Shown here: positions 1 to 64,000 of the stretch, one piece after another
Layout of the letters: the number at the start of each line of letters is the position of its first letter
How positions within the stretch are numbered: position 1 is the stretch's first letter
Assembly: GCA_903896585.1 (NCBI GenBank)
Contig: CAITYI010000261.1
Span: forward strand, 400-64,399
Source: an uncultured bacterium
GTDB lineage: Bacteria; Actinomycetota; Actinomycetes; S36-B12
DNA: 64,000 nt
Reading direction: 5' to 3'
Translations under genes and position numbers: made by a program
The notes under the pieces: model-generated
What the model was told of the DNA's origin: nothing
Database searches by the model: none
What the model saw: only the letters and a program-made list of their open reading frames with translations

Positions 1-738
1 GTACCGAAGATAGAGAGTGCGGAGCCCGCGAAGGGCCAAAAAGCAGTCAAAAGCGCTCGGCATGGCTCCCAAGAGAATGCGGCGAATGCGAATCTGCTCT
101 GATCGCTGGGGGTCACTTGCTATGACCGCACCCATCAACAGATCCGAATGTCCACTCAAAATCTTTGTCACGCTGTGGAGAACCATGTCAGCACCCATGG
201 TCAATGGCCGCTGAGTAACCGGTGTGGCGAAGGTATTGTCCACCACGCTGATCACTTTGTGCGTTTGAGCAGCGGCTAGACATTTCTGAATATCCGCTTC
301 ATCGAGCATGGGATTTGTCGGCGACTCCAGCCACAAAAAATCCGCTTGTGGGAGTGCTGCCAAAATCGCCTGGGTATCGGGAGCGGGTATCAATATCAGG
401 TTAATTGCGGAACGTTCTGCGAGTTCCTTGAGCCTGACGGCAACACCGGTATAGGTATTTGTTGGGGCGATTACTGTGGAACCAATAGGAATTAGATCCA
501 AGATGGCATTCGCGGCGGCCATACCGGAAGAGAAGACGGTTGCATGGCCGTGCTCTAGTGCACCAAGTGCTTCCTCAAAAGCTGCGGCAGTTGGGTTGCC
601 TTCTCTGGCGTACTCGGTAGGGCCTTCAGCGTGGAATGTTGAGGCAGGAACAATCGGCGTGTTCACGGGGTTGTCGGGGATTCGAGGTGGGCGACCGGCG
701 GTGACCGCCGTCGTGCTGGGGTGAACGCGAGGCTCCAT
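1..738 (-). CDS. Cys/Met-metabolism PLP enzyme (cystathionine gamma-synthase/lyase family), 3' end outside window
   Basis: Absent from the ORF track because no stop lies in the window. Manual reverse-strand translation from ATG 738-736 (in-frame TGA two codons upstream) gives MEPRVHPSTTAVTAGRPPRIPDNPVNTPIVPASTFH...LHSVTKILSGHSDLLMG. This carries the PLP-lysine motif and general pattern of this family. Confidence 0.8.
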   Translation of the reverse strand, partial: MEPRVHPSTTAVTAGRPPRIPDNPVNTPIVPASTFHAEGPTEYAREGNPTAAAFEEALGALEHGHATVFSSGMAAANAILDLIPIGSTVIAPTNTYTGVAVRLKELAERSAINLILIPAPDTQAILAALPQADFLWLESPTNPMLDEADIQKCLAAAQTHKVISVVDNTFATPVTQRPLTMGADMVLHSVTKILSGHSDLLMGAVIASDPQRSEQIRIRRILLGAMPSAFDCFLALRGLRTLYLRY

Positions 739-808
739 AGTTCAACTCTAGCCAATGTGTGGTGCATGGGTGTAAAACATCCGGGGTGCTTCGCGATACG
801 GTCAGGGC

Positions 809-1930
809 ATGTCCGGCGACATCGCTTTTGTTCCCACAACGGTGGGAATCATTTTTGGCGGCGTAGGTCCCGAACACGGAGTGTCCTGTTTGAGCGCCCG
901 ATCAATTGCCCGAACTCTGGAAGAGCGGGGATTCAATCTATTGTGCATCGGTGTCAGCACTTCAGGTCATTGGTTTTACATATCGCCTGAAATAGTAAAG
1001 AACTACTCAATTGTTGGTGGATCCATGCCAAGCGTCTCCGCTACTGGCGAATCTGTGACTCTTCACCTTGACCCACTGGGACCGGGATTCTTGGTCGGTG
1101 CGACATTCATGCCCTGTGAAATTGTTTTCCCAATTATCCACGGAATCGGGGGTGAGGATGGCCAGCTACAGGGTCTCCTCGAAACCGCGGGGATCGCTTA
1201 TGTCGGATCTGGTATCGAGGCCTCCGCTATCTGCATGAATAAAGTGACAGCAAAACGTTTGGTACAGAGTATTGGGGTAGAAACGGGGTCGTGGATTAGT
1301 GTCAACACACGCGAAGCAAGTGGAAGCCCCGTATTCGATTCAATGAGTGTGTGGAACCACTTTGGAGGGTCAGCGTTATTTATCAAGCCCGTGTCGGGGG
1401 GTTCATCGGCCGGAATAACCCATGTCTCGACACAAGAGGACTTAGATGAAGCGTTCGCAGCAGCCATGCAATTCTCAGATTTGTTGATCGTGGAAAAAGG
1501 CGTGACCAAGCCTCGCGAACTTGAAGTGGCAATTCTTGAAACAAGCGGGGGGGTTCAGGCCAGCCCGGTCGGCGAAATCAAGGTTCACTCAGAATTTGAA
1601 TTTTATGACTTTGAGGCAAAGTACCTTTCCGATGGTGCCGAACTTGTGACACCTGCAGAGCTTGAGCCCGCCCTCGCCGAATACGTCCGCTCGACAGCAA
1701 TTGAGGTATTCCGCACATTAGGCTGCCGCGACTATGCACGAGTTGATTTCTTCCTCAATGAGAATTCCCAATTGATATTTAATGAGATAAACACTGTGCC
1801 AGGGTTTACTTCAATTTCGATGTATTCGAGGATGTGGGCTGCAGGGGGAATCGATTTTCCTGATCTTGTTTGTCAGTTGGTGGGAAATGCGGCAGCCAGA
1901 TCCACCAGCACCCCGGACGTAGATTCATAA
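809..1930 (+). CDS. ddl: D-alanine--D-alanine ligase
   Basis: 373-aa ORF. N-terminal GGVGPEHGVSCLSA motif, an ATP-grasp body and C-terminal NEINTVPGFT are typical of Ddl. Confidence 0.9.
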   Translation: MSGDIAFVPTTVGIIFGGVGPEHGVSCLSARSIARTLEERGFNLLCIGVSTSGHWFYISPEIVKNYSIVGGSMPSVSATGESVTLHLDPLGPGFLVGATFMPCEIVFPIIHGIGGEDGQLQGLLETAGIAYVGSGIEASAICMNKVTAKRLVQSIGVETGSWISVNTREASGSPVFDSMSVWNHFGGSALFIKPVSGGSSAGITHVSTQEDLDEAFAAAMQFSDLLIVEKGVTKPRELEVAILETSGGVQASPVGEIKVHSEFEFYDFEAKYLSDGAELVTPAELEPALAEYVRSTAIEVFRTLGCRDYARVDFFLNENSQLIFNEINTVPGFTSISMYSRMWAAGGIDFPDLVCQLVGNAAARSTSTPDVDS

Positions 1931-2325
1931 TCTGATGGAATATTGACCTCAACAAATTCGGTCAAATTCAGGCTCGTGAACCGCTGACCCTGGGTTAGTT
2001 TTTCAGGTAACCAGTCCACTCCATTGACTGAAATCAATTGACTTGTCGGTTGCAATGACGCTGGCTCAACCACCCCGCACCGGAGCACAATTGCTGGATC
2101 ACCCCAAGCGGTTACGCCTTGCTTCGGGGCGGATGTGGATCGAACTAACACTCCGGCTATTTCAACGGGTAGAGATTGGGTCAACGCTGTGCAATAGGCC
2201 GAGGAACCAGCCGGACCAGGCTCAACACTGAGCTGTTGTGAGCAACCCACCAGCAGAACAAGACACCCGAAACCCGCAAGCGCGGGTGCCACGGCGAATG
2301 ACTTCGATGTGCGAGGAATGTTCAC
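1873..2325 (-). CDS. small secreted lipoprotein (DUF3515-like by position)
   Basis: 150-aa ORF with a signal peptide and lipobox LLVGC. It sits between ddl and thiL, where Actinobacteria keep a small conserved secreted protein; the family name is recalled, not searched. Its 3' end overlaps the ddl 3' end by 58 nt. Confidence 0.6.
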   Translation of the reverse strand: MNIPRTSKSFAVAPALAGFGCLVLLVGCSQQLSVEPGPAGSSAYCTALTQSLPVEIAGVLVRSTSAPKQGVTAWGDPAIVLRCGVVEPASLQPTSQLISVNGVDWLPEKLTQGQRFTSLNLTEFVEVNIPSDYESTSGVLVDLAAAFPTN

Positions 2326-2381
2326 GTGGGCACTCTATAGTTTCAGGTGAATGTATTTCGACCTAGAGGGAGTCACGCTGC

Positions 2382-3386
2382 ATGGCTGCAACACCAGACG
2401 ATGACAATGCCTCCAGTGCTATTACTTTGCAAACTCTTGGTGAGTTCGCTGTAATAGATCGGTTGCAAGATATTGCCGAACTTGGTTCACGGGAAGTACA
2501 AGTATCTGAACCTGTTGTCGGTTCCGGAGATGACTCGGCAATAGTGTCATTTGGCAGTGCCCAAGTAGCTATGAGTGTCGACATGTTTGTTCAAGATCGA
2601 CATTTTCGAACAGATTGGGCGACCGGAGTGGATATTGGCCGCCGGTGTGCTGCTGCATCGATGTCTGATATTTGTGCCATGGGCCTCGAGCCCAGTACAT
2701 TGCTGGTCGGTATCGCCGCCCCTCCTGAAACGCCCATGTCGTGGATCAAGGAATTCTTTTCTGGTTTGGTCGAGGAAGCGGCTATTGCGGGGGCAAGAGT
2801 GGTCGGTGGGGATCTCTGTTCCGCGAGTGCCATCACGATCTCGGTCACGGCACTGGGTCAGGCTCCCAAAAAAGGTGCGGTTACCAGATCAGGGGCACGT
2901 GTTGGTGACATAGTGGCCGTACACGGTGAGCTCGGGCGGGCTGCGGCCGGACTGCGGATATTGCAGCGCGGATTGCGGTCACCTCGATCCCTTGTTGATT
3001 CCTATCGGTTCCCCCGTGTCGATTACACGGCGGGTGTCCGTGCCCGTGAGGCCGGAGCCACCTCGATGATTGATGTCTCCGATGGCCTCGTTGCCGATCT
3101 TCGACATATTGCTGACGCGTCTGCGGTGACCATCAATATCGACAAGGATTTGGTGTTGGTCCCCGAGGACCTGACCAGCGCAGCGTCAGCTTTTGGGCTT
3201 GATCCTCTGACATGGGTGCTCGAAGGTGGCGACGACCATGCCATTGTTGCGACTTTTCCAGTAACTGCAGAGTTACCTTCCGGATTTCACGCGATTGGAT
3301 CAATTCTCAAAAAAGGCGAAATCAGTGTCACCGTGGACCACTTAGCCGTTGAGGGATCCGGCGGATACTCGCACTTTCATCAATAG
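2382..3386 (+). CDS. thiL: thiamine-monophosphate kinase
   Basis: 334-aa ORF with GDDSAIV and the AIR-synthase-like fold pattern (GGDL..., IDVSDGL). Confidence 0.85.
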   Translation: MAATPDDDNASSAITLQTLGEFAVIDRLQDIAELGSREVQVSEPVVGSGDDSAIVSFGSAQVAMSVDMFVQDRHFRTDWATGVDIGRRCAAASMSDICAMGLEPSTLLVGIAAPPETPMSWIKEFFSGLVEEAAIAGARVVGGDLCSASAITISVTALGQAPKKGAVTRSGARVGDIVAVHGELGRAAAGLRILQRGLRSPRSLVDSYRFPRVDYTAGVRAREAGATSMIDVSDGLVADLRHIADASAVTINIDKDLVLVPEDLTSAASAFGLDPLTWVLEGGDDHAIVATFPVTAELPSGFHAIGSILKKGEISVTVDHLAVEGSGGYSHFHQ

Positions 3387-3434
3387 CGAAATTCCCTCAA
3401 TGTAAAGTATTTGAGCAGACCGAGGTCAGGATAA

Positions 3435-3483
3435 AAGCGCGGGTTAAGAAGCGCGGGTTAAGAAGCGCGGATTAAGAAGCGCG
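3435..3483. repeat. 14-bp tandem repeat AAGCGCGGGTTAAG, about 3.5 copies
   Basis: Read directly: units at 3435-3448, 3449-3462, 3463-3476 (one G>A change) and a partial unit 3477-3483. The last units contain the rpmB stop codon and its last four codons on the minus strand. Confidence 0.9.
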
Positions 3484-3663
3484 TACGACTTTCCCAGCCT
3501 TGATACATGAGGTGCACACATTCAACCGCTTGGGGGAGCGACCCACCATGGCGCGCACTCGTTGAATATTGGGGTTCCAACGACGCTTTGTCCGACGATG
3601 TGAGTGCGAGACATTATGCCCGAAGCTAGGGCTCTTTCCGCAGATATCGCAGTTTGCCGCCAC
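3472..3663 (-). CDS. rpmB: 50S ribosomal protein L28
   Basis: 63-aa [37 protein letters not shown] is the canonical L28 sequence. GAGGAG Shine-Dalgarno lies upstream. Confidence 0.95.
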
Positions 3664-3825
3664 AGGAACTCCTCAGGTGTATCGGTCTGACAGCGTCAGT
3701 ACCGTTAGGTAGGTTGATAGCACGAGATCTTGTGAACCCGGTATCAGCCACGAGGCGAAGCACCGACATCACGAAACCTGAGAAAGAATAGCCCAAGTGC
3801 GACGGAGATATTGAGGAGGGGTGAG

Positions 3826-5589
3826 ATGGCCAGCCCATTTACTCTTCCCATGCTGGCCGATTGGCTGCTCACGGCTCAATCTTCACTTCGGGCGGCCAGG
3901 GCTGAAATTGATGCACTAAACGTATTCCCGGTCCCAGATGGCGACACTGGGACAAATCTCTATCTCACGTGGGAGGCCGCGTGCGCCGGCTTTCGCCATG
4001 GCATTGAGATGGATTTTGGAATGACCGGTGATCAAGAAACGGGTGATCAGGTGGTTTTGGAGGCAGCAGACCCCGAATCGGCGGCTCGTCACTTTGAGGC
4101 GACCGCACGCCAAATAGGGCGCGATGCGATTTTGGGTGCGCGAGGCAACTCGGGAGTGATCATGTCGGCCCTCCTTCGCGATTTGTGTGCCAGTATCGCA
4201 AGGGAGCCCCAGGCTTTTGCTTTGGCGCTGCGAGCCGGAACCGCCGGGGCCTACTCGGCGGTGGCCGCTCCGGTGGAAGGCACCATTCTTACGGTTGCCC
4301 GCGCATGTGCCGATCAGGCCGAAGAAATTGCTCAGAGGGGAGGTGAGTTACCGGAAATCGTTCGTGGCGCTGCCGATGCCGCCTATCAAGCTTTGCTGAA
4401 GACACCGGACTTGCTCGAGCAGTTGCGCATTGCCGGAGTTGTAGATGCAGGTGGTCGTGGCCTGGTTGTGGTGCTTGATTCATTAGTGACCAGTTTGACC
4501 GGAATCGTTCCTCGGCGAGATCTGCTAACGCGATCAGCGGGAGTCTCGCCAAAGTTTATGGCCATCTCGGAGCAGTCGTTTAATGATTCTGAAGATTTTG
4601 AAGTCATGTATCACCTGGAATGCGAGTCCGTGGACAGACTGCACGAAGCCTTAGCTGCAGTTGGACAGAGCATCATGATCGCTGGAATGGATGGCACCTG
4701 GAATGTGCATGTGCACGTGTCGCCGTATTCAATAGCAGATGCCATTAATGCTGGCCTCACTTTTGGAACGGTCTCCAAAATTTCCGTGACACCGTTGGGT
4801 AAGGAAAATTCGGTAAATGAACTCGTGAACCACCATTCACCTGCTGAGTTGGGCCTGCTCCAAGATGCATTAACCCATCAGCGCAAAGCCACGGACTCAC
4901 CGTTTGCTGGCAGTAAAATTCCTCAACGCCACCGGTCACTCATTGCGGTAACTCATGGCTGGGGAGTGGAATCGCTTTTAGCAGGTCAAGGAATCACGTG
5001 TGTGCCGACTCTTGCCCGTCAACAACCATCGGCTGCTGAGTTGATCAGCGCGGGGAAACGCGCAGAATCTGCCCAACTGGTCTTATTACCTTCTGATAAA
5101 GACGCACACGCCGTGGCGGAAATAGCAGCACTTGAGTTAAGGGCGCAAGGCATGCGCGCGGCGGTAGTTCCCACCAAGTCCATCACTCAGACATTGGCGG
5201 CGGCAGCTGTTCATGATCCTGATCAAGACTTTGAGCAGGATGTCGTCAACATGACCCGCGCTTCAAGTTCGACTCGCTACGGGGCTGTGACACAAGCGAC
5301 CCGAAATGTTCTGACCATGGCAGGTGAATGTCAGCTCGGTGACATTCTTGGGGTAATTGACGGGGAGATTGCCGTAATCGGGGGTGAATTTGCGGATGTT
5401 TCCCACCAAGTACTGGGCAAAATGCTTGCACCCGGAGCAGAACTTGTAACCGTTGTTTGCGGTCAGGACAGCGAAGACTCAGACCTTCACAAAATTAGAA
5501 CGTGGATCCATTCTCACAATCCGTTGCTTGACGTAGATGTTATTCACGGTGGCCAACCATTGTGGCCATTTATTTTTGGGGTGGAGTAA
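3826..5589 (+). CDS. DAK2 domain-containing protein (YloV-like)
   Basis: DGDTGTN Dak-phosphatase motif and the conserved position upstream of recG. The ORF track starts at TTG 3811; ATG 3826 follows the GAGGAGGGG Shine-Dalgarno and is preferred. Confidence 0.85.
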   Translation: MASPFTLPMLADWLLTAQSSLRAARAEIDALNVFPVPDGDTGTNLYLTWEAACAGFRHGIEMDFGMTGDQETGDQVVLEAADPESAARHFEATARQIGRDAILGARGNSGVIMSALLRDLCASIAREPQAFALALRAGTAGAYSAVAAPVEGTILTVARACADQAEEIAQRGGELPEIVRGAADAAYQALLKTPDLLEQLRIAGVVDAGGRGLVVVLDSLVTSLTGIVPRRDLLTRSAGVSPKFMAISEQSFNDSEDFEVMYHLECESVDRLHEALAAVGQSIMIAGMDGTWNVHVHVSPYSIADAINAGLTFGTVSKISVTPLGKENSVNELVNHHSPAELGLLQDALTHQRKATDSPFAGSKIPQRHRSLIAVTHGWGVESLLAGQGITCVPTLARQQPSAAELISAGKRAESAQLVLLPSDKDAHAVAEIAALELRAQGMRAAVVPTKSITQTLAAAAVHDPDQDFEQDVVNMTRASSSTRYGAVTQATRNVLTMAGECQLGDILGVIDGEIAVIGGEFADVSHQVLGKMLAPGAELVTVVCGQDSEDSDLHKIRTWIHSHNPLLDVDVIHGGQPLWPFIFGVE

Positions 5590-5595
5590 CTTCAC

Positions 5596-7809
5596 ATGCA
5601 GGCTCAGGAGTATTTGAATCGCTCCCTCAAAGAGCTAATTGGCGGGAAGACCGCCTCGGCACTGAAGAAGTCCTTTCGAATTGGGACGGCAGGGGAGCTC
5701 CTCAATCACTACCCACGCCGATATGCAGAGAGGGGACAACTCACATCATTTGACCGCATTGAAATTGGCAAACCGGTCACAATCATGGCAACTATCTCGT
5801 CTGTCACTGCACGACGCATGAAAACTAAACGTGGATTCGTATTGGTGGTAGCCGTCACCGATGGTAAAGATCACATGGAATTAACCTTTTTTAACCAGAA
5901 ATGGCGAGAGAAGGAACTTCAAGTTGGACGATCAGGACTCTTCGCAGGCACTGTTAACGAATATCACGGCGCGCGAACGCTTACCCATCCGCAATATCAA
6001 CTTTTTGGAAGCAGCGATTCGTCAGATTTAGAGGCACTTAATGATTTTGCGGGCAGCATTATTCCGGTGTACCCGAGTTCCCAGGCAATTACTTCTTGGC
6101 AGATCGCAGCGGCAGTCGATGTAGTGCTGGCGTCTCTCGAACAATTAGATGAACCAATACCAATTGACCTTCGGGAAAAGTACCAACTCATGGATCGTTC
6201 AGAAGCCATTAAAGCCATTCATCAACCTGAATCACATGAGGATATTGAGCGCGCGCGGTTGAGGCTCAAATATCAGGAGGCTTTTGTACTCCAAGCTGTC
6301 CTGGAATTTCGTAGACAGAAACGACGCACCTTGTCCGCGATTGCTCGAAAACCGAAAAAGCACGCACTCCGTGAATCCTTCGATCTGTCACTGCCATTTA
6401 CGCTCACCCAAGGTCAGATTGGGATTGGCCAACAAATTGAAAAAGATCTTCGCGGCACTTCGCCCATGATGCGCTTACTTCAAGGCGATGTCGGGAGTGG
6501 AAAAACCATTGTTGCATTACGTGCAATGCTGGATGTGGTCGAATCTGGTGGACAAGCTGTATTACTCGCGCCAACTGAAGTTTTGGCTGCTCAGCACTTT
6601 GAGTCCCTCACTTCGCTACTCGGTGGCCTCAGTGATTCAGGTAGCGACTCTGTTACGCCGAGCAAGGGGCTCGATCCCAAGGTGAAAACAACTTTGTTGA
6701 CCGGTTCGTTACCTCTGCCAGCTCGAAAGCAAGCATTACTGGATATTGCATCAGGCAATTCACATATTGTGGTGGGTACTCACGCACTAATTCAAGATCA
6801 CGTTGATTTTTTTGACTTGGGTCTCGTAGTTGTAGATGAACAGCATCGATTTGGAGTTGAACAACGAGCAGCTCTAATGTCTAAGGGAAGTCAAGGGGTC
6901 CGTCCCCATTTGCTGGTCATGACCGCAACTCCGATTCCGCGCACAACCGCACTCACCGTCTTTGGTGACCTCGATATTTCTACCCTCACTGAGGTACCTT
7001 CCATGAGGGCTGCAGTAGATACACACATTGTGAGTCAGCAAATAAACCCATCTCACGCAGCGAGAGTGTGGGAGCGAATGCAAGAAGAGGTTATTGCAGG
7101 AAATCGAGTCTTTATTGTCTGTGCCAGCATCTCAGAATCTGCTGGAGATCTGGATGAAGATCCGGAATCAAGCCAATTGCCGGATATTGCCGGAGAATCT
7201 CGAGATCACATCGTGTCGGTTGAGCAATCACTGATCGAATTAGCGCAACGATTCCCAGCAGTTAGGTTTGCCGGATTGCACGGGAAGATGAAGCCCGAGG
7301 AAAAACGAACTGTCATGAAGCGTTTCCGAAGCAATGAAGCAGATGCCATCGATGTGCTCATAGCGACAACAGTTATCGAAGTAGGTGTGGATATTCCCGA
7401 GGCAACCATGATGATTATTAATAATGCTGAAAGGTTTGGTATCTCTCAATTGCATCAGTTACGAGGCAGAATCGGGAGGGGAGACAAACCGGGACTTTGT
7501 ATATTGATGCAGGAAAGACTCATGAATCCGGTGGCTCAAAAACGGCTGGAGGCAGTTGCCTCAACTCGCGACGGATTCGAATTGGCTCAGCGCGACCTCG
7601 AACTCAGGGGTGAAGGCGATGTATTGGGCCTTGAACAATCGGGTGCGGCAACGTCACTTCGATTACTGCGAGTTATTGAGGACGTGGCCCTTATTGAGTC
7701 AGTGCGCCAAGAAGTTGATGCTTTGGCTCGCACGGATCATTGGTCCCAAACCATTGCTGCAATCGAACTCGCCGAATTCATCAGAGTGGATCAGTTGGAA
7801 AAAACATGA
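5596..7809 (+). CDS. recG: ATP-dependent DNA helicase RecG
   Basis: 737 aa with Walker A GDVGSGKT, the DEQHRFG box, a wedge/OB N-terminus and a TRG-type C-terminus. Confidence 0.95.
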   Translation: MQAQEYLNRSLKELIGGKTASALKKSFRIGTAGELLNHYPRRYAERGQLTSFDRIEIGKPVTIMATISSVTARRMKTKRGFVLVVAVTDGKDHMELTFFNQKWREKELQVGRSGLFAGTVNEYHGARTLTHPQYQLFGSSDSSDLEALNDFAGSIIPVYPSSQAITSWQIAAAVDVVLASLEQLDEPIPIDLREKYQLMDRSEAIKAIHQPESHEDIERARLRLKYQEAFVLQAVLEFRRQKRRTLSAIARKPKKHALRESFDLSLPFTLTQGQIGIGQQIEKDLRGTSPMMRLLQGDVGSGKTIVALRAMLDVVESGGQAVLLAPTEVLAAQHFESLTSLLGGLSDSGSDSVTPSKGLDPKVKTTLLTGSLPLPARKQALLDIASGNSHIVVGTHALIQDHVDFFDLGLVVVDEQHRFGVEQRAALMSKGSQGVRPHLLVMTATPIPRTTALTVFGDLDISTLTEVPSMRAAVDTHIVSQQINPSHAARVWERMQEEVIAGNRVFIVCASISESAGDLDEDPESSQLPDIAGESRDHIVSVEQSLIELAQRFPAVRFAGLHGKMKPEEKRTVMKRFRSNEADAIDVLIATTVIEVGVDIPEATMMIINNAERFGISQLHQLRGRIGRGDKPGLCILMQERLMNPVAQKRLEAVASTRDGFELAQRDLELRGEGDVLGLEQSGAATSLRLLRVIEDVALIESVRQEVDALARTDHWSQTIAAIELAEFIRVDQLEKT

Positions 7810-8381
7810 CTCGCATTATTGGAGGGTCGGCACGAGGGCGTCGGTTATCAGTACCCTCGACAGGAACCCGACCCACATCTGATCGAATTCGCGAGGCGTT
7901 GTTCTCGTCGTTGGACAGTTGGCTGTTGAGTCAGGAGAGGTCCTGGCTGGATATTTGGTTTGCGGATCTGTATGCAGGATCAGGCGCTATTGGGCTTGAA
8001 GCTGCCAGTAGAGGCGCGGCTAATGTGGTTCTGGTCGAGCAACAGTCCGGTGCGCTGAAGACTATTGGGGAGAATATCAAGCGAACGCGCCTGTCGGTTG
8101 TCACGGAACGTTCTAATGTTTCACAGTGGAAACCCAGACACGCATTTGATGTCATCTTCATGGATCCCCCATATTCCTCCTCGGATCAAGAAGTGGCTGA
8201 AACCGTACTCCGTCTTAGCTCCTTGTTGGAAGCCAATTCGGCTCTTTTTGTTATTGAGAGGGGGCTGAGAAGTGGAGATCCATTTGATCGTGTGGACCCT
8301 GGATATTTTCATAAGAAGTGGGATCGGATCTATGGCGATACTCGGCTTTGGTACGGTCATCTGGTGGGAGGTATCGAATGA
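7806..8381 (+). CDS. rsmD: 16S rRNA (guanine966-N2)-methyltransferase RsmD
   Basis: MTRIIGGSARGRRL N-terminus and FMDPPY motif. ATG 7806 forms an ATGA overlap with the recG stop; the track ORF begins upstream at 7740. Confidence 0.85.
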   Translation: MTRIIGGSARGRRLSVPSTGTRPTSDRIREALFSSLDSWLLSQERSWLDIWFADLYAGSGAIGLEAASRGAANVVLVEQQSGALKTIGENIKRTRLSVVTERSNVSQWKPRHAFDVIFMDPPYSSSDQEVAETVLRLSSLLEANSALFVIERGLRSGDPFDRVDPGYFHKKWDRIYGDTRLWYGHLVGGIE

Positions 8382-8860
8382 AGATAGCGGTGTGTCCGGG
8401 TTCATTTGATCCGGTGACCAACGGGCATTTTGACGTATTCGAGCGCGCATCTCGGATGGCAGACGAAGTTGTTGTCGCTGTTCTAATCAATCGGAAGAAA
8501 TCCGGTCTCTTCACGGTCGAGGAGCGGATCGAGATGCTTACCGAAGTAACAAAGCCATTAGGGAATGTACGCGTTGATTCTTTCTATGGACTTCTTGTGG
8601 ACTACTGCAAGGATCATGGAGTTAACGCCATCGTTAAGGGACTTCGAGCAGTGAGCGACTTTGATTATGAATTGCAGATGGCACAAATGAATTTCCGGCT
8701 CGCTGGCGTTGAGACATGCTTTATTTCGACCAACCCCCTGTACAGTTATTTATCCTCCAGCTTGGTCAAGGAGGTCGCCACCCACGGTGGCGATGTCACA
8801 GGTTTGGTCCCTGAATCCGTGTTGAAACGCTTGAAGAGCAAAATTTCTAGCACAATGTGA
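8378..8860 (+). CDS. coaD: phosphopantetheine adenylyltransferase
   Basis: MKIAVCPGSFDPVTNGH signature. ATGA overlap with the rsmD stop; the track ORF begins at 8318. Confidence 0.95.
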   Translation: MKIAVCPGSFDPVTNGHFDVFERASRMADEVVVAVLINRKKSGLFTVEERIEMLTEVTKPLGNVRVDSFYGLLVDYCKDHGVNAIVKGLRAVSDFDYELQMAQMNFRLAGVETCFISTNPLYSYLSSSLVKEVATHGGDVTGLVPESVLKRLKSKISSTM

Positions 8861-8904
8861 ATACTGATTTTCGAAATAGCTGATTTGTAACTGAGGAGCA
8901 CTAG

Positions 8905-9411
8905 GTGGATGTCCAAGAGAGACTAGATGAACTGACGGTAATGGTGGAAGATGCCAAATCCATGCCATTGTCTGCATCCTGTGTTCTCAATCGAGCCCAA
9001 TTACTGGATCTGATCGAAGAAATCCGGCAACTACTTCCTGAATCTGTATATCGGGCAGATGAATTATTGGCGGATCGTGAGGCCGTTGTACTAGATGGCC
9101 GACGGGAGGCTGATCGGATTTTGGAGCAGGCTCGGGCTCAAGCCGATCGCATGGTGTCCGAACACGAGGTGTATTTAGCTGCGGTTGCTGAGAGTAATGC
9201 GCTGCGATCGGAGACCATGGCGGAAACCTCCCGCATGAGGGTGGAAACTGACGACTACATTGATGCGAAATTGGCCACATTTGAAATCACTCTCCAAAAG
9301 ACCTTGCAGACGGTCGATCGAGGACGTGAGCGCCTGCGAAGCCAGATGTACAAAGAGTTGGCTCCAGACAATGACTCCGATCCTTCTGAATTCTTCGACG
9401 CTCAGTCATAG
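8905..9411 (+). CDS. conserved coiled-coil hypothetical protein
   Basis: 168-aa ORF with a GTG start 6 nt after GAGGAG. It is helix-rich and acidic with heptad-like composition. Its position between coaD and yceD is conserved in Actinobacteria as I recall. Function unknown. Confidence 0.6.
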   Translation: MDVQERLDELTVMVEDAKSMPLSASCVLNRAQLLDLIEEIRQLLPESVYRADELLADREAVVLDGRREADRILEQARAQADRMVSEHEVYLAAVAESNALRSETMAETSRMRVETDDYIDAKLATFEITLQKTLQTVDRGRERLRSQMYKELAPDNDSDPSEFFDAQS

Positions 9412-9465
9412 AAAATTTGGCAGCAGGCGAGGGTTTCTAGTGCAATTTCAAGGTGGGGAATTATC

Positions 9466-10032
9466 GTGAACGTTGAAGAATCGGGTTTTATTGTCCCGCT
9501 GACACACCTGCAGCGGCGCCCAGGAAATATGTGGGAAACTGAATTAGCTTTGCGGGCCCCGGCCGACATGGGAGTGGCGCTTGCTCAAGTAGAGCCTGAT
9601 TCTGAGCTGGTGGCTGAAGTGAGATTGGAATCCGTTCTCGACGGAGTCTTGGCAACAGCCTCCGTGCACTACCAGGTGATTGCAGAGTGCGCCCGGTGCT
9701 TGGAGGCACTGGAGTGGGGGGACTCAAGTGAGTTTGTTGAGCTATTTCTTTACCCCGAAACCGATTCACGTGGGCGGGAAATCCAGGGCGGTGACCACGA
9801 ATGGGTCGAAGGCGATTCTGAGTCCGTTGCCAGATTCATCGAGAATGATTCCTTAGATTTTGAGGAAGTCATCCGCGATGCAATTGTGCTCGATTTACCC
9901 CTTAAGCCGTTGTGTGACCCTGACTGTCAGGGGCTCTGTGCCACCTGTGGGGAAAAACGCGACGTAGGGGCCCACGACCATGTGGTTCAAGATCCTCGAT
10001 GGGCAGCTTTAGAGTCCCTCCGAGAGGAATAA
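9466..10032 (+). CDS. yceD: YceD/DUF177 family protein
   Basis: 188 aa with the C-terminal cysteine cluster CDPDCQGLCATCG. It lies directly upstream of rpmF, as in most bacteria. Confidence 0.8.
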   Translation: MNVEESGFIVPLTHLQRRPGNMWETELALRAPADMGVALAQVEPDSELVAEVRLESVLDGVLATASVHYQVIAECARCLEALEWGDSSEFVELFLYPETDSRGREIQGGDHEWVEGDSESVARFIENDSLDFEEVIRDAIVLDLPLKPLCDPDCQGLCATCGEKRDVGAHDHVVQDPRWAALESLREE

Positions 10033-10137
10033 CCCCCGGCTTACCACCCGAGACTCTGAGCCCGATACTCTGGGGCGCAATACTCGTGTGTCGTTTGGAA
10101 ATTGATTGCCCGATCAACCGTAGTGAAAGAGGATCCC

Positions 10138-10311
10138 GTGCCAGTCCCGAAGCGGAAGACATCGCGCTCTAACACCCGCCACCGTCGTTCGCAGTGGAAA
10201 GCGGTAGCGCCAACACTGGTGACCTGCGCCCGTTGTCAGGAAAAGCGACTCGCTCACACTGCGTGTCCAAACTGCGGCATGTATGCCAAACGCCGCGTCC
10301 TTGAGGTCTGA
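10138..10311 (+). CDS. rpmF: 50S ribosomal protein L32
   Basis: VPVPKRKTSRSNTRHRRSQW...CPNCG is the L32 signature. GTG 10138 follows AAAGAGGA; the track ORF begins at 10102. Confidence 0.9.
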   Translation: MPVPKRKTSRSNTRHRRSQWKAVAPTLVTCARCQEKRLAHTACPNCGMYAKRRVLEV

Positions 10312-10357
10312 TTTATAAATTCAGCACATATATTTGGCGCGTAATTCAGGTACCCTG

Positions 10358-10627
10358 ATGATCATGTCGATTCCTCGTGAGACAACTTCTTCGGAGTTCA
10401 TTGAGGAAGTTATTCTCGGTATTCTGGTAAACGCTTATGGAGAAATTCCATCTGTGCGACGTGATACCCCACTCCTCTCATTGGGGTTTCAGCCCAGCCA
10501 TGCAGTGCTGCTTGCCTACCTGGCAAAAGTTGCCGGACTCGCTATCCCAACTGATGACAACTTTGAATCGGTGGTGACTGTTGGGGATTTTGCAACCGCA
10601 TGTCTATCGGGCGGTTCCAGTGGCTGA
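10358..10627 (+). CDS. small carrier-protein-like (ACP/PCP fold-like) hypothetical protein
   Basis: The ORF fills the otherwise unexplained 270-310-bp gap between rpmF and rnc. The layout [12 protein letters not shown]...[32 protein letters not shown]...[10 protein letters not shown] resembles a four-helix carrier protein, with a degenerate attachment motif (LGFQPS instead of LGxDS). No clear Shine-Dalgarno, and the start is uncertain (TTG 10334, ATG 10358 or ATG 10364). Confidence 0.4.
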
Positions 10628-11360
10628 ACGAAATCTCAATCTGGGATCTCTGCCAGAAGAGAAAAGATCTGAGAGCGATCCAGCGACGCTTGCGGCTCGC
10701 CTCGGTGTTGACTGCGATCTCGAGTTACTCGAACTAGCCCTTGTTCATCGGTCCTTTGCCTATGAAAATGGTGGATTGCCTACAAATGAAAGACTCGAGT
10801 TTTTGGGAGATTCCGTATTGGGTCTTGTGGTCACTGACACGCTTTATCGAGATTTTCCCGTCCTCCCAGAAGGTCAGCTAGCGCGAATGCGTGCCTCGGT
10901 TGTTAACGCTCAGGCGCTCGCAGATGTAGCTCGGTCATTGGACCTAGGCTCATATATTCGGTTAGGAAAGGGTGAAATCTCATCTGGCGGTCGAGACAAG
11001 ACCTCGATTTTGGCGGATTGTATGGAGGCAGTTATCGGTGCGATTTACCTTTCGGGCGGGATGGCGGGTGCTGATCCATTTATCTCGAACATCTTCGGAC
11101 CATTAATTCAAGAAGCTTCACAGATGGGCGCTGGTCTAGATTGGAAGACCTCCTTGCAAGAGTTGACCGGACAGCACTCATTGGAATTACCTGAATACCG
11201 AATTTCGGATTCCGGACCTGATCACGCAAAAAGTTTCATGTCCGAGGTCGTTGTCGGTGGGGAGATTTTAGGAATTGGCCATGGCAGTTCGAAGAAGGCT
11301 GCTGAACAGATTTCAGCGCAGCAGGCATACCTGGCCATTTCCGAACGCTTCGCACATTAG
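10620..11360 (+). CDS. rnc: ribonuclease III
   Basis: [11 protein letters not shown] RNase III signature plus a C-terminal dsRBD ([27 protein letters not shown]). The start is either GTG 10620, overlapping the upstream stop, or the track start 10581. Confidence 0.9.
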
Positions 11361-11365
11361 AACCC

Positions 11366-12259
11366 ATGCCTGAATTACCCGAAGTGGAAGTGGTCCGAAG
11401 AGGACTCACTCCATATCTTCAAAACTCCACGATTAATCGAGTCGAAGTTCGGCATGACCGCGCTGTCCGTCGCAACCAAGGCTCTTTCCCCGATCAATTG
11501 CAGGGCAGTTTAATTCACCACATCAGCCGTCGCGGCAAATTTTTGTGGTGTGTGTTGGACCAACCTGAGGCGCTGGTTGTTCACCTTGGAATGAGCGGTC
11601 AGTTTCGGGTGTACCCGTGGACGGACAAAGGTGCACCGACCGAAGAGAGGAGCCATCCCCACCTTCGAATTTTGTGCGAACTGGAGCAGAGTTCGGGGGC
11701 AGTATTCGACCTGCATTTTCTCGATCAGCGCACTTTCGGTGGCATGCATGTATCACCACTTGTCTCCGGTGACCATGCGGATCACATCCCTGAATCCGTG
11801 AAACACATTGCCCGAGATCCCTTAGACCCGCAATTTGATGTAGTGGACTTCATCAGCAAAATTCACAATTCGCAGTCTGAGATCAAGCGGGTGCTTTTGA
11901 ATCAGTCAATTATTTCCGGGATTGGAAATATCTATGCGGATGAGGCGTTGTTCCGGTCCGGCATTCATGGTTCGGTTGTCGGGGCCGAATTAACTGAGGG
12001 GACGATTCTCCAACTTGTTGCTCATGTGACAGACGTTATGAATGAGTCGCTTGATGAAGGTGGGACCAGTTTTGATGCGCTCTATGTCAACGTCAATGGC
12101 GAGTCGGGTTATTTCTCTAGGTCTCTGTCCGTCTACGGTCGCGAAAGTGAGCCATGTGACCGGTGTGGGTCTGATATTCAACGTATCTCGTTTATGAACC
12201 GGTCAAGTTTCTTTTGCGGCAAATGTCAACCACGAACCTCGGCGGTGGCCCACTCTTAA
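11366..12259 (+). CDS. mutM: formamidopyrimidine-DNA glycosylase
   Basis: MPELPEVE N-terminus and a C-terminal zinc finger CDRCG...CGKCQ. Confidence 0.92.
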   Translation: MPELPEVEVVRRGLTPYLQNSTINRVEVRHDRAVRRNQGSFPDQLQGSLIHHISRRGKFLWCVLDQPEALVVHLGMSGQFRVYPWTDKGAPTEERSHPHLRILCELEQSSGAVFDLHFLDQRTFGGMHVSPLVSGDHADHIPESVKHIARDPLDPQFDVVDFISKIHNSQSEIKRVLLNQSIISGIGNIYADEALFRSGIHGSVVGAELTEGTILQLVAHVTDVMNESLDEGGTSFDALYVNVNGESGYFSRSLSVYGRESEPCDRCGSDIQRISFMNRSSFFCGKCQPRTSAVAHS

Positions 12260-12368
12260 CGCGCTGTGCGCCCGGTAGGCTCTCCCTTGCTCGATCTCCC
12301 GTGACGAGTTTGGACAAGGCCTAGGTCAATGTTCCAATTGCTTATCGTGAAAAGGAAAGATCAGTCCC

Positions 12369-15300
12369 GTGCATCTGAAGACTCTTACTTTGAAGGGCTT
12401 CAAGTCTTTTGCGTCCACTACCACTTTGCATTTTGAACCGGGTGTGACGTGTGTGGTCGGACCGAATGGTTCCGGTAAGTCCAATGTTGTCGATGCATTG
12501 GCGTGGGTCATGGGTGAACAAGGTGCAAAATCACTGCGCGGCGGGAAAATGGAAGATGTCATCTTTTCCGGCACCACGGGCCGTGCACCTTTGGGCCGAG
12601 CCGAAGTTGCTCTCACAATTGACAACTCTGATGGCGCATTGCCAATTGAGTTTTCAGAGGTCACAATCTCGCGGACACTCTTTCGAAATGGCGGATCCGA
12701 TTACGCGATCAATGGGGAGCCTTGTCGCTTGCTTGACGTACAGGAGCTTCTGAGCGACTCGGGTATTGGTCGTGAGATGCACGTAATCGTGGGACAAGGG
12801 CAACTCGACTCCATTCTGCATGCGACCCCCGAGGATCGCCGTGGATTCATTGAAGAGGCTGCAGGAGTTCTTAAGCATCGAAAGCGCAAAGAAAAAGCAC
12901 TGCGGAAACTGGACTCCATGGAGGGCAACCTCACTCGTCTCAATGACATTACTGCTGAATTACGTCGTCAACTCAAACCACTGGGTCGTCAGGCCGAGGT
13001 AGCTAGGCGTGCGACCGTGATTCAAAGTGAAGTTCGGGATGCTCGGTTACGTCTCATGGCAGATGACCTCGGTGCATTGCGTGCTTCACTGGCAGCTGAA
13101 GTGGCTGATGAAAGTGCGTTGCGGGAGCGCCAAGCGGGTGTGGAATTGCAAATATCAGAATTACGGCAGCGTGAATCCTTGGCGGAAGCGGCCGAGCGCG
13201 AGCAAGGTCCGGAACTGACGCGAATCCAAGAAACGTGGTTTTCGCTCAATGGACTCCGCGAACGGTATTTGGGTCTCGTTCAGTTGGGTTCAGAGAAAGT
13301 GCGGAACTTAGCTCCGGAAACTGAAGAGGAACACCTTGGGCGGGATCCGGAGAGCATTGACGCTGAGGCCCGCAATCTGCGAAGACATGAATTCGAGCTG
13401 GGTCGTGAGCTTGAATCACTCAGTGAGCAACTACTGACGGTGGGTGCCCAGCGAGGACAGGCCGAAGACGCTCTGTCTGCCGAGGTCACGAGGATACAGC
13501 GCAGCGAAAAGGAACTTGCCGATCGCAATACCGCAATTGCGAAACTACGCGGTCAGTGCGAAAGTGCTCAGACACGTATCGATACCCGGGGTACGGAAAT
13601 CGAACGGCTGCAGCAACAGATCCAAGAAGCCCGGGATCGCGGTCGAAGTTCCCAGGCGGAGTTCCAAGCAATTGAAACCCAAGTAGTTTCCCTTGGTGAC
13701 GGCGAACAAGGATTAGACGCCGAGCACGAAGTAGCACAGCAAAAACTTGTAAATGCCGATTCTCGAGTACACGAGCTCATGACTGAAGAAGCGCGACTTG
13801 ATCGCGAGCGCGCTGCGTTGGCTGCTCGGGTAGAAGCATTGTCCATGGCTCTTGAGCGCAAAGATGGCTCGGCCGCTCTCGCAGATTCCCCGCACGTAAT
13901 TGGCACGGTGACGGGACTTCTCCGTCCTGAGCCCGGCTACGAGGTAGCTGTGTCTGCAGCACTTGGCGAGTTGGCCAATGCGGTGGTGGTGGCGGATCTC
14001 AATGCGGCCATGGATTCCATTGTTTTCCTCAAAAGCGAAGATGCAGGTCGTTCCAGCGTGTTGGTGGCGCGTTCGGATTCAAATGAACGCGAGCAAAAAG
14101 GGCAAGCTCCAATTGGTCGTTGGCTAATTGACTGCCTCCAATCCGACCCCTTGATCCAAAAAACTGTTAATTCTCTGCTGGGTGAATTCATCGTTGTGTC
14201 TGATATTCAGGAATTACGCTCTCATTCTGCAATCAGTAATCGGTTCCCCATGGTGACAAAAGACGGCGACACATTTGTGGAAGGCGTTGTCACCGGGGGA
14301 TCGCTGAGTGGTCCGAGTGTGTTGGAAGTGCAAGTTGCCTTTGATGAAGCCCGAGAGTCACTGTCGAGTCTTGAAATAGCGCATCAACGTAATACTTTTG
14401 ACATGGCAGCGGCTCGCGCTATCCAAGAAGCGGCGTCATTAGAAGTTGGATCCGCGCTGAGCAAGCTCCACGAATCGGATGCCGAGCTAGCCGCCGTGGC
14501 CGAACGTCTTGGTCAGTTAGGTCAGCAATCTCGTGCGGCCCAAGCGGAGGCGGAGCGGCTGGAGGCTGCTCTGGTAAATGCCCAGGAATCGATTGCCCGC
14601 GACACCCAATCACTTGTTGAATTAGTCGAGCAGCTGCATGCGGTTGAACATACTGAGGCGCCAAGTATTGGCCGGGATTTGCGCGAAGACCTGGTCCAAG
14701 AATTGGAACGTGCCCGGTCTCGTGAAGTAGATGCGCGCCTAGCAGTGCGAACCGCCGAAGAGCGGGTACGAGCGGTGTCTGAACGGGCTGCTGCGCTTGA
14801 GCAAGATGCTGAGAAAGAGCGAACCGCACGCGCCGCTGCAATTGATCGACGTGAGCGTCGCGCGGCCGCTTTGATTGTGGCCCAGGCGCTTTTAACGGGA
14901 GCCAAGATTGCCCTCGATTTCACCGAAGTTTCTGTCCATCAGGCGCAGCGAGTTCGGGCGCGGGCGGAACAACTCAAGAAGGGTCGAGACATTGAACTGA
15001 CCTTTGTTCGTTCAGAAGTTCGCCAACTCGTAGAGGTATTGGAGGGACTTCGCGATAGCGTCCATCGCGATGAAGTTGTTAGGGCAGAGCAACGTATGCG
15101 AATCGAAGCATTGGAATCCAAAGTTTTGGAGGACTTTGGAATCGAGCCTCAGGTTCTCATTGCCGAATACGGCTCCGACCAAATGGTGCCACCGAGTTTG
15201 ACCGCCCCAGGCGACGAAATTGATCCAAATGCTCCAGAACCTGTTCCGTACCCCTACGACCGCGAAGAACAGGTCAAGCGTTTGAAGGTTGCCGAGAAAC

Positions 15301-15926
15301 AGTTGGCCCTATTAGGCCGCGTCAATCCGCTGGCTTTGGAAGAGTATTCCGCCATGGAAGAGCGTCAACGTTTCCTCACCGAGCAACTCGATGATCTCCG
15401 CCGCACCCGCGATGACCTACTCGACATTGTGAAGGAAGTCGATGCCCGCGTTGAGCAGGTTTTCACTGAGGCTTATCTGGAAATTGAAAAGGAATTTGCC
15501 GGCGTCTTTTCTCGGTTATTCCCGGGAGGCGAAGGCCGACTGGTGTTGACCGATCCATCCAATATGTTGACCACGGGCGTCGATGTCGAAGCAAGACCTC
15601 CAGGCAAGAAAATCAAAAGACTCTCACTGCTCTCCGGGGGCGAGCGTTCGTTGACAGCCGTTGCGTTCTTGGTGGCGCTCTTTAAAGCACGGCCATCGCC
15701 TTTCTATGTCCTTGATGAAGTGGAAGCAGCGCTTGACGATGTAAACTTGGGGCGCCTGATCGACATTATTGAAGAGCTTCGTTCGACTTCGCAACTCATC
15801 GTAATTACACACCAGAAACGAACCATGGAAATTGCGGACGCACTCTATGGAGTCTCTATGCGTGGCGATGGCGTAACCCAGATCATCGGTCAGCGATTGC
15901 GCGAAGTTGAACCAGTGGGAGCTTGA
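12369..15926 (+). CDS. smc: chromosome segregation protein SMC
   Basis: 1185 aa with Walker A GPNGSGKSN, long coiled coils, a hinge, the LSGGE signature and Walker B FYVLDEVEAALD. Confidence 0.97.
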   Translation: MHLKTLTLKGFKSFASTTTLHFEPGVTCVVGPNGSGKSNVVDALAWVMGEQGAKSLRGGKMEDVIFSGTTGRAPLGRAEVALTIDNSDGALPIEFSEVTISRTLFRNGGSDYAINGEPCRLLDVQELLSDSGIGREMHVIVGQGQLDSILHATPEDRRGFIEEAAGVLKHRKRKEKALRKLDSMEGNLTRLNDITAELRRQLKPLGRQAEVARRATVIQSEVRDARLRLMADDLGALRASLAAEVADESALRERQAGVELQISELRQRESLAEAAEREQGPELTRIQETWFSLNGLRERYLGLVQLGSEKVRNLAPETEEEHLGRDPESIDAEARNLRRHEFELGRELESLSEQLLTVGAQRGQAEDALSAEVTRIQRSEKELADRNTAIAKLRGQCESAQTRIDTRGTEIERLQQQIQEARDRGRSSQAEFQAIETQVVSLGDGEQGLDAEHEVAQQKLVNADSRVHELMTEEARLDRERAALAARVEALSMALERKDGSAALADSPHVIGTVTGLLRPEPGYEVAVSAALGELANAVVVADLNAAMDSIVFLKSEDAGRSSVLVARSDSNEREQKGQAPIGRWLIDCLQSDPLIQKTVNSLLGEFIVVSDIQELRSHSAISNRFPMVTKDGDTFVEGVVTGGSLSGPSVLEVQVAFDEARESLSSLEIAHQRNTFDMAAARAIQEAASLEVGSALSKLHESDAELAAVAERLGQLGQQSRAAQAEAERLEAALVNAQESIARDTQSLVELVEQLHAVEHTEAPSIGRDLREDLVQELERARSREVDARLAVRTAEERVRAVSERAAALEQDAEKERTARAAAIDRRERRAAALIVAQALLTGAKIALDFTEVSVHQAQRVRARAEQLKKGRDIELTFVRSEVRQLVEVLEGLRDSVHRDEVVRAEQRMRIEALESKVLEDFGIEPQVLIAEYGSDQMVPPSLTAPGDEIDPNAPEPVPYPYDREEQVKRLKVAEKQLALLGRVNPLALEEYSAMEERQRFLTEQLDDLRRTRDDLLDIVKEVDARVEQVFTEAYLEIEKEFAGVFSRLFPGGEGRLVLTDPSNMLTTGVDVEARPPGKKIKRLSLLSGGERSLTAVAFLVALFKARPSPFYVLDEVEAALDDVNLGRLIDIIEELRSTSQLIVITHQKRTMEIADALYGVSMRGDGVTQIIGQRLREVEPVGA

Positions 15927-16600
15927 CCCAGAACAATCCCCGTTACGATCAATGTTTGGCCCACCAGATATGTCGCCATGATCACACTAGAAAAAATCGG
16001 AAGGCCATTGAACTCCTTAAGAGCGATCAAGGTGTCTGAGAAAACAAAACTAGCGGCCCCAAATGCGGGCAGGAATCGCCACGGGGATTGAAGTCGCAGG
16101 GCACAGTTGAGAGCCGAGATGGCCATCCCAATGAGCAGGGCGCTGTAAATGAACACGGGTATCCGTAAGTCACCGGGCGTGATTAGAAAGTTCAGGAGCA
16201 CCCAGAAGCCAAGATAGGGAATGAGTGTGATCTTCCAGGCCCAAACCAAATTGATTCCCGGAACACCTTGAAACATCACGATATAAGAAATTTGAGCTAC
16301 CGCGAACGCACCTATGCCAGTGAGAAACCAGGTGTGACCCGTCCCCATCAAGGCGAGGTCACCCAGCCATGAAAAGCAAAGGGCCACCACGAGCCAAACC
16401 CTCCAGGCCCCTGTTAGTCGTTGGGAGTACATGATGGTAACTGCCCAGAAGAGCAGGAGAGGCATCAAAAATGGCTTGGTCCACACAATGCCCAGCACAT
16501 TGCCGATACCGGCCACGATAAATAGTGCAGCGAGTATTCGAGCGAGCATTGGCCACGCACTGATGACCTGAAATCGCCCAGTGGCAGGATTGTTCGTCAT
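15890..16600 (-). CDS. YhhN-family (lysoplasmalogenase-like) membrane protein
   Basis: Polytopic membrane ORF with the SWLGDLAL motif typical of YhhN/TMEM86. The start is uncertain (ATG 16642, 16600 or 16549). Its 3' end overlaps the smc 3' end by 37 nt. Confidence 0.7.
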   Translation of the reverse strand: MTNNPATGRFQVISAWPMLARILAALFIVAGIGNVLGIVWTKPFLMPLLLFWAVTIMYSQRLTGAWRVWLVVALCFSWLGDLALMGTGHTWFLTGIGAFAVAQISYIVMFQGVPGINLVWAWKITLIPYLGFWVLLNFLITPGDLRIPVFIYSALLIGMAISALNCALRLQSPWRFLPAFGAASFVFSDTLIALKEFNGLPIFSSVIMATYLVGQTLIVTGIVLGQAPTGSTSRNR

Positions 16601-17798
16601 GGACTCCCTTTTGATTATTCTCATTATTTCAGGCATCCTCATTTTGGGACTTGCGGTCGGTGGGTCGATTGCAGTTCTTCGTAGTCGAGATGTCGACGAA
16701 GATCAAATTCGGCCACGACCAGGAATCGACTATGCCCCTGGAGTTGGCGACGACTCATCTGTTCCGCGGGACACTCCTCGCAAGAATATTGAGTCCATCG
16801 AGGTTGGTGCCGCTCTACAAGATCGTGAACCACTGCCACCTACTGAGTCAGAACTCGCCCAATGGGAGGTCGAAATTCCGGAACCGAGTTCCGGTCGAAT
16901 GTCCCGGTTACGCGCCAGATTGGCTCGGTCGAATAGCGTTTTCGGGAAAGGTCTCTTAAGTCTGCTATCAAGTAGCTCATTGGATGCGGAAGTGTGGGAA
17001 GAAATCGAAGCGACCCTTCTTGGTGCGGATCTTGGGGTCGGACCCACTCAAGAGCTCATGGAGGAACTCAAGGTACGCATAACTGTTGCAGGAGACAGTT
17101 CGCCCGAGTTCATGCGGGCGACTCTCAAAGAAGCGCTCACCAACTTAATTGATCCAACCATGAATCGGGAGGTTGCCCATGGGCAGGGCGATCGCCCTGC
17201 CGTCATATTGGTAGTGGGTGTCAATGGCACAGGTAAAACAACTACCGTGGGGAAACTTGCTCGCGTTCTGATTGCCGACCAACAAACCGTGGTGATGGCA
17301 GCAGCAGACACATTTCGAGCGGCCGCTGCCGATCAACTACAAACGTGGGGAGACAGAGTGGGGGCCGCTGTAGTCAGAGGGCCGGAAGGTGGTGACCCCG
17401 CTTCGGTTGCATTTGAAGCGGTACAAATAGGCCAAGACAGTGAGGTTGATGTCATTGTGGTTGACACGGCTGGACGATTACATACCAAAACAGGCTTGAT
17501 GGATGAACTAGGGAAAATAAAGCGGGTGATTGAAAAACGAAGCCCGGTTGACGAAGTTCTCCTAGTGATCGATGCAACAACTGGGCAAAATGGGCTTGCG
17601 CAGGCGCGCGTCTTCAGTGAGGTCGTCGATGTAACCGGGATTGTCTTAACCAAACTCGATGGCACTGCCAAGGGTGGAATTGTGGTGGCGGTTCAGCGCG
17701 AACTTGGTGTGCCGGTCAAACTCGTGGGTCTGGGTGAAGGACCCGATGATCTGGCACCATTTGACGTAAATGAATTTGTCGAGGCGCTTATTTCGTAA
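16599..17798 (+). CDS. ftsY: signal recognition particle receptor FtsY
   Basis: GVNGTGKTTT, DTAGR and TKLDGTAKGG motifs, with an N-terminal TM helix as in actinobacterial FtsY. The start is ATG 16599 or GTG 16581. Confidence 0.93.
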   Translation: MDSLLIILIISGILILGLAVGGSIAVLRSRDVDEDQIRPRPGIDYAPGVGDDSSVPRDTPRKNIESIEVGAALQDREPLPPTESELAQWEVEIPEPSSGRMSRLRARLARSNSVFGKGLLSLLSSSSLDAEVWEEIEATLLGADLGVGPTQELMEELKVRITVAGDSSPEFMRATLKEALTNLIDPTMNREVAHGQGDRPAVILVVGVNGTGKTTTVGKLARVLIADQQTVVMAAADTFRAAAADQLQTWGDRVGAAVVRGPEGGDPASVAFEAVQIGQDSEVDVIVVDTAGRLHTKTGLMDELGKIKRVIEKRSPVDEVLLVIDATTGQNGLAQARVFSEVVDVTGIVLTKLDGTAKGGIVVAVQRELGVPVKLVGLGEGPDDLAPFDVNEFVEALIS

Positions 17799-17824
17799 CT
17801 TCGTCGAAATATGACGGTGATTTT

Positions 17825-17862
17825 TTCACACATTGGAAACACGTTAAGTCTTTATCGGAAAC
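17825..17862 (+). promoter_or_regulatory. candidate GlnR-type box upstream of amt-glnK-glnD
   Basis: TTCAC-n6-GAAAC-n6-AGTCT-n6-GAAAC. There are two perfect GAAAC b-sites 22 bp apart and one a-site matching gTnAc, 75-112 bp upstream of the amt start. This matches the a-n6-b-n6-a-n6-b architecture described for actinomycete GlnR boxes. Confidence 0.4.
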
Positions 17863-17891
17863 TCATGCCCGGCACTCTTGGTTCACCGAGA

Positions 17892-17913
17892 ACTACTCCC
17901 ACCGGGGAGTAGT
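17892..17913 (+). other. perfect 9-bp stem / 4-nt loop hairpin in the amt 5' region
   Basis: ACTACTCCC-ACCG-GGGAGTAGT read directly. It ends 23 nt before the amt ATG, just upstream of the GAGGAGG Shine-Dalgarno, and has no U-tract. Confidence 0.5.
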
Positions 17914-17936
17914 GGAGAACCACGAGGAGGAAACCT

Positions 17937-19573
<1,637 letters not shown>

Positions 19574-19579
19574 ATTCAG

Positions 19580-21907
19580 ATGTCCTTTTTCTCGGTAAAG
19601 GAATCTATAGCCAATCAGCCAGGTGTCCACGGTGAAGAGCAGCGCGAATTGTTGACTCAGAGCCTGGACACCTGGCTTGGCCAGTTGTTAGCAGCGTCCA
19701 TTGCGCAAACCACAGCAGATGCCTCCGATTTCGCTCTCATTGCCGTGGGAAGTCTTGGTCGGGGGGAACCCACGTTGCGCAGCGATCTCGATTTGGTGCT
19801 ACTGCACCAACCACGAGCACGGCACGCAGAGAAGGTTGCGGCCGGGATTTGGTATCCGATCTGGGACTCGGGAATGTCTCTTGACCACAGTGTGCGGACA
19901 ATTGCGGAGGCGCGAGCCATGGCAATGCGAGATCCCAAGGTGGTAACGGGTCTGTTAGATGCACGCCTTGTTGCTGGCGATTCGGAATTAGGCAGCCGAC
20001 TACATCAAGATATTCACGCAGACTGGCGTAAATCAAGTGCAAAAATGCTGCCCCAACTTCGTGACCTCGTTGCTGAGCGAAGATCAAGATCCGGCGACCT
20101 CTTTCAGTTACTTGAGCCAGACCTGAAGGAATCCTATGGAGGCTTGAGAGATGTTGGGATACTTCGCGCATTGGGCGCTACCTGGCGTGTTGAGACCGGA
20201 CAGGCTGACTGGCTCGACAGCGCAAAGTTCCTTTTAGACGTGCGAAGCCGAATGCACCTTAAGTCACGCAGTGATCGCCTTCGATTGCAGGATCAACCGG
20301 AAATTGCCCAAGATTTGGGATTCCGCAACGCGGCGGAACTTCTCAGATCCATCTATCTAGCTGGTCGTCAAATTGCGTACGCAAGCGATCGAGCATGGGG
20401 TCAACTGGAACGGACCAAGGGCAAGAGAGATGTTCGACGTCCGATAGCAGATGGCGTGGTTATTCATGGCGGCGAAGTGGTGTTGGCCAAAACCGTTATG
20501 CCAGATCTTGAATCAGGACACAATATTGTGGAAATGACGTTGTCGGTAGCGGCTGCAGCATCTATTGCGGAACTGCCCATTTCGCCATTTTTGCTCGGTT
20601 GGTTGAGTAAATCAGGTCTTGAGATGGCACCGGTCTGGAACTCCGCAATGCGAAATTCGCTATTGCAATTATTAGGCTCTCGTTTCGGGATGCTCTCGAC
20701 ATGGGAATCATTGGACCAATTTGATCTCATTAGTCGTTGGTTACCTGAGTGGGAGCATGTTCGTTCGCTACCGCAATTCAATTCACTACATGAGTTCACC
20801 GTGGACCGGCACCTGGTGGAATGCGTTGTCCAAGGTCAAGAACTCACGCGGACGGTGAAACGTCCAGATTTATTGCTCATGGCGTGCCTTTTGCATGACA
20901 TTGGCAAGGGGCTAGCGGGCGACCATTCGGTAGTTGGAGCACAAATGACTCGAGAAATCATGTCTCGAATGGGCTTCAAGGATCAAGAAGTCCACTCGGT
21001 TGAGTTACTGGTACTTCATCATTTGCTTTTGGCTGATACTGCGACTCGCCGTGATATTGAAGACCCAGCGGTCATAGATTCTTTATGTGCACACCTTGAG
21101 TCACCGGACAATATTGAACTCTTACTCGCACTGACATTGGCCGATTCACGTGCCACGGGTCCTTCGCTCCGCTCTCAATGGCGAGAAAATCTGATCATCA
21201 ATGCAGCTCAGCGCGCAATCCAGAAATTGTCGGGAAAGATTCCTGCGAAAAGCGAACCTGTTTTCGATGGCTCGATGTATTCGCCAGATTCTGATGGCGT
21301 GATTTTTCATTCGGAAAATGAGTCCGATGGTTACCGAGTGGTGATTGGCTTACCAGATCAAATCGGGTTACTCACCGCGGTGGCCGGCGTATTCGCAATG
21401 CACCGCTTACACGTACGCGCAGCAGACCTGTACGAGAGTCCTCTGCGTGCCATTCAAGTGTGGAGTGTTAAACCGCTCTTTGGTGACTTGCCAGATGTGG
21501 ACTTTCTGCTTCGTGATATCAAACGCGTTCTGTCTGGCGAATTAGACCTCGAGAGCAAGCTAGAGGGAAATCCTTCGCCCGATTCAAGCGTGATGGTGAA
21601 TATATCGCGAGTCTCCGATCAACAGACAGTTGTAGAGGTGAGAGCTCGGGACCGCAAAGCGCTCCTTTATGACATTTCACGAGCAATTTCTGCCTGTGCG
21701 CTGACAATCACCGGTGCGCGAATATCGACTCTCGGCTTAGATGCTGTGGATGTCTTTTTCATTAGAAATTCACTGGGTCAGCCACCCACCGAATTTGAAG
21801 GCCAACAGGTTATTTCGGCAATTCGGAGGCATCTGGCGCCCGAGTTTGACTCAACTCTCCAGTCTCAGTCCGATCGAATGGCACTCGAGACTAACCTTGG
21901 GGGGTAA
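19580..21907 (+). CDS. glnD: [protein-PII] uridylyl/adenylyl-transferase
   Basis: 775 aa with the nucleotidyltransferase GSLGRGE, an HD domain (LLHDIGKG) and two C-terminal ACT-like regions. Confidence 0.9.
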   Translation: MSFFSVKESIANQPGVHGEEQRELLTQSLDTWLGQLLAASIAQTTADASDFALIAVGSLGRGEPTLRSDLDLVLLHQPRARHAEKVAAGIWYPIWDSGMSLDHSVRTIAEARAMAMRDPKVVTGLLDARLVAGDSELGSRLHQDIHADWRKSSAKMLPQLRDLVAERRSRSGDLFQLLEPDLKESYGGLRDVGILRALGATWRVETGQADWLDSAKFLLDVRSRMHLKSRSDRLRLQDQPEIAQDLGFRNAAELLRSIYLAGRQIAYASDRAWGQLERTKGKRDVRRPIADGVVIHGGEVVLAKTVMPDLESGHNIVEMTLSVAAAASIAELPISPFLLGWLSKSGLEMAPVWNSAMRNSLLQLLGSRFGMLSTWESLDQFDLISRWLPEWEHVRSLPQFNSLHEFTVDRHLVECVVQGQELTRTVKRPDLLLMACLLHDIGKGLAGDHSVVGAQMTREIMSRMGFKDQEVHSVELLVLHHLLLADTATRRDIEDPAVIDSLCAHLESPDNIELLLALTLADSRATGPSLRSQWRENLIINAAQRAIQKLSGKIPAKSEPVFDGSMYSPDSDGVIFHSENESDGYRVVIGLPDQIGLLTAVAGVFAMHRLHVRAADLYESPLRAIQVWSVKPLFGDLPDVDFLLRDIKRVLSGELDLESKLEGNPSPDSSVMVNISRVSDQQTVVEVRARDRKALLYDISRAISACALTITGARISTLGLDAVDVFFIRNSLGQPPTEFEGQQVISAIRRHLAPEFDSTLQSQSDRMALETNLGG

Positions 21908-21934
21908 TCGGCGTCCACCTTGAGGAGTGTTCAG

Positions 21935-23458
21935 ATGTTCGCGTCACTATCTGATCGGCTGGCCGGAACCTTTAAGAGTCTTCGGGGCAAAGGTCGTCTG
22001 AGCGAATCTGATATTGATGCAACTGTCGCTCAGATTCGTACCGCTTTGCTCGAAGCAGACGTGGCGCTGCCGGTGGTTAAAGCATTTTGCGCAACGGTTA
22101 AGGAACGGTCTCTGTCTGCTGAAGTTTCTGGCGCCCTCAATCCCGCCCAACAAATAATTAAGATCGTTCACGAGGAATTGATCGGGATACTCGGTGGGTC
22201 GACTCGTTCTTTGATATTCGCTAAGACCGGTCCCACTGTCATTCTCTTAACCGGTCTCCAGGGCGCAGGTAAAACTACCCTCGCTGGGAAATTAGCCAAA
22301 ATGTTGGCCCAAGAGGGACATACTCCGCTGTTGGTTGCGGCGGATCTTCAAAGGCCTAATGCTGTGGATCAATTGAAAGTTGTCGGCGAGCGTGCGGGGG
22401 TGCCAACCTTTGCTCCGGAACCCGGGAATGGCATCGGGGACCCGGTGGCCGTCGCCCGGGCTGGCAAGCAATTTGCCATCGAGAAAATGCATGACGTTGT
22501 CATTGTGGACTCTGCCGGTCGATTGGCGATTGACCAAGAACTCATGAACCAACTTGCCCAAGTGCGAGATGCAGTTTCGCCGGAGAATGTGCTTTTCGTG
22601 GTCGACGCCATGATCGGGCAAGATGCAGTTATCACAGCAAAAGAGTTTGTAAATCACATTGGATTTGATGCAGTTGTTCTGACGAAACTTGACGGAGACG
22701 CCCGTGGTGGTGCCGCCCTCTCCATTGTCTCCGTTGTTGAACGACCCATCATGTTCGCATCCACGGGCGAAAAACTAGAAGACTTCGAGGTATTTCATCC
22801 GGATCGAATGGCCTCCCGAATTCTGGACATGGGTGATCTTCTCTCCCTCATTGAACAAGCCGAACGAGCATTTGATGCCGAACAAACCGATCGCTTTACC
22901 GAAAAAATTGCCCAAGGCGAGAGTTTTACGCTAGAAGATTTTCTGGAACAAATGCAGGCAGTGAAGAAAATGGGCTCGCTCGGCAAGATTCTAGGAATGC
23001 TCCCCGGCATGGGAGACATGAAAGCCCAATTGGATCAAGTCGATGACAAAGAGCTTGATCGGGTCGCAGCCATAATTTTGTCAATGACACCTGCTGAACG
23101 ACGCGATCCCAAAATTCTTAACGGATCGCGTCGTGCGCGCATCGCCGCGGGGTCCGGCACCAAGGTCAATGACGTCAATAGTCTGATAGAACGCTTCGCT
23201 CAGGCCCAAAAAATGATGAAGCAGATGGGTAAAGGTGGCATGTCGGGCATGGGAGGCTTGCCGGGCATGGGAGGTCTTCCATCCTCGGGCGGTGGGAAAA
23301 AGTCCAAGGGCAAACAGCAGAAATCAGTTAAGCCGGGCAAAGGAGCCAAAGGACGCAGTGGAAACCCGGCAAAAAGGGCAGTGGGTGTTCAGGACGCACT
23401 GAGTGGGGAACCGGATCTAGGGTCATTGCCACCGGAGCTACGAAAATTGCTGCAGTGA
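21935..23458 (+). CDS. ffh: signal recognition particle protein Ffh
   Basis: MFASLSDRL N-terminus, GLQGAGKTT, DSAGR, TKLDGDARGG and a Met-rich M domain. ATG 21935 follows GAGGAG; the track ORF begins at 21920. Confidence 0.95.
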   Translation: MFASLSDRLAGTFKSLRGKGRLSESDIDATVAQIRTALLEADVALPVVKAFCATVKERSLSAEVSGALNPAQQIIKIVHEELIGILGGSTRSLIFAKTGPTVILLTGLQGAGKTTLAGKLAKMLAQEGHTPLLVAADLQRPNAVDQLKVVGERAGVPTFAPEPGNGIGDPVAVARAGKQFAIEKMHDVVIVDSAGRLAIDQELMNQLAQVRDAVSPENVLFVVDAMIGQDAVITAKEFVNHIGFDAVVLTKLDGDARGGAALSIVSVVERPIMFASTGEKLEDFEVFHPDRMASRILDMGDLLSLIEQAERAFDAEQTDRFTEKIAQGESFTLEDFLEQMQAVKKMGSLGKILGMLPGMGDMKAQLDQVDDKELDRVAAIILSMTPAERRDPKILNGSRRARIAAGSGTKVNDVNSLIERFAQAQKMMKQMGKGGMSGMGGLPGMGGLPSSGGGKKSKGKQQKSVKPGKGAKGRSGNPAKRAVGVQDALSGEPDLGSLPPELRKLLQ

Positions 23459-23632
23459 GTACTTGCTAGACCGGAGGCAGCCGTCCCGAGGGGGGTCGGG
23501 TAGCATGTGGTCGCTCTTGTGAGCGAAAGGTCCCTCTCAACCTTTTGACTCGCAGCCCGCAGGAACTTTGTGTGAACGCGTCCCCACTCGTTTGCTCGGA
23601 TTTCGACCATTTACCGAGGAGAAAAGCCCACC

Positions 23633-24247
23633 GTGGCCGTCAAAATTAAGCTCAAGCGTGTAGGAAAAATCCACGCCCCCCAGTACCGCATTGTCGTTGC
23701 CGATTCGCGTACCGCCCGCAATGGTCGCGCTATCGAAGAAATTGGTATTTATCAGCCGGTTCAGAATCCGAGCCTGATTCAGGTCAAGTCAGAGCGTGCC
23801 CAATATTGGCTAGGAGTGGGTGCCCAACCGACTGAAGCCGTTTTGGCGATCCTGAAAGTGACCGGTGATTGGCAGAAGTTCAAGGGGTTACCCGGTGCAG
23901 AAGGAACACTTCAGGTTGCCGCTCCCAAGCCCAGCAAGGTGCTTGCCTATGAAGCAGCGGTGACTGAGGCTCAAAGCGAACCAAAGAAGCCCAAGCCCAA
24001 GAAGCTTGTGACCGATACCGAAAAAGCCGCAGACGTTGTCGCCCATGACGCCGAAAAGATCGTTGAAAAGGCCGTGGACGTTGTCGAGGATGTCGCAAAG
24101 TCAATTGCCGACGTTGTTGAAGATGTCGCCGAAAAAGTTGCCGACGTTGTTGAAGATGTCGCCGAAAAAATAGAACAAGCCGCGAAGGCCGTTGAGCACA
24201 AGGTGGAAGACGTCCTGCACAAGGATGATTCGGAAAAGACTTCCTAA
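23633..24247 (+). CDS. rpsP: 30S ribosomal protein S16 with a long repetitive acidic C-terminal extension
   Basis: GTG start. [26 protein letters not shown] is canonical S16. Residues from about 105 to 204 are an Ala/Val/Asp/Glu/Lys-rich tail. Confidence 0.9.
24071..24172 (+). repeat. in-frame tandem repeat inside the rpsP tail
   Basis: 33-bp units at 24107-24139 and 24140-24172 are identical at 31 of 33 positions and encode [10 protein letters not shown](V/I). A diverged 36-bp copy lies at 24071-24106 ([12 protein letters not shown]). Confidence 0.9.
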
Positions 24248-24486
24248 TGCTCGAGGACGCTCTGGCGCACCTTGTTCGAGGCATAGTAGACAGCCCGGAC
24301 GATGTTTCGGTCACCATGCGCTCGGACCGTAGAGGCAAGGCACTTGATGTCCGCGTAAATCCGGAAGACATGGGACGAGTCATTGGTCGATCGGGTCGAA
24401 CTGCAACAGCATTGCGTACGGTAGTCACAGCATTAAATGACGGTCGCGGTGTGCGAATCGATTTTCTCGACGTTACCGAGCGCTAA
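24247..24486 (+). CDS. KH-domain RNA-binding protein (KhpA/YlqC-like)
   Basis: 79 aa with the GRVIGRSGRTATALR GxxG loop, in the conserved position between rpsP and rimM. TAATG overlap with rpsP. Confidence 0.85.
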   Translation: MLEDALAHLVRGIVDSPDDVSVTMRSDRRGKALDVRVNPEDMGRVIGRSGRTATALRTVVTALNDGRGVRIDFLDVTER

Positions 24487-24491
24487 AACTC

Positions 24492-25022
24492 GTGCGGGTC
24501 ACCGTCGGGCGGATTGGAAAACCCCATGGCATTCGTGGTGAAGTTACCGTGGAGTCACGCACGGATGAACCCGAAACGCGTTTTGCGCCAGGAAATACCC
24601 TCATGCGCGAATCTGGTTCAGATCTCGTCATTTCTCACATGCACTGGCATTCAGGTCGCATCCTGATTAAGTTCCTAGGCATTGATGACCGCAATGCCGC
24701 AGAAACCCTGCGAGGTTCTATTCTCCAGGTTGAGCGTGATCATGAACAGGCACCTGAGGACCCATCTGAATTTTATGATTCCAATCTGGTGGGTTGCTCA
24801 GTGCTGACCGTTGACAAAAAACAAATCGGTGTTGTGAAAGACGTACTACACCTGCCTGCCCAAGATCTCCTCGTGGTGTGGACCGGTGACACGGAGGTTT
24901 TGGTTCCCTTTAATGACCATATGGTTCCCGAAGTTGATACCGAAACTCGAATAATTGTGATCGACCCGCCAGAAGGGTTGCTATCCGACCCTGAAGATGC
25001 TGTCACACGAGGTAATGATTAA
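24492..25022 (+). CDS. rimM: 16S rRNA processing protein RimM
   Basis: GRIGKPHGIRGEV N-terminal motif plus a PRC-barrel C-terminus. Confidence 0.9.
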   Translation: MRVTVGRIGKPHGIRGEVTVESRTDEPETRFAPGNTLMRESGSDLVISHMHWHSGRILIKFLGIDDRNAAETLRGSILQVERDHEQAPEDPSEFYDSNLVGCSVLTVDKKQIGVVKDVLHLPAQDLLVVWTGDTEVLVPFNDHMVPEVDTETRIIVIDPPEGLLSDPEDAVTRGND

Positions 25023-25056
25023 TTGCTCGTAGTCAGTTGAAAGGAGGCGCGATCCC

Positions 25057-25776
25057 GTGCGAATTGACATTGTTTCACTATTCCCTGAGTATTTTGAGCC
25101 ACTCCATCTGTCTTTGGTGGGCAAAGCTCGTAGAGATCATATTTTTGATATTCACGTTCATGATTTACGCCAGTGGGGCGTGGGCCCCCATCGGCAAATG
25201 GATGACACTCCATATGGGGGAGGTCCTGGCATGGTCATGTCAGCCGACGTATGGGGAACGGCACTTGATGCGGTGCATCGACTGGGAACTCAGGCCGGAA
25301 ATAAACCGTTACTTGTTATTCCCACTCCTTCAGGTGTGCTGTTCAACCAGTCGTTGGCTACCTCATGGACAACTCAAACTCATCTAGTCTTTGCTTGCGG
25401 CAGATACGAAGGCATTGATTCCCGCGTTGCCATGTATTACTCAAGTCAGCCTGACTGGGCTGGTGTCCACGAGGTGAGTCTTGGGGATTACGTACTTGCC
25501 GGGGGAGAAGTTGCCGTCATGGCCATGACCGAAGCGGTCACCAGACTCATGCCTGGGGTGTTGGGCAATTCCACCAGCGCGGCTGACGATTCTTTTTCGC
25601 TCCCCGGTGGAAGGGTTGAGGGATCGGTATTCACCAAACCTCCCATCTGGCGGGATCTTGAGGTGCCAGCGCCCCTAATCAGCGGAAATCATGCATTGAT
25701 CGCCAAATGGCGAGCAGCGGATTCCATCCGGCGGACACACGTAAATCGGCCCGATCTCATGAGGGATCTTCCCTAA
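25057..25776 (+). CDS. trmD: tRNA (guanine37-N1)-methyltransferase
   Basis: MRIDIVSLFPEYF N-terminus, GRYEGIDSRV and GGEVAVMAM motifs. Confidence 0.93.
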   Translation: MRIDIVSLFPEYFEPLHLSLVGKARRDHIFDIHVHDLRQWGVGPHRQMDDTPYGGGPGMVMSADVWGTALDAVHRLGTQAGNKPLLVIPTPSGVLFNQSLATSWTTQTHLVFACGRYEGIDSRVAMYYSSQPDWAGVHEVSLGDYVLAGGEVAVMAMTEAVTRLMPGVLGNSTSAADDSFSLPGGRVEGSVFTKPPIWRDLEVPAPLISGNHALIAKWRAADSIRRTHVNRPDLMRDLP

Positions 25777-25929
25777 ATCTGAGCCGAGTGTGACCAGTGG
25801 GATGATATGTGGCAGACTTCGGGGGCTCGGTTCACGGAGATCTGCCATAGGGGATCCGGATACGCCGACACACACAGCAGTCTCCCTATAACCGTGGGCG
25901 ACCTATGGCGCGTACAGGAAGAAGTACAC

Positions 25930-26292
25930 ATGAAGACGCTCGACATGGTGGATCAAGGTTCATTCCGCGACGACATTCCGGATTTCCGTGCCGGTGACAA
26001 TCTTAAGGTTTTTGTGAAGGTTGTCGAAGGCAATAAAACTCGCGTGCAGGTATTCCAGGGAGTCGTGATTGGACGTTCCGGCTCAGGAATCGGCGAGACT
26101 TTCACCGTTCGCAAGGTCTCCTACGGCGTGGGTGTCGAGCGCACTTTCCCACTTCATACTCCGATCATAGAGAAAATCGAAGTCGCCAGCCGCGGAGATG
26201 TTCGTCGAGCCAAGTTGTACTACCTTCGTGGACTTCGGGGCAAGAAGGCGAAAATTCGCGAGCTTCGGGATACTCCCAAGAGCGATAGCTAA
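25930..26292 (+). CDS. rplS: 50S ribosomal protein L19
   Basis: [29 protein letters not shown] signature. ATG 25930 follows CAGGAAGAAG; the track ORF begins at 25807. Confidence 0.93.
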
Positions 26293-26319
26293 TTTCGCAT
26301 CACGGACAAGATTTCATTT

Positions 26320-26856
26320 GTGAAATTCTTGCTGTGGATGGCCGCAATTGTTGCTATGGCGTGGCTCTTCTCCATATTCATTCTCCAGCAGTTCGTTATT
26401 TCCTCAAACTCTATGGAACAAACGCTGCAGGTAGGTGATCGGGTTGTTGTCAATCACACGGCCTACTGGTTCAATCCCATCGTTTCCGGGGATCTCATTG
26501 TGTTCAATGGTCGAGATTCATTATCGCTCGAAGACAAAGATTTCGTGAAGCGCGTCATTGGCGTCGCCGGTGATCGAGTCGAATGCTGCGATCCCAATGG
26601 CTGGATCACCATCAACGATGTGCCATTAGATGAAACCTCCTATCTTTATCCTGGCGACTTGGCCAGCAATTTCGAGTTCGATGTTGAAGTACCAGAGGGA
26701 AAATTGTGGGTACTTGGTGATCATCGGTCCGAATCGGCGGATTCCAGAACTCAATTAGGAGCGCCAGGCGGAGGGTTTGTCTCAACTTCCCAAGTGCGGG
26801 GGCAGGTCGTTGCAATCCTGTGGCCTCCTGGTCGATTACAGTTAATGGCGCAATGA
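26320..26856 (+). CDS. lepB: signal peptidase I
   Basis: TM anchor, catalytic Ser box SNSMEQTL, KRVIGVAGD and GDHRSESADSR. Confidence 0.88.
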   Translation: MKFLLWMAAIVAMAWLFSIFILQQFVISSNSMEQTLQVGDRVVVNHTAYWFNPIVSGDLIVFNGRDSLSLEDKDFVKRVIGVAGDRVECCDPNGWITINDVPLDETSYLYPGDLASNFEFDVEVPEGKLWVLGDHRSESADSRTQLGAPGGGFVSTSQVRGQVVAILWPPGRLQLMAQ

Positions 26857-26879
26857 GAATATGACACAGCCTGTCCAAC

Positions 26880-27722
26880 GTGCGCGACCACATTTCGAGA
26901 GAGGGTGAACTGGTGGCAATCCCTGCACGAGATACACCTTCGGATGCTTGGCAACCCCAAGAGTTGACAAATGACCTGGACCCTTCGACTCGACGGGGGA
27001 AAGATCCAAGGAGGAAAGATCGACGGAGGAAAGATAAAAAAAATAGCTCATTTCTTCGGAGTGTGATCGAGTTTGTGGTCATCATCGCGATCGCTCTGGG
27101 AATCGCGACATTTATGCGGGCGTTTTTAATTCAACCTTTTTATGTTCCCAGCGGTTCCATGGAGCAGACACTTCAGATAAATGATCGAGTGATTGCATCA
27201 AAGATCTCTACTCGAATCTCAGGGGTCGAGCGCGGGGAAATCATGGTGTTTAAGGATCCTAGTGAGTGGCTCCCTCTCTTTGAGACAAGTAATTCCGGAA
27301 TTCGCGGTGCCCTCACGCAAGCATTGACTTTCGTAGGACTGTTACCCAGTGATTCGGGCGACGATCTCGTAAAGCGAGTAATTGGAATTGAAGGAGATCA
27401 AGTTGCTTGTTGTAATGATGCCGGCCAGATTGTTCTCAACGGAATAGGTCTTGATGAAAGCTCCTATATCTCGGGGCCAACGGATCAGGTCTTATTCGAC
27501 GTTACCGTTCCGCCCGGAGGCATGTTCGTCATGGGTGACAATCGCGGGAACTCGGCTGATTCACGCTTTCATCTAGATGAAAACAATGGATCCGTACCCA
27601 TAGAAAATGCTGTGGGGCGTGTCGTACTCGTAGTGTGGCCATTTGATCGATTTTCCACAGAGCCTATTCCTGAAATTTTTGGAAATCCGTCTATTGCAGC
27701 AGGAAATCCATACGCAAAGTGA
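26880..27722 (+). CDS. lepB: signal peptidase I (second paralogue, basic N-terminal tail)
   Basis: SGSMEQTL, KRVIGIEGD and GDNRGNSADSR motifs. There is an approximately 60-aa cytoplasmic Arg/Lys-rich extension before the TM helix. Confidence 0.88.
   Translation: MRDHISREGELVAIPARDTPSDAWQPQELTNDLDPSTRRGKDPRRKDRRRKDKKNSSFLRSVIEFVVIIAIALGIATFMRAFLIQPFYVPSGSMEQTLQINDRVIASKISTRISGVERGEIMVFKDPSEWLPLFETSNSGIRGALTQALTFVGLLPSDSGDDLVKRVIGIEGDQVACCNDAGQIVLNGIGLDESSYISGPTDQVLFDVTVPPGGMFVMGDNRGNSADSRFHLDENNGSVPIENAVGRVVLVVWPFDRFSTEPIPEIFGNPSIAAGNPYAK
26998..27042 (+). repeat. 15-bp in-frame tandem repeat (GGAAAGAT core, 3 copies) ending in an A8 run
   Basis: Units at 26998-27012, 27013-27027 and 27028-27042 encode GKDPR-RKDRR-RKDKK. 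The homopolymer A8 lies at 27036-27043. Confidence 0.85.
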
Positions 27723-27759
27723 TGCCCGGTTCAGACGGTGGTCCACTCTGGTGACGACC

Positions 27760-28380
27760 ATGCCGAATCGTGCGAGAGAGATGGAACTTTTTGCCTCCGG
27801 CTACTCGACCATTGCATGCGTCGATGAAGTGGGGAGAGGAGCACTTGCGGGACCGGTTCTTGTTGGGATAGTTGTTGTCGAAAGTGCCATGACAATGTCA
27901 CCACAGGGAATTCGCGACAGCAAATTACTGAGTTCATCTGCTCGTGAGAGTCTTCTGCCTCAGATATCTTCGTGGGCCATTTGCTCTACAACAGGTGAGG
28001 CATCCGCCCGTGAAATAGATGATCTTGGGATCATGGGTGCGTTAGCGCTCGCAACCCAACGAGGCCTATCAAGTCTGGCAACCTTGCCACAAGCAGTACT
28101 CCTCGATGGGAATACCAACTTTCTGTCTCGGGTCACTGATCTCCCCGTATTCACTGAAATTAAGGGTGATGTTAATTGCCTGGGAGTGGCTGCTGCCAGC
28201 GTCATTGCGAAAGTCACTAGAGATTCACTCATGTGCGAACTAGACCAGATATTCCCGGGGTATTCATGGAGTCGGAATAAGGGCTATGCATCAGCGCAGC
28301 ACGTGCAGGCACTGCGGTCCTTGGGTGTATCTCCAGAGCACCGAACCTCCTGGAAATTGCCAGGGATCGATGGAGAATGA
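27760..28380 (+). CDS. rnhB: ribonuclease HII
   Basis: VDEVGRGALAGPV active-site motif. The start is ATG 27760 or GTG 27751; the track ORF begins at 27643 inside lepB. Confidence 0.88.
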   Translation: MPNRAREMELFASGYSTIACVDEVGRGALAGPVLVGIVVVESAMTMSPQGIRDSKLLSSSARESLLPQISSWAICSTTGEASAREIDDLGIMGALALATQRGLSSLATLPQAVLLDGNTNFLSRVTDLPVFTEIKGDVNCLGVAAASVIAKVTRDSLMCELDQIFPGYSWSRNKGYASAQHVQALRSLGVSPEHRTSWKLPGIDGE

Positions 28381-28439
28381 TTTCCACAAGCTAAAACTCG
28401 TGGGTACCTGATACTCGTTTTCTCAACCACAGTTAGAAC

Positions 28440-28793
28440 ATGAAACCCAAAGATGCCCTCGGAAAATACGGCGAGGAAATCGCTGTCCAACATCTGATAG
28501 TCAAAGGCTTTGTTATTCTCGAGCGAAATTGGCGCTGTGATATCGGCGAGATTGATGTCGTTGCGCGTGATGGAGCCGACCTCGTTGTGTGTGAGGTCAA
28601 GACCCGGAGAAGTGAAGCATTTGGGGCACCTGCGGAGGCGGTGAGTGCCCGGAAAGTACGCCGAATGCGAAGCCTGGCCCTGCGCTGGTTGAAGGACAAG
28701 GGCGTGAATCCGCGTTTGATTCGCTTCGATGTTGTTGGGATCATTCAACCGCTTGTTGGTCCACCGGTAATTACGCACATACGTGACGTCTGA
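28440..28793 (+). CDS. yraN: YraN family (UPF0102) endonuclease-like protein
   Basis: 117 aa with the GEIDVVARDG...LVVCEVKTR motif. Confidence 0.8.
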   Translation: MKPKDALGKYGEEIAVQHLIVKGFVILERNWRCDIGEIDVVARDGADLVVCEVKTRRSEAFGAPAEAVSARKVRRMRSLALRWLKDKGVNPRLIRFDVVGIIQPLVGPPVITHIRDV

Positions 28794-30306
28794 CATGTCC
28801 TTAGCTAGGTCTTTTGGTGCGGTGGTCAGTGGTGTGGCTGGGCAAATAGTGGTGGTTGAAGTTGACCATTCCCAAGGACTCCCAACGGTCGGGGTAGTGG
28901 GCTTACCCGATGCATCGGTGAATGAAGCCCGGCACCGGGTGCGCACTGCCCTGGGGAATCAGAACTTGAAATGGCCGAAGGGAAGAGTGACCATCAGTCT
29001 GTCCCCGGCGGAAGTCCGAAAGCAGGGAGCAGGACTGGATCTAGCAATAGCTATGGGAGTGTTGGGTGTAACTGGTCAAATTCCAGCCACTGCTCTCACC
29101 ACGACAGTCTTCGTGGGTGAATTGGGCCTTGACGGCAGCATTCGTCAGGTCCCGGGTGCTCTGCCCGCCACGGTCGCCGCCGCACAAGCAGGATTCACAA
29201 GTGTCGTGGTTCCCAAAGACAATAACCTCCATTGCTCTGTTGTTCCGGGTATCAAGGTTGTGTCGTATTCGACATTGACTCATGTGATCCAAGGATTAGT
29301 GCATGGTGCCGAATCGCTGCTGCCAGATGTCGATTCGCCAATTGAGCCTGAGTTCATTTTGGATTTATCAGATGTTCTCGGACAGCAGCAAGCAAGGTGG
29401 GCCTTAGAGATTGCCGCAATTGGTTCGCACAACATGCTGATGGTGGGCGCACCAGGTGTGGGCAAAACCCTGTTAGCAGAGAGGCTGCCCGGAATCCTGC
29501 CAAAACTTGACGACCACGAATCATTGGAGGTCACCTCGATTCATGCCATTGCTGGGACGCTCGCCGGACGTGGTTCCATCACGGTGCCTCCATTTGAAGC
29601 ACCACATCATTCGTCGAGCCTTTCGGCGATTGTTGGAAGCGTGCATGGGCAGCGAGTGAATCCAGGCTCAATCACTAAAGCTCATCATGGAGTTCTTTTC
29701 CTCGATGAAGCTCCGGAATTTGCGCGCAATGTTGTTGAGGTTCTGCGGCAGCCTCTCGAGTCTGGTCAGATTGTTTTGAATAGATCCCATTGGCGTGGAG
29801 TGCTGCCAGCACGATTTCAATTACTGATGGCAGCCAATCCATGTCCTTGCGGGAATTCATCTCCTGAAACTCGGCAGGAGTGTACGTGCCCCTCAATAAC
29901 TCGAAGGAACTATGCCCAGCGACTTTCAGGCCCGCTTCTTGACCGAATGGATATCAATATCTCCATGCCGCACGTCGCATCGACTGAGCTTGGGGATAAC
30001 TCCGCCACCGTTGCTCTTCGGGTCAAGGAAGCGCGGGAAAGAACCCGCTGGCGGCTCCAAGACTCACCGTGGCAAGTAAACGCGCTCGTACCTGCTTCGC
30101 AGTTACTCGCGAAATTTCAACCGACAGTGGGGGGACAAGAGTTACTTGATGCTTTTCGGCGCAAGTCAGGAGGACTTCGTGGTGCTCATCGGATCCTTCG
30201 AGTGGCGTGGAGTATCGCAGATCTCGCCGGCCATCAGCAGCCAGATCGCAATGACATTGCCATGGCAATTCATCTGCGTGAGCGACCGGGGATGCTCACC
30301 GCATGA
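28783..30306 (+). CDS. comM: YifB/ComM family Mg-chelatase-like AAA+ ATPase
   Basis: Lon-like N-domain, Walker A GAPGVGKT, Walker B VLFLDEAPEF and a Cys-rich insert. Confidence 0.9.
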   Translation: MTSDMSLARSFGAVVSGVAGQIVVVEVDHSQGLPTVGVVGLPDASVNEARHRVRTALGNQNLKWPKGRVTISLSPAEVRKQGAGLDLAIAMGVLGVTGQIPATALTTTVFVGELGLDGSIRQVPGALPATVAAAQAGFTSVVVPKDNNLHCSVVPGIKVVSYSTLTHVIQGLVHGAESLLPDVDSPIEPEFILDLSDVLGQQQARWALEIAAIGSHNMLMVGAPGVGKTLLAERLPGILPKLDDHESLEVTSIHAIAGTLAGRGSITVPPFEAPHHSSSLSAIVGSVHGQRVNPGSITKAHHGVLFLDEAPEFARNVVEVLRQPLESGQIVLNRSHWRGVLPARFQLLMAANPCPCGNSSPETRQECTCPSITRRNYAQRLSGPLLDRMDINISMPHVASTELGDNSATVALRVKEARERTRWRLQDSPWQVNALVPASQLLAKFQPTVGGQELLDAFRRKSGGLRGAHRILRVAWSIADLAGHQQPDRNDIAMAIHLRERPGMLTA

Positions 30307-31406
30307 GAATTGATCAATTGCCGGAGAATGATCGGGATGCATACTTCACCCTGGCACATCTCTGTGAACCTGCCGATGAAATTGTAAATCGGGCTCTGAC
30401 AAAGCATCGGCCCACTTCCGTCATTGAAATGCTTCTCTCGGGCCGGATTAAACCTATGTCTCGTCCTCGAATCCACGGCGCATTCACTGAATTTTCATTG
30501 GACAAGGAACGAGATTTCGCGCTCGCAATTGGGGCGAGATTCATCACCCGCGGTGAGACTGGGTGGCCACAACAACTCGAGTGCCTTGCCGAGGAATCTC
30601 CTTGTGTTCTCTGGTCCCTAGGGTCAGCCGACTTTCGGATTCTTTCACTTAAGTCCCTAGCAATTGTGGGCGCTAGAGCCTGCACTCCTTATGGTCGAGA
30701 TATTGCCATCAGTTGGTCAGGTGAATTATCAGAGAGCGGGCTGACGGTTGTTTCTGGTGGAGCAATTGGAATTGATGTTTCAGCGCATCAAGGAGCATTG
30801 CAGGTGGGAGCGCCAACATTGTGTGTGCTTGCGGGTGGCGTGCACTCTCGATACCCAGCTTCAAATGAACATGTATTTGCAAAAATCATGGACTGTGGGG
30901 CAATTGTCAGTGAATCGCCCCCGCGGCAGGAACCCCGACGTCAACGATTCCTGACCCGCAATCGCATTATCGCTGCCCTGACATTAGGAACTTTGGTGAT
31001 TGAAGCATCGAACCGAAGTGGAACAGAGTCCACCGCACATCGAGCACACCAGATGAACCGAACCGTTATGGGGGTTCCTGGATCAGTACAGTCTTCGCAA
31101 TCAGTGGGAGTTCACAGCCTTATCTCTCAGGAAGTTGCTTCCCTTGTTGCTTCACCGGCCGATGTCCTTCGAGTCATGAAACTGGAACCCCCAAAGTTGG
31201 CTGAGAAAGAACATAAACTTGATTGGCGCTCACTTTCTCAACGTGAACTTGACATATGGGAGGCCTTACCTCAGCGCGGCGGGTGCTTTCCTGCGGACCT
31301 CATTGGCACATCGAATTATTCATTGCCAGAGATCATGTCCTGCCTGACCGAGTTGGAGATCAAGGAAATGGCTCATTCAGATGGATTTTTATGGAGAAGA
31401 ACATAG
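30303..31406 (+). CDS. dprA: DNA-processing protein DprA
   Basis: GARACTPYG and SGGAIGIDVSAHQGAL Rossmann-like motifs. ATGA overlap with comM. Confidence 0.88.
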   Translation: MRIDQLPENDRDAYFTLAHLCEPADEIVNRALTKHRPTSVIEMLLSGRIKPMSRPRIHGAFTEFSLDKERDFALAIGARFITRGETGWPQQLECLAEESPCVLWSLGSADFRILSLKSLAIVGARACTPYGRDIAISWSGELSESGLTVVSGGAIGIDVSAHQGALQVGAPTLCVLAGGVHSRYPASNEHVFAKIMDCGAIVSESPPRQEPRRQRFLTRNRIIAALTLGTLVIEASNRSGTESTAHRAHQMNRTVMGVPGSVQSSQSVGVHSLISQEVASLVASPADVLRVMKLEPPKLAEKEHKLDWRSLSQRELDIWEALPQRGGCFPADLIGTSNYSLPEIMSCLTELEIKEMAHSDGFLWRRT

Positions 31407-31418
31407 ACACTTTTCCAA

Positions 31419-32375
31419 GTGTCGAAGGGGGATTGCGAATTTTTCATGCACACTATTGGAGTGCAGAAGTTATCGGCGGTCATTGAAGATCAAATCAATG
31501 GATTCGTAGTGCACATCCGCGATGAACGAAAGCGAAGTGTGCATACCGTGGCTGCCTATCAGGCAGACTTGCGTGGCCTTTTTGGCTTCGTCAATTCCGC
31601 CCAGTCTGTAGCGGATCTCACATTGATTGATCTGCGCTCCTGGTTGGCTGATCTACAACAACGTGGTCAAGCGCGCTCAACCATTGCGCGCAAGGCTGCG
31701 GCAGCTCGAGCGTTTACATCATGGGCCCGCAAGCGCGGAATAATAGATCAGGATCCCGCGGTCAGACTCCTGAGTCCATCAGTACCAAAAACATTGCCAT
31801 CCATTTTGAGTACCGAACAGGCCGTTCAGGCAATAATGTCAATCGTAGAAGATGACCCGGCCATTCAAGCTCGAAATATTGCAATATTGGAATTGCTTTA
31901 TGCCACGGGCATTCGGGTTTCCGAATTGTGTGGCATTGATATTTCTGATGTCGACCAGACGCGAAACGTTGTAAGAGTATTGGGTAAAGGCAATAGGGAA
32001 CGAGTCGTACCTTTCGGGATCCCTGCTGCTGGTGCAGTGCAAGATTGGATAACTTTGCGCTCACAGATTACCGTCGATAAATTGGCCCTGTTCGTTGGAG
32101 TGCGCGGTGCCAGAATTGACCCACGAGCGGTTCGCACCCTGGTAAACAGAGTTACGTTAGCGACAACGGGCCAGCGACTTTCGCCACACGCCTTGAGACA
32201 TTCGGCCGCTACCCATGTTCTTGAGGGTGGCGCTGACCTGAGAGTCGTGCAAGAGCTTTTGGGTCATTCATCTATGTCCACCACTCAGAGATATACCCAC
32301 GTCAGTGTTGACCGGTTACGAAATACTTTTCGACTTGCTCATCCGCGAGCAGAGGACATGAGTGACGATGAATGA
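31419..32375 (+). CDS. xerC: site-specific tyrosine recombinase XerC
   Basis: SAM-like N-domain. Catalytic region HALRHSAATHVLEGGADLRVVQELLGHSSMSTTQRYTHV. The start is GTG 31419 or ATG 31446. Confidence 0.88.
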   Translation: MSKGDCEFFMHTIGVQKLSAVIEDQINGFVVHIRDERKRSVHTVAAYQADLRGLFGFVNSAQSVADLTLIDLRSWLADLQQRGQARSTIARKAAAARAFTSWARKRGIIDQDPAVRLLSPSVPKTLPSILSTEQAVQAIMSIVEDDPAIQARNIAILELLYATGIRVSELCGIDISDVDQTRNVVRVLGKGNRERVVPFGIPAAGAVQDWITLRSQITVDKLALFVGVRGARIDPRAVRTLVNRVTLATTGQRLSPHALRHSAATHVLEGGADLRVVQELLGHSSMSTTQRYTHVSVDRLRNTFRLAHPRAEDMSDDE

Positions 32376-32899
32376 AACCACATTAGGGTCGGGTTGAGGT
32401 AATGATCCTTGTCAATTTTCAACCCGAGGTGAAGGCAAGTCGCGCTGCAGTGACTGTTGCCAAGGGTGGTGTAGCCAATAAGTTGACCGGCGGAAACGTA
32501 TTCACCACGAGATAGAGTCGACACGACGGGTTCATAGGTCGATCGAATAGGCCGTGGTCCTAAACGAGGGTGCAGACCGTGGCTGATCGACACCGTGGGT
32601 TTCCCGGCAATCGTTCCGGCGAAAAAGACCACACCGGCACCTACCGAGTAGACGGCCGTTCCAAGATCCGCCGGGAAGTCCACCCCGCGATGGCCGCGCG
32701 CACCATGGGTGTGGCCCTCTGGTGGGTCAAAGCCCGTGGAAATATCTTGGGGAGTAACTCCCCTGAGCGGAAGGCGCCACGACGGCGAAATCCAATCCTG
32801 GGAGATCGGGTTCGAGGTGGGTGCCGGACTTCCCTGAGCAACGGGGAGGGAATAGGTCAGAACAGTGCTCATCACCAGCAGAATCAGAGATATTCGCAT
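32339..32899 (-). CDS. secreted M23 family metallopeptidase
   Basis: Signal peptide plus the HRGVDF (HxxxD) and CLHLGL (HxH-type) motifs. Its 3' end overlaps the xerC 3' end by 37 nt. Confidence 0.8.
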   Translation of the reverse strand: MRISLILLVMSTVLTYSLPVAQGSPAPTSNPISQDWISPSWRLPLRGVTPQDISTGFDPPEGHTHGARGHRGVDFPADLGTAVYSVGAGVVFFAGTIAGKPTVSISHGLHPRLGPRPIRSTYEPVVSTLSRGEYVSAGQLIGYTTLGNSHCSATCLHLGLKIDKDHYLNPTLMWFHSSSLMSSARG

Positions 32900-33209
32900 G
32901 GCTTATGGTGGTCAATATCCTCTGATAGGTGGCAAATGTCCACAGATGCGGCCTTGTTGAGGGCGGTAGTGGGGATCACTGTGGATACCCCTAGACTTTG
33001 GTGGCTTGGGACTCCCAAGTGCTCGAAAAACACCTGCTCGAAAATTCGCGTGGCTTAATCCGGTAGTCCGGCCGCTTTCCCACGGTCTGTGCTTGCACAG
33101 GTTCGAAAGCGAAGCCACCAGGGGAGGGTTCCAAAATGGATCCCTTCAATAAACCGTGTGCGGCTGCGGCCGCGTAATCCGGGCCAAGTGCCCACGAGGA
33201 GTAGTACAA

Positions 33210-33992
33210 ATGTCCGTCGTAACAATGCGACAGCTGCTAGATAGTGGTGTTCATTTTGGCCACCAAACCCGGCGCTGGAACCCAAAAATGAAACGCTTTA
33301 TTTTCACCGAGCGCAACGGCATCTACATCATCGACCTTCAGCAGTCATTGGGATACATAGATCGAGCCTACGAATTCGTTCGAGAGACAGTTGCTCGTGG
33401 TGGATCCATCATGTTTGTGGGTACCAAGAAACAAGCCCAAGAGGCAATCGCCGAGCAAGCTACCCGGGTGGGAATGCCCTACGTCAATCATCGTTGGCTT
33501 GGCGGAATGTTGACGAACTTCAGCACTGTCCACAAGCGTCTTCAGCGTCTTAAGGAACTTGAAGTAATTGATTTCAGTGACGTTGCTGGTTCCAATCTCA
33601 CCAAGAAGGAACTCTTGGTCCTTCGTCGTGAGAAAGAGAAACTGGAGAAAACCCTCGGCGGAATCCGCGACATGGCCAAAATTCCGAGCATTGTGTGGAT
33701 TGTTGATACCAACAAGGAGCACATTGCAGTCCAAGAAGCACACAAGCTCAACATTCCGGTAATAGCAATGTTGGACACAAACTGTGACCCTGATGTTGTT
33801 GATTACCCAATTCCAGGAAACGACGATGCTATTCGTGCGGTTGGACTGTTGACGCGCGTCATTGCCGATGCTGCGGCAGAAGGTTTAATTGCCCGCGCTG
33901 GGGGAGCGACTGCAGTTGAAGTTGAGCCACTTGCAGAGTGGGAACGCGAGCTTCTCACAGTGAGTGAAGTCACAGAACCTCCCACTACCTGA
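33210..33992 (+). CDS. rpsB: 30S ribosomal protein S2
   Basis: [30 protein letters not shown] 33210 follows CGAGGAG; the track ORF begins at 33156. Confidence 0.95.
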
Positions 33993-34025
33993 AACTACAA
34001 GAGCAGAATAGGAAATTTGAGAACC

Positions 34026-34841
34026 ATGGCATCAATTAGTGCATCCGACGTTAAGCGACTTCGTGAAGCTACCTCCGCCGGAATGATGGAGTGCAAAAAA
34101 GCCCTTGAGGAATCCGGTGGGGACTTCGACAATGCGGTGGAGGCCCTTCGAATTTCAGGTGCAGCAAAGGCTGCAAAACGTGGTGCTGAGCGCACCACAT
34201 CGAATGGCATTGTCGCTTCAACGGGAAATGCACTTATCGAGTTATTGTGTGAAACGGACTTTGTGGCGAAGAGCGAGGATTTCCAGACATTGGGTAATTC
34301 AATTGCTGCTGCGGCACAGGCCAGCCAAGCAGGGACGGTTGCGGCGCTTTTGACTCAGTCACTTGACAGTGGTGGATCTGTCGAGTCCGCAATTAACGAA
34401 CTTGCCGGTGTTATTGGTGAAAAAATCGAACTCGGAAGAGTTGCCGTCCTCGAGACACCGGTGGCTCTTTATTTGCACAAGCGAGCATCAGATTTACCTC
34501 CTCAGGTAGGTGTTTTAGTGGCCTACAGTGGCAATGAAGAAGCGGCTCGCGGGATTGCCATGCAGATTGCTGCCATGCGTCCCCAATTCCTCACACGCGA
34601 GGAAGTCCCGGCTGCGACAGTCGAAAGTGAAAAAAGAATTGCTGAGGAAACGGCCAAAGAAGAAGGCAAGCCCGAAGCTGCAATGCCAAAAATTATTGAA
34701 GGACGCGTTAACTCGTATTACAAAGATGTCGTATTGCTGGAGCAACCCAGTGTAACCGATAACAAGAAGACGGTGGCGCAGGTTTTAGCTGAAGCAGATA
34801 CAACAGTGACAGCCTTTGCCCGTTTTGAGCCAGGGCAGTAA
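34026..34841 (+). CDS. tsf: elongation factor Ts
   Basis: [30 protein letters not shown]-like N-terminus. Confidence 0.95.
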
Positions 34842-34865
34842 CCACGAGGTTTTCGATTTGCGTAG

Positions 34866-35666
<801 letters not shown>

Positions 35667-35708
35667 AATGGCAATCTATGTATATGTATCAAGAGATGGG
35701 AACTGACA

Positions 35709-36275
35709 ATGTCAGAAGAAATTGATCTCATTCTGGCTGAGGCCGGAGAGAAAATGGACAAGGCTATCGCCGTAGCGCGTGAGGATTTCTCCACTATCCG
35801 AACCGGGAGGGCAACTCCAGCTATGTTTAACAAGGTTTCAGTTGACTACTACGGGACCCAAACCCCTATCAATCAATTAGCTTCTTTTCAGACTCCCGAA
35901 GCTCGAATGATTTTGATTACCCCTTATGACAAGGGAGCCATGGCCGGTATCGAGAAGTCCTTGCGCGATAGCGATCTTGGCATCAACCCAACCACCGATG
36001 GCAATGTGATACGGGTTGTTCTTCCACAACTCACGGAAGATCGGCGTAAAGAATACATAAAGCTGGCTCGTACAAAGGGCGAAGACGCCAAAATTTCAAT
36101 TCGTAATATCCGCCGTCATGCAAAAGAATCCCTCGAAACCATGCAAAAGGATGGCGATGCAGGAGAAGACGATATTCGCCGTGCTGAAAAGTCTCTCGAT
36201 GACCTCACGCACAAAAATGCCGAACACATCGATGAAATCCTGAAGCATAAAGAAGCTGAGTTGCTCGAGGTCTGA
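35709..36275 (+). CDS. frr: ribosome recycling factor
   Basis: 188 aa with FSTIRTGRATPAMF and VDYYGTQTPINQLA motifs. Confidence 0.95.
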   Translation: MSEEIDLILAEAGEKMDKAIAVAREDFSTIRTGRATPAMFNKVSVDYYGTQTPINQLASFQTPEARMILITPYDKGAMAGIEKSLRDSDLGINPTTDGNVIRVVLPQLTEDRRKEYIKLARTKGEDAKISIRNIRRHAKESLETMQKDGDAGEDDIRRAEKSLDDLTHKNAEHIDEILKHKEAELLEV

Positions 36276-36278
36276 CGA

Positions 36279-37127
36279 ATGGAATCTGAGCAGCCAACGC
36301 CAAAAGCTGGGAGAAATCTGCCCGCTGCCATTGCTTCAGGAATTGCCTTGATAGTCGTTGTGATTCTGACTCTATTTACCGTGAAGTGGTTTTTTGGAGT
36401 CGTTGCCATTATTGCCTTACTTATTGCGGTCCATGAATTCGTCACTGTCTTGTCTCGTCGGAATATTTCAGTGTCGAGGACTCCGGTATATCTAGCCACC
36501 GCTTTTATTCCCGCGGCTGCTTATATTTGGGGATTTGAAGCTCAACTCATTGCAACAGGCGTTTCTATTCTGCTGGTCATGTTTTGGCGAATTCGTAAGG
36601 GCGCCACGGGCTACCTCGTGGATATCGGTGCATCAGTTCTTTTAGTCGCCTATTTGCCCTTTATGGCAGCATTTCTTATGTTGTCACTGGCCGCAGACAA
36701 TGGACCGTGGAGAGTGGCGGTGTTTATTTTGCTTACCGTCTCTAACGATATTGGTGGATATGCATTCGGTGTACTTTTTGGCAAGCACCCAATGGCTCCG
36801 CACCTTAGCCCAAAAAAATCGTGGGAAGGTTTCTTCGGTAGCGTTGTCCTTCAGTCTGTTGTAGGAATAGTCGCATTCGTTTTGATTTTTGATGCGCCGT
36901 GGTGGCAAGGTTTGGTTGCGGGGCTTATCTTGACTGTGACTGCTACCGGTGGCGACTTTGTTGAGAGTGCCATAAAGCGCGACTTGGGCGTAAAGGACAT
37001 GGGATCGATTGTTCCTGGCCATGGAGGAATCATGGATCGGTTAGATTCTCTGATTCCAAATGCGTTTGCTTCTTGGGTAGTTTTCACTATCTTTCTTGGA
37101 TCCGGCGTAGTCGCAGTGAGCGCATAA
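36279..37127 (+). CDS. cdsA: phosphatidate cytidylyltransferase
   Basis: Polytopic, with the signature [28 protein letters not shown]. Confidence 0.88.
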
Positions 37128-38227
37128 TGCCTGTGCCCGGTGAGCTAGTTTTTGAGTCTCCTAAGCGAGGAAAGCCACCTGTTCACTTTCTGGACTTGGA
37201 TCAGAACGGGCGTAAAAAGGCGATTTCCGATCTCGGCATTCCCAGTTTTCGTGCGGATCAGGTTTCACGTCACATTTTTGAGCACCTCGATAAAGATCCA
37301 CAAGACTGGACCGATGTTCCTGTTGAGGATCGATTGCTTATTGTCGACTCCCTCCTACCAACTCTGCTGAGCCCAGTACGTTCAATTGAGTGTGACAATG
37401 GAGAAACTGTGAAGTCGCTGTGGCGCCTTCACGATGGTTCCTTGGTGGAAAGTGTGCTTATGCGATATCCAAGTCGAGTGACCATGTGTATTTCATCTCA
37501 GGCGGGCTGTGGAATGAATTGTCCGTTCTGTGCAACCGGCCAAGCAGGATTAACCAGAAATCTATCCTCGTCGGAAATATTTGGTCAAGTGTTGGCTGGG
37601 GCACAGAGTTTGGCTCGCAATCAGATTGCTGGTGGTCCAGGGCGAGTTTCGAATATTGTTTTTATGGGAATGGGTGAACCATTAGCCAATTACAACGCGG
37701 TGATGACCGCTATTCACCGGATTGTCGACCCCTCGCCATCCGGTCTTGGAATCTCAGCTCGGGGTGTCACGGTTTCGACAGTGGGACTTGTTCCAAGAAT
37801 CAGACAACTTGCCTCTGAGGGCTTGCCGCTCACTTTGGCGGTTTCGCTTCACGCTCCGGATAATGAACTCAGAGATACTCTCGTACCAGTCAATACCCGG
37901 TGGCCGGTCGAAGAAGTACTCGATTCCGCTTGGGAATATGCCCGAGTCACCAATCGCAGAGTCAGCATTGAATATGCACTCATCAGAGATATCAATGATC
38001 AACCTGAGCGTGCGCACCTGTTAGGGGAATTACTAAAAGATCAGTTGGTGCACGTCAACTTGATCCCTTTGAACCCGACACCTGGATCAAAGTGGACAGC
38101 TTCGCGCCCAGAAGCTGAAGCAGCGTTCGTTCGGATTTTGCAGGAACACGGCGTCGCTGTCACGGTGCGGGATACTAGGGGGCGGGAAATTGATGGTGCT
38201 TGCGGGCAACTAGCAGCATTGGAATAG
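37127..38227 (+). CDS. rlmN: 23S rRNA/tRNA (adenine-C2)-methyltransferase RlmN
   Basis: Radical-SAM [11 protein letters not shown] motif. TAATG overlap with the cdsA stop; the track ORF begins at 37073. Confidence 0.92.
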
Positions 38228-38259
38228 ATTCCACCGTGAACACGAAGGAGCGTGGAGCC

Positions 38260-38781
38260 GTGAAGCATGTTGTGAATAAGTCATTAGCCAAGACGCTGCT
38301 GGCGACAATCTTTAGGCTGACACTTTTATTTGCCGTGGTTGCCATACTTCTGGGCAGAATTCCCCAAGAAGACAGAGCATTAGAGTCTTATGGAGTTGTT
38401 GTGGCTTTCGTCATTCTATCTGTTGTGTATGCCTTTTACTTCTTTTTCCAATTACGTGAAATTCGACGTTCCCAGCATCCGCAGGTCAGGGCGACGGAGG
38501 CCATGATTTCCACGGCATTTTTATTCCTTGCTATGTTTGCAACTATTTACACAATCATCAGTGTTGATGATCCATCTTCGTTCACAGAGCCACTCACTTC
38601 ATTTACCGGGCTCTATCTCGCAATCACAGTATTGTCGACAGTTGGTTTCGGTGATATCACACCTGTTTCGGTAATGGCGCGAAGTGTCATCATGGTTCAA
38701 ATGGCATTGGGCTTGGTGTACCTCGGGCTAGTGGTGAAGGTATTTGCGGGAGCAGTTAAGAGTCGGAAGAAAACCGGGTAA
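38260..38781 (+). CDS. small potassium channel family protein (no RCK domain)
   Basis: TM helices flank a pore loop with the selectivity filter TVGFGD. GTG 38260 lies 9 nt after AAGGAG; the track ORF begins at 38200 inside rlmN. Confidence 0.75.
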   Translation: MKHVVNKSLAKTLLATIFRLTLLFAVVAILLGRIPQEDRALESYGVVVAFVILSVVYAFYFFFQLREIRRSQHPQVRATEAMISTAFLFLAMFATIYTIISVDDPSSFTEPLTSFTGLYLAITVLSTVGFGDITPVSVMARSVIMVQMALGLVYLGLVVKVFAGAVKSRKKTG

Positions 38782-38810
38782 AAAACAGATCTGAAAACCC
38801 TGGTCGCTTC

Positions 38811-39929
38811 CTACCGATCTAGGTGTAGGAGTTCAATAATTTCCTGTGAAGACTCGCCAAGTAATGGTGCGGGCACGTAATTTTCCACGGGTGTCGCTGA
38901 CATGATTAACGGGTTGGCTACTTGACCGTTAATGATTGGATCGAGATCCAATCGGCTGGCCAATTTGAACGCTTGATCAATGGAATTTATGGGTCCACAC
39001 GGAACTCCAGCCTCGTTGAGTGAGGAGGTCCACACTGAGGAAGTGTCAGTCTTCAGTCGGTTTTCCAATAGTTCCTTTAACTGCGACCGATTAATCACGC
39101 GGGCTTGATTTGTTGAATACATTGGATCTTTCTCTAGGTTGTTCAATTTAAGAACGTGACACAATTGGGCGAACTGGGAATTATTGCCCACCGCGATCAC
39201 TATTGATTGATCTTGGGTGGCAAAGACTTCATACGGAGCAATACTGGGGTGGACATTACCCATTCGCTGTGGCGTCACACCACCTAATGCAAAAGCCCCA
39301 CTTTGATTGACCATAGATGACAACAAAGCAGAGAGCAGGTTAATCTCAATGTGCTGACCCTCTCCGGAAGATTCTCGAGCATGTAATGCGGCCAGAATTC
39401 CGATTGCTGCGTGCAATCCAGTGACGACATCGACCAAGGCAACACCTACTTTGGTGGGCTCATCAGTCCCGGTGATGCTCATGAGCCCGCCCATTGCTTG
39501 AACAAGTAGATCGTAACCGGGTAATTGACTCCCCGCCTTACTTCCAAAACCGCTAATGCTGCAATAAATCAGTTGTGGATTTACCGCCGAAAGGCTTGAG
39601 TAATCGAGTCCATATCTTTGAAGCGCACCCACTTTGTGATTCTCAACCAAGATATCTGCCTGCCTTGCTAAGTTAACTGCTCGATTCCGATCTCGAACCT
39701 CGGTGAAGTCCAGTGTCAAAGATTTCTTATTTCGATTAACGCTGTCGAAGTAGGTGGAGTGGTTATCGGGAGTCACGGGTGGGATCCATGAGCGAGTGTC
39801 GTCGCCGCTCCCAGGTTTCTCCACTTTAATCACGGTTGCACCCAAGTCGGCTAACAACATGGTTGCATAAGGTCCTGCAAGAATTCGCGAAAAATCCGCC
39901 ACAAGAATCCCGTCAAGTGCCCCAGTCAT
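38811..39929 (-). CDS. family III (CaiB/BaiF) CoA-transferase, glutarate/dicarboxylate type suggested by context
   Basis: GILVADFSRILAGPYATMLLADLGATVIKVEKPGSGDDTRSW N-terminus is typical of the family. It lies downstream of a glutaryl-CoA dehydrogenase. Confidence 0.85.
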   Translation of the reverse strand: MTGALDGILVADFSRILAGPYATMLLADLGATVIKVEKPGSGDDTRSWIPPVTPDNHSTYFDSVNRNKKSLTLDFTEVRDRNRAVNLARQADILVENHKVGALQRYGLDYSSLSAVNPQLIYCSISGFGSKAGSQLPGYDLLVQAMGGLMSITGTDEPTKVGVALVDVVTGLHAAIGILAALHARESSGEGQHIEINLLSALLSSMVNQSGAFALGGVTPQRMGNVHPSIAPYEVFATQDQSIVIAVGNNSQFAQLCHVLKLNNLEKDPMYSTNQARVINRSQLKELLENRLKTDTSSVWTSSLNEAGVPCGPINSIDQAFKLASRLDLDPIINGQVANPLIMSATPVENYVPAPLLGESSQEIIELLHLDR

Positions 39930-39944
39930 GACGTGTCTTTCATG

Positions 39945-39970
39945 TTGTGACCTTAAGCATATTGTGACCT
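39945..39970. repeat. 9-bp perfect direct repeat TTGTGACCT x2 (17-bp period) in the gcdH/CoA-transferase spacer
   Basis: Copies at 39945-39953 and 39962-39970. On the coding (minus) strand this reads AGGTCACAA-n8-AGGTCACAA, ending 15 nt before the CoA-transferase ATG. Confidence 0.85.
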
Positions 39971-39978
39971 CAAGGAAG

Positions 39979-41166
39979 TTACTTGAACGCCGAAATGCCG
40001 GTCAACGCTTGGCCGATTACAAGGGTGTGCATTTCATTGGTGCCTTCATAGGTGAATACCGACTCCAGATTGTTCATGTGACGCATGATTGGATACTCGA
40101 GAGTTATTCCGTTGCCACCCAGAATGCTCCGGCATTCCCGAGCAATTGCAAGAGCCTCTCGCGCATTATTTAATTTTCCGAGTGAAATTTGCTCGGGTGA
40201 TACGCCAGTTGTGTCTTTGAGATTTGCCAAATGAATGGCAAGCAACATGCCTTTACCTAATTCGAGAGTCATGTCTGCCAGTTTTTTCTGCGTCAGCTGA
40301 TACCCGGCAATCGGACGGTCAAATTGCAGGCGATCAATTGCATAAGCAATTGTGGTGTCTAGACAGTCACGCGCTGCTCCCAAAGTACCGAACGCGATTC
40401 CAAATCGCGCTTCATTTAAACATGAAAGTGGGCCACGCAGTCCCCGAACAAGGGGAAGGACTGAGTCTGCTGGTAAGCGTACGTCAGTGAAAACCAACTC
40501 GCTGGTTACTGATGCCCGCAGCGACATTTTTTGGTGAATAAGATTGGCAACGAATCCCGGTGAATCAGTTGGAACAATGAAGCCTCGAATACCTTCATCC
40601 GTTTGTGCCCAGACAATGCAAACATCTGAGACGTTGCCATTGGTGATCCACATTTTGGAGCCATTAAGTATCCAGTCTGCATCCGATGATCCACCATCTC
40701 TGCGGGCATGAGTGCGCATTCCTTGAGGGTTGGATCCAAAATCTGCCTCGGTGAGGCCGAAGCAGCCAACGATGTCGCCCGCAGCCATGCCAGGAAGCCA
40801 CTGATTCTTTTGGTTATCGGAGCCGAATTCATGAATAGCAAACATGGCGAGTGATCCTTGGACACTGACTAGCGAACGAATTCCCGAGTCACCTGCTTCT
40901 AATTCCATAGCTGCTAATCCATATGCCAAGGCAGTAGTCCCGGCGCAGCCATATCCGTCCAAGTGCATTCCGAGTAACCCAAGAGCACCGAAATCCTTGG
41001 CCAATTCACGGGCAGGAATCTCCCCACGTTCAAACCAATCAGCAATATCAGGTTTGATGTGATTCTCTACATAGGCACGGACCACCGATTGAATGGCTCT
41101 ATCTTCCTCTGAGACAAGAACATCGACGTTAAAGAGCGCCAATGGTGAGGTGATGGGGCCGGTCAT
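39979..41166 (-). CDS. gcdH: glutaryl-CoA dehydrogenase-like acyl-CoA dehydrogenase
   Basis: 395 aa, collinear by eye with GCDH: CFGLTEADFGSNP, WITNG, QKKLADM, LGGNGI..EY and YEGT. Confidence 0.85.
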   Translation of the reverse strand: MTGPITSPLALFNVDVLVSEEDRAIQSVVRAYVENHIKPDIADWFERGEIPARELAKDFGALGLLGMHLDGYGCAGTTALAYGLAAMELEAGDSGIRSLVSVQGSLAMFAIHEFGSDNQKNQWLPGMAAGDIVGCFGLTEADFGSNPQGMRTHARRDGGSSDADWILNGSKMWITNGNVSDVCIVWAQTDEGIRGFIVPTDSPGFVANLIHQKMSLRASVTSELVFTDVRLPADSVLPLVRGLRGPLSCLNEARFGIAFGTLGAARDCLDTTIAYAIDRLQFDRPIAGYQLTQKKLADMTLELGKGMLLAIHLANLKDTTGVSPEQISLGKLNNAREALAIARECRSILGGNGITLEYPIMRHMNNLESVFTYEGTNEMHTLVIGQALTGISAFK

Positions 41167-41229
41167 TATGGGTGCCTTTCGAAGGGATCACAGGTGTATC
41201 CGAGTTTAGCCATTTGTTGGCAGATAGCT

Positions 41230-42597
41230 CTATTGGCCAAGGAGACGGCCAACCACTTGAGCCGCCCGTGATGGCTTACCGGTTCTATCTTCGTAGTCAT
41301 CTGCGCGTTGCATGATCTGAAGACCGGCATTTGCCCCCAACCACCGTAGCGGCTCCGGTTCCCATGGGGGAGATTGGTGATCTACCCATGGAAGGGTGGT
41401 GAGTTCGGATTGAGTTTCGGTAATTAAGTGGGCGAGGGTCTTACCGCCAAGGTGGCTGGTGCCGACACCATCACCTACGTAGCCACCGGACCAGCCTTGG
41501 CCGGTACTTCGATCCAGACCACATGATGCCCACCAGTCTCGGGCGATCCCTAGTGGTCCTCCCCAGGTATGCGTCACCCGCGAATCTCTGAGGACTGGAA
41601 ACATGTCCGTGAGAGTTTGCCACAACTCGCGGTGAACCTTGTGGTTTCGGTCTTGAGAGTCCGAAATACGTGAACCAAAAAAATATGGTGCACCGCGACC
41701 ACCAAATGCTATTCGATCGTCGGCAGTTCTTTGCCCATAAATAATGAGGTTCCGATAGTCAGAGAAGGTTTGGCGCTCACGAAGTCCGATTTCATCGATC
41801 TGCGCTCTCGGAATCGGCTCAGTAGCGAGCATAAGTGAATAGACGGGCGCCAAAGTTCGCTTTTGACCGCGAATGGTGCGGGTGTACCCCTCTGTTGCCC
41901 GAATTGTGATTGGCGCCCGGACTGAGCCAGTTCGTGTTCGAATAATCCCCGGCGACATTTCAATCACTGGTGAGTTTTGGAAAAATAGCACACCGTTTTT
42001 TTCGAGGTAGTGCACAAGTTCCTGTACGAGCAGATAAGGATTAATGGCTGCGCAGTGTGGTGTGAATGTGCCACCAAGAACATCAGTGGCCCCCAACTGT
42101 TGGAGTGTCTCTTCTCGATTCAGGTACATCAAATCGCTGCCCAGTCCCCATGACTGCATTTCTAGTACTGCAGCACGAGCACGCTCCTGTTGAATAGGGG
42201 TTCGGGCAGCCACAACAGTGCCACCATGTGCCCAGTCGACACTCCAGTTGTGATCATTTATGACCGCACCAATGTCACTGATGTTGTCCACCATGGCTCG
42301 ATGCATGCGCAGGGCGGCTTGATTGGACGTGGAACGAGCAAGAGCGGTCAAATGAGCAGGAAAGAGAGCAGAGACCCACCCACCGTTACGACCGCTGGCC
42401 CCAAAACCAGGATTGCGGGCATCGACAATACAAATTGCGATTGTTGGATCGAGCTTCTTCAGGTAATAGGCGGTCCACAGTCCGGTGAATCCACCTCCGA
42501 CAACAGCGACATCCGCTGAAATGTTTTCATCCAATGAAGGTCCAACAGGGATTTCACCGGTCATGAGACTTGAGTCGACCCACAGAGATTGATTCAT
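41230..42597 (-). CDS. DAO-family FAD-dependent oxidoreductase (amine/amino-acid oxidase type)
   Basis: VAVVGGGFTGLWTAYYL dinucleotide fold and GASGRNGGW motif. ATG 42597 forms an ATGA overlap with the upstream stop; the track start GTG 42615 is also possible. Confidence 0.75.
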   Translation of the reverse strand: MNQSLWVDSSLMTGEIPVGPSLDENISADVAVVGGGFTGLWTAYYLKKLDPTIAICIVDARNPGFGASGRNGGWVSALFPAHLTALARSTSNQAALRMHRAMVDNISDIGAVINDHNWSVDWAHGGTVVAARTPIQQERARAAVLEMQSWGLGSDLMYLNREETLQQLGATDVLGGTFTPHCAAINPYLLVQELVHYLEKNGVLFFQNSPVIEMSPGIIRTRTGSVRAPITIRATEGYTRTIRGQKRTLAPVYSLMLATEPIPRAQIDEIGLRERQTFSDYRNLIIYGQRTADDRIAFGGRGAPYFFGSRISDSQDRNHKVHRELWQTLTDMFPVLRDSRVTHTWGGPLGIARDWWASCGLDRSTGQGWSGGYVGDGVGTSHLGGKTLAHLITETQSELTTLPWVDHQSPPWEPEPLRWLGANAGLQIMQRADDYEDRTGKPSRAAQVVGRLLGQ

Positions 42598-43268
42598 GTT
42601 TTGTGGGCTTTCCACGTGCGAATATACGCTGGAATGAGAGTGTTTGTTGGCACCTGGGGATCAGGAATTGGATCGCCATATGAATAATTGATGGGTACAA
42701 CCCCAGCCCAAAGATCCCGACCTTGGGGTGTGTGAAGATCCGCTGGGTTATCGTCGGGATCTCCTTCGCCAACTTTCACCGACCATTCGGTGATATTCAT
42801 GGCGAGAGTGTAAGTGGCTTTGAGTTCTTGCGATGTCGGTTGCCGGGCATCATTCCAACGTCCAGGCATGAGATGTTCCGTGATTGTCTGAAGTGCCGCA
42901 ATTTCGGAATCCCCTTCGAGAAGGGTGAAAGTTCCGAAGATCATGACAGAGCGGTAATTCATACTGGATTCAAATAGGCTCCGAGCAAGAACGAGACCGT
43001 CGAGGATCGTCACTGTTGCGCATGCGGGGGACCCTGCGGCTAGGACTTTAAAGAGCCGTGATGCTGCGGAGCCGTGAATAAGGAATTGTTCATTTAAGCG
43101 AGCATAGGCGACCGGAACAACGATGGGGGATTCGTGATCAACGGTTCCGATATGGGCAACTAAACCGGCATCGAGGATCTGATTCATTAGTCCCCGATCC
43201 ACGCTTGCCTTTTCAGGTAGCCGCTTGACTCGAGTGAAGTCTGGGTCACGCATGGTCGGACCCGTCAC
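42594..43268 (-). CDS. pyridoxamine 5'-phosphate oxidase-like (split-barrel flavin/deazaflavin-binding) protein
   Basis: 224 aa. The N-terminal pattern RLPEKASVDRGLMNQILDAGLVAHIGTV...PIVVPVAYAR...LIHGSAASR is typical of the PNPOx-like fold. GTGA overlap with the aminotransferase stop. Confidence 0.65.
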   Translation of the reverse strand: MTGPTMRDPDFTRVKRLPEKASVDRGLMNQILDAGLVAHIGTVDHESPIVVPVAYARLNEQFLIHGSAASRLFKVLAAGSPACATVTILDGLVLARSLFESSMNYRSVMIFGTFTLLEGDSEIAALQTITEHLMPGRWNDARQPTSQELKATYTLAMNITEWSVKVGEGDPDDNPADLHTPQGRDLWAGVVPINYSYGDPIPDPQVPTNTLIPAYIRTWKAHKT

Positions 43269-44665
43269 AGAATTTCGAGGGCACCTGTCAGCACCGTCCG
43301 AAGTTTCTGTTCGATTTCGTCGAATTCAGGTTGCCCAATAATGAGTGGGGGAGCCAACTGAATGACCGGATCTCCTCGGTCATCGGCTCGACAGTAAAGA
43401 CCATTCTCGAATAGTGCTTTGGAGAGGTATCCGCGAAGAAGCCGCTCACTTTCATTTTCGTTGAATGTTTCCCGGGTTACCTTGTCTTTGACCAATTCGA
43501 TGCCATAGAAATAGCCGGCTCCACGAATATCTCCAACAATGGGTAGGTCACTTAACTTCTCCAGCGTTCGGCGAAAATTTCCCTCATTCTCCAATACGTT
43601 TTGATTGAGACCTTCCCTTTCGAAAATATCCAGATTTGCCATGGCAACTGCTGCCGAGACCGGATGACCGCCCCAGGTATACCCGTGAAGGAATGCCGTC
43701 GTCCCATTTTTGAAGGGTTCAAAGAGTCGGTCACTGGCGATCATTGCCCCCAATGGGGAGTAACCAGAGGTCATGCCTTTGGCGCAAGTAATGATGTCCG
43801 GTGTAACGCCGAATCTATTCATGGCAAAGAAGTCACCGATTCGGCCAAATGCCGTAATTGTTTCGTCTGCCACCATGAGAACGTCGTACCGATCACATAT
43901 TTCGCGTACCCGTTCTAAATATCCGGGAGGGGGTGGAAAGCATCCACCGGAGTTTTGTACTGGTTCGATAAAAACCGCGGCGACACTATCGGGTCCTTCG
44001 AACTCTATTGCTTCGGCAATTCGATCGGCGGCCCAAAGACCAAAAGCTTTTTCATCGCCTCGAAATTCTTCGGGAGCACGGTAGAAATTTGTATTGGGTA
44101 CCTTTACTCCTCCGGGAACAAGAGGTTCGAATGGAATTTTCGCAGCGGGAATGCCGGTGATACTCAGCGCACCCTGTGGTGTTCCGTGGTAGGCGATCGA
44201 GCGGCTGATCACCTTGTATTTGGTGGGTTTGCCGGTGAGTTTGAAGAATTGCTTCGCCAGTTTCCACGCAGTTTCAACAGCCTCACCACCACCGGAAGTG
44301 AAAAATACTCTGTTTAAATCGCCCGGTGCTAGGTGGGCGAGGCGCTCCGCGAGCAAAATGGCCTGGGGGTGTGCATAGGACCAGATGGGGAAAAAGGCGA
44401 GCTCCTCTGCCTGTTTGGCGGCAGCTTGCGCAAGTTCCTTTCGCCCATGCCCTGCCTGAACGGTAAACAATCCCGAGAGTCCATCAAAGTACTTATTGCC
44501 TTGATCGTCCCAGATATAAGCACCATCGCCCTTGGTGATTACGGGGACATGTCCACCATCAAAGTAGGTGGAATGCCTGGTGAAATGCATCCAGAGGTGA
44601 TCGCGAGCTTTATCGGCCAAGTTGTCTTGTCCTGATTCGGTCACGTATTGCGGCGTTGTTGTCAT
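43265..44665 (-). CDS. class-III (omega-amino) aminotransferase
   Basis: About 466 aa with SGGGEAVETAWKLA, the DETITAFGR (DE-x-x-x-GR) motif and the PLP lysine context CAKGMTSGY. ATG 44665 forms an ATGA overlap with the Lrp stop. Confidence 0.85.
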   Translation of the reverse strand: MTTTPQYVTESGQDNLADKARDHLWMHFTRHSTYFDGGHVPVITKGDGAYIWDDQGNKYFDGLSGLFTVQAGHGRKELAQAAAKQAEELAFFPIWSYAHPQAILLAERLAHLAPGDLNRVFFTSGGGEAVETAWKLAKQFFKLTGKPTKYKVISRSIAYHGTPQGALSITGIPAAKIPFEPLVPGGVKVPNTNFYRAPEEFRGDEKAFGLWAADRIAEAIEFEGPDSVAAVFIEPVQNSGGCFPPPPGYLERVREICDRYDVLMVADETITAFGRIGDFFAMNRFGVTPDIITCAKGMTSGYSPLGAMIASDRLFEPFKNGTTAFLHGYTWGGHPVSAAVAMANLDIFEREGLNQNVLENEGNFRRTLEKLSDLPIVGDIRGAGYFYGIELVKDKVTRETFNENESERLLRGYLSKALFENGLYCRADDRGDPVIQLAPPLIIGQPEFDEIEQKLRTVLTGALEIL

Positions 44666-45132
44666 CTGGTTCCCCATGTGTAGGTTTGCTTGCGAAGGTT
44701 GAGGTACATGAATGTTTCGGTTGATAACACCCCTGGCATCGATCGGATCTGGCGGTTGACCACATCAAGCAGATGATGATCATCTTCTGTAACGCATTCG
44801 GCGAGGATGTCGTACTTGCCTGCCACCACGACCATGTAGGCAATCTCGGGTAGTTTCTCTAATTTATCTGCCACCGCATCCACATCGCCTTGCACGGTAA
44901 TTCCGATCATGGCTGATCTGGTGAAACCAACCTGTGTTGGATCAGTGACTGCCACAATTTGCATGATGCCCATATCGTGCAGCTTTTGTACCCGTTGTCG
45001 AACCGCAGCTTCGGAGAGACCCACTGCTTTTCCAATTGTTGCGTAAGGGCGGCGACCGTCCTGTTGGAGTTGTTCAATAATGGCTTTTGAAGCGTCATCA
45101 AGTGGAGCGGGTGATGTCCGGGATCTTGCCAT
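44662..45132 (-). CDS. Lrp/AsnC family transcriptional regulator
   Basis: 156 aa with the HTH YATIGKAVGLSEAAVRQRVQKL plus a C-terminal RAM/ligand domain. Confidence 0.88.
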   Translation of the reverse strand: MARSRTSPAPLDDASKAIIEQLQQDGRRPYATIGKAVGLSEAAVRQRVQKLHDMGIMQIVAVTDPTQVGFTRSAMIGITVQGDVDAVADKLEKLPEIAYMVVVAGKYDILAECVTEDDHHLLDVVNRQIRSMPGVLSTETFMYLNLRKQTYTWGTR

Positions 45133-45134
45133 GC

Positions 45135-45150
45135 GTCCATCTTGATGGAC
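45135..45150. promoter_or_regulatory. palindrome GTCCATC-TT-GATGGAC abutting the Lrp start codon
   Basis: Read directly. It occupies -3 to -18 relative to the Lrp ATG (45132), where a Shine-Dalgarno would be expected. An AT-rich spacer with two AAATGTC direct repeats (45192-45198, 45212-45218) follows. Confidence 0.35.
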
Positions 45151-45292
45151 GAAAGTGCATTTGGCAAGTAAATCCGCAGGAAATCAATTAAAAATGTCCG
45201 GAAAACGAATCAAATGTCAGTTTTTACTAATGAAATCACAATCCTGGAGGTAGGCTTCACCAGGAGATATGGCCGATCTGGGAGGAATCACG

Positions 45293-46735
45293 ATGACAAA
45301 AGAGTTAAAGAATTTCGTTGGCGGTGAGTTCGTCTCAACCCGCGATGGAGTGTCAACCGAATTAGTCAATCCGACAACGGGGGAGGTCTTTGCCACTGCA
45401 CCGGTGTCAGGTCCCGCCGATATTGATCAAGCGTATGCCGCAGCGGCCAGCGCATTTGACTCGTGGAAAAACACCACCCCCTCGGATCGCCAGCAGGCAC
45501 TTCTAAAAATCGCTCAAGTGTTTGAAGATCATGCTGAAGAGCTTGTCGCGGTGGAGAGTGAGAATACGGGTAAACCAATCGCGGTCACCATGTCTGAGGA
45601 GATCCCTCCCATGGTGGATCAAATCCGATTCTTTGCTGGTGCGGCGCGGGTACTTGAGGGTAAAGCTGCCGGGGAGTATATGCAAGGTTTCACATCCATG
45701 ATTCGCCGTGAACCCATTGGTGTGATCGGCCAAGTGACTCCGTGGAACTATCCCATGATGATGGCGGTGTGGAAGTACATTCCCGCCATAGCGGCCGGAA
45801 ACACGGTTGTTCTCAAACCGAGCGATACCACCCCCGCATCCACCCTGAAAATGGCTGAACTTATTGCGCAGTCAGATGCACTGCCCCCTGGTGTGCTCAA
45901 TATCGTGTGCGGGGATCGGGATACAGGTAAGGCACTCGTTGAACATAAGACCCCGCAGATGGTGTCAATCACCGGGTCAGTGCGAGCGGGTATGCAAGTC
46001 GCGCAGTCGGCCGCACTTGATGTGAAACGAGTGCATCTCGAGTTGGGCGGCAAGGCACCCGTACTCGTATTTGACGATGCTGATATTGAAGCCGCCGCAG
46101 AGTGGTTGGCGGTCGCTGGGTTCTTCAATGCAGGTCAGGATTGCACTGCTGCAACTCGCATGTTAGTCGCTCCTCGAATCTACGATGATTTTGTTGCTGC
46201 CATGGCGGAGCAAGCAGTGGGTACAGCAACCACCTTCGCCGACGGACCGAGTGGGGAAGGCCTAGTTCCTCCGGTAAACAATATGCACCACATGGATCGG
46301 GTTTTGGGTTTCTTAGAACGCGCTCCCAAACATGCTCAGGTTGTTGCTGGAGGATCTCGTCAGGGAGACCGAGGTTTCTACATCTCACCAACGGTTGTTG
46401 CTGGATTGCAGCAGGAAGACGAAATGATTCAAAATGAAATTTTCGGTCCAGTAATTACAATTCAGAAGTTCGATGATGAAGCCCAAGCACTTGCATATGC
46501 CAATGGAGTGAATTACGGATTGGCGTCCTCGGTGTGGACCAAGGATTTCGGTCGCGCCATGCGAATGGCAAAAGGGCTTGATTTTGGGTGCGTCTGGATC
46601 AATACCCACATTCCGCTAGTGGCAGAGATGCCCCATGGTGGCTTCAAGCACTCAGGCTATGGAAAGGATTTATCCATGTATGGGTTTGAGGACTACACGA
46701 GAATCAAGCACGTCATGGCAAATATAGAGTCATAA
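45293..46735 (+). CDS. NAD-dependent aldehyde dehydrogenase (aminoaldehyde / semialdehyde type)
   Basis: MTKELKNFVGGEFV N-terminus, PWNYP, ELGGKAP and the catalytic Cys in GQDCTAATR. The track ORF begins at 45269. Confidence 0.88.
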   Translation: MTKELKNFVGGEFVSTRDGVSTELVNPTTGEVFATAPVSGPADIDQAYAAAASAFDSWKNTTPSDRQQALLKIAQVFEDHAEELVAVESENTGKPIAVTMSEEIPPMVDQIRFFAGAARVLEGKAAGEYMQGFTSMIRREPIGVIGQVTPWNYPMMMAVWKYIPAIAAGNTVVLKPSDTTPASTLKMAELIAQSDALPPGVLNIVCGDRDTGKALVEHKTPQMVSITGSVRAGMQVAQSAALDVKRVHLELGGKAPVLVFDDADIEAAAEWLAVAGFFNAGQDCTAATRMLVAPRIYDDFVAAMAEQAVGTATTFADGPSGEGLVPPVNNMHHMDRVLGFLERAPKHAQVVAGGSRQGDRGFYISPTVVAGLQQEDEMIQNEIFGPVITIQKFDDEAQALAYANGVNYGLASSVWTKDFGRAMRMAKGLDFGCVWINTHIPLVAEMPHGGFKHSGYGKDLSMYGFEDYTRIKHVMANIES

Positions 46736-46750
46736 ACGGAACAAGATTTC

Positions 46751-46792
46751 ATAAGTGTGGGGCTGGACCAAGTGGTCCAGCCCCACACTTAT
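46751..46792. terminator. bidirectional intrinsic-terminator-like hairpin (20-bp perfect inverted repeat)
   Basis: ATAAGTGTGGGGCTGGACCA-AG-TGGTCCAGCCCCACACTTAT lies between the convergent stops at 46735 (+) and 46810 (-). A GTGTTT tract follows on the + strand. Confidence 0.8.
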
Positions 46793-46809
46793 GTGGTGTT
46801 TCAGGGTGA

Positions 46810-48036
46810 TTAGTTGCCACCCTCATTGAGTGTGACCTCAATGGGTGCGTATCCGTCACCCGTTACGTTGAGACCTTCTGCAGTCAGTGCTGCATCGGCC
46901 GCCTCTGCGTATTGATTTGTGTACGACTCCGCATCTGGTGCGGCTGAAACAATTGCAATGCCGTCTAGGTTCTTGGTGCCGGTAGCAACTGCAACCGTCT
47001 GATCCCAAAGGACAGGATCAATAACGCCAATGCCGGAAGGTGATGGCCAGATCAGTTTGTTGACCTCGTTCATCATCCAGAGTTGGTGGCTGGCTCCAAG
47101 TTTTGAACCGTTTGCCGTAATGATGTCTGCACATTGCTGTGCGTTATCGCGGCAGTGGATCCAGCCCTTGAGTGAAGCGGTTACGAATCGCTGGGTGGTG
47201 TCCTGATAGGCAGGATCGCTCAATCGCTCTTGCGAAGCCCAAATGGCATCCTGGTACATGGCAACACCAAAGTCGTTCCAGTTGATGACATTGAAGTCTT
47301 CTGGCTGGTACAACTCGCCGGTCTCTGGATTGACTGCTTCCAAAACCTGGGCATACTCGTTGTAGGTCATGGCCTGGGCAGCATCGATATCGCGGCTCAA
47401 CAGCGCTTGCATATCAAATTGCTGCTGCACGAGTTCCAGATCACCTGAGGCGTCCAGTCCCGCTCCACTGATTCCAGCGAACAGTTCGTATTCGTTACCG
47501 AATCCCCAGTTACCGACCTTTTTGCCGGCGAGATCTTCAGGTGTTGTGATGCCTGAATCAGCCCACGAGACCTGAAGGGTGCCGGAGCGTTGGTAGACCT
47601 GCGCCACGTTAGTAATCAAAGCTCCTTGCTCCCGTGAGGAGAGCGCCTTGGGTACCCACGCAATGGCGAAGTCCGCTCCACCCTGTGCAAGAACTGTCTG
47701 GGGAACAATGTCCACGCCACCTTCAAGGATGGTGACGTCAAGGCATTGTTCTTCGTAGAACCCAAGATCCTTGGCGGCGTAATAGCCACCAAATTGGGCT
47801 TGCACGAACCACTGCAGTTGCAAACTGACAGGTGTGAGTTCGGTGCATGCAGCCGCAGTTTCATCTGTGGCCGTTTCAGTTGCTGTCTCTTCAGCAGCAG
47901 TCTCTTCAGCAGCGGCGGCGGTTTCGGTTGCAGCATCGGTGCTGTCCGAATCACTACTGCACGCTGATAGAGCGAGAGCTGCAACTGCTGCAATACCCAC
48001 TACTCGGGTAAAGCGGCTACGAGCTGTTACGCGCAT
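46810..48036 (-). CDS. ABC transporter substrate-binding lipoprotein, NMT1/THI5/ThiY-SsuA-like
   Basis: ATG 48036 follows AGGAGGA. Signal peptide with lipobox LSAC, then a low-complexity Thr/Ala/Glu linker. The core QLQWFVQAQFGGYYAAKDLGFYEEQCLDVTILEGG resembles the N-terminal motif of TauT/NitT-family binding proteins. The track ORF begins at 48111. Confidence 0.8.
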   Translation of the reverse strand: MRVTARSRFTRVVGIAAVAALALSACSSDSDSTDAATETAAAAEETAAEETATETATDETAAACTELTPVSLQLQWFVQAQFGGYYAAKDLGFYEEQCLDVTILEGGVDIVPQTVLAQGGADFAIAWVPKALSSREQGALITNVAQVYQRSGTLQVSWADSGITTPEDLAGKKVGNWGFGNEYELFAGISGAGLDASGDLELVQQQFDMQALLSRDIDAAQAMTYNEYAQVLEAVNPETGELYQPEDFNVINWNDFGVAMYQDAIWASQERLSDPAYQDTTQRFVTASLKGWIHCRDNAQQCADIITANGSKLGASHQLWMMNEVNKLIWPSPSGIGVIDPVLWDQTVAVATGTKNLDGIAIVSAAPDAESYTNQYAEAADAALTAEGLNVTGDGYAPIEVTLNEGGN

Positions 48037-48055
48037 TGTTCCTCCTGTTTGTGAT

Positions 48056-48832
48056 TCAGGTCGACCGAGACCGACCTGTCCATGGTGTTGTCCATTTTTC
48101 AAGGGCCACAACTATTAAATAGAAGATGAGACCAGTGATAATGGAAGCAACCACGTACGCCCAAGCTCGGCCGTACGCAGTGTTGGCAGCCGCACCTGCT
48201 ATTCGGCTGCCAAGTCCTTCTTGGGGTCCGCCGAAATACTCGGCAACCAGTGCTGCAATGACCGCGAGGGGTGCAGCGATCTTGAGTCCGGTAAAAAAGA
48301 ATGGAATAGCATTTGGAATTCGTAAAACTCGCAGTGTCATGCGGGGCTTGGCGTTCAAGGAACGCATCAGTTCTAATTGCACAGGCTGCACCTGCAATAA
48401 GCCTCGAGTGACGTTCACGAACATGGGGAACAGCACAATGATCATGGTCACCAGGACCCTTGGAGTTCGGCTGGTGATGTTGAACATGTTGTTCAGTATG
48501 GGAGTCAATGCGATAATGGGAACTGTTGCCAGCCCCGCTGCTAGTGGGGTAATCAGACGATTAACCACAATCAATCTTTGGGCCAGCAGGGACATGATTA
48601 ATGCTGCAATGGTTCCAAAGACTAATCCGAGAAATGCGGTGGTGCCCGTGTAATAAGCAGCTGCCCACATCAGGGATACGTCAGAAGTGAAGTTTTCAGC
48701 AATCAGTGACGGAGCCGGCAGTAGGTAGGGCTGGATATCATTAGCAATGACGAGCAACTGCCATGCACCAAGGAATAGTGCAGCGATCAGAACAGGCGGC
48801 CAAATAAGGCTCAAGCTAAGGCGTTTGGTCAT
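48056..48832 (-). CDS. ABC transporter permease (TauT/NitT type)
   Basis: 258 aa, polytopic, with the binding-protein-dependent EAA-like loop (MRSLNAKPRMTLRVLRIPNAIP). TAATG overlap with the ATPase. Confidence 0.85.
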   Translation of the reverse strand: MTKRLSLSLIWPPVLIAALFLGAWQLLVIANDIQPYLLPAPSLIAENFTSDVSLMWAAAYYTGTTAFLGLVFGTIAALIMSLLAQRLIVVNRLITPLAAGLATVPIIALTPILNNMFNITSRTPRVLVTMIIVLFPMFVNVTRGLLQVQPVQLELMRSLNAKPRMTLRVLRIPNAIPFFFTGLKIAAPLAVIAALVAEYFGGPQEGLGSRIAGAAANTAYGRAWAYVVASIITGLIFYLIVVALEKWTTPWTGRSRST

Positions 48833-49650
48833 TAGACCTCACCAATTCTGGTGTGATTTCCCCCTGCGGAGCGACCACGCAAAGCTTCCCGAACCTCGGT
48901 GACACCTGAATAAAACGCATCGGTTTCTCGAGTATCCTCGTTTCGTTCTCCCAGATTGATGTCCACAATCCCAGTAATCCGTCCCGGACGAGCAGACATC
49001 ACCACCACCCGATCTGACAAATAGACGGCTTCGGGAATTGAGTGAGTCACAAATACGATTGTTTTGCCTGTCTCAAGGCGAATGCGAAGAAGTTCATTTT
49101 GCATTCTTTCCCGAGTCATTTCGTCGAGGGCACCAAATGGTTCATCCATGAGCAAGAGAGGGGGATCCACAGCCAATGATCGGGCAATGGCAACTCGCTG
49201 TTGCATTCCTCCAGACAGTTCCCACGGGCGGTGATTGGCGAAGTCGGCAAGTTGAACCATTTCCAGGAGCTCGAGGGCGCGAGCAGCTCGTCGCTTTTTG
49301 TCCCAGCCGAGCAACTCGAGTGGCAACTCAACGTTCTTAACAACGGTTCTCCAGTCAAAAAGGGCAGCCTGCTGGAAGGCGATTCCATAGAGTTGTTGGA
49401 CTCGAGCCTCGTGGGGGCTCACTCCGGCAACTTCAACGACACCTCGAGAAGCGTCCGTCAAGTCACCAATGACCCTGAGTAGTGTGCTCTTGCCGCAACC
49501 TGAAGGCCCGATGAGCGAGATAAATTCCCCGGCAATGATGGTGAGGGAGACATCAGAAAGCGCCGTTACTTCATTGCTGGCACCTTCATTGAAAATCTTC
49601 CAGAGTCCTTCAACAGAAACCGCTTGGCCTCCGGCTGGCACGTTACTCAT
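48832..49650 (-). CDS. ABC transporter ATP-binding protein
   Basis: GPSGCGKST, LSGGMQQRVAIAR and LLMDEPFGALD motifs. Confidence 0.92.
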   Translation of the reverse strand: MSNVPAGGQAVSVEGLWKIFNEGASNEVTALSDVSLTIIAGEFISLIGPSGCGKSTLLRVIGDLTDASRGVVEVAGVSPHEARVQQLYGIAFQQAALFDWRTVVKNVELPLELLGWDKKRRAARALELLEMVQLADFANHRPWELSGGMQQRVAIARSLAVDPPLLLMDEPFGALDEMTRERMQNELLRIRLETGKTIVFVTHSIPEAVYLSDRVVVMSARPGRITGIVDINLGERNEDTRETDAFYSGVTEVREALRGRSAGGNHTRIGEV

Positions 49651-50510
49651 GCCTTTCCTTCCTTGGGGAGATTGCGAGTGAGATACATATCTAAGGCAGT
49701 TACCAGTGCGGTTGCGACCAGTCCAAGGAGGATTGCGCCAAATACCGCGACATAAACCTTGGCAGGTTGGGAGGTTGTTTCGCGAGCATATTCAATTATC
49801 AGCCTACCGATACCACCTTTCACACCGGTGGATATTTCTGCCACCACGGTGCCAACTACGGCTGCGGCAATGGAAACCTTGAGCGCTGGCACCAAATATG
49901 GAATTGATGAGGGGAAGCGTAATTTCCATAGAACTTGTTTCGGTGTGGCTGCATAGGATCGCATGAGTTCCAGTGACGTGGGGCGTGGTGCCTGCAGCCC
50001 ACGGAGGGCACCGACGGAAAGTGGGAAAAATGCAAGATATGCCGCAATAAACATGACGGAATATGTGGTGGTCCAGGACACTGGGCCAAACGAAACACGG
50101 TTGCCGAGACCAACAATAAGTGGGGCAAGGGCAATTAATGGCACTGTTTGCGATGCAATCACAAAAGGAAGCAGGCCCCTTTCAAAGAAATAGAAGCGCT
50201 GCATGATGATGGCCAAAAGCAGTCCCACACTGACACCGATGATAAAACCACCGAAGGCAATCAAAAGCGAGTATGCGGCGGCGCTTAAGACTGCTTCCAA
50301 AACACTGGTATCCGAGCCACGTACCTCAGGATTGCCAAATGCCGAAACCATGCTCCACACATGTGGCATGGAGGTGTCATCGGTCTTAAGTGGAAGCTCA
50401 ATTAACGAGCCAATGAATTTGACAAGCTCCCACATGATGAGGACGAGCGCAACCCCTGCCAGAGCCCACAGGGATGAAATTGTGATCCTCCGCAAGCGGG
50501 TAGTTTTCAT
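49647..50510 (-). CDS. ABC transporter permease (second subunit)
   Basis: 287 aa, polytopic, with the EAA-like loop MRSYAATPKQVLWKLRFPSSIP. ATGA overlap with the ATPase start. Confidence 0.85.
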   Translation of the reverse strand: MKTTRLRRITISSLWALAGVALVLIMWELVKFIGSLIELPLKTDDTSMPHVWSMVSAFGNPEVRGSDTSVLEAVLSAAAYSLLIAFGGFIIGVSVGLLLAIIMQRFYFFERGLLPFVIASQTVPLIALAPLIVGLGNRVSFGPVSWTTTYSVMFIAAYLAFFPLSVGALRGLQAPRPTSLELMRSYAATPKQVLWKLRFPSSIPYLVPALKVSIAAAVVGTVVAEISTGVKGGIGRLIIEYARETTSQPAKVYVAVFGAILLGLVATALVTALDMYLTRNLPKEGKA

Positions 50511-50519
50511 GCGGTAGCG

Positions 50520-51539
50520 CTACTCCTTTGCCAAAACGACATCTGTAATCGAGGGAATAATGTGCTCACCATACTCAGAAAGAGTGTGATCCTTGTCATC
50601 GTGTTGTAAATAAAGGGCAAACTGATTAACGCCGAGCGCTTTGAGTTCTTCCAAGCGACGGATGTGTTCTTCAGGAGGCCCGATAATGCAGAATCTGTCA
50701 ATGATTTCGTCCGGCACGAAGTCGGTGTGCGTATTTCCAGCCTGACCATGCTGGTTGTAGTCGTAGCCTTGGCGATTCTTGATGTAATCGGTGAGAGCCT
50801 GAGGAACGGCACCACCATTATCGCCATAGCGTTCAACAATGTCAGCCACGTGATTGCCAACCATGCCACCAAACCACCTCAGTTGGTCTCGGGCGTGGGG
50901 TATGTCATCGGTGACGTACGCGGGAGCAGCGACGCAAATATAGATAGAGTCAGGATCTCTTCCGGCTGCTGCGGCCGCGTCCTTCACGGCTTTGATGGTC
51001 CACTCAGCGATAGAAGGGTCGGCGAGCTGCAAAATAAAGCCGTCCCCAACTTCGCCGGTAAGGGCAAGAACTTTGGGTCCATATGCCGCGACCATGACAT
51101 CTGCTCGACTGCCTGGGGCCCAAGGTAAACGGAGGCTATTACCTTTGTAATCAACAGTCTGTCCGTTTACCAGACCCTTGAGATCGATTACTGATTGGCG
51201 TAGGTCAGCAACTGAAACAGGCTTGCCATTGGTTACTCGCACCGCAGAATCACCGCGGCCAATGCCAATGACGGTTCTATTTCCGTACATTTCATTGAGT
51301 GTCGCGAAAACAGAAGCGGTCACCGTGATATCACGGGTCGCTGGGTTTGTGACCATGGGACCGACTTTTACTTTGCGAGTTTCATCAAGAATTTTGCTGT
51401 AGATGACATACGGTTCCTCCCACAGAATATGTGAGTCAAAGGTCCAGATGTAGGTGAACCCAAAAGTCTCCGCACGCCTGGCAAGATCAATGACTCGGGC
51501 AGCAGGAGGTGTGCACTGAAGTACGACTCCAAATTCCAT
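50520..51539 (-). CDS. luciferase-like (LLM) flavin/F420-type oxidoreductase, Mer-like subgroup
   Basis: 339 aa. MEFGVVLQ...FGFTYIWTFDSH...KVGPMVTNPATRDITVTASVFATLNEMYGNRTVIGIGRGD is collinear by eye with methylene-H4MPT reductase-type LLM proteins. The cofactor cannot be decided from sequence. Confidence 0.8.
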   Translation of the reverse strand: MEFGVVLQCTPPAARVIDLARRAETFGFTYIWTFDSHILWEEPYVIYSKILDETRKVKVGPMVTNPATRDITVTASVFATLNEMYGNRTVIGIGRGDSAVRVTNGKPVSVADLRQSVIDLKGLVNGQTVDYKGNSLRLPWAPGSRADVMVAAYGPKVLALTGEVGDGFILQLADPSIAEWTIKAVKDAAAAAGRDPDSIYICVAAPAYVTDDIPHARDQLRWFGGMVGNHVADIVERYGDNGGAVPQALTDYIKNRQGYDYNQHGQAGNTHTDFVPDEIIDRFCIIGPPEEHIRRLEELKALGVNQFALYLQHDDKDHTLSEYGEHIIPSITDVVLAKE

Positions 51540-51601
51540 GGTGGGTAATCCTTCCTTTCAGTTGGTTGACGAGCCTGGTGGTGAATAAAACTAGCGAATC
51601 A

Positions 51602-53089
51602 TTATCGGGTAAGTGGAAAGCCCAAATCCACAGATGAAGTTGACGGATCTGGCCACCGTGAAGTCACAGTTTTGGTATGCGTGTAGAAATCAATGCCCGC
51701 AGGTCCGTACATGGCAACATCTCCGAAAAGCGATGCCTTCCAGCCACCGAAACTGTAGTAGCCGACTGGAACTGGAATGGGGACATTTATTCCAACCATT
51801 CCTACCTGGATATCAAATTGGAACTGTCGAGCTGCGCCACCATCTCGAGTGAAAATCGCAGTACCATTTCCGTATTGGTGATTGTTGATCAATTCAACGG
51901 CATCGTCATAGGTTTCAACGCGCGTCACACTCAGTACCGGCCCAAAAATTTCATCGTCATACACCTTCATTCCAGGCGAGACGTTGTCCATCAGAGTGGG
52001 AGCGAGGAAAAATCCTTCTGCTGGAAGATTGTTCTCACGTCCGTCCACCACAACTGTGGCGCCTTCTGCTGCCGCACCAGAAATGTATGAAGCGACTTTA
52101 TCTCGATGCTCCCTCGTGATTAACGGTCCCATTTCGGCATTGGGGTCGGTTCCCGGACCCGTGATGAGTTTTGGCAGGCGTTCTTTGATGGCCTCAATCA
52201 ACTTGTCGCCAACACCACCCACTGCGACTACAACAGAGATAGCCATGCAGCGCTCACCGGCTGATCCGAAACCCGCACTTACGGCTGCATCGGCGGCCAT
52301 ATTGATGTCGGCATCGGGAAGAACCACCATGTGATTCTTAGCGCCACCTAGTGCCTGCACTCGCTTGCCGTTGGCTGTTCCAGTGGAGTAAATGTATTTA
52401 GCAATTGGTGTTGATCCCACGAAACTGATGGCTGCGACATCAGGATGCGCGAGTAAGCCGTCGACTGCAATTTTATCGCCTTGAAGCACGGTGAAAACTC
52501 CATCGGGCAGTCCAGCTTTTTGCAGAAGTTCAGCCAGGTACAGCGCAACGGAGGGATCTTTTTCACTGGGTTTCAAAACAAATGCGTTACCAGTGGCGAT
52601 TGCATTAGCAAACATCCACATGGGCACCATGGCAGGGAAATTAAATGGTGTGATACCTGCTACAACACCAAGAGGTTGGCGAATTGAGTAAACATCTACG
52701 CCAGTGGAAACTTGCTCGCTGTAGCCGCCTTTGAGGAGAGCCGGAATGCTGCAGGCGAATTCAATGTTCTCAATTCCACGCGCCAGCTCACCCGCGGCGT
52801 CGCTGGGCACTTTGCCGTGTTCGATGGACACCAGATTGGCAATGTGATCCCGATTCTGGACAACTAATTCACGGAAACGGAACATGATCTCGGCTCTTTT
52901 TGAAATCGATGTTGCTCGCCACATCTGCGAGACAGCCTTGGCCGATGCAATTGCGAACTCCACTTCCTCGGCGCTGGCGAGACCAACTTGTGCCTGCTGT
53001 TCCCCGGTCGCGGGGTTATAAACAGGGGCGAAGTTTCCAGATTTCGAGGGATGAAGTTTTCCATTGATCCAATGGTCGATATTGCGCAT
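51602..53089 (-). CDS. mmsA: CoA-acylating methylmalonate/malonate-semialdehyde dehydrogenase
   Basis: MRNIDHWINGK N-terminus, FNFPAMVPMWM and the catalytic Cys in GERCMA. The track ORF begins at 53128. Confidence 0.85.
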   Translation of the reverse strand: MRNIDHWINGKLHPSKSGNFAPVYNPATGEQQAQVGLASAEEVEFAIASAKAVSQMWRATSISKRAEIMFRFRELVVQNRDHIANLVSIEHGKVPSDAAGELARGIENIEFACSIPALLKGGYSEQVSTGVDVYSIRQPLGVVAGITPFNFPAMVPMWMFANAIATGNAFVLKPSEKDPSVALYLAELLQKAGLPDGVFTVLQGDKIAVDGLLAHPDVAAISFVGSTPIAKYIYSTGTANGKRVQALGGAKNHMVVLPDADINMAADAAVSAGFGSAGERCMAISVVVAVGGVGDKLIEAIKERLPKLITGPGTDPNAEMGPLITREHRDKVASYISGAAAEGATVVVDGRENNLPAEGFFLAPTLMDNVSPGMKVYDDEIFGPVLSVTRVETYDDAVELINNHQYGNGTAIFTRDGGAARQFQFDIQVGMVGINVPIPVPVGYYSFGGWKASLFGDVAMYGPAGIDFYTHTKTVTSRWPDPSTSSVDLGFPLTR

Positions 53090-53155
53090 TCTGTCTCCAG
53101 ATTTAGTTGGTTGTTGGTGAGTGAACATTTGCCCGTTGAGTGCGAAGTGATGCTG

Positions 53156-54574
53156 CTACATCAAGTATTGGGAGAGGCCTCTCTTGAGATACTTGCCGTG
53201 ACCCTTAGTACCGAAATATTCATTGTTTTCGACCACAATTTTCCCACGTGAAATTACCGTGTCCACATGGCCATCAATCACGGTCCCTTCCCACGCCGAG
53301 TGATCCATGTTCATATGGTGGGTTTTTTCCAGCCCGATTTCCGTGCGTCCTGCGGGGTCATAAATCACAATATCGGCATCAGATCCTGGAGCGAGGGCAC
53401 CCTTTTGTGGGTACAGCCCAAACATGCGGGCGGGCGTGGTGGAGCACAATTCGACCCACCTTTCGAGTGTGATTTGGCCCTCGACGACACCTTGGTAAAT
53501 CAGATCCATCCGATGCTCGACTGTTCCAATTCCATTGGGAATCTTCGAGAAATCGCCAATACCGAGTTCCTTTTGTTCTTTGAAGCAGAATGGGCAGTGA
53601 TCGGTACTGACGATTGAGAGGTCGTTGGTACGCAAGTAGCGCCATAATTCCTCGTGATGTCCCTCTTCTTTTGAACGAAGGGGAGTTGAACATACCCACT
53701 TAGCACCTTCAAATCCGGGTTGGGAAAGGTGATCTTCTAGCGATAGATAAAGGTATTGCGGGCAGGTTTCCCCGAATACGTTCAAGCCTTGATCGCGCGC
53801 GCCTTGCAAAACATTGACGGCCTGTTTCGCCGACATATGAACAATATAGAGCGGTGCACCGGTCATTCGAGCCAACATGATCGCCCGGTGGACGGCTTCA
53901 GCCTCGGTTTCCCAGGGTCGCGTGAGCGAATGGTACTTAGGATCAGTTTTGCCCTCTGCGAGCGCTTGAGAAACAAGAACATCTATCGCGATGCCATTTT
54001 CGGCATGCATCATGATCATGGAACCATTGCCGGCAGCTGTCTGCATGGCCCGGAGAATTTGGCCATCGTCACTATAGAAGACACCGGGGTAGGCCATGAA
54101 TAATTTGAAGCTGGTTACTCCCTCACCAATGAGTTCATCCATGGCCTTGAGTGAGTCGTCGTCAACTCCGCCGATTATTTGGTGAAAACCGTAGTCAATA
54201 TGGCAGTTACCGCCGGCTTTTTCATGCCATGAGGACAGACCATCTTGCACGCGCTCACCAAATTTCTGCACGGCGAAGTCGATAATGGTGGTGGTTCCAC
54301 CCCAGGCAGCGGCTCTGGTTCCCGTTTCAAAGGTATCGGAGGCAAAGGTCCCGCCAAAGGGCAATTCCATATGGGTGTGCGAATCCACGCCGCCCGGAAT
54401 CACGTACTTACCCGACGCGTCAATTACCCGATCAACCGTGGACTCCAATTGAGATCCCAAAGTTGTATCCCCGGGAGTGATGATTGCGGCGATAGTTTCA
54501 CCATCGACAAGTACATCGGCGTGAGATGTTCCCAGTGGGGATACCAGTAATCCGTTCTTAATGAGTATTTTCAC
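53156..54574 (-). CDS. dihydropyrimidinase / D-hydantoinase
   Basis: 472 aa with the metal ligands GGVDSHTH, the carboxylated-lysine context FKLFMAY and STDHCPF. Confidence 0.88.
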   Translation of the reverse strand: MKILIKNGLLVSPLGTSHADVLVDGETIAAIITPGDTTLGSQLESTVDRVIDASGKYVIPGGVDSHTHMELPFGGTFASDTFETGTRAAAWGGTTTIIDFAVQKFGERVQDGLSSWHEKAGGNCHIDYGFHQIIGGVDDDSLKAMDELIGEGVTSFKLFMAYPGVFYSDDGQILRAMQTAAGNGSMIMMHAENGIAIDVLVSQALAEGKTDPKYHSLTRPWETEAEAVHRAIMLARMTGAPLYIVHMSAKQAVNVLQGARDQGLNVFGETCPQYLYLSLEDHLSQPGFEGAKWVCSTPLRSKEEGHHEELWRYLRTNDLSIVSTDHCPFCFKEQKELGIGDFSKIPNGIGTVEHRMDLIYQGVVEGQITLERWVELCSTTPARMFGLYPQKGALAPGSDADIVIYDPAGRTEIGLEKTHHMNMDHSAWEGTVIDGHVDTVISRGKIVVENNEYFGTKGHGKYLKRGLSQYLM

Positions 54575-54606
54575 GGCTGCTCCTCGTTGTTCTCCAAGTT
54601 GGCTAA

Positions 54607-55443
54607 TTATGGTCGAACGAGATCCTGGTAAGCGTCTGGACGACGGTCACGGTAGAACTGCCAGCGAGTACGTACTGAATTTATGAGATCAAGATCGAGG
54701 TCTCGAACAATAAGTTCTGATTTGTAGGGGTCGCCCTTTTCGCCAACATAACTTCCTTCCGGATCCACAAAATAAGACTGACCGTAGAAGTCATCGTCAC
54801 CAAGGTCCTCAATACCAACCCGGTTGATGGCGCCAACAAAGTATTCATTTGCCACGGCCGCAGCGGGCTGCTCGATACTCCACAAGTACTGGGATAGTCC
54901 CCGGGATGTGGCCGAAGGGTTGAACACGATTTGGGCGCCGTTGAGGCCCAAGGCCCGCCAGCCTTCTGGGAAATGGCGGTCATAACAGATGTAGACCCCA
55001 ATCTTCCCAACCGCTGTGTCAAAAATTGGGTAGCCGCCATTGCCAGGGCGGAAATAGAACTTCTCCCAAAATCCCTTTACGTGGGGGATGTGTTGCTTGC
55101 GATATTTACCCAAATAGCTTCCGTCAGCATCAATCACGGCGGCCGTGTTGTAGAGGAATCCGGGGCCGGCATCTTCATACATGGGCAGGATCATGACCAT
55201 TTCTAATTCCCGGGCAATCTTTTGAAAACGTTCGGTTATGGGACCTGGGATGGCCTCCGCGTAATCATAAAAGGCCGCATCCTGTACCTGACAGAAGTAG
55301 GGTCCATAAAATAACTCTTGGAAACAAATAACTTTTGCGCCTTGTTCGGCTGCTGCACGAGCATAATCTTCATGTTTTTGGATCATGCTCTCTTTGTCCC
55401 CGGTCCAGTCTGTTTGGACGAGGGCTGCGCGAACAATTGACAT
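54607..55443 (-). CDS. nitrilase-superfamily N-carbamoyl amidase (beta-ureidopropionase suggested by context)
   Basis: 278 aa with Glu-Lys-Cys triad contexts CFQELF, YRKQHIP and VYICYDRHFPE. The sequence alone also resembles N-carbamoylputrescine amidase; the operon context favours beta-ureidopropionase. Confidence 0.8.
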   Translation of the reverse strand: MSIVRAALVQTDWTGDKESMIQKHEDYARAAAEQGAKVICFQELFYGPYFCQVQDAAFYDYAEAIPGPITERFQKIARELEMVMILPMYEDAGPGFLYNTAAVIDADGSYLGKYRKQHIPHVKGFWEKFYFRPGNGGYPIFDTAVGKIGVYICYDRHFPEGWRALGLNGAQIVFNPSATSRGLSQYLWSIEQPAAAVANEYFVGAINRVGIEDLGDDDFYGQSYFVDPEGSYVGEKGDPYKSELIVRDLDLDLINSVRTRWQFYRDRRPDAYQDLVRP

Positions 55444-55461
55444 GTATGCCTCCTAGGAAAT

Positions 55462-55524
55462 TGTGTTATTCCTAATGCTAGACACAAACAGATGTGTTAC
55501 ACAGGTGATTAACATATTTGTTAC
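55462..55524. promoter_or_regulatory. candidate operator: three TGT(G)TTA(C) direct repeats in the pyd/MocR divergent spacer
   Basis: TGTGTTA at 55462-55468 and 55493-55499 (31-bp spacing) and TTTGTTAC at 55517-55524. There is also an inverted pair TTGTGT 55461-55466 / ACACAA 55482-55487. Confidence 0.3.
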
Positions 55525-55544
55525 GCGATTTTTTAAGGGGTGGC

Positions 55545-56942
55545 ATGGCACAGAAGGCCGGTGGGGCGGTTTTGGCCGATGGCACCCTGGAATTGTTCTC
55601 AAAATTGGTTGAAGAACGTAGTGCTCGCGGAATTGCTTCAGCCCTTCGCCACATGATCACCGCGGGGGAAATTCATCCAGGTGACAAGCTTCCCACGGTT
55701 CGGGACCTGAGCGCCTCCCTCGGAGTGAGCCCAGCAACGGTCGCCCAAGCGTGGCAGGCACTCGCTCAGGCGGGGATGCTGATCACTCGAGGTCGAGCGG
55801 GGACTTTTGTTGCCCACTTCAACGACAAGGATCAGCCTCCTCGGTTTTTGGGTTTGGGTGGCCCGCTGATCAATTCCGGTATCGATTTATCACGCGGAAC
55901 ACCAGATCCGTTGCTCCTACCCTCGATATCCCAAGCCATGGAAAGAGTAACTGCCAATCGCGATATCTGGACGAGCAGTTATTTCGATGAACCGGTTATC
56001 CCAGAGCTAGATCAACTGCTTCGACAATCATGGCCCTTTCGCCCCGATTCATTGACGGTCGTTGACGGGGCCTTAGACGGCCTGTCCCGAATCATTGCTG
56101 TCCTTGTGTCGTTTGGGGATCGAGTAATTGTCGAGTCTCCGGGTTTCCCGCCGCTGCTGGACATTCTGGAACGAGTTGGGGCGGAGATCATTCCCATCGG
56201 TCTGGATGAACAGGGCCCCCTTGTTTCCGAACTGGCTGATGCGCTGGTGCGGGACCCGGTGGCTGCATTTTTGCAGCCCCGGGCGCACAATCCAACGGGA
56301 ACAAGCATGTCGCAACTTCGAGCATCGGAGATTGCCGCACTACTGGGTAGGAGCACGTGCTGGATCATTGAAGATGACCACAGTGGTGACATCTCAACGG
56401 CCCCCGATGTCAGCATTGGTCAGTATCGGCCGGATAAAACCGTTCATATCAGGAGTTTTTCGAAGTCACATGGTCCCGATCTGCGGTTAGCTGCCATCGG
56501 GGGGGCGAGTGCAGTTATCGAACCCCTCATCAGAGATCGAATGCTCGGACCCGGATGGAGTAGTCGCTTGCTTCAACATATTCTGGTAGAACTCTTAACC
56601 AGTGACGACTCCGTTTCTGCGGTCGAGCATGCGCGGGATCAATACTCGTTGAGATCCACCCATATCCGCGAGGCGTTGCTAGACAGTGGTCTAGATCCAA
56701 GTCCCGGCGATGGCATCAATCTCTTTATCCCGGTTGAAGACGAACAAAGGGTACTCATCAATCTGGCCGCTGAAGGAATCAGAGTTGCCCCGGGTCGTCC
56801 GTTCTTCATTGGAAAGGTGCAGTCTCCCGGAATTCGCGTAACAATTTCTGCCTTAGAAAGTAATCCCGATAAAATCAGTAAGTTGGCTCGCACAATCGCG
56901 CAAGCCGTCGATCGGTCCGAGCAAACCCAAGGAATTCGTTAA
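55545..56942 (+). CDS. MocR/GabR/PdxR-type regulator (GntR wHTH fused to a fold-type-I aminotransferase-like domain)
   Basis: wHTH LPTVRDLSASLGVSPATVAQAW, followed by an aminotransferase-like domain with the PLP lysine context SFSKSHGPDLRLA. The track ORF begins at TTG 55518. Confidence 0.85.
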   Translation: MAQKAGGAVLADGTLELFSKLVEERSARGIASALRHMITAGEIHPGDKLPTVRDLSASLGVSPATVAQAWQALAQAGMLITRGRAGTFVAHFNDKDQPPRFLGLGGPLINSGIDLSRGTPDPLLLPSISQAMERVTANRDIWTSSYFDEPVIPELDQLLRQSWPFRPDSLTVVDGALDGLSRIIAVLVSFGDRVIVESPGFPPLLDILERVGAEIIPIGLDEQGPLVSELADALVRDPVAAFLQPRAHNPTGTSMSQLRASEIAALLGRSTCWIIEDDHSGDISTAPDVSIGQYRPDKTVHIRSFSKSHGPDLRLAAIGGASAVIEPLIRDRMLGPGWSSRLLQHILVELLTSDDSVSAVEHARDQYSLRSTHIREALLDSGLDPSPGDGINLFIPVEDEQRVLINLAAEGIRVAPGRPFFIGKVQSPGIRVTISALESNPDKISKLARTIAQAVDRSEQTQGIR

Positions 56943-56943
56943 T

Positions 56944-56982
56944 ATCCCGCTGATCTTCGACAACATCCCGCTGATCTTCGAC
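56944..56982. repeat. perfect 18-bp direct repeat ATCCCGCTGATCTTCGAC x2 (21-bp period)
   Basis: Copies at 56944-56961 and 56965-56982. They start 2 nt after the MocR stop and end about 60 bp upstream of the aldehyde dehydrogenase start. Confidence 0.9.
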
Positions 56983-57046
56983 CGTTTTTGGGAGACTGCG
57001 TCCACGGGATGACTTTAGATCGGGCCGGGAGAACAGGGGAGTGACA

Positions 57047-58567
57047 ATGCACACGCTGGATTCACGATTTGAAGGTTCATGGATCAACGGTTCATCTTTC
57101 GCAGGCAATGGTGATCCATGGGAGGTTATTAACCCAGCAGACTCGAGTGTTGTGGCGACTCTCACGTTGGCGACCCCTGCAGACGTCGCCTACGCCGTTG
57201 AATCAGCGCACATGGCGTTTCAGACTTGGTCACGCACGGTCCCCGCCGAGAGAAGTGCGCTACTGCATGCCTTGGCCAGAAGACTAGAAGAGCGAGCTGA
57301 GGAGTATGTACTGGTCGAATCGGCCCAGACGGGAAAGCCTTTTCGGCTTTGCCGAGAGTTTGATATCCCCGGATCAATTGACAATGTGAGTTATTTTGCC
57401 GGAATCGCTCGCAATGCGGAAGGGAAAGCATCGACCGAGTGGGTATCCAATATCAACTCCTCAATTCGACGTGAACCGATTGGGGTGATCGGGTCAATAG
57501 CCCCCTGGAACTACCCCCTCCAAATGGCCATGTGGAAAGTGCTCCCCGCAATTGCCGCTGGTAACACAATTGTGCTCAAGCCGGCCGAGCTCACCCCTCT
57601 CACCGCTCTCATGTTGGCCCAAGACTGCACCCACGTGGGTTTCCCAGACGGTGTCGTAAATGTCGTGACTGGTTCGGGACCGTTGGCCGGAGAGGCCCTC
57701 GTCTCGCATCCAGAGGTGGCCATGGTTTCCTTTACCGGATCTACCAAGGTGGGCAAGCGAGTCATGGAGCTGGCGACCGCGGGTATCAAGCGAGTCCATT
57801 TAGAGCTCGGGGGCAAAGCTCCATTCATCGTGTTTGCCGATGCCAACCTCGAAGCAGCGATCCACGGTGCGGTGGCCGGTTCGCTGATCAACAGCGGCCA
57901 GGATTGCACGGCGGCAACGAGGGCCTATGTACATGAATCCCTGTTTGCAGATTTCGTTACCGGAGTAAATGAGCTTTTCGCACAGATTTGCGTAGGGGAC
58001 CCACAATTGGACTCAACAGATATTGGACCCCTTGTGTCAATTGCTCAGCGGGACCGAGTTCACGGTTTCGTGGAGCGGGCCAGGTCCCAAGGAGCCACGG
58101 TGCATGTTGGCGGGGAATCGCCTAGCGAGAAACCCGATGGCGTGGAAGGTGGAGCCTTCTATCCGCCGACTCTCCTCACCGGGGTTGGCCAACACTGGGA
58201 AATAGTCCAAGAGGAAATCTTTGGCCCGGTGCTGGTTGTTCTGCCCTTTAATTCCATCGAGGAGGGTTTAGCTCTGGCAAATGACACTCCCTATGGATTA
58301 GCGGCCTCCGCCTGGACACAGTCAGTTGTCATCTCGGAGCGAGCTCAGCGGGAGATTAATGCGGGTACGGTCTGGATCAATGACCACATTCCGATCATGA
58401 GTGAGATGCCACATGGTGGATTTGGGGGCTCGGGTTTCGGCAAGGATATGTCTACCTACTCCCTAGAGGAGTACACCAGAATCAAGCATGTAGCCGTTGA
58501 CGTCACGGGTGAGGTTAAGAAAGACTGGCATCGGACCATTTTCCGGGATAACTTCCCCGAAGCCTGA
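57047..58567 (+). CDS. NAD-dependent aldehyde dehydrogenase (paralogue of 45293-46735)
   Basis: PWNYP, ELGGKAP and GQDCTAATR motifs. The C-terminal EEYTRIKHV matches the other copy's EDYTRIKHV. The start is ATG 57047 or GTG 57041, after GGGGAG. Confidence 0.88.
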   Translation: [506 protein letters not shown]

Positions 58568-58739
58568 CAGCGACGACACGAAGTTGTTACATAATTTGTA
58601 CTCAATAAACTGAAGGTAGCCAGCTTTACCGACTACCGTTGGCGAAGAGATACAACCATCAGGCCGGACAAAGTGGCCCGTAATGAAAACGCTCGTCTTG
58701 GAATGTTCGTATTGAAATTCGCATAGGAGAGGAAAGACC

Positions 58740-59945
58740 ATGACACTCAACCGACCCGAGACCATTGCGGCCATCGCTGGACAAATCCGCACATCTGTTT
58801 CCCGCAGGCGCCTGTTGCAGGCTGCTGGCATTGGGAGCGCTGCCATGGTTGTTGCCGCATGTGGCACGGGTTCTGAGGAGTCAGGTGAAGCGGCATCGGC
58901 GACCGACCTATCCGATACCGAAATGATTGCGAATTGGTCTAACTGGCCTCTGTACCTTGATGTCGATGAAGAATCGGGCGAGTACCCATCGCTCGTTGCT
59001 TTTGAGGAGTCCACTGGAATTGATGTCACCTATACCGAAGATGTCAATGACAACAATGAGTTCTTTGCCAAGGTGCGTACCCAACTTGAGCAAGGTCAAG
59101 ACATTGGTCGAGATCTGGTTGTTCTCACTGACTGGATGGCTGCACTGTGGATTCAGAGCGGGTACGCCCAAAAACTTGACAAGGCACTTATTCCTAACTC
59201 GGTAAATTTGATTCCTCGCCTGGCAGACGTCAACTTTGATAAACCGCGTGACTTCTCACTTCCATGGCAGTCAGGATTTGGTGGCTTGGGCTACAACACC
59301 CCGGCCTTGCAGGCAGCCACGGGAAAGTCGACCATGACTTCAATGGACGAATTATTTGACCCAGCGCTGAAGGGCCGAGTGACATTGCTCTCCGAAATGC
59401 GCGACACCATGGGTTGTATTTTGGCGTGGAAGGGTTATGACCCTTCAAACTTCACGGAAGCTGAATTTGAGGAAGCAATCGCGGAATTGACCAAGCAGGT
59501 GGACAGTGGTCAGGTGCGTCAAGTAACTGGAAACGACTACGTCGCGGCAATGGAAAGCGGTGATGTCATTGCGGTTATTGGTTGGTCGGGAGATATTTTC
59601 GCCCTCGGTGACGAATTCAACTTCACGTTGCCCGAAAGCGGTGGCATGCTTTGGACGGACAACATGTTGATTCCTGCACTAGCTCAGCATAAGAAAAACG
59701 CCGAGTTGATTATGAACAACTATTACGACCCGGCAGTGGCGGCCCAGGTGGCGGCATATGTGAATTACATTTGTCCGGTTCTAGGTGCCCAGGCTGAAAT
59801 GGAAAAAATAGATCCTGCGCTTGCGAGCAGTGAATTCATTTTCCCCACAGATGCAATGCTCAATCAAACCTATGTCTTCATGGAATTAACACAAGAACAA
59901 AATGAAGCCTACGAACGGCTTTTCCAAAAGGCGATCGGCAACTAG
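58740..59945 (+). CDS. PotD/PotF-like polyamine ABC substrate-binding lipoprotein
   Basis: Twin-arginine-like signal SRRRLLQAAG plus lipobox VAAC, then a PotD-type periplasmic-binding fold pattern. Confidence 0.85.
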   Translation: MTLNRPETIAAIAGQIRTSVSRRRLLQAAGIGSAAMVVAACGTGSEESGEAASATDLSDTEMIANWSNWPLYLDVDEESGEYPSLVAFEESTGIDVTYTEDVNDNNEFFAKVRTQLEQGQDIGRDLVVLTDWMAALWIQSGYAQKLDKALIPNSVNLIPRLADVNFDKPRDFSLPWQSGFGGLGYNTPALQAATGKSTMTSMDELFDPALKGRVTLLSEMRDTMGCILAWKGYDPSNFTEAEFEEAIAELTKQVDSGQVRQVTGNDYVAAMESGDVIAVIGWSGDIFALGDEFNFTLPESGGMLWTDNMLIPALAQHKKNAELIMNNYYDPAVAAQVAAYVNYICPVLGAQAEMEKIDPALASSEFIFPTDAMLNQTYVFMELTQEQNEAYERLFQKAIGN

Positions 59946-59991
59946 CGTTTTCAACTGTGTGGATCAAATAACTTGAACTTAACAGTGTGCC

Positions 59992-61158
59992 TTGAAAGGA
60001 ATTAGATTGAGCGAATCCAGTGGTCGCAATATTGAAGATCTGCACCTAAAGAGTCTCACTAAAAAATTTGGCGAGGTCGCCGCAGTTGATGACTTGACGC
60101 TCACGATCCCAGCGGGGTCATTCTTTGCCCTACTGGGTGCGTCGGGCTGCGGCAAAACCACCACATTGCGCATGGTGGCTGGATTGGAAGATCCAACTTC
60201 GGGGAACATTGTGATCGGTGATAAAGACATCACGCATCTTCGGGCATTTCAGCGACCAGTCAACACTGTTTTTCAGTCTTATGCTCTTTTCCCGCATCTA
60301 GACATTTTCGAAAATGTGGCATTCGGCCTCCGCCGTCGCAAGGTAAAAGATGTCGATCAAAAAGTGAACGCAATGCTTGAACTTGTCGAGTTGGGTCCCA
60401 TGGCTCGGCGCAAGCCGAGTCAATTGTCGGGCGGGCAGCAGCAGCGAGTAGCCGTTGCTCGGGCTCTTATTAACGAACCAGATGTGCTGTTACTGGACGA
60501 ACCTTTAGGTGCATTAGATCTCAAGTTACGCAGGCAAATGCAAATCGAGTTGAAAAGAATTCAGGTGGAAGTGGGCACCACGTTTGTCCACGTGACCCAC
60601 GATCAAGAAGAAGCCATGACCATGGCCGACACGGTTGCCGTCATGAATGCCGGTCGCATTGAACAAATGGGACATCCTGCAGATATATATGAGCTTCCTC
60701 AGACCGTTTTTGTGGCTAATTTCTTGGGTCAATCAAATCTGTTTGCTGGATCACGAACCGGCCAGTCCGGTGAGGTAATCATGGTTGACTCTCACGGCAT
60801 GAAATTCTCGGTGTTGAGTTCGCGAAATTCAGCCAGGTCAGACGAAATCATTGTCGGTATTCGACCGGAAAAAATCGTGGTTCGTGATCTGGTTGATCGG
60901 GACAATGTCCCTTCAGGTCACAACATTCTTGAGGGCCGAGTTACCGATGTTTCCTACACAGGAGTGTCTACTCAGTATGTAGTGGAGACTTCGTGGGGGC
61001 AAGACGTCACAGTATTTGAGCAAAATGTGATTGTGGGGGATCGCTGTGAAGTTGGCGATCAAGTGATTCTGCACTGGTCGCCTGAACACACATTTGGTCT
61101 TGCTGGGGGAGAGACCCTCCTACATAAGACCGCCCAAGTTCTAGCCGCAGGCGTTTAG
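59992..61158 (+). CDS. potA: polyamine-type ABC ATP-binding protein
   Basis: GASGCGKTT, LSGGQQQRVAVARAL, LLLDEPLGALD and a C-terminal TOBE-like domain. TTG start, uncertain. Confidence 0.9.
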   Translation: MKGIRLSESSGRNIEDLHLKSLTKKFGEVAAVDDLTLTIPAGSFFALLGASGCGKTTTLRMVAGLEDPTSGNIVIGDKDITHLRAFQRPVNTVFQSYALFPHLDIFENVAFGLRRRKVKDVDQKVNAMLELVELGPMARRKPSQLSGGQQQRVAVARALINEPDVLLLDEPLGALDLKLRRQMQIELKRIQVEVGTTFVHVTHDQEEAMTMADTVAVMNAGRIEQMGHPADIYELPQTVFVANFLGQSNLFAGSRTGQSGEVIMVDSHGMKFSVLSSRNSARSDEIIVGIRPEKIVVRDLVDRDNVPSGHNILEGRVTDVSYTGVSTQYVVETSWGQDVTVFEQNVIVGDRCEVGDQVILHWSPEHTFGLAGGETLLHKTAQVLAAGV

Positions 61159-61160
61159 CG

Positions 61161-62051
61161 GTGGTCGCACTACTTCCGTCAACTGGGGTGAAGCCTCAGG
61201 TGTCGCCCCAAAAACGTTCTCGAACCGGGTATTTTCTTTTACTGCCGGGCATGACATGGCTAGCCATTTTCTTCGCCATTCCATTTGTCACTTTATTCCT
61301 CACCAGTCTTCAGGCGCCGGTAGCAGGTAAATCCGGACAGTATGTTCCGGCTTTTCAGGTCAGCAATTACCCGGATGCACTCATCGAGTACTGGCCACAA
61401 TTTCTCAAGTCATTCATCTATGCCGGGATCGCCACTGCCCTTGCGTTATTGATTGCGTATCCACTGGCTTACTTCATTGCATTTAAAGCAGGTCGCTGGC
61501 GTGCATTGATGTTGGTCCTCGTTATTGCCCCCTCATTCGCATCTTTCCTACTTCGAACCTATGCATGGAAAACCATTTTGGCTGATGAAGGTTTCATCAC
61601 CTCTTTTTTCAATGCGCTACACCTATTACCCGATGATCGAATTTTGAACACCAGCATTGCCGTGATTGCCGGTCTCACCTATAACTTCCTTCCATTTATG
61701 ATTTTGCCTCTATATGCAGCATTGGAAAAAGTGGACCCGAGACTAATCGAGGCATCAAATGACCTTTATGCCTCTGCGTTCACAACATTCCGCAAAGTCA
61801 CTTGGCCGTTATCGCTTCCAGGTGTGGTGGCAGGAACGCTTCTGACGTTTATCCCGGCTACGGGTGATTACATCAACGCTGAACTTTTGGGTTCGACTCA
61901 GGACAGAATGATTGGCAATGTTATTCAAACCAACTTTATTGAATTTAGAGATTATCCGACCGCGAGCGCTCTGTCGTTTGTTCTCATGGCGGTAATTCTG
62001 GTCTTGGTCTTTACCTATATTCGCCGAGCCGGAACGGAGGACTTGGTCTAA
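61161..62051 (+). CDS. potB: polyamine-type ABC permease
   Basis: 296 aa with six TM segments and the EAA loop LIEASNDLYASAFTTFRKVTWPLSLPG. Confidence 0.85.
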   Translation: MVALLPSTGVKPQVSPQKRSRTGYFLLLPGMTWLAIFFAIPFVTLFLTSLQAPVAGKSGQYVPAFQVSNYPDALIEYWPQFLKSFIYAGIATALALLIAYPLAYFIAFKAGRWRALMLVLVIAPSFASFLLRTYAWKTILADEGFITSFFNALHLLPDDRILNTSIAVIAGLTYNFLPFMILPLYAALEKVDPRLIEASNDLYASAFTTFRKVTWPLSLPGVVAGTLLTFIPATGDYINAELLGSTQDRMIGNVIQTNFIEFRDYPTASALSFVLMAVILVLVFTYIRRAGTEDLV

Positions 62052-62881
62052 TGCGTTGGATTCGTCAGCGGCTTCTCGGCGTAGTTGCTGTTCTCGTTCT
62101 TGTTTACCTGTTTATTCCGATTGCGGTAGTCGCCGTGCTCAGTTTCAACAAGCCTGATGGAAAGTACAACATCTCGTGGAATGAATTCTCCATTGATGCT
62201 TGGACAAACTTGTGTGGTGTTCCGGGCGTCTGCGCATCTTTCATGACAAGTATCCGAATTGGTGTCATCTCAACAATTTTCGCAACCGTGCTGGGAACCA
62301 TGATCGCATTTGCGTTGGTTCGGTACAGATTTCGTGGACGCTCCACGACCAATTTACTGATCTTCCTCCCCATGACAACGCCAGAAGTGGTCATGGGTGC
62401 AAGTCTGCTGGCACTTTTCCTAAACCTTCGATTCCCTCTTGGTGAAACAACAATCATCATTGCCCACATCATGTTTACAATTTCATTTATCGTGGTGACA
62501 GTGAAAGCGCGATTACAAGGCATGGATCCACGCCTGGAGGAAGCTGCTCGAGATCTATATGCGAACCCGCAGGCTACTTTCCGCTATGTCACATTCCCAC
62601 TTGTCGCCCCAGGGATCGCAGGTGCAGCGCTACTTGGCTTCTCATTGTCCTTCGACGACTTCATCATCAGCTTCTTTAATGCCGGTACCGTTGTTACCTT
62701 CCCCATTTACATTTGGGGAGCCGCTCAACGAGGAATTCCGGTTCAGGTAAATGCACTGGCCACCATGGTTTTCCTTGCCGCCATGGTTATTGTCTTAACG
62801 GCTCAGTTCGTCTCCTACCGTAAGCGCAAAGCTCTGCAGCTCCCCCCCAAAGCCTTGGAAGCTGCGCTTCCTCGTTCGTGA
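62051..62881 (+). CDS. potC: polyamine-type ABC permease
   Basis: 276 aa with the EAA loop LEEAARDLYANPQATFRYVTFPLVAPG. TAATG overlap with potB. Confidence 0.85.
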   Translation: MRWIRQRLLGVVAVLVLVYLFIPIAVVAVLSFNKPDGKYNISWNEFSIDAWTNLCGVPGVCASFMTSIRIGVISTIFATVLGTMIAFALVRYRFRGRSTTNLLIFLPMTTPEVVMGASLLALFLNLRFPLGETTIIIAHIMFTISFIVVTVKARLQGMDPRLEEAARDLYANPQATFRYVTFPLVAPGIAGAALLGFSLSFDDFIISFFNAGTVVTFPIYIWGAAQRGIPVQVNALATMVFLAAMVIVLTAQFVSYRKRKALQLPPKALEAALPRS

Positions 62882-62972
62882 TAGTCTTTTTGCTTTAGTA
62901 CTTGAAGGGATTGGTGGGAAGGTCAGGCGGTCGGTCTGCCCCATTACGTGAACTCTGACGTAAGGAATTCCC

Positions 62973-64000
62973 ATGTATTCGCAAGAAGTTTCTCCCCAAG
63001 GTCGGGAAAAGACAAAAAATCTTATTACTACGCCGTACTGGCTAGATTCGAAGAATCGTCCCCAACCGCGCCCGGCATTCGAGGGTTACTCCGAGGCGGA
63101 CTTAGTAATTGTCGGGGGCGGTTTCACCGGTTTGTGGGCTGCAGTTGAAGCTGCTGTGCAGAACCCAGGCCAGAGCGTTGTCATCCTTGAAGGCGGTCGC
63201 ATAGCTGGCGGGGCAACCGGGCGAAATGGCGGATTTGTTTCCGCTTCCCTCACTCATGGATTCAGTAACGGGCTCAGTAGGTGGCCTGATGAAATTAGTC
63301 GGTTAGTGGAGTTGGGCTGTAGAAATCTCCGCGAAATCGAAGCTCGGATCCACGAATTTGGCATTGACTGCGATTGGATTATGTCTGGTGGAATCGATGT
63401 AGCGATTGCCAGTTACCAGACTGCGGATTTGGCTCGACTGCACGAGCAATTGCAAGAATATGGAATCCCATCTGAGTTGCTTGACTCGCGCGAAGCGCGT
63501 CAGCGGGTTGATTCTCCGCTGTACACGGCTGGTTTATTCGACCCCCATGTTGCAATGGTTAATCCAGCAGAATTGGCGTGGGGGTTGGCTCGAGTTGCAG
63601 AACAACTGGGGGTGAAAATATATGAAAATTCACCGGTCAGTAGCCTCACTGACCAAGGCTCTAGCGTTGCGGTTGGTGTCTCCCGTGGCGTGATTAAGGC
63701 TCAGATGGTCCTACTGGCTACTAATGCGTATCCGCCGCTTTTACGCAGACTGCGCCACTATCTTGTTCCGGTTTATGACTATGTCCTCATGACGGAACCG
63801 CTTACGGCGGATCAAAAACAGAGTATCAATTGGACGGGTAGGGAAGGTATTGGGGATTCGGGAAACCAGTTTCACTATTACCGAATGACAAATACCGACC
63901 GCATTTTGTTTGGTGGCTTTGATGCCGTCTATCACTCAGGTAATGGTATGAAATCGGAATTTGATGTGGATCATGATTGTCTTGCTCGACTTGCCGACCA
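62973..64000 (+). CDS. DAO-family FAD-dependent oxidoreductase (paralogue of 41230-42597), 3' end outside window
   Basis: Not in the ORF track because it has no stop in the window. Manual translation from ATG 62973 (AAGGAA Shine-Dalgarno) gives MYSQEVSPQGREK...DLVIVGGGFTGLWAAVEAA...GATGRNGGFVSAS and stays open to the window edge. Confidence 0.75.
   Translation, partial: MYSQEVSPQGREKTKNLITTPYWLDSKNRPQPRPAFEGYSEADLVIVGGGFTGLWAAVEAAVQNPGQSVVILEGGRIAGGATGRNGGFVSASLTHGFSNGLSRWPDEISRLVELGCRNLREIEARIHEFGIDCDWIMSGGIDVAIASYQTADLARLHEQLQEYGIPSELLDSREARQRVDSPLYTAGLFDPHVAMVNPAELAWGLARVAEQLGVKIYENSPVSSLTDQGSSVAVGVSRGVIKAQMVLLATNAYPPLLRRLRHYLVPVYDYVLMTEPLTADQKQSINWTGREGIGDSGNQFHYYRMTNTDRILFGGFDAVYHSGNGMKSEFDVDHDCLARLAD

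Follow-up and report, generated by a model that had tools for sequence, protein, structure and literature searches.

Six co-directional genes, led by an Lrp/AsnC-family regulator and facing a divergent aldehyde dehydrogenase (ALDH) gene, were located in the window, the whole stretch of 64,000 nucleotides that was analysed from a Candidatus Nanopelagicales MAG (90.8% complete). The features of the locus were as follows:

38811–39929, minus strand: family-III CoA-transferase (PF02515 over full length)
39979–41166, minus strand: glutaryl-CoA dehydrogenase (GCDH), decarboxylating type, gcdH (three ACAD domains; 3swo, 1siq)
41230–42597, minus strand: DAO-family FAD-dependent amine oxidoreductase (PF01266 over full length)
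42594–43268, minus strand: PF12900 PNPOx-like split-barrel protein (PDB 4ybn, 6rk0)
43265–44665, minus strand: class-III omega-transaminase (NF005102, PDB 9gh9)
44662–45132, minus strand: Lrp/AsnC-family regulator, first cistron (HTH_AsnC and AsnC_trans_reg domains)
45133–45268, no strand: divergent control region of 136 nt between Lrp and ALDH, assigned by position only
45269–46735, plus strand: PatD-like omega-aminoaldehyde dehydrogenase, divergent (PRK13473)
46810–55443: pyd operon (reductive pyrimidine) with dihydropyrimidinase, carbamoyl-amidase and MMSDH-type dehydrogenase, and no transaminase
57041–63998, plus strand: associated module outside the six-gene set, with a second aminobutyraldehyde dehydrogenase (ALDH2), a further DAO-family oxidoreductase and genes for a PotD/A/B/C-like importer, from family matches

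Adjacent genes from Lrp to DAO overlapped by 4 nt (ATGA at 44662–44665 for Lrp/transaminase, GTGA at 43265–43268 for transaminase/PNPOx and ATGA at 42594–42597 for PNPOx/DAO), and spacers of 63 nt (41167–41229) and 49 nt (39930–39978) separated DAO from gcdH and gcdH from the CoA-transferase gene. A signal scan, itself a weak test, scored no terminator-like or promoter-like sites in either spacer and no sigma-70-like site in 45133–45268. Agmatinase and gabT genes were found on the same contig past the window end, and rlmN and dxr flanked the whole region with these two genes included. Relatives without the pyd insert had the ALDH2/Pot module directly adjoining the divergent ALDH.

Longer ORFs were possible for the transaminase (from ATG 44677) and for DAO (from GTG 42615). 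The overlapped transaminase start was supported because relatives keep this junction: 18 of the 20 order genomes compared share the ATGA overlap, and a 4-nt overlap (10 ATGA, 1 TTGA) occurs in 11 of the 15 loci carrying Lrp directly upstream of the transaminase in a class-wide neighbourhood sample (20 loci from 16 families). The PNPOx to DAO junction was always tight among relatives (-4 to +26 nt); the transaminase to PNPOx junction varied from -16 to +97 nt, so the GTGA start of PNPOx is less certain, and an ATG lies 15 nt downstream. As 4-base overlaps are frequent in bacterial operons they are not statistically remarkable here, and their weight lies in their conservation and not in their occurrence.

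Family assignments of the encoded proteins

The transaminase scored 806.8 bits against NF005102 (cut-off 574) and matched Sbv333-ATA (PDB 9gh9) at E 1e-232 with about 75% identity, as judged by eye. It is an ortholog of Sbv333-ATA and likely a pyruvate-dependent polyamine/omega-amino-acid transaminase; the substrates of Sbv333-ATA, an amine transaminase from Streptomyces, include cadaverine, propylamine, GABA and beta-alanine (PMC12343752). Our survey of 151 sampled Actinomycetes genomes from 96 genera identified one match per genome (E <= 1e-150, 65–82% identity) in 89 genomes, and the ortholog was found in 59 of the genera. The divergent ALDH scored 701.9 bits against the PRK13473 subfamily (cut-off 615) and 558.9 bits against the TIGR03374 equivalog, short of 909.3, with structure matches to PDB 6c43 (E 1.9e-150) and 1wnb (E 2.2e-147). 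The roughly three-quarters identity to Sbv333-ATA and an ALDH score above the aminobutyraldehyde dehydrogenase subfamily cut-off fit the PatA/PatD-like logic that the preliminary description proposed for this gene pair. The Lrp protein reached none of the NCBIfam equivalog cut-offs and had Pyrococcus PH1519 as its best solved-structure match (E 3e-21); it probably corresponds to EpuRII (SCO5656) of S. coelicolor.

The GCDH assignment was strong, as the gcdH product matched M. smegmatis GCDH (3swo; E 1.6e-182) and human GCDH (1siq; E 4.7e-107) and aligned at the SG-x-RS (Arg94) and TYEGT (Tyr369, Glu370) motifs; two ETF gene pairs were present in the host genome. The best NCBIfam match of the CoA-transferase was succinate-glutarate CoA-transferase NF052585 at 357 bits, less than half of the 750 cut-off, and human SUGCT (9br7) was matched at E 4.7e-79, so that the enzyme is probably of the succinyl-CoA:glutarate type (GcdG/SUGCT-like). 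In pairing a GCDH that has the key residues with an adjacent family-III CoA-transferase, the locus resembles Pseudomonas gcdH-gcdG and human GCDH/SUGCT, which lead from glutarate through glutaryl-CoA to crotonyl-CoA. The gcdHG operon of Pseudomonas has a GcdR regulator, whereas the local CoA-transferase falls under its equivalog cut-off and the genome holds no dedicated regulator for the pair, relatives using GntR/FCD.

The PNPOx-like protein was clearly homologous to MSMEG_4975 (PDB 4ybn; E 5.2e-44) and Azotobacter Anf3 (PDB 6rk0; E 4.9e-34), which are PNPOx-fold haem b/FAD flavocytochromes (PMC6579470). Its His65, Arg16 and Lys165 were invariant in 15 orthologs, His65 occupied the alignment position of the histidine that serves as proximal haem ligand (His62 in MSMEG_4975, His70 in Anf3), and the two propionate-binding basic residues were conserved. 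The protein belongs to the same class and probably binds FAD and haem b. Anf3 is linked to Fe-only nitrogenase and no role is known for MSMEG_4975, whereas here the gene lies within an amine-catabolic operon; it is also dispensable in some relatives.

For DAO, the best NCBIfam match was TIGR03329 (224 bits, cut-off 632.8), identity to E. coli PuuB was 26% (E 2e-26), no close solved structure was found and matching Atlas clusters carried only generic names. A full-length DAO fold is shared with PbfC/PbfD, TIGR03329 aminophosphonate oxidoreductases, PuuB and MabO, but the local protein lies far under the TIGR03329 cut-off and no phosphonate genes are nearby. It is predicted to be a PuuB/PbfD-like FAD amine oxidoreductase of an uncharacterised subfamily. 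Amine oxidases and dehydrogenases of the DAO family turn primary or N-methyl amines into imines and then, by hydrolysis, into aldehydes, and some are dehydrogenases with an unidentified electron acceptor (PMC10590968). The preliminary description had placed both flavoproteins outside the known pathway, which holds for the PNPOx-like protein but not for DAO, as the latter fits an oxidative deamination parallel to transamination as in Pseudomonas (PauB/SpuC). All of its family assignments were upheld by Pfam and NCBIfam, and the ORFs and sequence agreed with the co-directional genes, overlaps, spacers and divergent ALDH that it reported.

Related polyamine systems and conservation of the core

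The same three families are found in S. coelicolor as SCO5655 (pyruvate-polyamine aminotransferase), SCO5656 (EpuRII) and SCO5657 (aminobutyraldehyde dehydrogenase), with transaminase and regulator co-directional, the ALDH divergent and polyamine transport genes close by. Orthology is proposed on the basis of shared families, synteny and L164, a Streptomyces-like genome of 9.2 Mb in which the transaminase–Lrp pair divergent from ALDH lies beside an ABC ATPase in the SCO5654–5657 layout; its trio differs from the present locus in having no adjoining DAO, PNPOx, gcdH or CoA-transferase gene. Polyamines induce SCO5655, induction is reported for SCO5655–5657 as a whole, and EpuRII binds polyamine-gene promoters (PMC5403932, PMC8998196, PMC9397018). 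Enzyme functions of SCO5655–5657 are predicted, as here.

The Pseudomonas enzymes SpuC and DAO-family PauB are alternative first deaminases of putrescine and cadaverine (PMC10606097). The SpuC/PauB1-4/KauB system resembles the present gene set in an omega-transaminase and a DAO-family enzyme acting in parallel, followed by an aminoaldehyde dehydrogenase, a second transaminase and a dehydrogenase, and E. coli PatA–PatD plus GabT–GabD likewise comprises a transaminase, an aminoaldehyde dehydrogenase and then a second transaminase and dehydrogenase. Reportedly, PatA/PatD and GabT/GabD act on the C5 series in lysine/cadaverine-to-glutarate routes, the same enzymes serving C4 and C5. PauB and PuuB use gamma-glutamylated amines, whereas the only GS-like/C26-hydrolase pair found in the host genome belonged to an ethanolamine-type cluster on another contig; Pseudomonas and E. 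coli also employ PuuR or a LysR-type regulator instead of Lrp. Lysine/cadaverine-to-glutarate routes are described in two publications (PMC6265302, PMC6218589). A search of the MAG (90.8% complete) for a PF01276 lysine decarboxylase gave no hit, and therefore any cadaverine would need an outside source.

In the class-wide sample, Lrp lay directly upstream of the transaminase in 15 of 20 loci, 13 had an ALDH divergent from Lrp, 12 had pot-type transporter genes no more than 18 kb away, and DAO followed the transaminase in nine (six of these with PNPOx between); gcdH was nearby in only three. Some loci also held ALDH2 (aminobutyraldehyde dehydrogenase), agmatinase or GabT. This core, referred to here as module 1 (ALDH divergent from Lrp–transaminase–(PNPOx)–DAO), was conserved order-wide and is old and far more widespread than its junction with gcdH. 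As related genomes are kin, inherited synteny instead of selection may explain a large part of the conserved adjacency.

The gcdH and CoA-transferase genes were at most 2.5 kb apart in all 32 related loci compared, and the pair was present near the core, despite many rearrangements, in 48 of 54 order loci with enough flank. Only 15 out of the 54 related species had gcdH following DAO at a distance of up to 200 nt; the closest relative (G020) kept the six-gene arrangement, and elsewhere the pair was separated, inverted, accompanied by its own GntR regulator or not found. Four same-genus relatives (L023, L025, L038 and L040) carried an opposite-strand cation-efflux gene between DAO and gcdH, indicating that gcdH has its own promoter there, and other families had a CoA-transferase–GntR–gcdH–ALDH unit on the opposite strand. 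In relatives, gcdH is accompanied by a 2,5-dioxovalerate-dehydrogenase-like ALDH and by the GntR regulator; both were missing from the host genome, and absence of this ALDH leaves the glutarate-semialdehyde step without an assigned enzyme. G035 possessed the core with the pair on another contig, and one 97%-complete relative (G037) possessed the core with no GCDH or CoA-transferase match.

Overall, the preliminary description stood in its families, GCDH and PatA/PatD-like logic, but its six-gene operon was not conserved as a unit, given the efflux gene insertion, the opposite-strand GntR unit and the core-only relative. Its C5 specificity had juxtaposition as sole basis, whereas the core travels with pot genes and in some loci with ALDH2, agmatinase or GabT, which indicates polyamines in general. 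The translationally coupled Lrp-first layout that it called uncommon is the standard arrangement of this gene family across Actinomycetes and no local oddity.

Proposed pathway and alternative readings

Our analysis favours, with moderate confidence, two catabolic modules placed head-to-tail in this Nanopelagicales genus, a polyamine/diamine core and a glutarate-burning gcdH/CoA-transferase pair, for which we infer the following substrates and order of steps, with possible co-transcription of both modules. Module 1 would be the actinobacterial aminotransferase route for polyamine/diamine breakdown, in which an EpuRII-like Lrp/AsnC regulator, translated together with the transaminase, presumably governs both divergent promoters. 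The nearby Pot-type system probably imports a diamine, e.g. putrescine or cadaverine, which would be deaminated to an omega-aminoaldehyde, either through transamination by the pyruvate-type omega-transaminase or through oxidation by the FAD enzyme of the DAO family, and then converted by the PatD-like ALDH to an omega-amino acid (GABA or 5-aminovalerate). A second transamination, by the same broad transaminase or by GabT just past the window, would yield a semialdehyde, and an aldehyde dehydrogenase would convert this to succinate or glutarate. Module 2 would take the C5 product, with glutarate activated from succinyl-CoA by the CoA-transferase and glutaryl-CoA oxidatively decarboxylated to crotonyl-CoA by GCDH, which would hand its electrons to ETF. 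The PNPOx-like protein may be a haem/FAD flavocytochrome that is accessory to the DAO step and not essential.

Alternatively, gcdH and the CoA-transferase gene may be unrelated neighbours sharing only a syntenic island, the polyamine core handling C3/C4 amines alone and glutarate or glutaryl-CoA arising from lysine via 2-oxoadipate, from tryptophan or from external glutarate. Such independence agrees with the GntR regulator and ALDH of the pair's own in many relatives, with the separate contig in G035 and missing matches in G037, with the scarcity of gcdH near the core class-wide (3 of 20 loci) and with the steady company of pot genes and of putrescine-type functions (ALDH2, agmatinase, GabT) in some loci. 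It is nevertheless considered rather unlikely: the pair stayed near the core through rearrangements within the order (48 of 54 loci), in this genus it lies 63 nt behind DAO without its own regulator and ALDH, and its CoA-transferase implies free glutarate, whose known sources are 5-aminovalerate routes needing a transaminase and an ALDH.

A single dedicated Lrp-controlled operon of six genes, leading from cadaverine or lysine-derived 5-aminovalerate to crotonyl-CoA, would account for the shared direction, the short spacers with no terminator-like site in the weak scan, the arrangement kept in G020 and the close DAO–gcdH spacing in 15 of 54 species. This appears improbable, however, as an opposite-strand gene splits DAO from gcdH in the four same-genus relatives, the core is much older and wider spread than the gcdH junction, and the closest characterised transaminase, Sbv333-ATA, is broad and not C5-specific. 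Just as doubtful is a transaminase of mainly beta-alanine:pyruvate type, passing malonate semialdehyde to the pyd CoA-acylating dehydrogenase, with diamines as side substrates and beta-alanine from spermidine or 1,3-diaminopropane also handled. The adjoining pyd operon has no transaminase of its own, Sbv333-ATA takes beta-alanine, solved beta-alanine:pyruvate transaminases are clear homologs and the divergent ALDH adjoins pyd genes in many Nanopelagicales; beyond the order, however, the transaminase–Lrp–ALDH trio occurs with pot genes and without pyd, the host genome has several more class-III transaminases including GabT on the same contig, and DAO, gcdH and the CoA-transferase would stay unaccounted for.

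In summary, a diamine-to-glutaryl-CoA route is plausible in this genus. The gene set is widely conserved in actinobacteria and mostly ordinary, the exception being the PNPOx-like haem-flavin protein, which is unexplained.

Gene order and junctions of the locus

The locus consists of six minus-strand open reading frames faced by a divergent plus-strand frame, all of which were found at the positions assigned to them in the preliminary description:

38811-39929, minus strand: family-III CoA-transferase
39979-41166, minus strand: predicted glutaryl-CoA dehydrogenase (gcdH)
41230-42597, minus strand: DAO-family FAD-dependent oxidoreductase (DAO)
42594-43268, minus strand: PNPOx-like protein (PF12900)
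43265-44665, minus strand: class-III transaminase
44662-45132, minus strand: Lrp regulator
45269-46735, plus strand: aldehyde dehydrogenase (ALDH)

The start/stop overlaps ATGA (44662-44665), GTGA (43265-43268) and ATGA (42594-42597) were read in the sequence together with the spacers of 63 nt and 49 nt, and every family call was upheld by Pfam and NCBIfam. Longer reading frames are available for the transaminase (start at 44677) and DAO (start at 42615); the N-termini of relatives match the overlapped starts of both genes. A site scan of the spacers, which is a weak test, found no terminator- or promoter-like site.

This gene run had been described as a six-gene operon, headed in an uncommon manner by its own Lrp regulator and predicted to lead from diamines or omega-amino acids through glutaryl-CoA to crotonyl-CoA. 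The diamine/omega-amino acid logic and the assignment of glutaryl-CoA dehydrogenase (GCDH) are retained here. Three points are not: that the six genes form one conserved operon, that the route is specific for C5 compounds, and that a regulator-first layout is rare. The locus is best read as two modules, namely a core in which ALDH diverges from Lrp-transaminase-PNPOx-like-DAO, and the gcdH/CoA-transferase pair.

Predicted functions of the core enzymes and the gcdH pair

The transaminase scored 806.8 bits against NF005102 (PRK06541; cut-off 574) and matched Sbv333-ATA (PDB 9gh9), a Streptomyces amine transaminase, with an E value of 1e-232 over residues 15-462 and about three-quarters identity. 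Cadaverine, propylamine, GABA and beta-alanine are substrates of Sbv333-ATA (PMC12343752), and by analogy with this enzyme, for which activity is established, the protein is likely an amine:pyruvate transaminase for diamines and omega-amino acids. Identity among transaminase sequences was 91-98% for members of the genus and 65-82% class-wide, dropping to about 50% for the neighbouring DAO and PNPOx-like proteins; such conservation is unusually high for a catabolic enzyme.

The divergent ALDH scored above the cut-off of PRK13473, a subfamily model for aminobutyraldehyde dehydrogenases (701.9 versus 615 bits), but below that of the equivalog TIGR03374 (558.9 versus 909.3 bits), and aligned with E. 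coli YdcW/PatD (1wnb) at an E value of 2.2e-147. PatA/PatD and GabT/GabD enzyme types handle C4 and C5 substrates alike. The Lrp protein combines an N-terminal AsnC-type helix-turn-helix (PF13404) with a C-terminal ligand-binding alpha/beta domain (PF01037/PF22482), and a 68% identical protein occupies the same position in a Streptomyces-like genome of 9.2 Mb (locus L164).

The gcdH product carries three acyl-CoA dehydrogenase domains in Pfam and, among solved acyl-CoA dehydrogenases, was closest to the GCDH of M. smegmatis (E 1.6e-182) and human (E 4.7e-107), with short-chain enzymes at 1e-60 or weaker. Its TYEGT and DSG-x-RS motifs align with human GCDH, and equivalents of Arg94, Tyr369 and Glu370 are present; in human numbering Glu370 is catalytic, Tyr369 precedes it, and Arg94 holds the substrate carboxylate. 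The GCDH call passed all available sequence tests (domains, nearest structures and key residues), and the protein is a predicted decarboxylating GCDH (EC 1.3.8.6) that would act on glutaryl-CoA with ETF as acceptor. ETF genes were found in the host genome. They form two separate alpha/beta gene pairs, on contigs C371 and C441 of a 2.4-Mb MAG with 3.4% estimated contamination, and may represent true paralogs or a binning duplicate.

PF02515 covers the full length of the CoA-transferase (residues 5-359, E 3.8e-110). The top NCBIfam model was the succinate-glutarate CoA-transferase NF052585, where the score of 357.1 bits falls below the membership threshold of 750, and human SUGCT was matched at an E value of 4.7e-79. 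In the related loci, gcdH and the CoA-transferase gene are never more than 2.5 kb apart (32 of 32), and the pairing also occurs in the related genomes G024, G035 and G039. The pair is best read as the outlet of a C5 branch leading from glutarate to crotonyl-CoA. Routes from lysine or cadaverine to glutarate have been described (PMC6265302, PMC6218589). No PF01276 lysine decarboxylase was found in the 90.8%-complete MAG, so any cadaverine would be extracellular in origin.

Conservation and genomic setting of the two modules

Comparison within the order covered 20 genomes and then 80 species representatives. The arrangement of ALDH divergent from Lrp-transaminase-PNPOx-like-DAO was near-constant across this sample, and the ATGA overlap between the Lrp stop and the transaminase start was present in 18 of 20 genomes. 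The PNPOx-like/DAO junction was always tight, in comparison to a variable transaminase/PNPOx-like junction. The position of gcdH was counted in 54 loci having a DAO ortholog and enough flanking sequence. It lay within 200 nt of DAO on the same strand in just 15, which contradicts a single conserved operon; in the others it was 0.9-6 kb away on the same strand (19 loci), on the opposite strand (14) or not within 3 kb (6). An opposite-strand cation-efflux gene intervenes between DAO and gcdH in same-genus relatives, G035 carries gcdH and the CoA-transferase on a contig other than that of the core, and G037, a genome of 97% completeness, has the core, with neither gcdH nor the CoA-transferase found.

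Many relatives instead possess an opposite-strand unit of CoA-transferase, GntR/FCD regulator, gcdH and a 2,5-dioxovalerate-dehydrogenase-like ALDH (for example L096:12061-17489, a locus from one such relative). The unit also encodes a THAP4/nitrobindin-like haem-binding protein. The window's genome yielded no ortholog of the GntR/FCD regulator, this ALDH or the nitrobindin-like protein, the first two being losses. In this genus the gcdH pair has no regulator of its own and begins 63 nt behind DAO, and co-transcription of the two modules is therefore possible.

Across Actinomycetes, a transaminase ortholog (E ≤ 1e-150, 65-82% identical, one place per genome) was found in 89 of 151 sampled genomes and 59 of 96 genera. 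A class-wide neighbourhood sample of 20 loci from 16 families placed Lrp directly upstream of the transaminase in 15, so that the regulator-first layout, formerly considered uncommon, is the usual one; 11 of these 15 share a 4-nt overlap (10 ATGA, 1 TTGA). The ALDH was divergent in 13 of the 20 loci, pot-type transporter genes lay within 18 kb in 12, and gcdH was near in three. DAO followed the transaminase in nine, with the PNPOx-like gene between them in six of the nine. In L164, transaminase-Lrp faces ALDH beside an ABC ATPase, which is the published SCO5654-5657 layout of S. coelicolor. There, SCO5655 is described as a polyamine-induced pyruvate-polyamine aminotransferase, SCO5656 as EpuRII, an Lrp/AsnC regulator that binds the promoters of polyamine genes, and SCO5657 as an aminobutyraldehyde dehydrogenase (PMC5403932, PMC8998196, PMC9397018). 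We infer that the core transaminase, Lrp and ALDH are orthologous to SCO5655-5657.

The host is a 2.39-Mb MAG placed in Candidatus Nanopelagicales, in which the locus is preceded on its left by rpsB-tsf-pyrH-frr-cdsA-rlmN. On the right, the divergent ALDH is followed in turn by the reductive pyrimidine (pyd) operon and its ABC importer, by a MocR regulator, and by ALDH2, a second aminobutyraldehyde dehydrogenase, with PotD/A/B/C-like genes and a DAO paralog (DAO2). Past the window, the contig encodes agmatinase and GabT, the latter scoring above its cut-off, ahead of dxr-rseP-ispG-proS. This flanking gene order identifies the locus as one part of an amine/pyrimidine catabolic island that has been inserted into the rlmN-dxr interval, with the following features:

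Window 38200-64000, continuing on contig C261 to about 67330 (extracted locus L129): catabolic island rlmN-dxr, with the gcdH pair, core, pyd, MocR, ALDH2-potDABC-DAO2, agmatinase and gabT
Window 38200-38781: 193-aa reading frame flanked by rlmN and the CoA-transferase gene; domain Ion_trans_2 (potassium-channel pore)
C261 63372-67330 (L129:1373-5331): full-length DAO2, agmatinase (above the TIGR01230 cut-off) and convergent GabT (PRK06058, 724 versus 639 bits)

Relatives without the pyd insert have the divergent ALDH directly adjoining ALDH2-potDABC. The DAO2-agmatinase-GabT genes look like a set for converting agmatine and putrescine to succinate semialdehyde. The Ion_trans_2 frame keeps its position in the order at an identity of just 37-66%.

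The two predicted flavoproteins and significance of the locus

The best model for DAO was the aminophosphonate oxidoreductase TIGR03329, at a score of 224.2 bits that is far under the cut-off of 632.8. DAO was 26% identical to E. coli PuuB (E 2e-26), to which the paralog DAO2 is nearer (31%, E 5e-43). No close relative was found among solved structures, an Atlas cluster look-up returned generic names only, and a literature search for bauB/PA0131 yielded unrelated papers only. Characterised enzymes from the TIGR03329/PuuB neighbourhood convert primary or N-methyl amines to aldehydes, and some are dehydrogenases whose electron acceptor is unknown (PMC10590968). PuuB/PauB systems possess a gamma-glutamyl ligase (PuuA/PauA) and a hydrolase (PuuD), but neither was found in the island. 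A gamma-glutamylation route for the island was rejected, as the sole GS-like/C26-hydrolase pair found in the genome adjoins an ethanolamine permease on contig C188. That ethanolamine-type cluster (C188:1-5650, locus L131) comprises a permease, GS-like ligase, ALDH and SDR, together with part of a C26 hydrolase gene cut off where the contig ends, and resembles the GlnA4 system of Streptomyces. We propose that the core would operate as an actinobacterial pathway of polyamine and diamine breakdown of the aminotransferase type, in which DAO would act as an oxidative deaminase parallel to the transaminase. This is the same logic as that of SpuC and PauB, the parallel deaminases of polyamine catabolism in Pseudomonas (PMC10606097).

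The PNPOx-like protein matched MSMEG_4975 (4ybn, E 5e-44) and Anf3 (6rk0, E 5e-34), both haem b/FAD flavocytochromes (PMC6579470). Its split barrel retains the proximal His65 and the propionate-holding Arg16 and Lys165, invariant in 15 orthologs, and it is probably a haem/FAD-binding flavocytochrome of the MSMEG_4975/Anf3 class. It is the one member of the cluster that known pathway logic does not account for. Electrons from amine oxidation by DAO might pass to the flavocytochrome and reduce O2 to water, as in Anf3, allowing polyamine oxidation without H2O2; this would be the first physiological role of the MSMEG_4975 class beyond nitrogenase protection, and we consider it improbable. The PNPOx-like gene, when in the cluster, always lies between transaminase and DAO, and is present in six of nine class-wide loci with DAO after the transaminase versus one of 11 without. 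Of five genomes with transaminase-DAO and no adjacent PNPOx-like gene, four were without a PNPOx-like match in the whole genome at E ≤ 1e-10, and two of the four are complete single-contig genomes. The flavocytochrome is therefore dispensable for DAO, and an obligate partnership was rejected. Co-folding of the two proteins, each with an alignment as input, gave a score of 0.00 that is uninformative either way.

Gene fusions were considered as further evidence of partnership. PNPOx-DAO open frames of 672 aa in G035 (L037:9114-11129) and 679 aa in the public protein P0005 were found, together with rare, single-member transaminase-PNPOx fusions. P0005 comes from a contig with many fragmented genes, and the linker of its fusion looks like out-of-frame sequence. 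The G035 linker diverges from the family C-terminus, so that a frameshift or recent stop loss is likely; both fusion forms were set aside as artefacts that probably arose by frameshift or in gene calling. Among three distant PNPOx-like representatives (40-46% identity), one lay on an 835-bp contig and another in an unrelated neighbourhood. Around two homologs at 50-54% identity (Marmoricola and a Propionibacteriales MAG) the other cluster genes were not found, in neighbourhoods too ORF-dense to read. Peroxide avoidance in a catalase-less lineage was also rejected, as the host genome encodes a full KatG; no monofunctional catalase was found in it.

The locus is a variation on an already known pathway type, and it cautions that genes running in the same direction in a single genome do not equal a conserved operon. 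To our knowledge, the actinobacterial aminotransferase route for polyamines has so far been known mainly from Streptomyces expression data, and the highly conserved, single-place transaminase translationally coupled to Lrp provides a class-wide anchor for this under-studied pathway. An orphan haem-flavin family also gains a concrete metabolic setting. As freshwater Nanopelagicales are abundant, a defined polyamine carbon and nitrogen route helps to read their ecology.

Follow-up and report, generated by a model that had tools for sequence, protein, structure and literature searches.

The operon and its flanking elements

Within the window, by which we mean the whole 64-kb stretch of freshwater actinobacterial DNA analysed, open reading frames and family profiles delineate an eight-gene operon on the minus strand, running from position 55443 to position 46810 (Table 1); the gene order, strand, span and close spacing given in the initial annotation of this DNA all hold. 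Spacers measure 32 nt between pydC and pydB, 27 nt between pydB and mmsA (66 nt if MmsA starts at Met14), 62 nt between mmsA and the LLM gene, and 9 nt between the latter and permease 1, while the permease 1 and ATPase genes overlap by 4 nt and the ATPase and permease 2 genes by 1 nt. The lipoprotein gene probably starts at the ATG at 48036 rather than at 48111; translation from this ATG begins with a signal peptide carrying a lipobox (MRVTARS...LALSAC), and the spacer behind permease 2 is then 19 nt. The operon likely ends at the hairpin, acting as a two-way terminator. Upstream of pydC, the 14-nt direct repeat is a candidate operator. Of 80 related loci, 23 have a MocR homologue transcribed divergently from pydC, among them loci of Ilumatobacteraceae, Microbacteriaceae and Nocardia.

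Table 1. Genes and sequence elements of the operon and its surroundings in the 64-kb window.
Feature	Position	Strand	Remarks
pydC-like, nitrilase-superfamily N-carbamoyl-beta-amino-acid amidase (probable beta-ureidopropionase), first gene	54607..55443	-	278 aa; PF00795
pydB, dihydropyrimidinase	53156..54574	-	472 aa; TIGR02033
mmsA, CoA-acylating (methyl)malonate-semialdehyde dehydrogenase	51602..53128	-	508 aa; TIGR01722
LLM-class Mer-like oxidoreductase, proposed F420H2-dependent uracil/thymine C5=C6 reductase	50520..51539	-	339 aa; TIGR03842
ABC importer permease 1	49647..50510	-	PF00528
ABC importer ATPase, NitT/TauT type	48832..49650	-	PF00005
ABC importer permease 2	48056..48832	-	PF00528
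NMT1/THI5-type substrate-binding lipoprotein	46810..48036 (longest ORF to 48111)	-	PF09084
Hairpin, 20-bp stem, between convergent genes	46750..46793	.	likely bidirectional terminator
Divergent MocR-type regulator (GntR HTH + PLP aminotransferase-fold domain)	55518..56942, probable ATG 55546	+	PF00392 + PF00155
14-nt direct repeat in pydC-mocR intergenic region	55487..55524	.	AACAGATGTGTTAC / AACATATTTGTTAC, 24-nt spacing
Class-III aminotransferase, adjacent operon	43265..44677	-	PRK06541, 807 bits
PF12900 split-barrel flavoprotein, neighbouring operon	42594-43268		
DAO-family FAD oxidoreductase, neighbouring operon	41230-42615		

The initial annotation placed steps 2, 3 and 5 of the reductive pyrimidine pathway in this operon. 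Steps 2 and 5 are borne out by the dihydropyrimidinase (542 bits to TIGR02033, cutoff 393) and MmsA (703 bits to TIGR01722, cutoff 448), while the amidase is near-tied between two families. This protein matches PF00795 at 227 bits, and its top NCBIfam match is aguB at 247 bits, under the aguB cutoff of 410; in the PDB search the best match was the Drosophila beta-alanine synthase 2VHH at 190 bits (172 for a further eukaryote-type beta-ureidopropionase), against 185 for N-carbamoylputrescine amidase. Gene context favours PydC, which is the probable identity. The class-III aminotransferase reported earlier in the neighbouring operon was recovered as well; it is a candidate beta-alanine/beta-aminoisobutyrate transaminase whose membership of the pathway is uncertain, and a class-III aminotransferase lies within the cluster in Nocardia, Agromyces, Cryobacterium, Microbacterium and Leisingera. 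The importer combines two BPD_transp_1 permeases with an ABC ATPase, whose top NCBIfam matches are taurine- and nitrate-type ATPases, and an NMT1/THI5-type binding lipoprotein; of the 57 loci whose downstream flank is available, 39 keep permease 1 behind the LLM gene. The lipoprotein (PF09084 at 117 bits) has PDB matches to 4NMY and to the pyrimidine-precursor binding protein ThiY (3IX1), and is itself probably a pyrimidine-base binding protein.

The statement that PydA is absent anywhere in the window was confirmed: tblastn with E. coli PreA and PreT returned no homologue in the whole 64 kb (best E = 1.9). The sensitivity of this search was adequate, because the same PreA query recovers PreA of Deinococcus, Bacillus and Proteobacteria elsewhere at 39-44% identity and E around 1e-90. 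By Pfam/NCBIfam annotation, positions 1-38 kb of the window hold solely housekeeping genes. The LLM protein had been described as the only unassigned redox enzyme, which is correct for the operon but not for the window, since the neighbouring operon encodes two more unassigned flavoproteins, the PF12900 protein and the DAO-family oxidoreductase.

The LLM-class protein and the neighbourhoods of its orthologues

The LLM protein is a core member of TIGR03842, scoring 566.2 bits over residues 2-330 of 339 against a cutoff of 295.45, and it matches PF00296 at 200 bits. NCBIfam lists TIGR03842 (LLM class F420-dependent oxidoreductase, CPS_4043 family) as a "hypothetical equivalog" with no reaction assigned, and the protein thus falls outside any clade of known unrelated function. 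Its remaining top NCBIfam matches are Mer and other F420 LLM families, with RutA/SsuD-type models absent or marginal, and a profile search of the PDB gave six Mer entries at E values from 1e-72 to 1e-58. With the AF2 model (pLDDT 91.3, pTM 0.90), Foldseek ranked Mer first (TM 0.78-0.81, 25-26% identity), and the top 30 matches were all LLM structures. The placement in the Mer/F420 branch rather than with RutA/SsuD, originally made by eye, is therefore sustained. HMMER retrieved 7,466 cluster representatives under a threshold of E <= 1e-3 and 426 under the stricter E <= 1e-30, and at least about 600 species genomes contain a match.

Three identities were considered and rejected. The protein is not Mer, as it scores 137.5 against 276 for PRK02271 and 130.2 against 348.7 for TIGR03555, and Glu6 is absent; it is not RutA, as no RutA model appears among its NCBIfam matches at E <= 1e-3 and family profiles found no rut genes (rutB-G partners) in the window; and it is not a homologue of PydA/PreTA, to which tblastn detected no homology, so that it would be an analogue rather than a member.

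Conservation was assessed against Mer, in which the structural roles of the backstop, Asp96, position 178 and the tail-binding loops have been described (PMC11094777). In 81 orthologues V63-T64-N65-P66, Asp97 and Gln171 are invariant, as are the beta4 and beta5 loops, which in Mer hold the F420 tail. At the 109 family-invariant positions the window LLM is identical to the orthologues of the F420 producers Nocardia and Streptomyces, and sequence comparison indicates that the candidate active-site residues are common to actinobacterial and cof-linked proteobacterial LLMs.

To describe gene neighbourhoods we used 80 actinobacterial loci picked by their LLM, the counts referring to LLM-bearing loci and not to all pydBC clusters. 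Among the 55 loci with at least 4.5 kb of upstream DNA, 52 carry pydB no more than 3.5 kb upstream of the LLM gene, and a carbamoyl amidase of nitrilase or M20 type is present in 54 of the 55 with enough upstream DNA. The nitrilase-type amidase lies beside pydB in 58 of the 80 loci; those without it have an M20 'hydantoinase/carbamoylase family amidase' adjoining the LLM gene instead. PreA/PreT was found within 10 kb in none of the 80 loci, nor in the plasmid loci described below. LLM orthologues thus co-occur with pydB and pydC in nearly every case, with PreA/PreT absent from the vicinity. In many loci (L018, L032, L055, L061, L065, L073 and L074) the conserved unit is reduced to the amidase, dihydropyrimidinase and LLM, with no aminotransferase, and a clade whose LLM is 43% identical retains a transporter, an amidohydrolase, the LLM and a CN_hydrolase. 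Against this pattern, three loci have the LLM and an amidase with no pydB nearby, and the peripheral TIGR03842 members P0144 and P0154 lie in other gene contexts.

In three separate lineages the LLM gene has neighbours that serve F420 biosynthesis, salvage or recycling. On Leisingera plasmids, cofG-cofH-cofD-cofC-cofE-npdG-LLM form a single overlapping operon, divergent from pntAB and from genes for a class-III aminotransferase, an M20 amidase, a dihydropyrimidinase and an NCS1 nucleobase symporter. The same cof-npdG-LLM operon occurs on a Paracoccus plasmid, followed by an NMT1-type ABC transporter; neither pydB nor pydC lies within 15 kb there. The Streptomyces locus L065 reads pydC-pydB-LLM-fbiC followed by npdG, and in Microbacteriaceae cofD and/or a putative F420-0 ABC transporter adjoin mocR-pydC-pydB-LLM in 5 of the 7 loci with upstream sequence.

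Proposed first step and competing explanations

Because the operon lacks PydA and the LLM accompanies the pathway genes in many bacteria, this protein most likely performs the first step, which would be a role so far undescribed for TIGR03842. From homology and gene context we propose, with moderate confidence, that it is an F420H2-dependent uracil/thymine reductase and a non-homologous replacement of PydA. The suggestion of a non-homologous dihydropyrimidine dehydrogenase had been made in the initial annotation; the Mer branch, the pydBC synteny and the F420 linkage all lend it support, those of its refuting conditions that could be examined came down on its side, and the mureidomycin and Chloroflexota enzymes compared below are precedents. 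The operon as a whole would then reasonably be read as a system that imports uracil and thymine and degrades them reductively, with the Fe-S flavoprotein PydA/PreTA replaced.

In the proposed sequence of events, the NMT1-type importer would take up the base, and the LLM would bind F420H2 and transfer a hydride from its C5 to C6 of the pyrimidine, with a conserved active-site acid presumably protonating C5 to yield 5,6-dihydrouracil or dihydrothymine; both parts of this reduction are modelled on homology and gene context. The dihydropyrimidinase, as its family assignment indicates, would open the ring, and the nitrilase-type amidase would probably release beta-alanine or beta-aminoisobutyrate with NH3 and CO2. 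A class-III aminotransferase, putatively the one in the adjacent operon, would produce the semialdehyde, which MmsA, in keeping with its family assignment, would turn into acetyl- or propionyl-CoA. In relatives, the NADPH-dependent Fno (npdG) would regenerate F420H2. More tentatively, and with considerable doubt, TIGR03842 at large may be a widespread F420H2-dependent dihydropyrimidine dehydrogenase, the Nanopelagicales enzyme operating on scavenged F420, F420-0 or FO.

It is rather unlikely that the LLM catalyses some other redox reaction, in this pathway or in a variant of it, such as F420H2-dependent reduction of malonate/methylmalonate semialdehyde (PydE/RutE-like) or of another N-heterocycle opened by a dihydropyrimidinase-type hydrolase. 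Alcohol and keto reductases do exist among F420 LLMs (Adf and fHMAD are within its PDB matches), part of the TIGR03842 family is found away from pyd genes, and the L088 clade adds a further LLM, an FAA hydrolase and a CoA transferase. However, many loci are pared down to a conserved core of amidase, dihydropyrimidinase and LLM, which makes action on another intermediate less likely: with the aminotransferase missing, there is no semialdehyde to reduce. In the window the semialdehyde is already served by MmsA, and the presence of a pyrimidine-type importer (window and Paracoccus) or of an NCS1 nucleobase symporter (Leisingera) implies that the substrate is an oxidised base, which would have to be reduced before the hydrolase could act.

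It is also unlikely that the reaction is as proposed while the Nanopelagicales-type enzyme employs FMN, or free FO from the water, because the organism would make no F420. Ca. Nanopelagicales are said to be unable to synthesize F420 (PMC7771536), the 64 kb and the flanks of the closest relatives' loci yielded neither cof/fbi, npdG or fgd nor an F420-0 transporter gene, and one LLM family in NCBIfam, TIGR03885, which this protein matches weakly, has gone back from F420 to FMN. Yet the identity with F420 producers at all 109 family-invariant positions extends to the Mer-type F420-tail loops, and the operon has no flavin reductase partner. Moreover, organisms labelled 'Nanopelagicales' in this data set range from 51 to 72% GC, so the published statement, made for acI genomes, may not fit this lineage.

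We consider it improbable that the genome has a canonical PydA/PreTA gene outside the window, which would do the first step, and that the LLM is accessory, for example for modified pyrimidines. Bacterial pydA is not always clustered with pydBC. Nevertheless, PreA/PreT or a DHO_dh/Pyr_redox_2 pair is near pydBC in none of the 80 loci and in none of L001, L084, L088, L092 and L093, while the LLM is kept in nearly all such loci, across 66-100% identity. An accessory role is also hard to reconcile with the Leisingera island, which gathers the whole F420 pathway and Fno around the LLM alone, beside hydA. Finally, although the mureidomycin uracil-ring reductase is a PPOX-class split-barrel protein and PF12900 belongs to the same superfamily, it is highly improbable that the PF12900 protein or the DAO-family oxidoreductase is the pyrimidine reductase and the LLM unrelated to the first step, given that both genes occur only in close Nanopelagicales-type loci (4 of 80, plus L001 and L084), form part of an aminotransferase/acyl-CoA dehydrogenase operon (with the PF12900 domain fused to the aminotransferase in L001), and are absent from all other pydBC-LLM clusters.

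If the LLM is indeed the pyrimidine reductase, the large TIGR03842 family, so far of no assigned function, would gain a reaction, and reductive pyrimidine catabolism would have a third, non-homologous first step after the NAD(P)H- and ferredoxin-dependent PydA. A route through a protein of about 340 residues with no Fe-S clusters may suit oxic, iron-poor, genome-streamlined bacteria. PydA-based pathway reconstruction tools would now score most Actinomycetota as non-users of uracil/thymine. The proposal also bears on a question left open by a 2021 review of F420, namely why Proteobacteria make this cofactor at all (PMC8498797). On the wider and more doubtful reading of TIGR03842, coenzyme F420 would gain a role in core nucleotide catabolism, the plasmid-borne F420 pathway and Fno around a single LLM in some Alphaproteobacteria would be explained, and in genome-streamlined freshwater Nanopelagicales the deazaflavin would be a cross-fed 'public good' gating pyrimidine-nitrogen scavenging in lakes.

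Comparison with known systems

The nearest characterised relative in both sequence and fold is Mer, the F420-dependent 5,10-methylene-tetrahydromethanopterin reductase (EC 1.5.98.2; PDB 1Z69, 8QPL). The two share the (beta/alpha)8 LLM fold from end to end and the backstop after beta3, where G61-V62-T-N-P of jMer corresponds to M62-V63-T64-N65-P66 here, the cis-peptide being predicted from sequence. Asp96 of Mer corresponds to Asp97, the carboxamide at position 178 to Gln171, and the beta4/beta5 tail-binding loops are kept; both enzymes would pass a hydride from F420H2 to a carbon adjoining a pyrimidine-type ring. In contrast, the LLM falls under the cutoffs of both Mer models, and the catalytic Glu6 of Mer, the proton donor to pterin N10 (PMC11094777), is Val6 here and V/C/S/T across the LLM family. 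An insert at about residues 253-272 (Y259, D260, Y261, H264 and G265 invariant) and the invariant segment Q219-D233 are without Mer counterpart, and host organisms and gene context are wholly unlike.

PydA / PreT-PreA (EC 1.3.1.1, 1.3.1.2) and the ferredoxin-dependent PydAc share with the LLM the reaction proposed for it, and they occupy an equivalent position in the pathway and, beside pydB and pydC, in the gene cluster. PydA comprises a DHOD-like FMN domain and four [4Fe-4S] clusters, to which an FAD/NAD(P)H module may be added (PMC7332683), whereas the LLM is a non-homologous single domain of 339 aa with no Fe-S motif and a predicted diffusible deazaflavin hydride carrier. Reduction of the uracil C5=C6 bond has been shown genetically for SSGG-03002 / NpsU of mureidomycin and napsamycin, a putative F420/FMN enzyme (PMC10714638), but this protein has a PPOX-class split-barrel fold and acts on a uridyl-peptide antibiotic rather than the free base. 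RutA has the LLM fold and acts on uracil, but is an FMN/O2-dependent oxygenase that cleaves the ring, relying on the flavin reductase RutF and dispensing with a dihydropyrimidinase. The likeness to the Chloroflexota reductive urate ('yanthine') clusters is one of role: there a putative F420 'luciferase-family' reductase has been suggested on bioinformatic grounds (PMC12507026), and, although pathway (urate/'yanthine') and phylum differ, a PF00296 protein replaces a PydA homologue (UacX/YgfK) beside a ring-opening amidohydrolase, the shared logic being non-homologous replacement for the reduction of a uracil-like ring.

The pyrimidine-catabolic operon and its surroundings

ORF calls bear out the initial annotation's picture of eight co-directional minus-strand genes between 55443 and 46810, and of tight junctions between them: spacers of 32, 27, 62 and 9 nt come first, then overlaps of 4 and 1 nt (see table). 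The spacer before MmsA, the methylmalonate-semialdehyde dehydrogenase, is 27 nt, or 66 nt if its start is placed at Met14, and ATG 48036 (MRVTARS...LALSAC lipobox) is the most probable start of the last gene, giving a predicted spacer of 19 nt. Between the binding-protein gene (stop 46810) and a convergent aldehyde dehydrogenase gene (stop 46735) lies a perfect hairpin with a 20-bp stem and a 4-nt loop (46750-46793), which reads as a putative terminator on either strand. A 14-nt direct repeat, AACAGATGTGTTAC / AACATATTTGTTAC (55487-55524, 24 nt start to start), lies in the short stretch from which pydC and the MocR-type gene diverge and is a candidate operator; the operon is probably controlled by the divergent MocR-type protein.

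Features of the window and of related loci; L-numbers denote loci retrieved through homologues of the luciferase-like (LLM) protein
Feature	Record	Coordinates	Strand or position	Family match
CN_hydrolase (pydC-like)	window	54607-55443	-	PF00795, 227 bits
Dihydropyrimidinase (pydB)	window	53156-54574	-	TIGR02033, 542 bits (cutoff 393)
CoA-acylating MMSDH (mmsA)	window	51602-53128	-	TIGR01722, 703 bits (cutoff 448)
LLM	window	50520-51539	-	PF00296; TIGR03842, 566 bits (cutoff 295)
ABC permease	window	49647-50510	-	PF00528
ABC ATPase	window	48832-49650	-	PF00005
ABC permease	window	48056-48832	-	PF00528
NMT1/THI5-type binding lipoprotein	window	46810-48036	-	PF09084, 117 bits
MocR-type regulator	window	55518-56942	divergent from operon
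Class-III aminotransferase	window	43265-44677	next operon
Split-barrel flavoprotein	window	42594-43268	adjacent operon	PF12900
DAO-family FAD oxidoreductase	window	41230-42615	adjacent operon
cofD / F420-0 transporter genes	L058	2-1475
cofD / F420-0 transporter genes	L059	100-1134
cofD / F420-0 transporter genes	L075	2-4251
cofD / F420-0 transporter genes	L080	428-1384
cofD / F420-0 transporter genes	L081	1208-2221
Plasmid cof island	L092, Leisingera aquaemixtae NZ_CP081034.1	545-16002
Plasmid cof island	L093, Paracoccus alcaliphilus p402633	9587-18794

The claim that the window encodes no PydA, the canonical dihydropyrimidine dehydrogenase, was upheld, with E. coli PreA and PreT queries reaching a best E-value of only 1.9 over the 64 kb; this negative is meaningful because the same PreA query picks up homologues from distant phyla at 39-44% identity (~E 1e-90). 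The LLM was also said to be the only unassigned redox enzyme, which holds for the operon and fails for the window, where the adjacent operon encodes two unassigned flavoproteins, a PF12900 and a DAO-family protein. These two genes occur in only 4 of the best 80 loci (from at least 597), all among the window's closest relatives, and are not the conserved partner of the LLM. The PF12900 protein was considered as an F420 PPOX-class enzyme and rejected: it has no NCBIfam match, and in the PDB it comes closest to 4YBN, a flavin-nucleotide-binding protein of M. smegmatis. Its gene overlaps the stop of the aminotransferase gene by 4 nt, and in an 85%-identical relative (L001, 17076-19157) a single 693-aa fusion protein combines the two.

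The operon looks to be embedded in an amine/polyamine catabolic neighbourhood, with genes of this type on both flanks (38811-46735 and 57041-62881), including a potABCD-like importer, two more aldehyde dehydrogenases, a DAO-family oxidase, an acyl-CoA dehydrogenase, a family-III CoA-transferase and an AsnC regulator. The remaining genes are housekeeping (ddl, recG, smc, ftsY, amt, glnD, ffh, rpsP, trmD, rplS, xerC, rpsB, tsf, pyrH, frr, cdsA and rlmN). A radical-SAM gene (37073-38227) considered as CofG/H was identified as RlmN, the 168-aa ORF at 8905-9411 has no Pfam match, and no Rfam family, including tRNA, riboswitch and sRNA models, reached its gathering score across the 64-kb window.

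Family, fold and predicted cofactor site of the LLM protein

The LLM is a core member of TIGR03842 ("LLM class F420-dependent oxidoreductase"), a "hypothetical equivalog" without a known reaction. Its proposed placement in the Mer/F420 branch, Mer being the F420-dependent methylene-tetrahydromethanopterin reductase, agrees with the NCBIfam matches: the next-best models are Mer and other F420-type LLMs, all under their own cutoffs, RutA is absent, and FMN monooxygenase models are marginal. Searched against the PDB, the family profile aligned along the whole length of six Mer structures (E 1e-72 to 1e-58), followed by F420-dependent dehydrogenases (1e-35 to 1e-28), with FMN enzymes well behind. 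A Foldseek search with an AlphaFold model (pLDDT 91.3, pTM 0.90) placed Mer on top (TM 0.78-0.81, 25-26% identity), and Adf and Fgd came next.

Residue roles in Mer were taken from the jMer-F420 structure study (PMC11094777), and LLM residues are numbered from Met1. Shared with Mer and invariant in 81 orthologues are the backstop V63-T64-N65-P66, Asp97 (jMer Asp96) and Gln171, a carboxamide at jMer position 178; two loops that in Mer clamp the F420 tail, one following beta4 (G94-R101) and one following beta5 (Y153-G154-P155), are equally invariant. The protein is thus predicted to be Mer-like in fold and cofactor site, yet not a Mer, since the Mer proton donor Glu6 is replaced by Val6 and the family has its own insert (residues ~253-272, with Y259, D260, Y261, H264 and G265 invariant) and its own invariant segment, Q219-D233. 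Family assignment establishes the dihydropyrimidinase and MmsA, the architecture of the ABC importer, and the fold and Mer-like cofactor site of the LLM, and F420 is well supported as the predicted cofactor of TIGR03842.

Gene context and F420 linkage in related loci

A scan with one genome per species matched at least 600 stretches, and 597 of those listed encode a relative of the LLM. The best 80 of these at least 597 loci, mapped by tblastn, all belong to Actinomycetota (LLM 66-85% identical to the window protein), with hosts in Nanopelagicales, Ilumatobacteraceae and other Acidimicrobiia, Solirubrobacteraceae, Microbacteriaceae, Nocardia, Williamsia, Streptomyces and Frankiaceae. Within these 80, the order pydC-pydB-(mmsA)-LLM-(ABC importer) is nearly universal. 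Among the 55 with at least 4.5 kb of upstream sequence, pydB lies within 3.5 kb upstream in 52 and a carbamoyl amidase is present in 54, the co-occurrence that a linked function had called for; an NMT1-type importer follows in 39 of the 57 with downstream flank, and tblastn detected PreA or PreT in none of the 80. The aminotransferase and mmsA are both part of the cluster in Nocardia, Agromyces, Cryobacterium and Microbacterium. Solirubrobacteraceae, Baekduia and Williamsia carry an M20 "hydantoinase/carbamoylase family amidase" (TIGR01879, 277-289 bits) beside the LLM in place of the nitrilase-type amidase, a non-orthologous swap that preserves the pathway logic.

A clade at only 43% identity jointly retains importer, amidohydrolase, LLM and CN_hydrolase, and a CN_hydrolase also follows a 42%-identical member. 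In the 43%-identical clade (L088 / L089 8001-16022), these four genes continue into FAA_hydrolase, a second LLM, CoA-transferase A/B, a second amidohydrolase and an aminotransferase; the cluster may represent a variant pathway for another N-heterocycle. Closer to the window, all four importer genes corresponding to 46810-50510 are missing between the LLM and aldehyde dehydrogenase genes of L005 (LLM 84% identical) and L084 (93%), so the importer appears to have been gained or lost recently in the window's lineage. The MocR gene is missing from L005, L006, L016 and L084. The L005 record (CAMBQX010000002.1) is titled "MAG: Bifidobacterium breve", a label that is probably wrong; its locus is syntenic with Nanopelagicales-type loci.

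An FbiA query taken from a PDB alignment found cofD in four Microbacteriaceae loci (TIGR01819, 313-321 bits, cutoff 257). A three-gene "putative F420-0 ABC transporter" was also present, with two components over their cutoffs (TIGR03868, 436-446 bits; TIGR03869, 463 bits) and the third under it (TIGR03873, 329 bits, cutoff 372). Of the seven Microbacteriaceae loci with upstream sequence, five have these cofD or transporter genes adjoining mocR-pydC-pydB-LLM or within 5 kb of it, which suggests a cofactor-salvage module joined to the catabolic operon. In Streptomyces sp. NPDC005820, fbiC (bifunctional CofGH, 1526 bits) begins 55 nt past the LLM gene and is followed by npdG (NADPH-dependent F420 reductase, 236 bits).

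In the RefSeq annotation of ten plasmids from Leisingera and one from Paracoccus, cofG-cofH-cofD-cofC-cofE-npdG is followed by a "TIGR03842 family" LLM in a single operon with 4-nt overlaps and one 24-nt spacer. The encoded LLMs share 44-45% identity with the window protein and retain most candidate active-site residues. In Leisingera, this operon is divergent from pntAB, a class-III aminotransferase, an M20 amidase, a dihydropyrimidinase and an NCS1 nucleobase symporter, and the PntAB transhydrogenase may supply NADPH to Fno, the npdG product; in Paracoccus, an NMT1-type ABC transporter akin to the window's follows. A DUF1330 gene is present with both islands. The strongest in-silico argument is this full cofactor pathway and NADPH-linked reductase around one LLM beside pyrimidine-ring hydrolases, which speaks for F420 dependence as well as for a role in breaking down pyrimidines.

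Proposed reaction, cofactor source and known systems

The suggestion that the LLM is a non-homologous dihydropyrimidine dehydrogenase gains support from this comparative genomics, and we somewhat favour the view that it serves the window operon as its pyrimidine C5=C6 reductase. Judging from context, it would perform the missing first step by transferring a hydride from F420H2 to C6 of uracil or thymine, while a conserved acid (candidates H37, E42, D97, H230, Y259, Y261, H264 and C284) would give a proton to C5. Asp97 and Gln171 may hold the pyrimidine-dione ring, because the corresponding residues of Mer touch the pyrimidine portion of the pterin (PMC11094777). The downstream steps would be classical (dihydropyrimidinase, amidase, transaminase, MmsA), and in the relatives electrons would flow from NADPH through Fno to F420H2.

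Three readings remain for the cofactor in the window organism. Its F420 genes may lie elsewhere in its own genome; genes for F420 biosynthesis, salvage or recycling were found neither in the 64-kb window nor in the flanks of close relatives, and Ca. Nanopelagicales, unlike Actinomarinales, were reported as unable to make F420 (PMC7771536). That statement may not cover the window's 52%-GC lineage, because records labelled Nanopelagicales span 51-72% GC. Alternatively, the organism may salvage F420 or F420-0 in the way suggested for the transporter of Microbacteriaceae. A third reading is an enzyme using FO or FMN, a change of cofactor that is counted against because every family-invariant position, tail-binding loops included, is identical between the window LLM and orthologues from F420 producers.

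The PydA variants known to date are without exception DHOD-like Fe-S flavoproteins, with NADPH, NADH or ferredoxin as electron donor (PMC7332683). In the full-text literature open without subscription, no dihydropyrimidine dehydrogenase of the F420 or LLM type was found described. A 2021 review does not list pyrimidine catabolism among the roles of F420, states that no proteobacterial F420-dependent enzyme had been studied, and treats the reason why Proteobacteria make F420 as an open question (PMC8498797). The nearest precedents are SSGG-03002/NpsU and a Chloroflexota LLM. The former, a PPOX-class protein, reduces the uracil ring of mureidomycin on the basis of genetics and NMR, in vitro assays having failed (PMC10714638); it was considered as an LLM and set aside, as the supplement of that study shows PPOX-class relatives, making it a precedent for the chemistry only. 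The latter is a putative F420 LLM noted, as a bioinformatic remark only, in place of a PydA homologue in Chloroflexota urate clusters (PMC12507026). The pathway and the enzyme superfamily are therefore known, and what would be new, if the LLM is the reductase, as we think rather probable, is the enzyme of the first step and a physiological role for F420.
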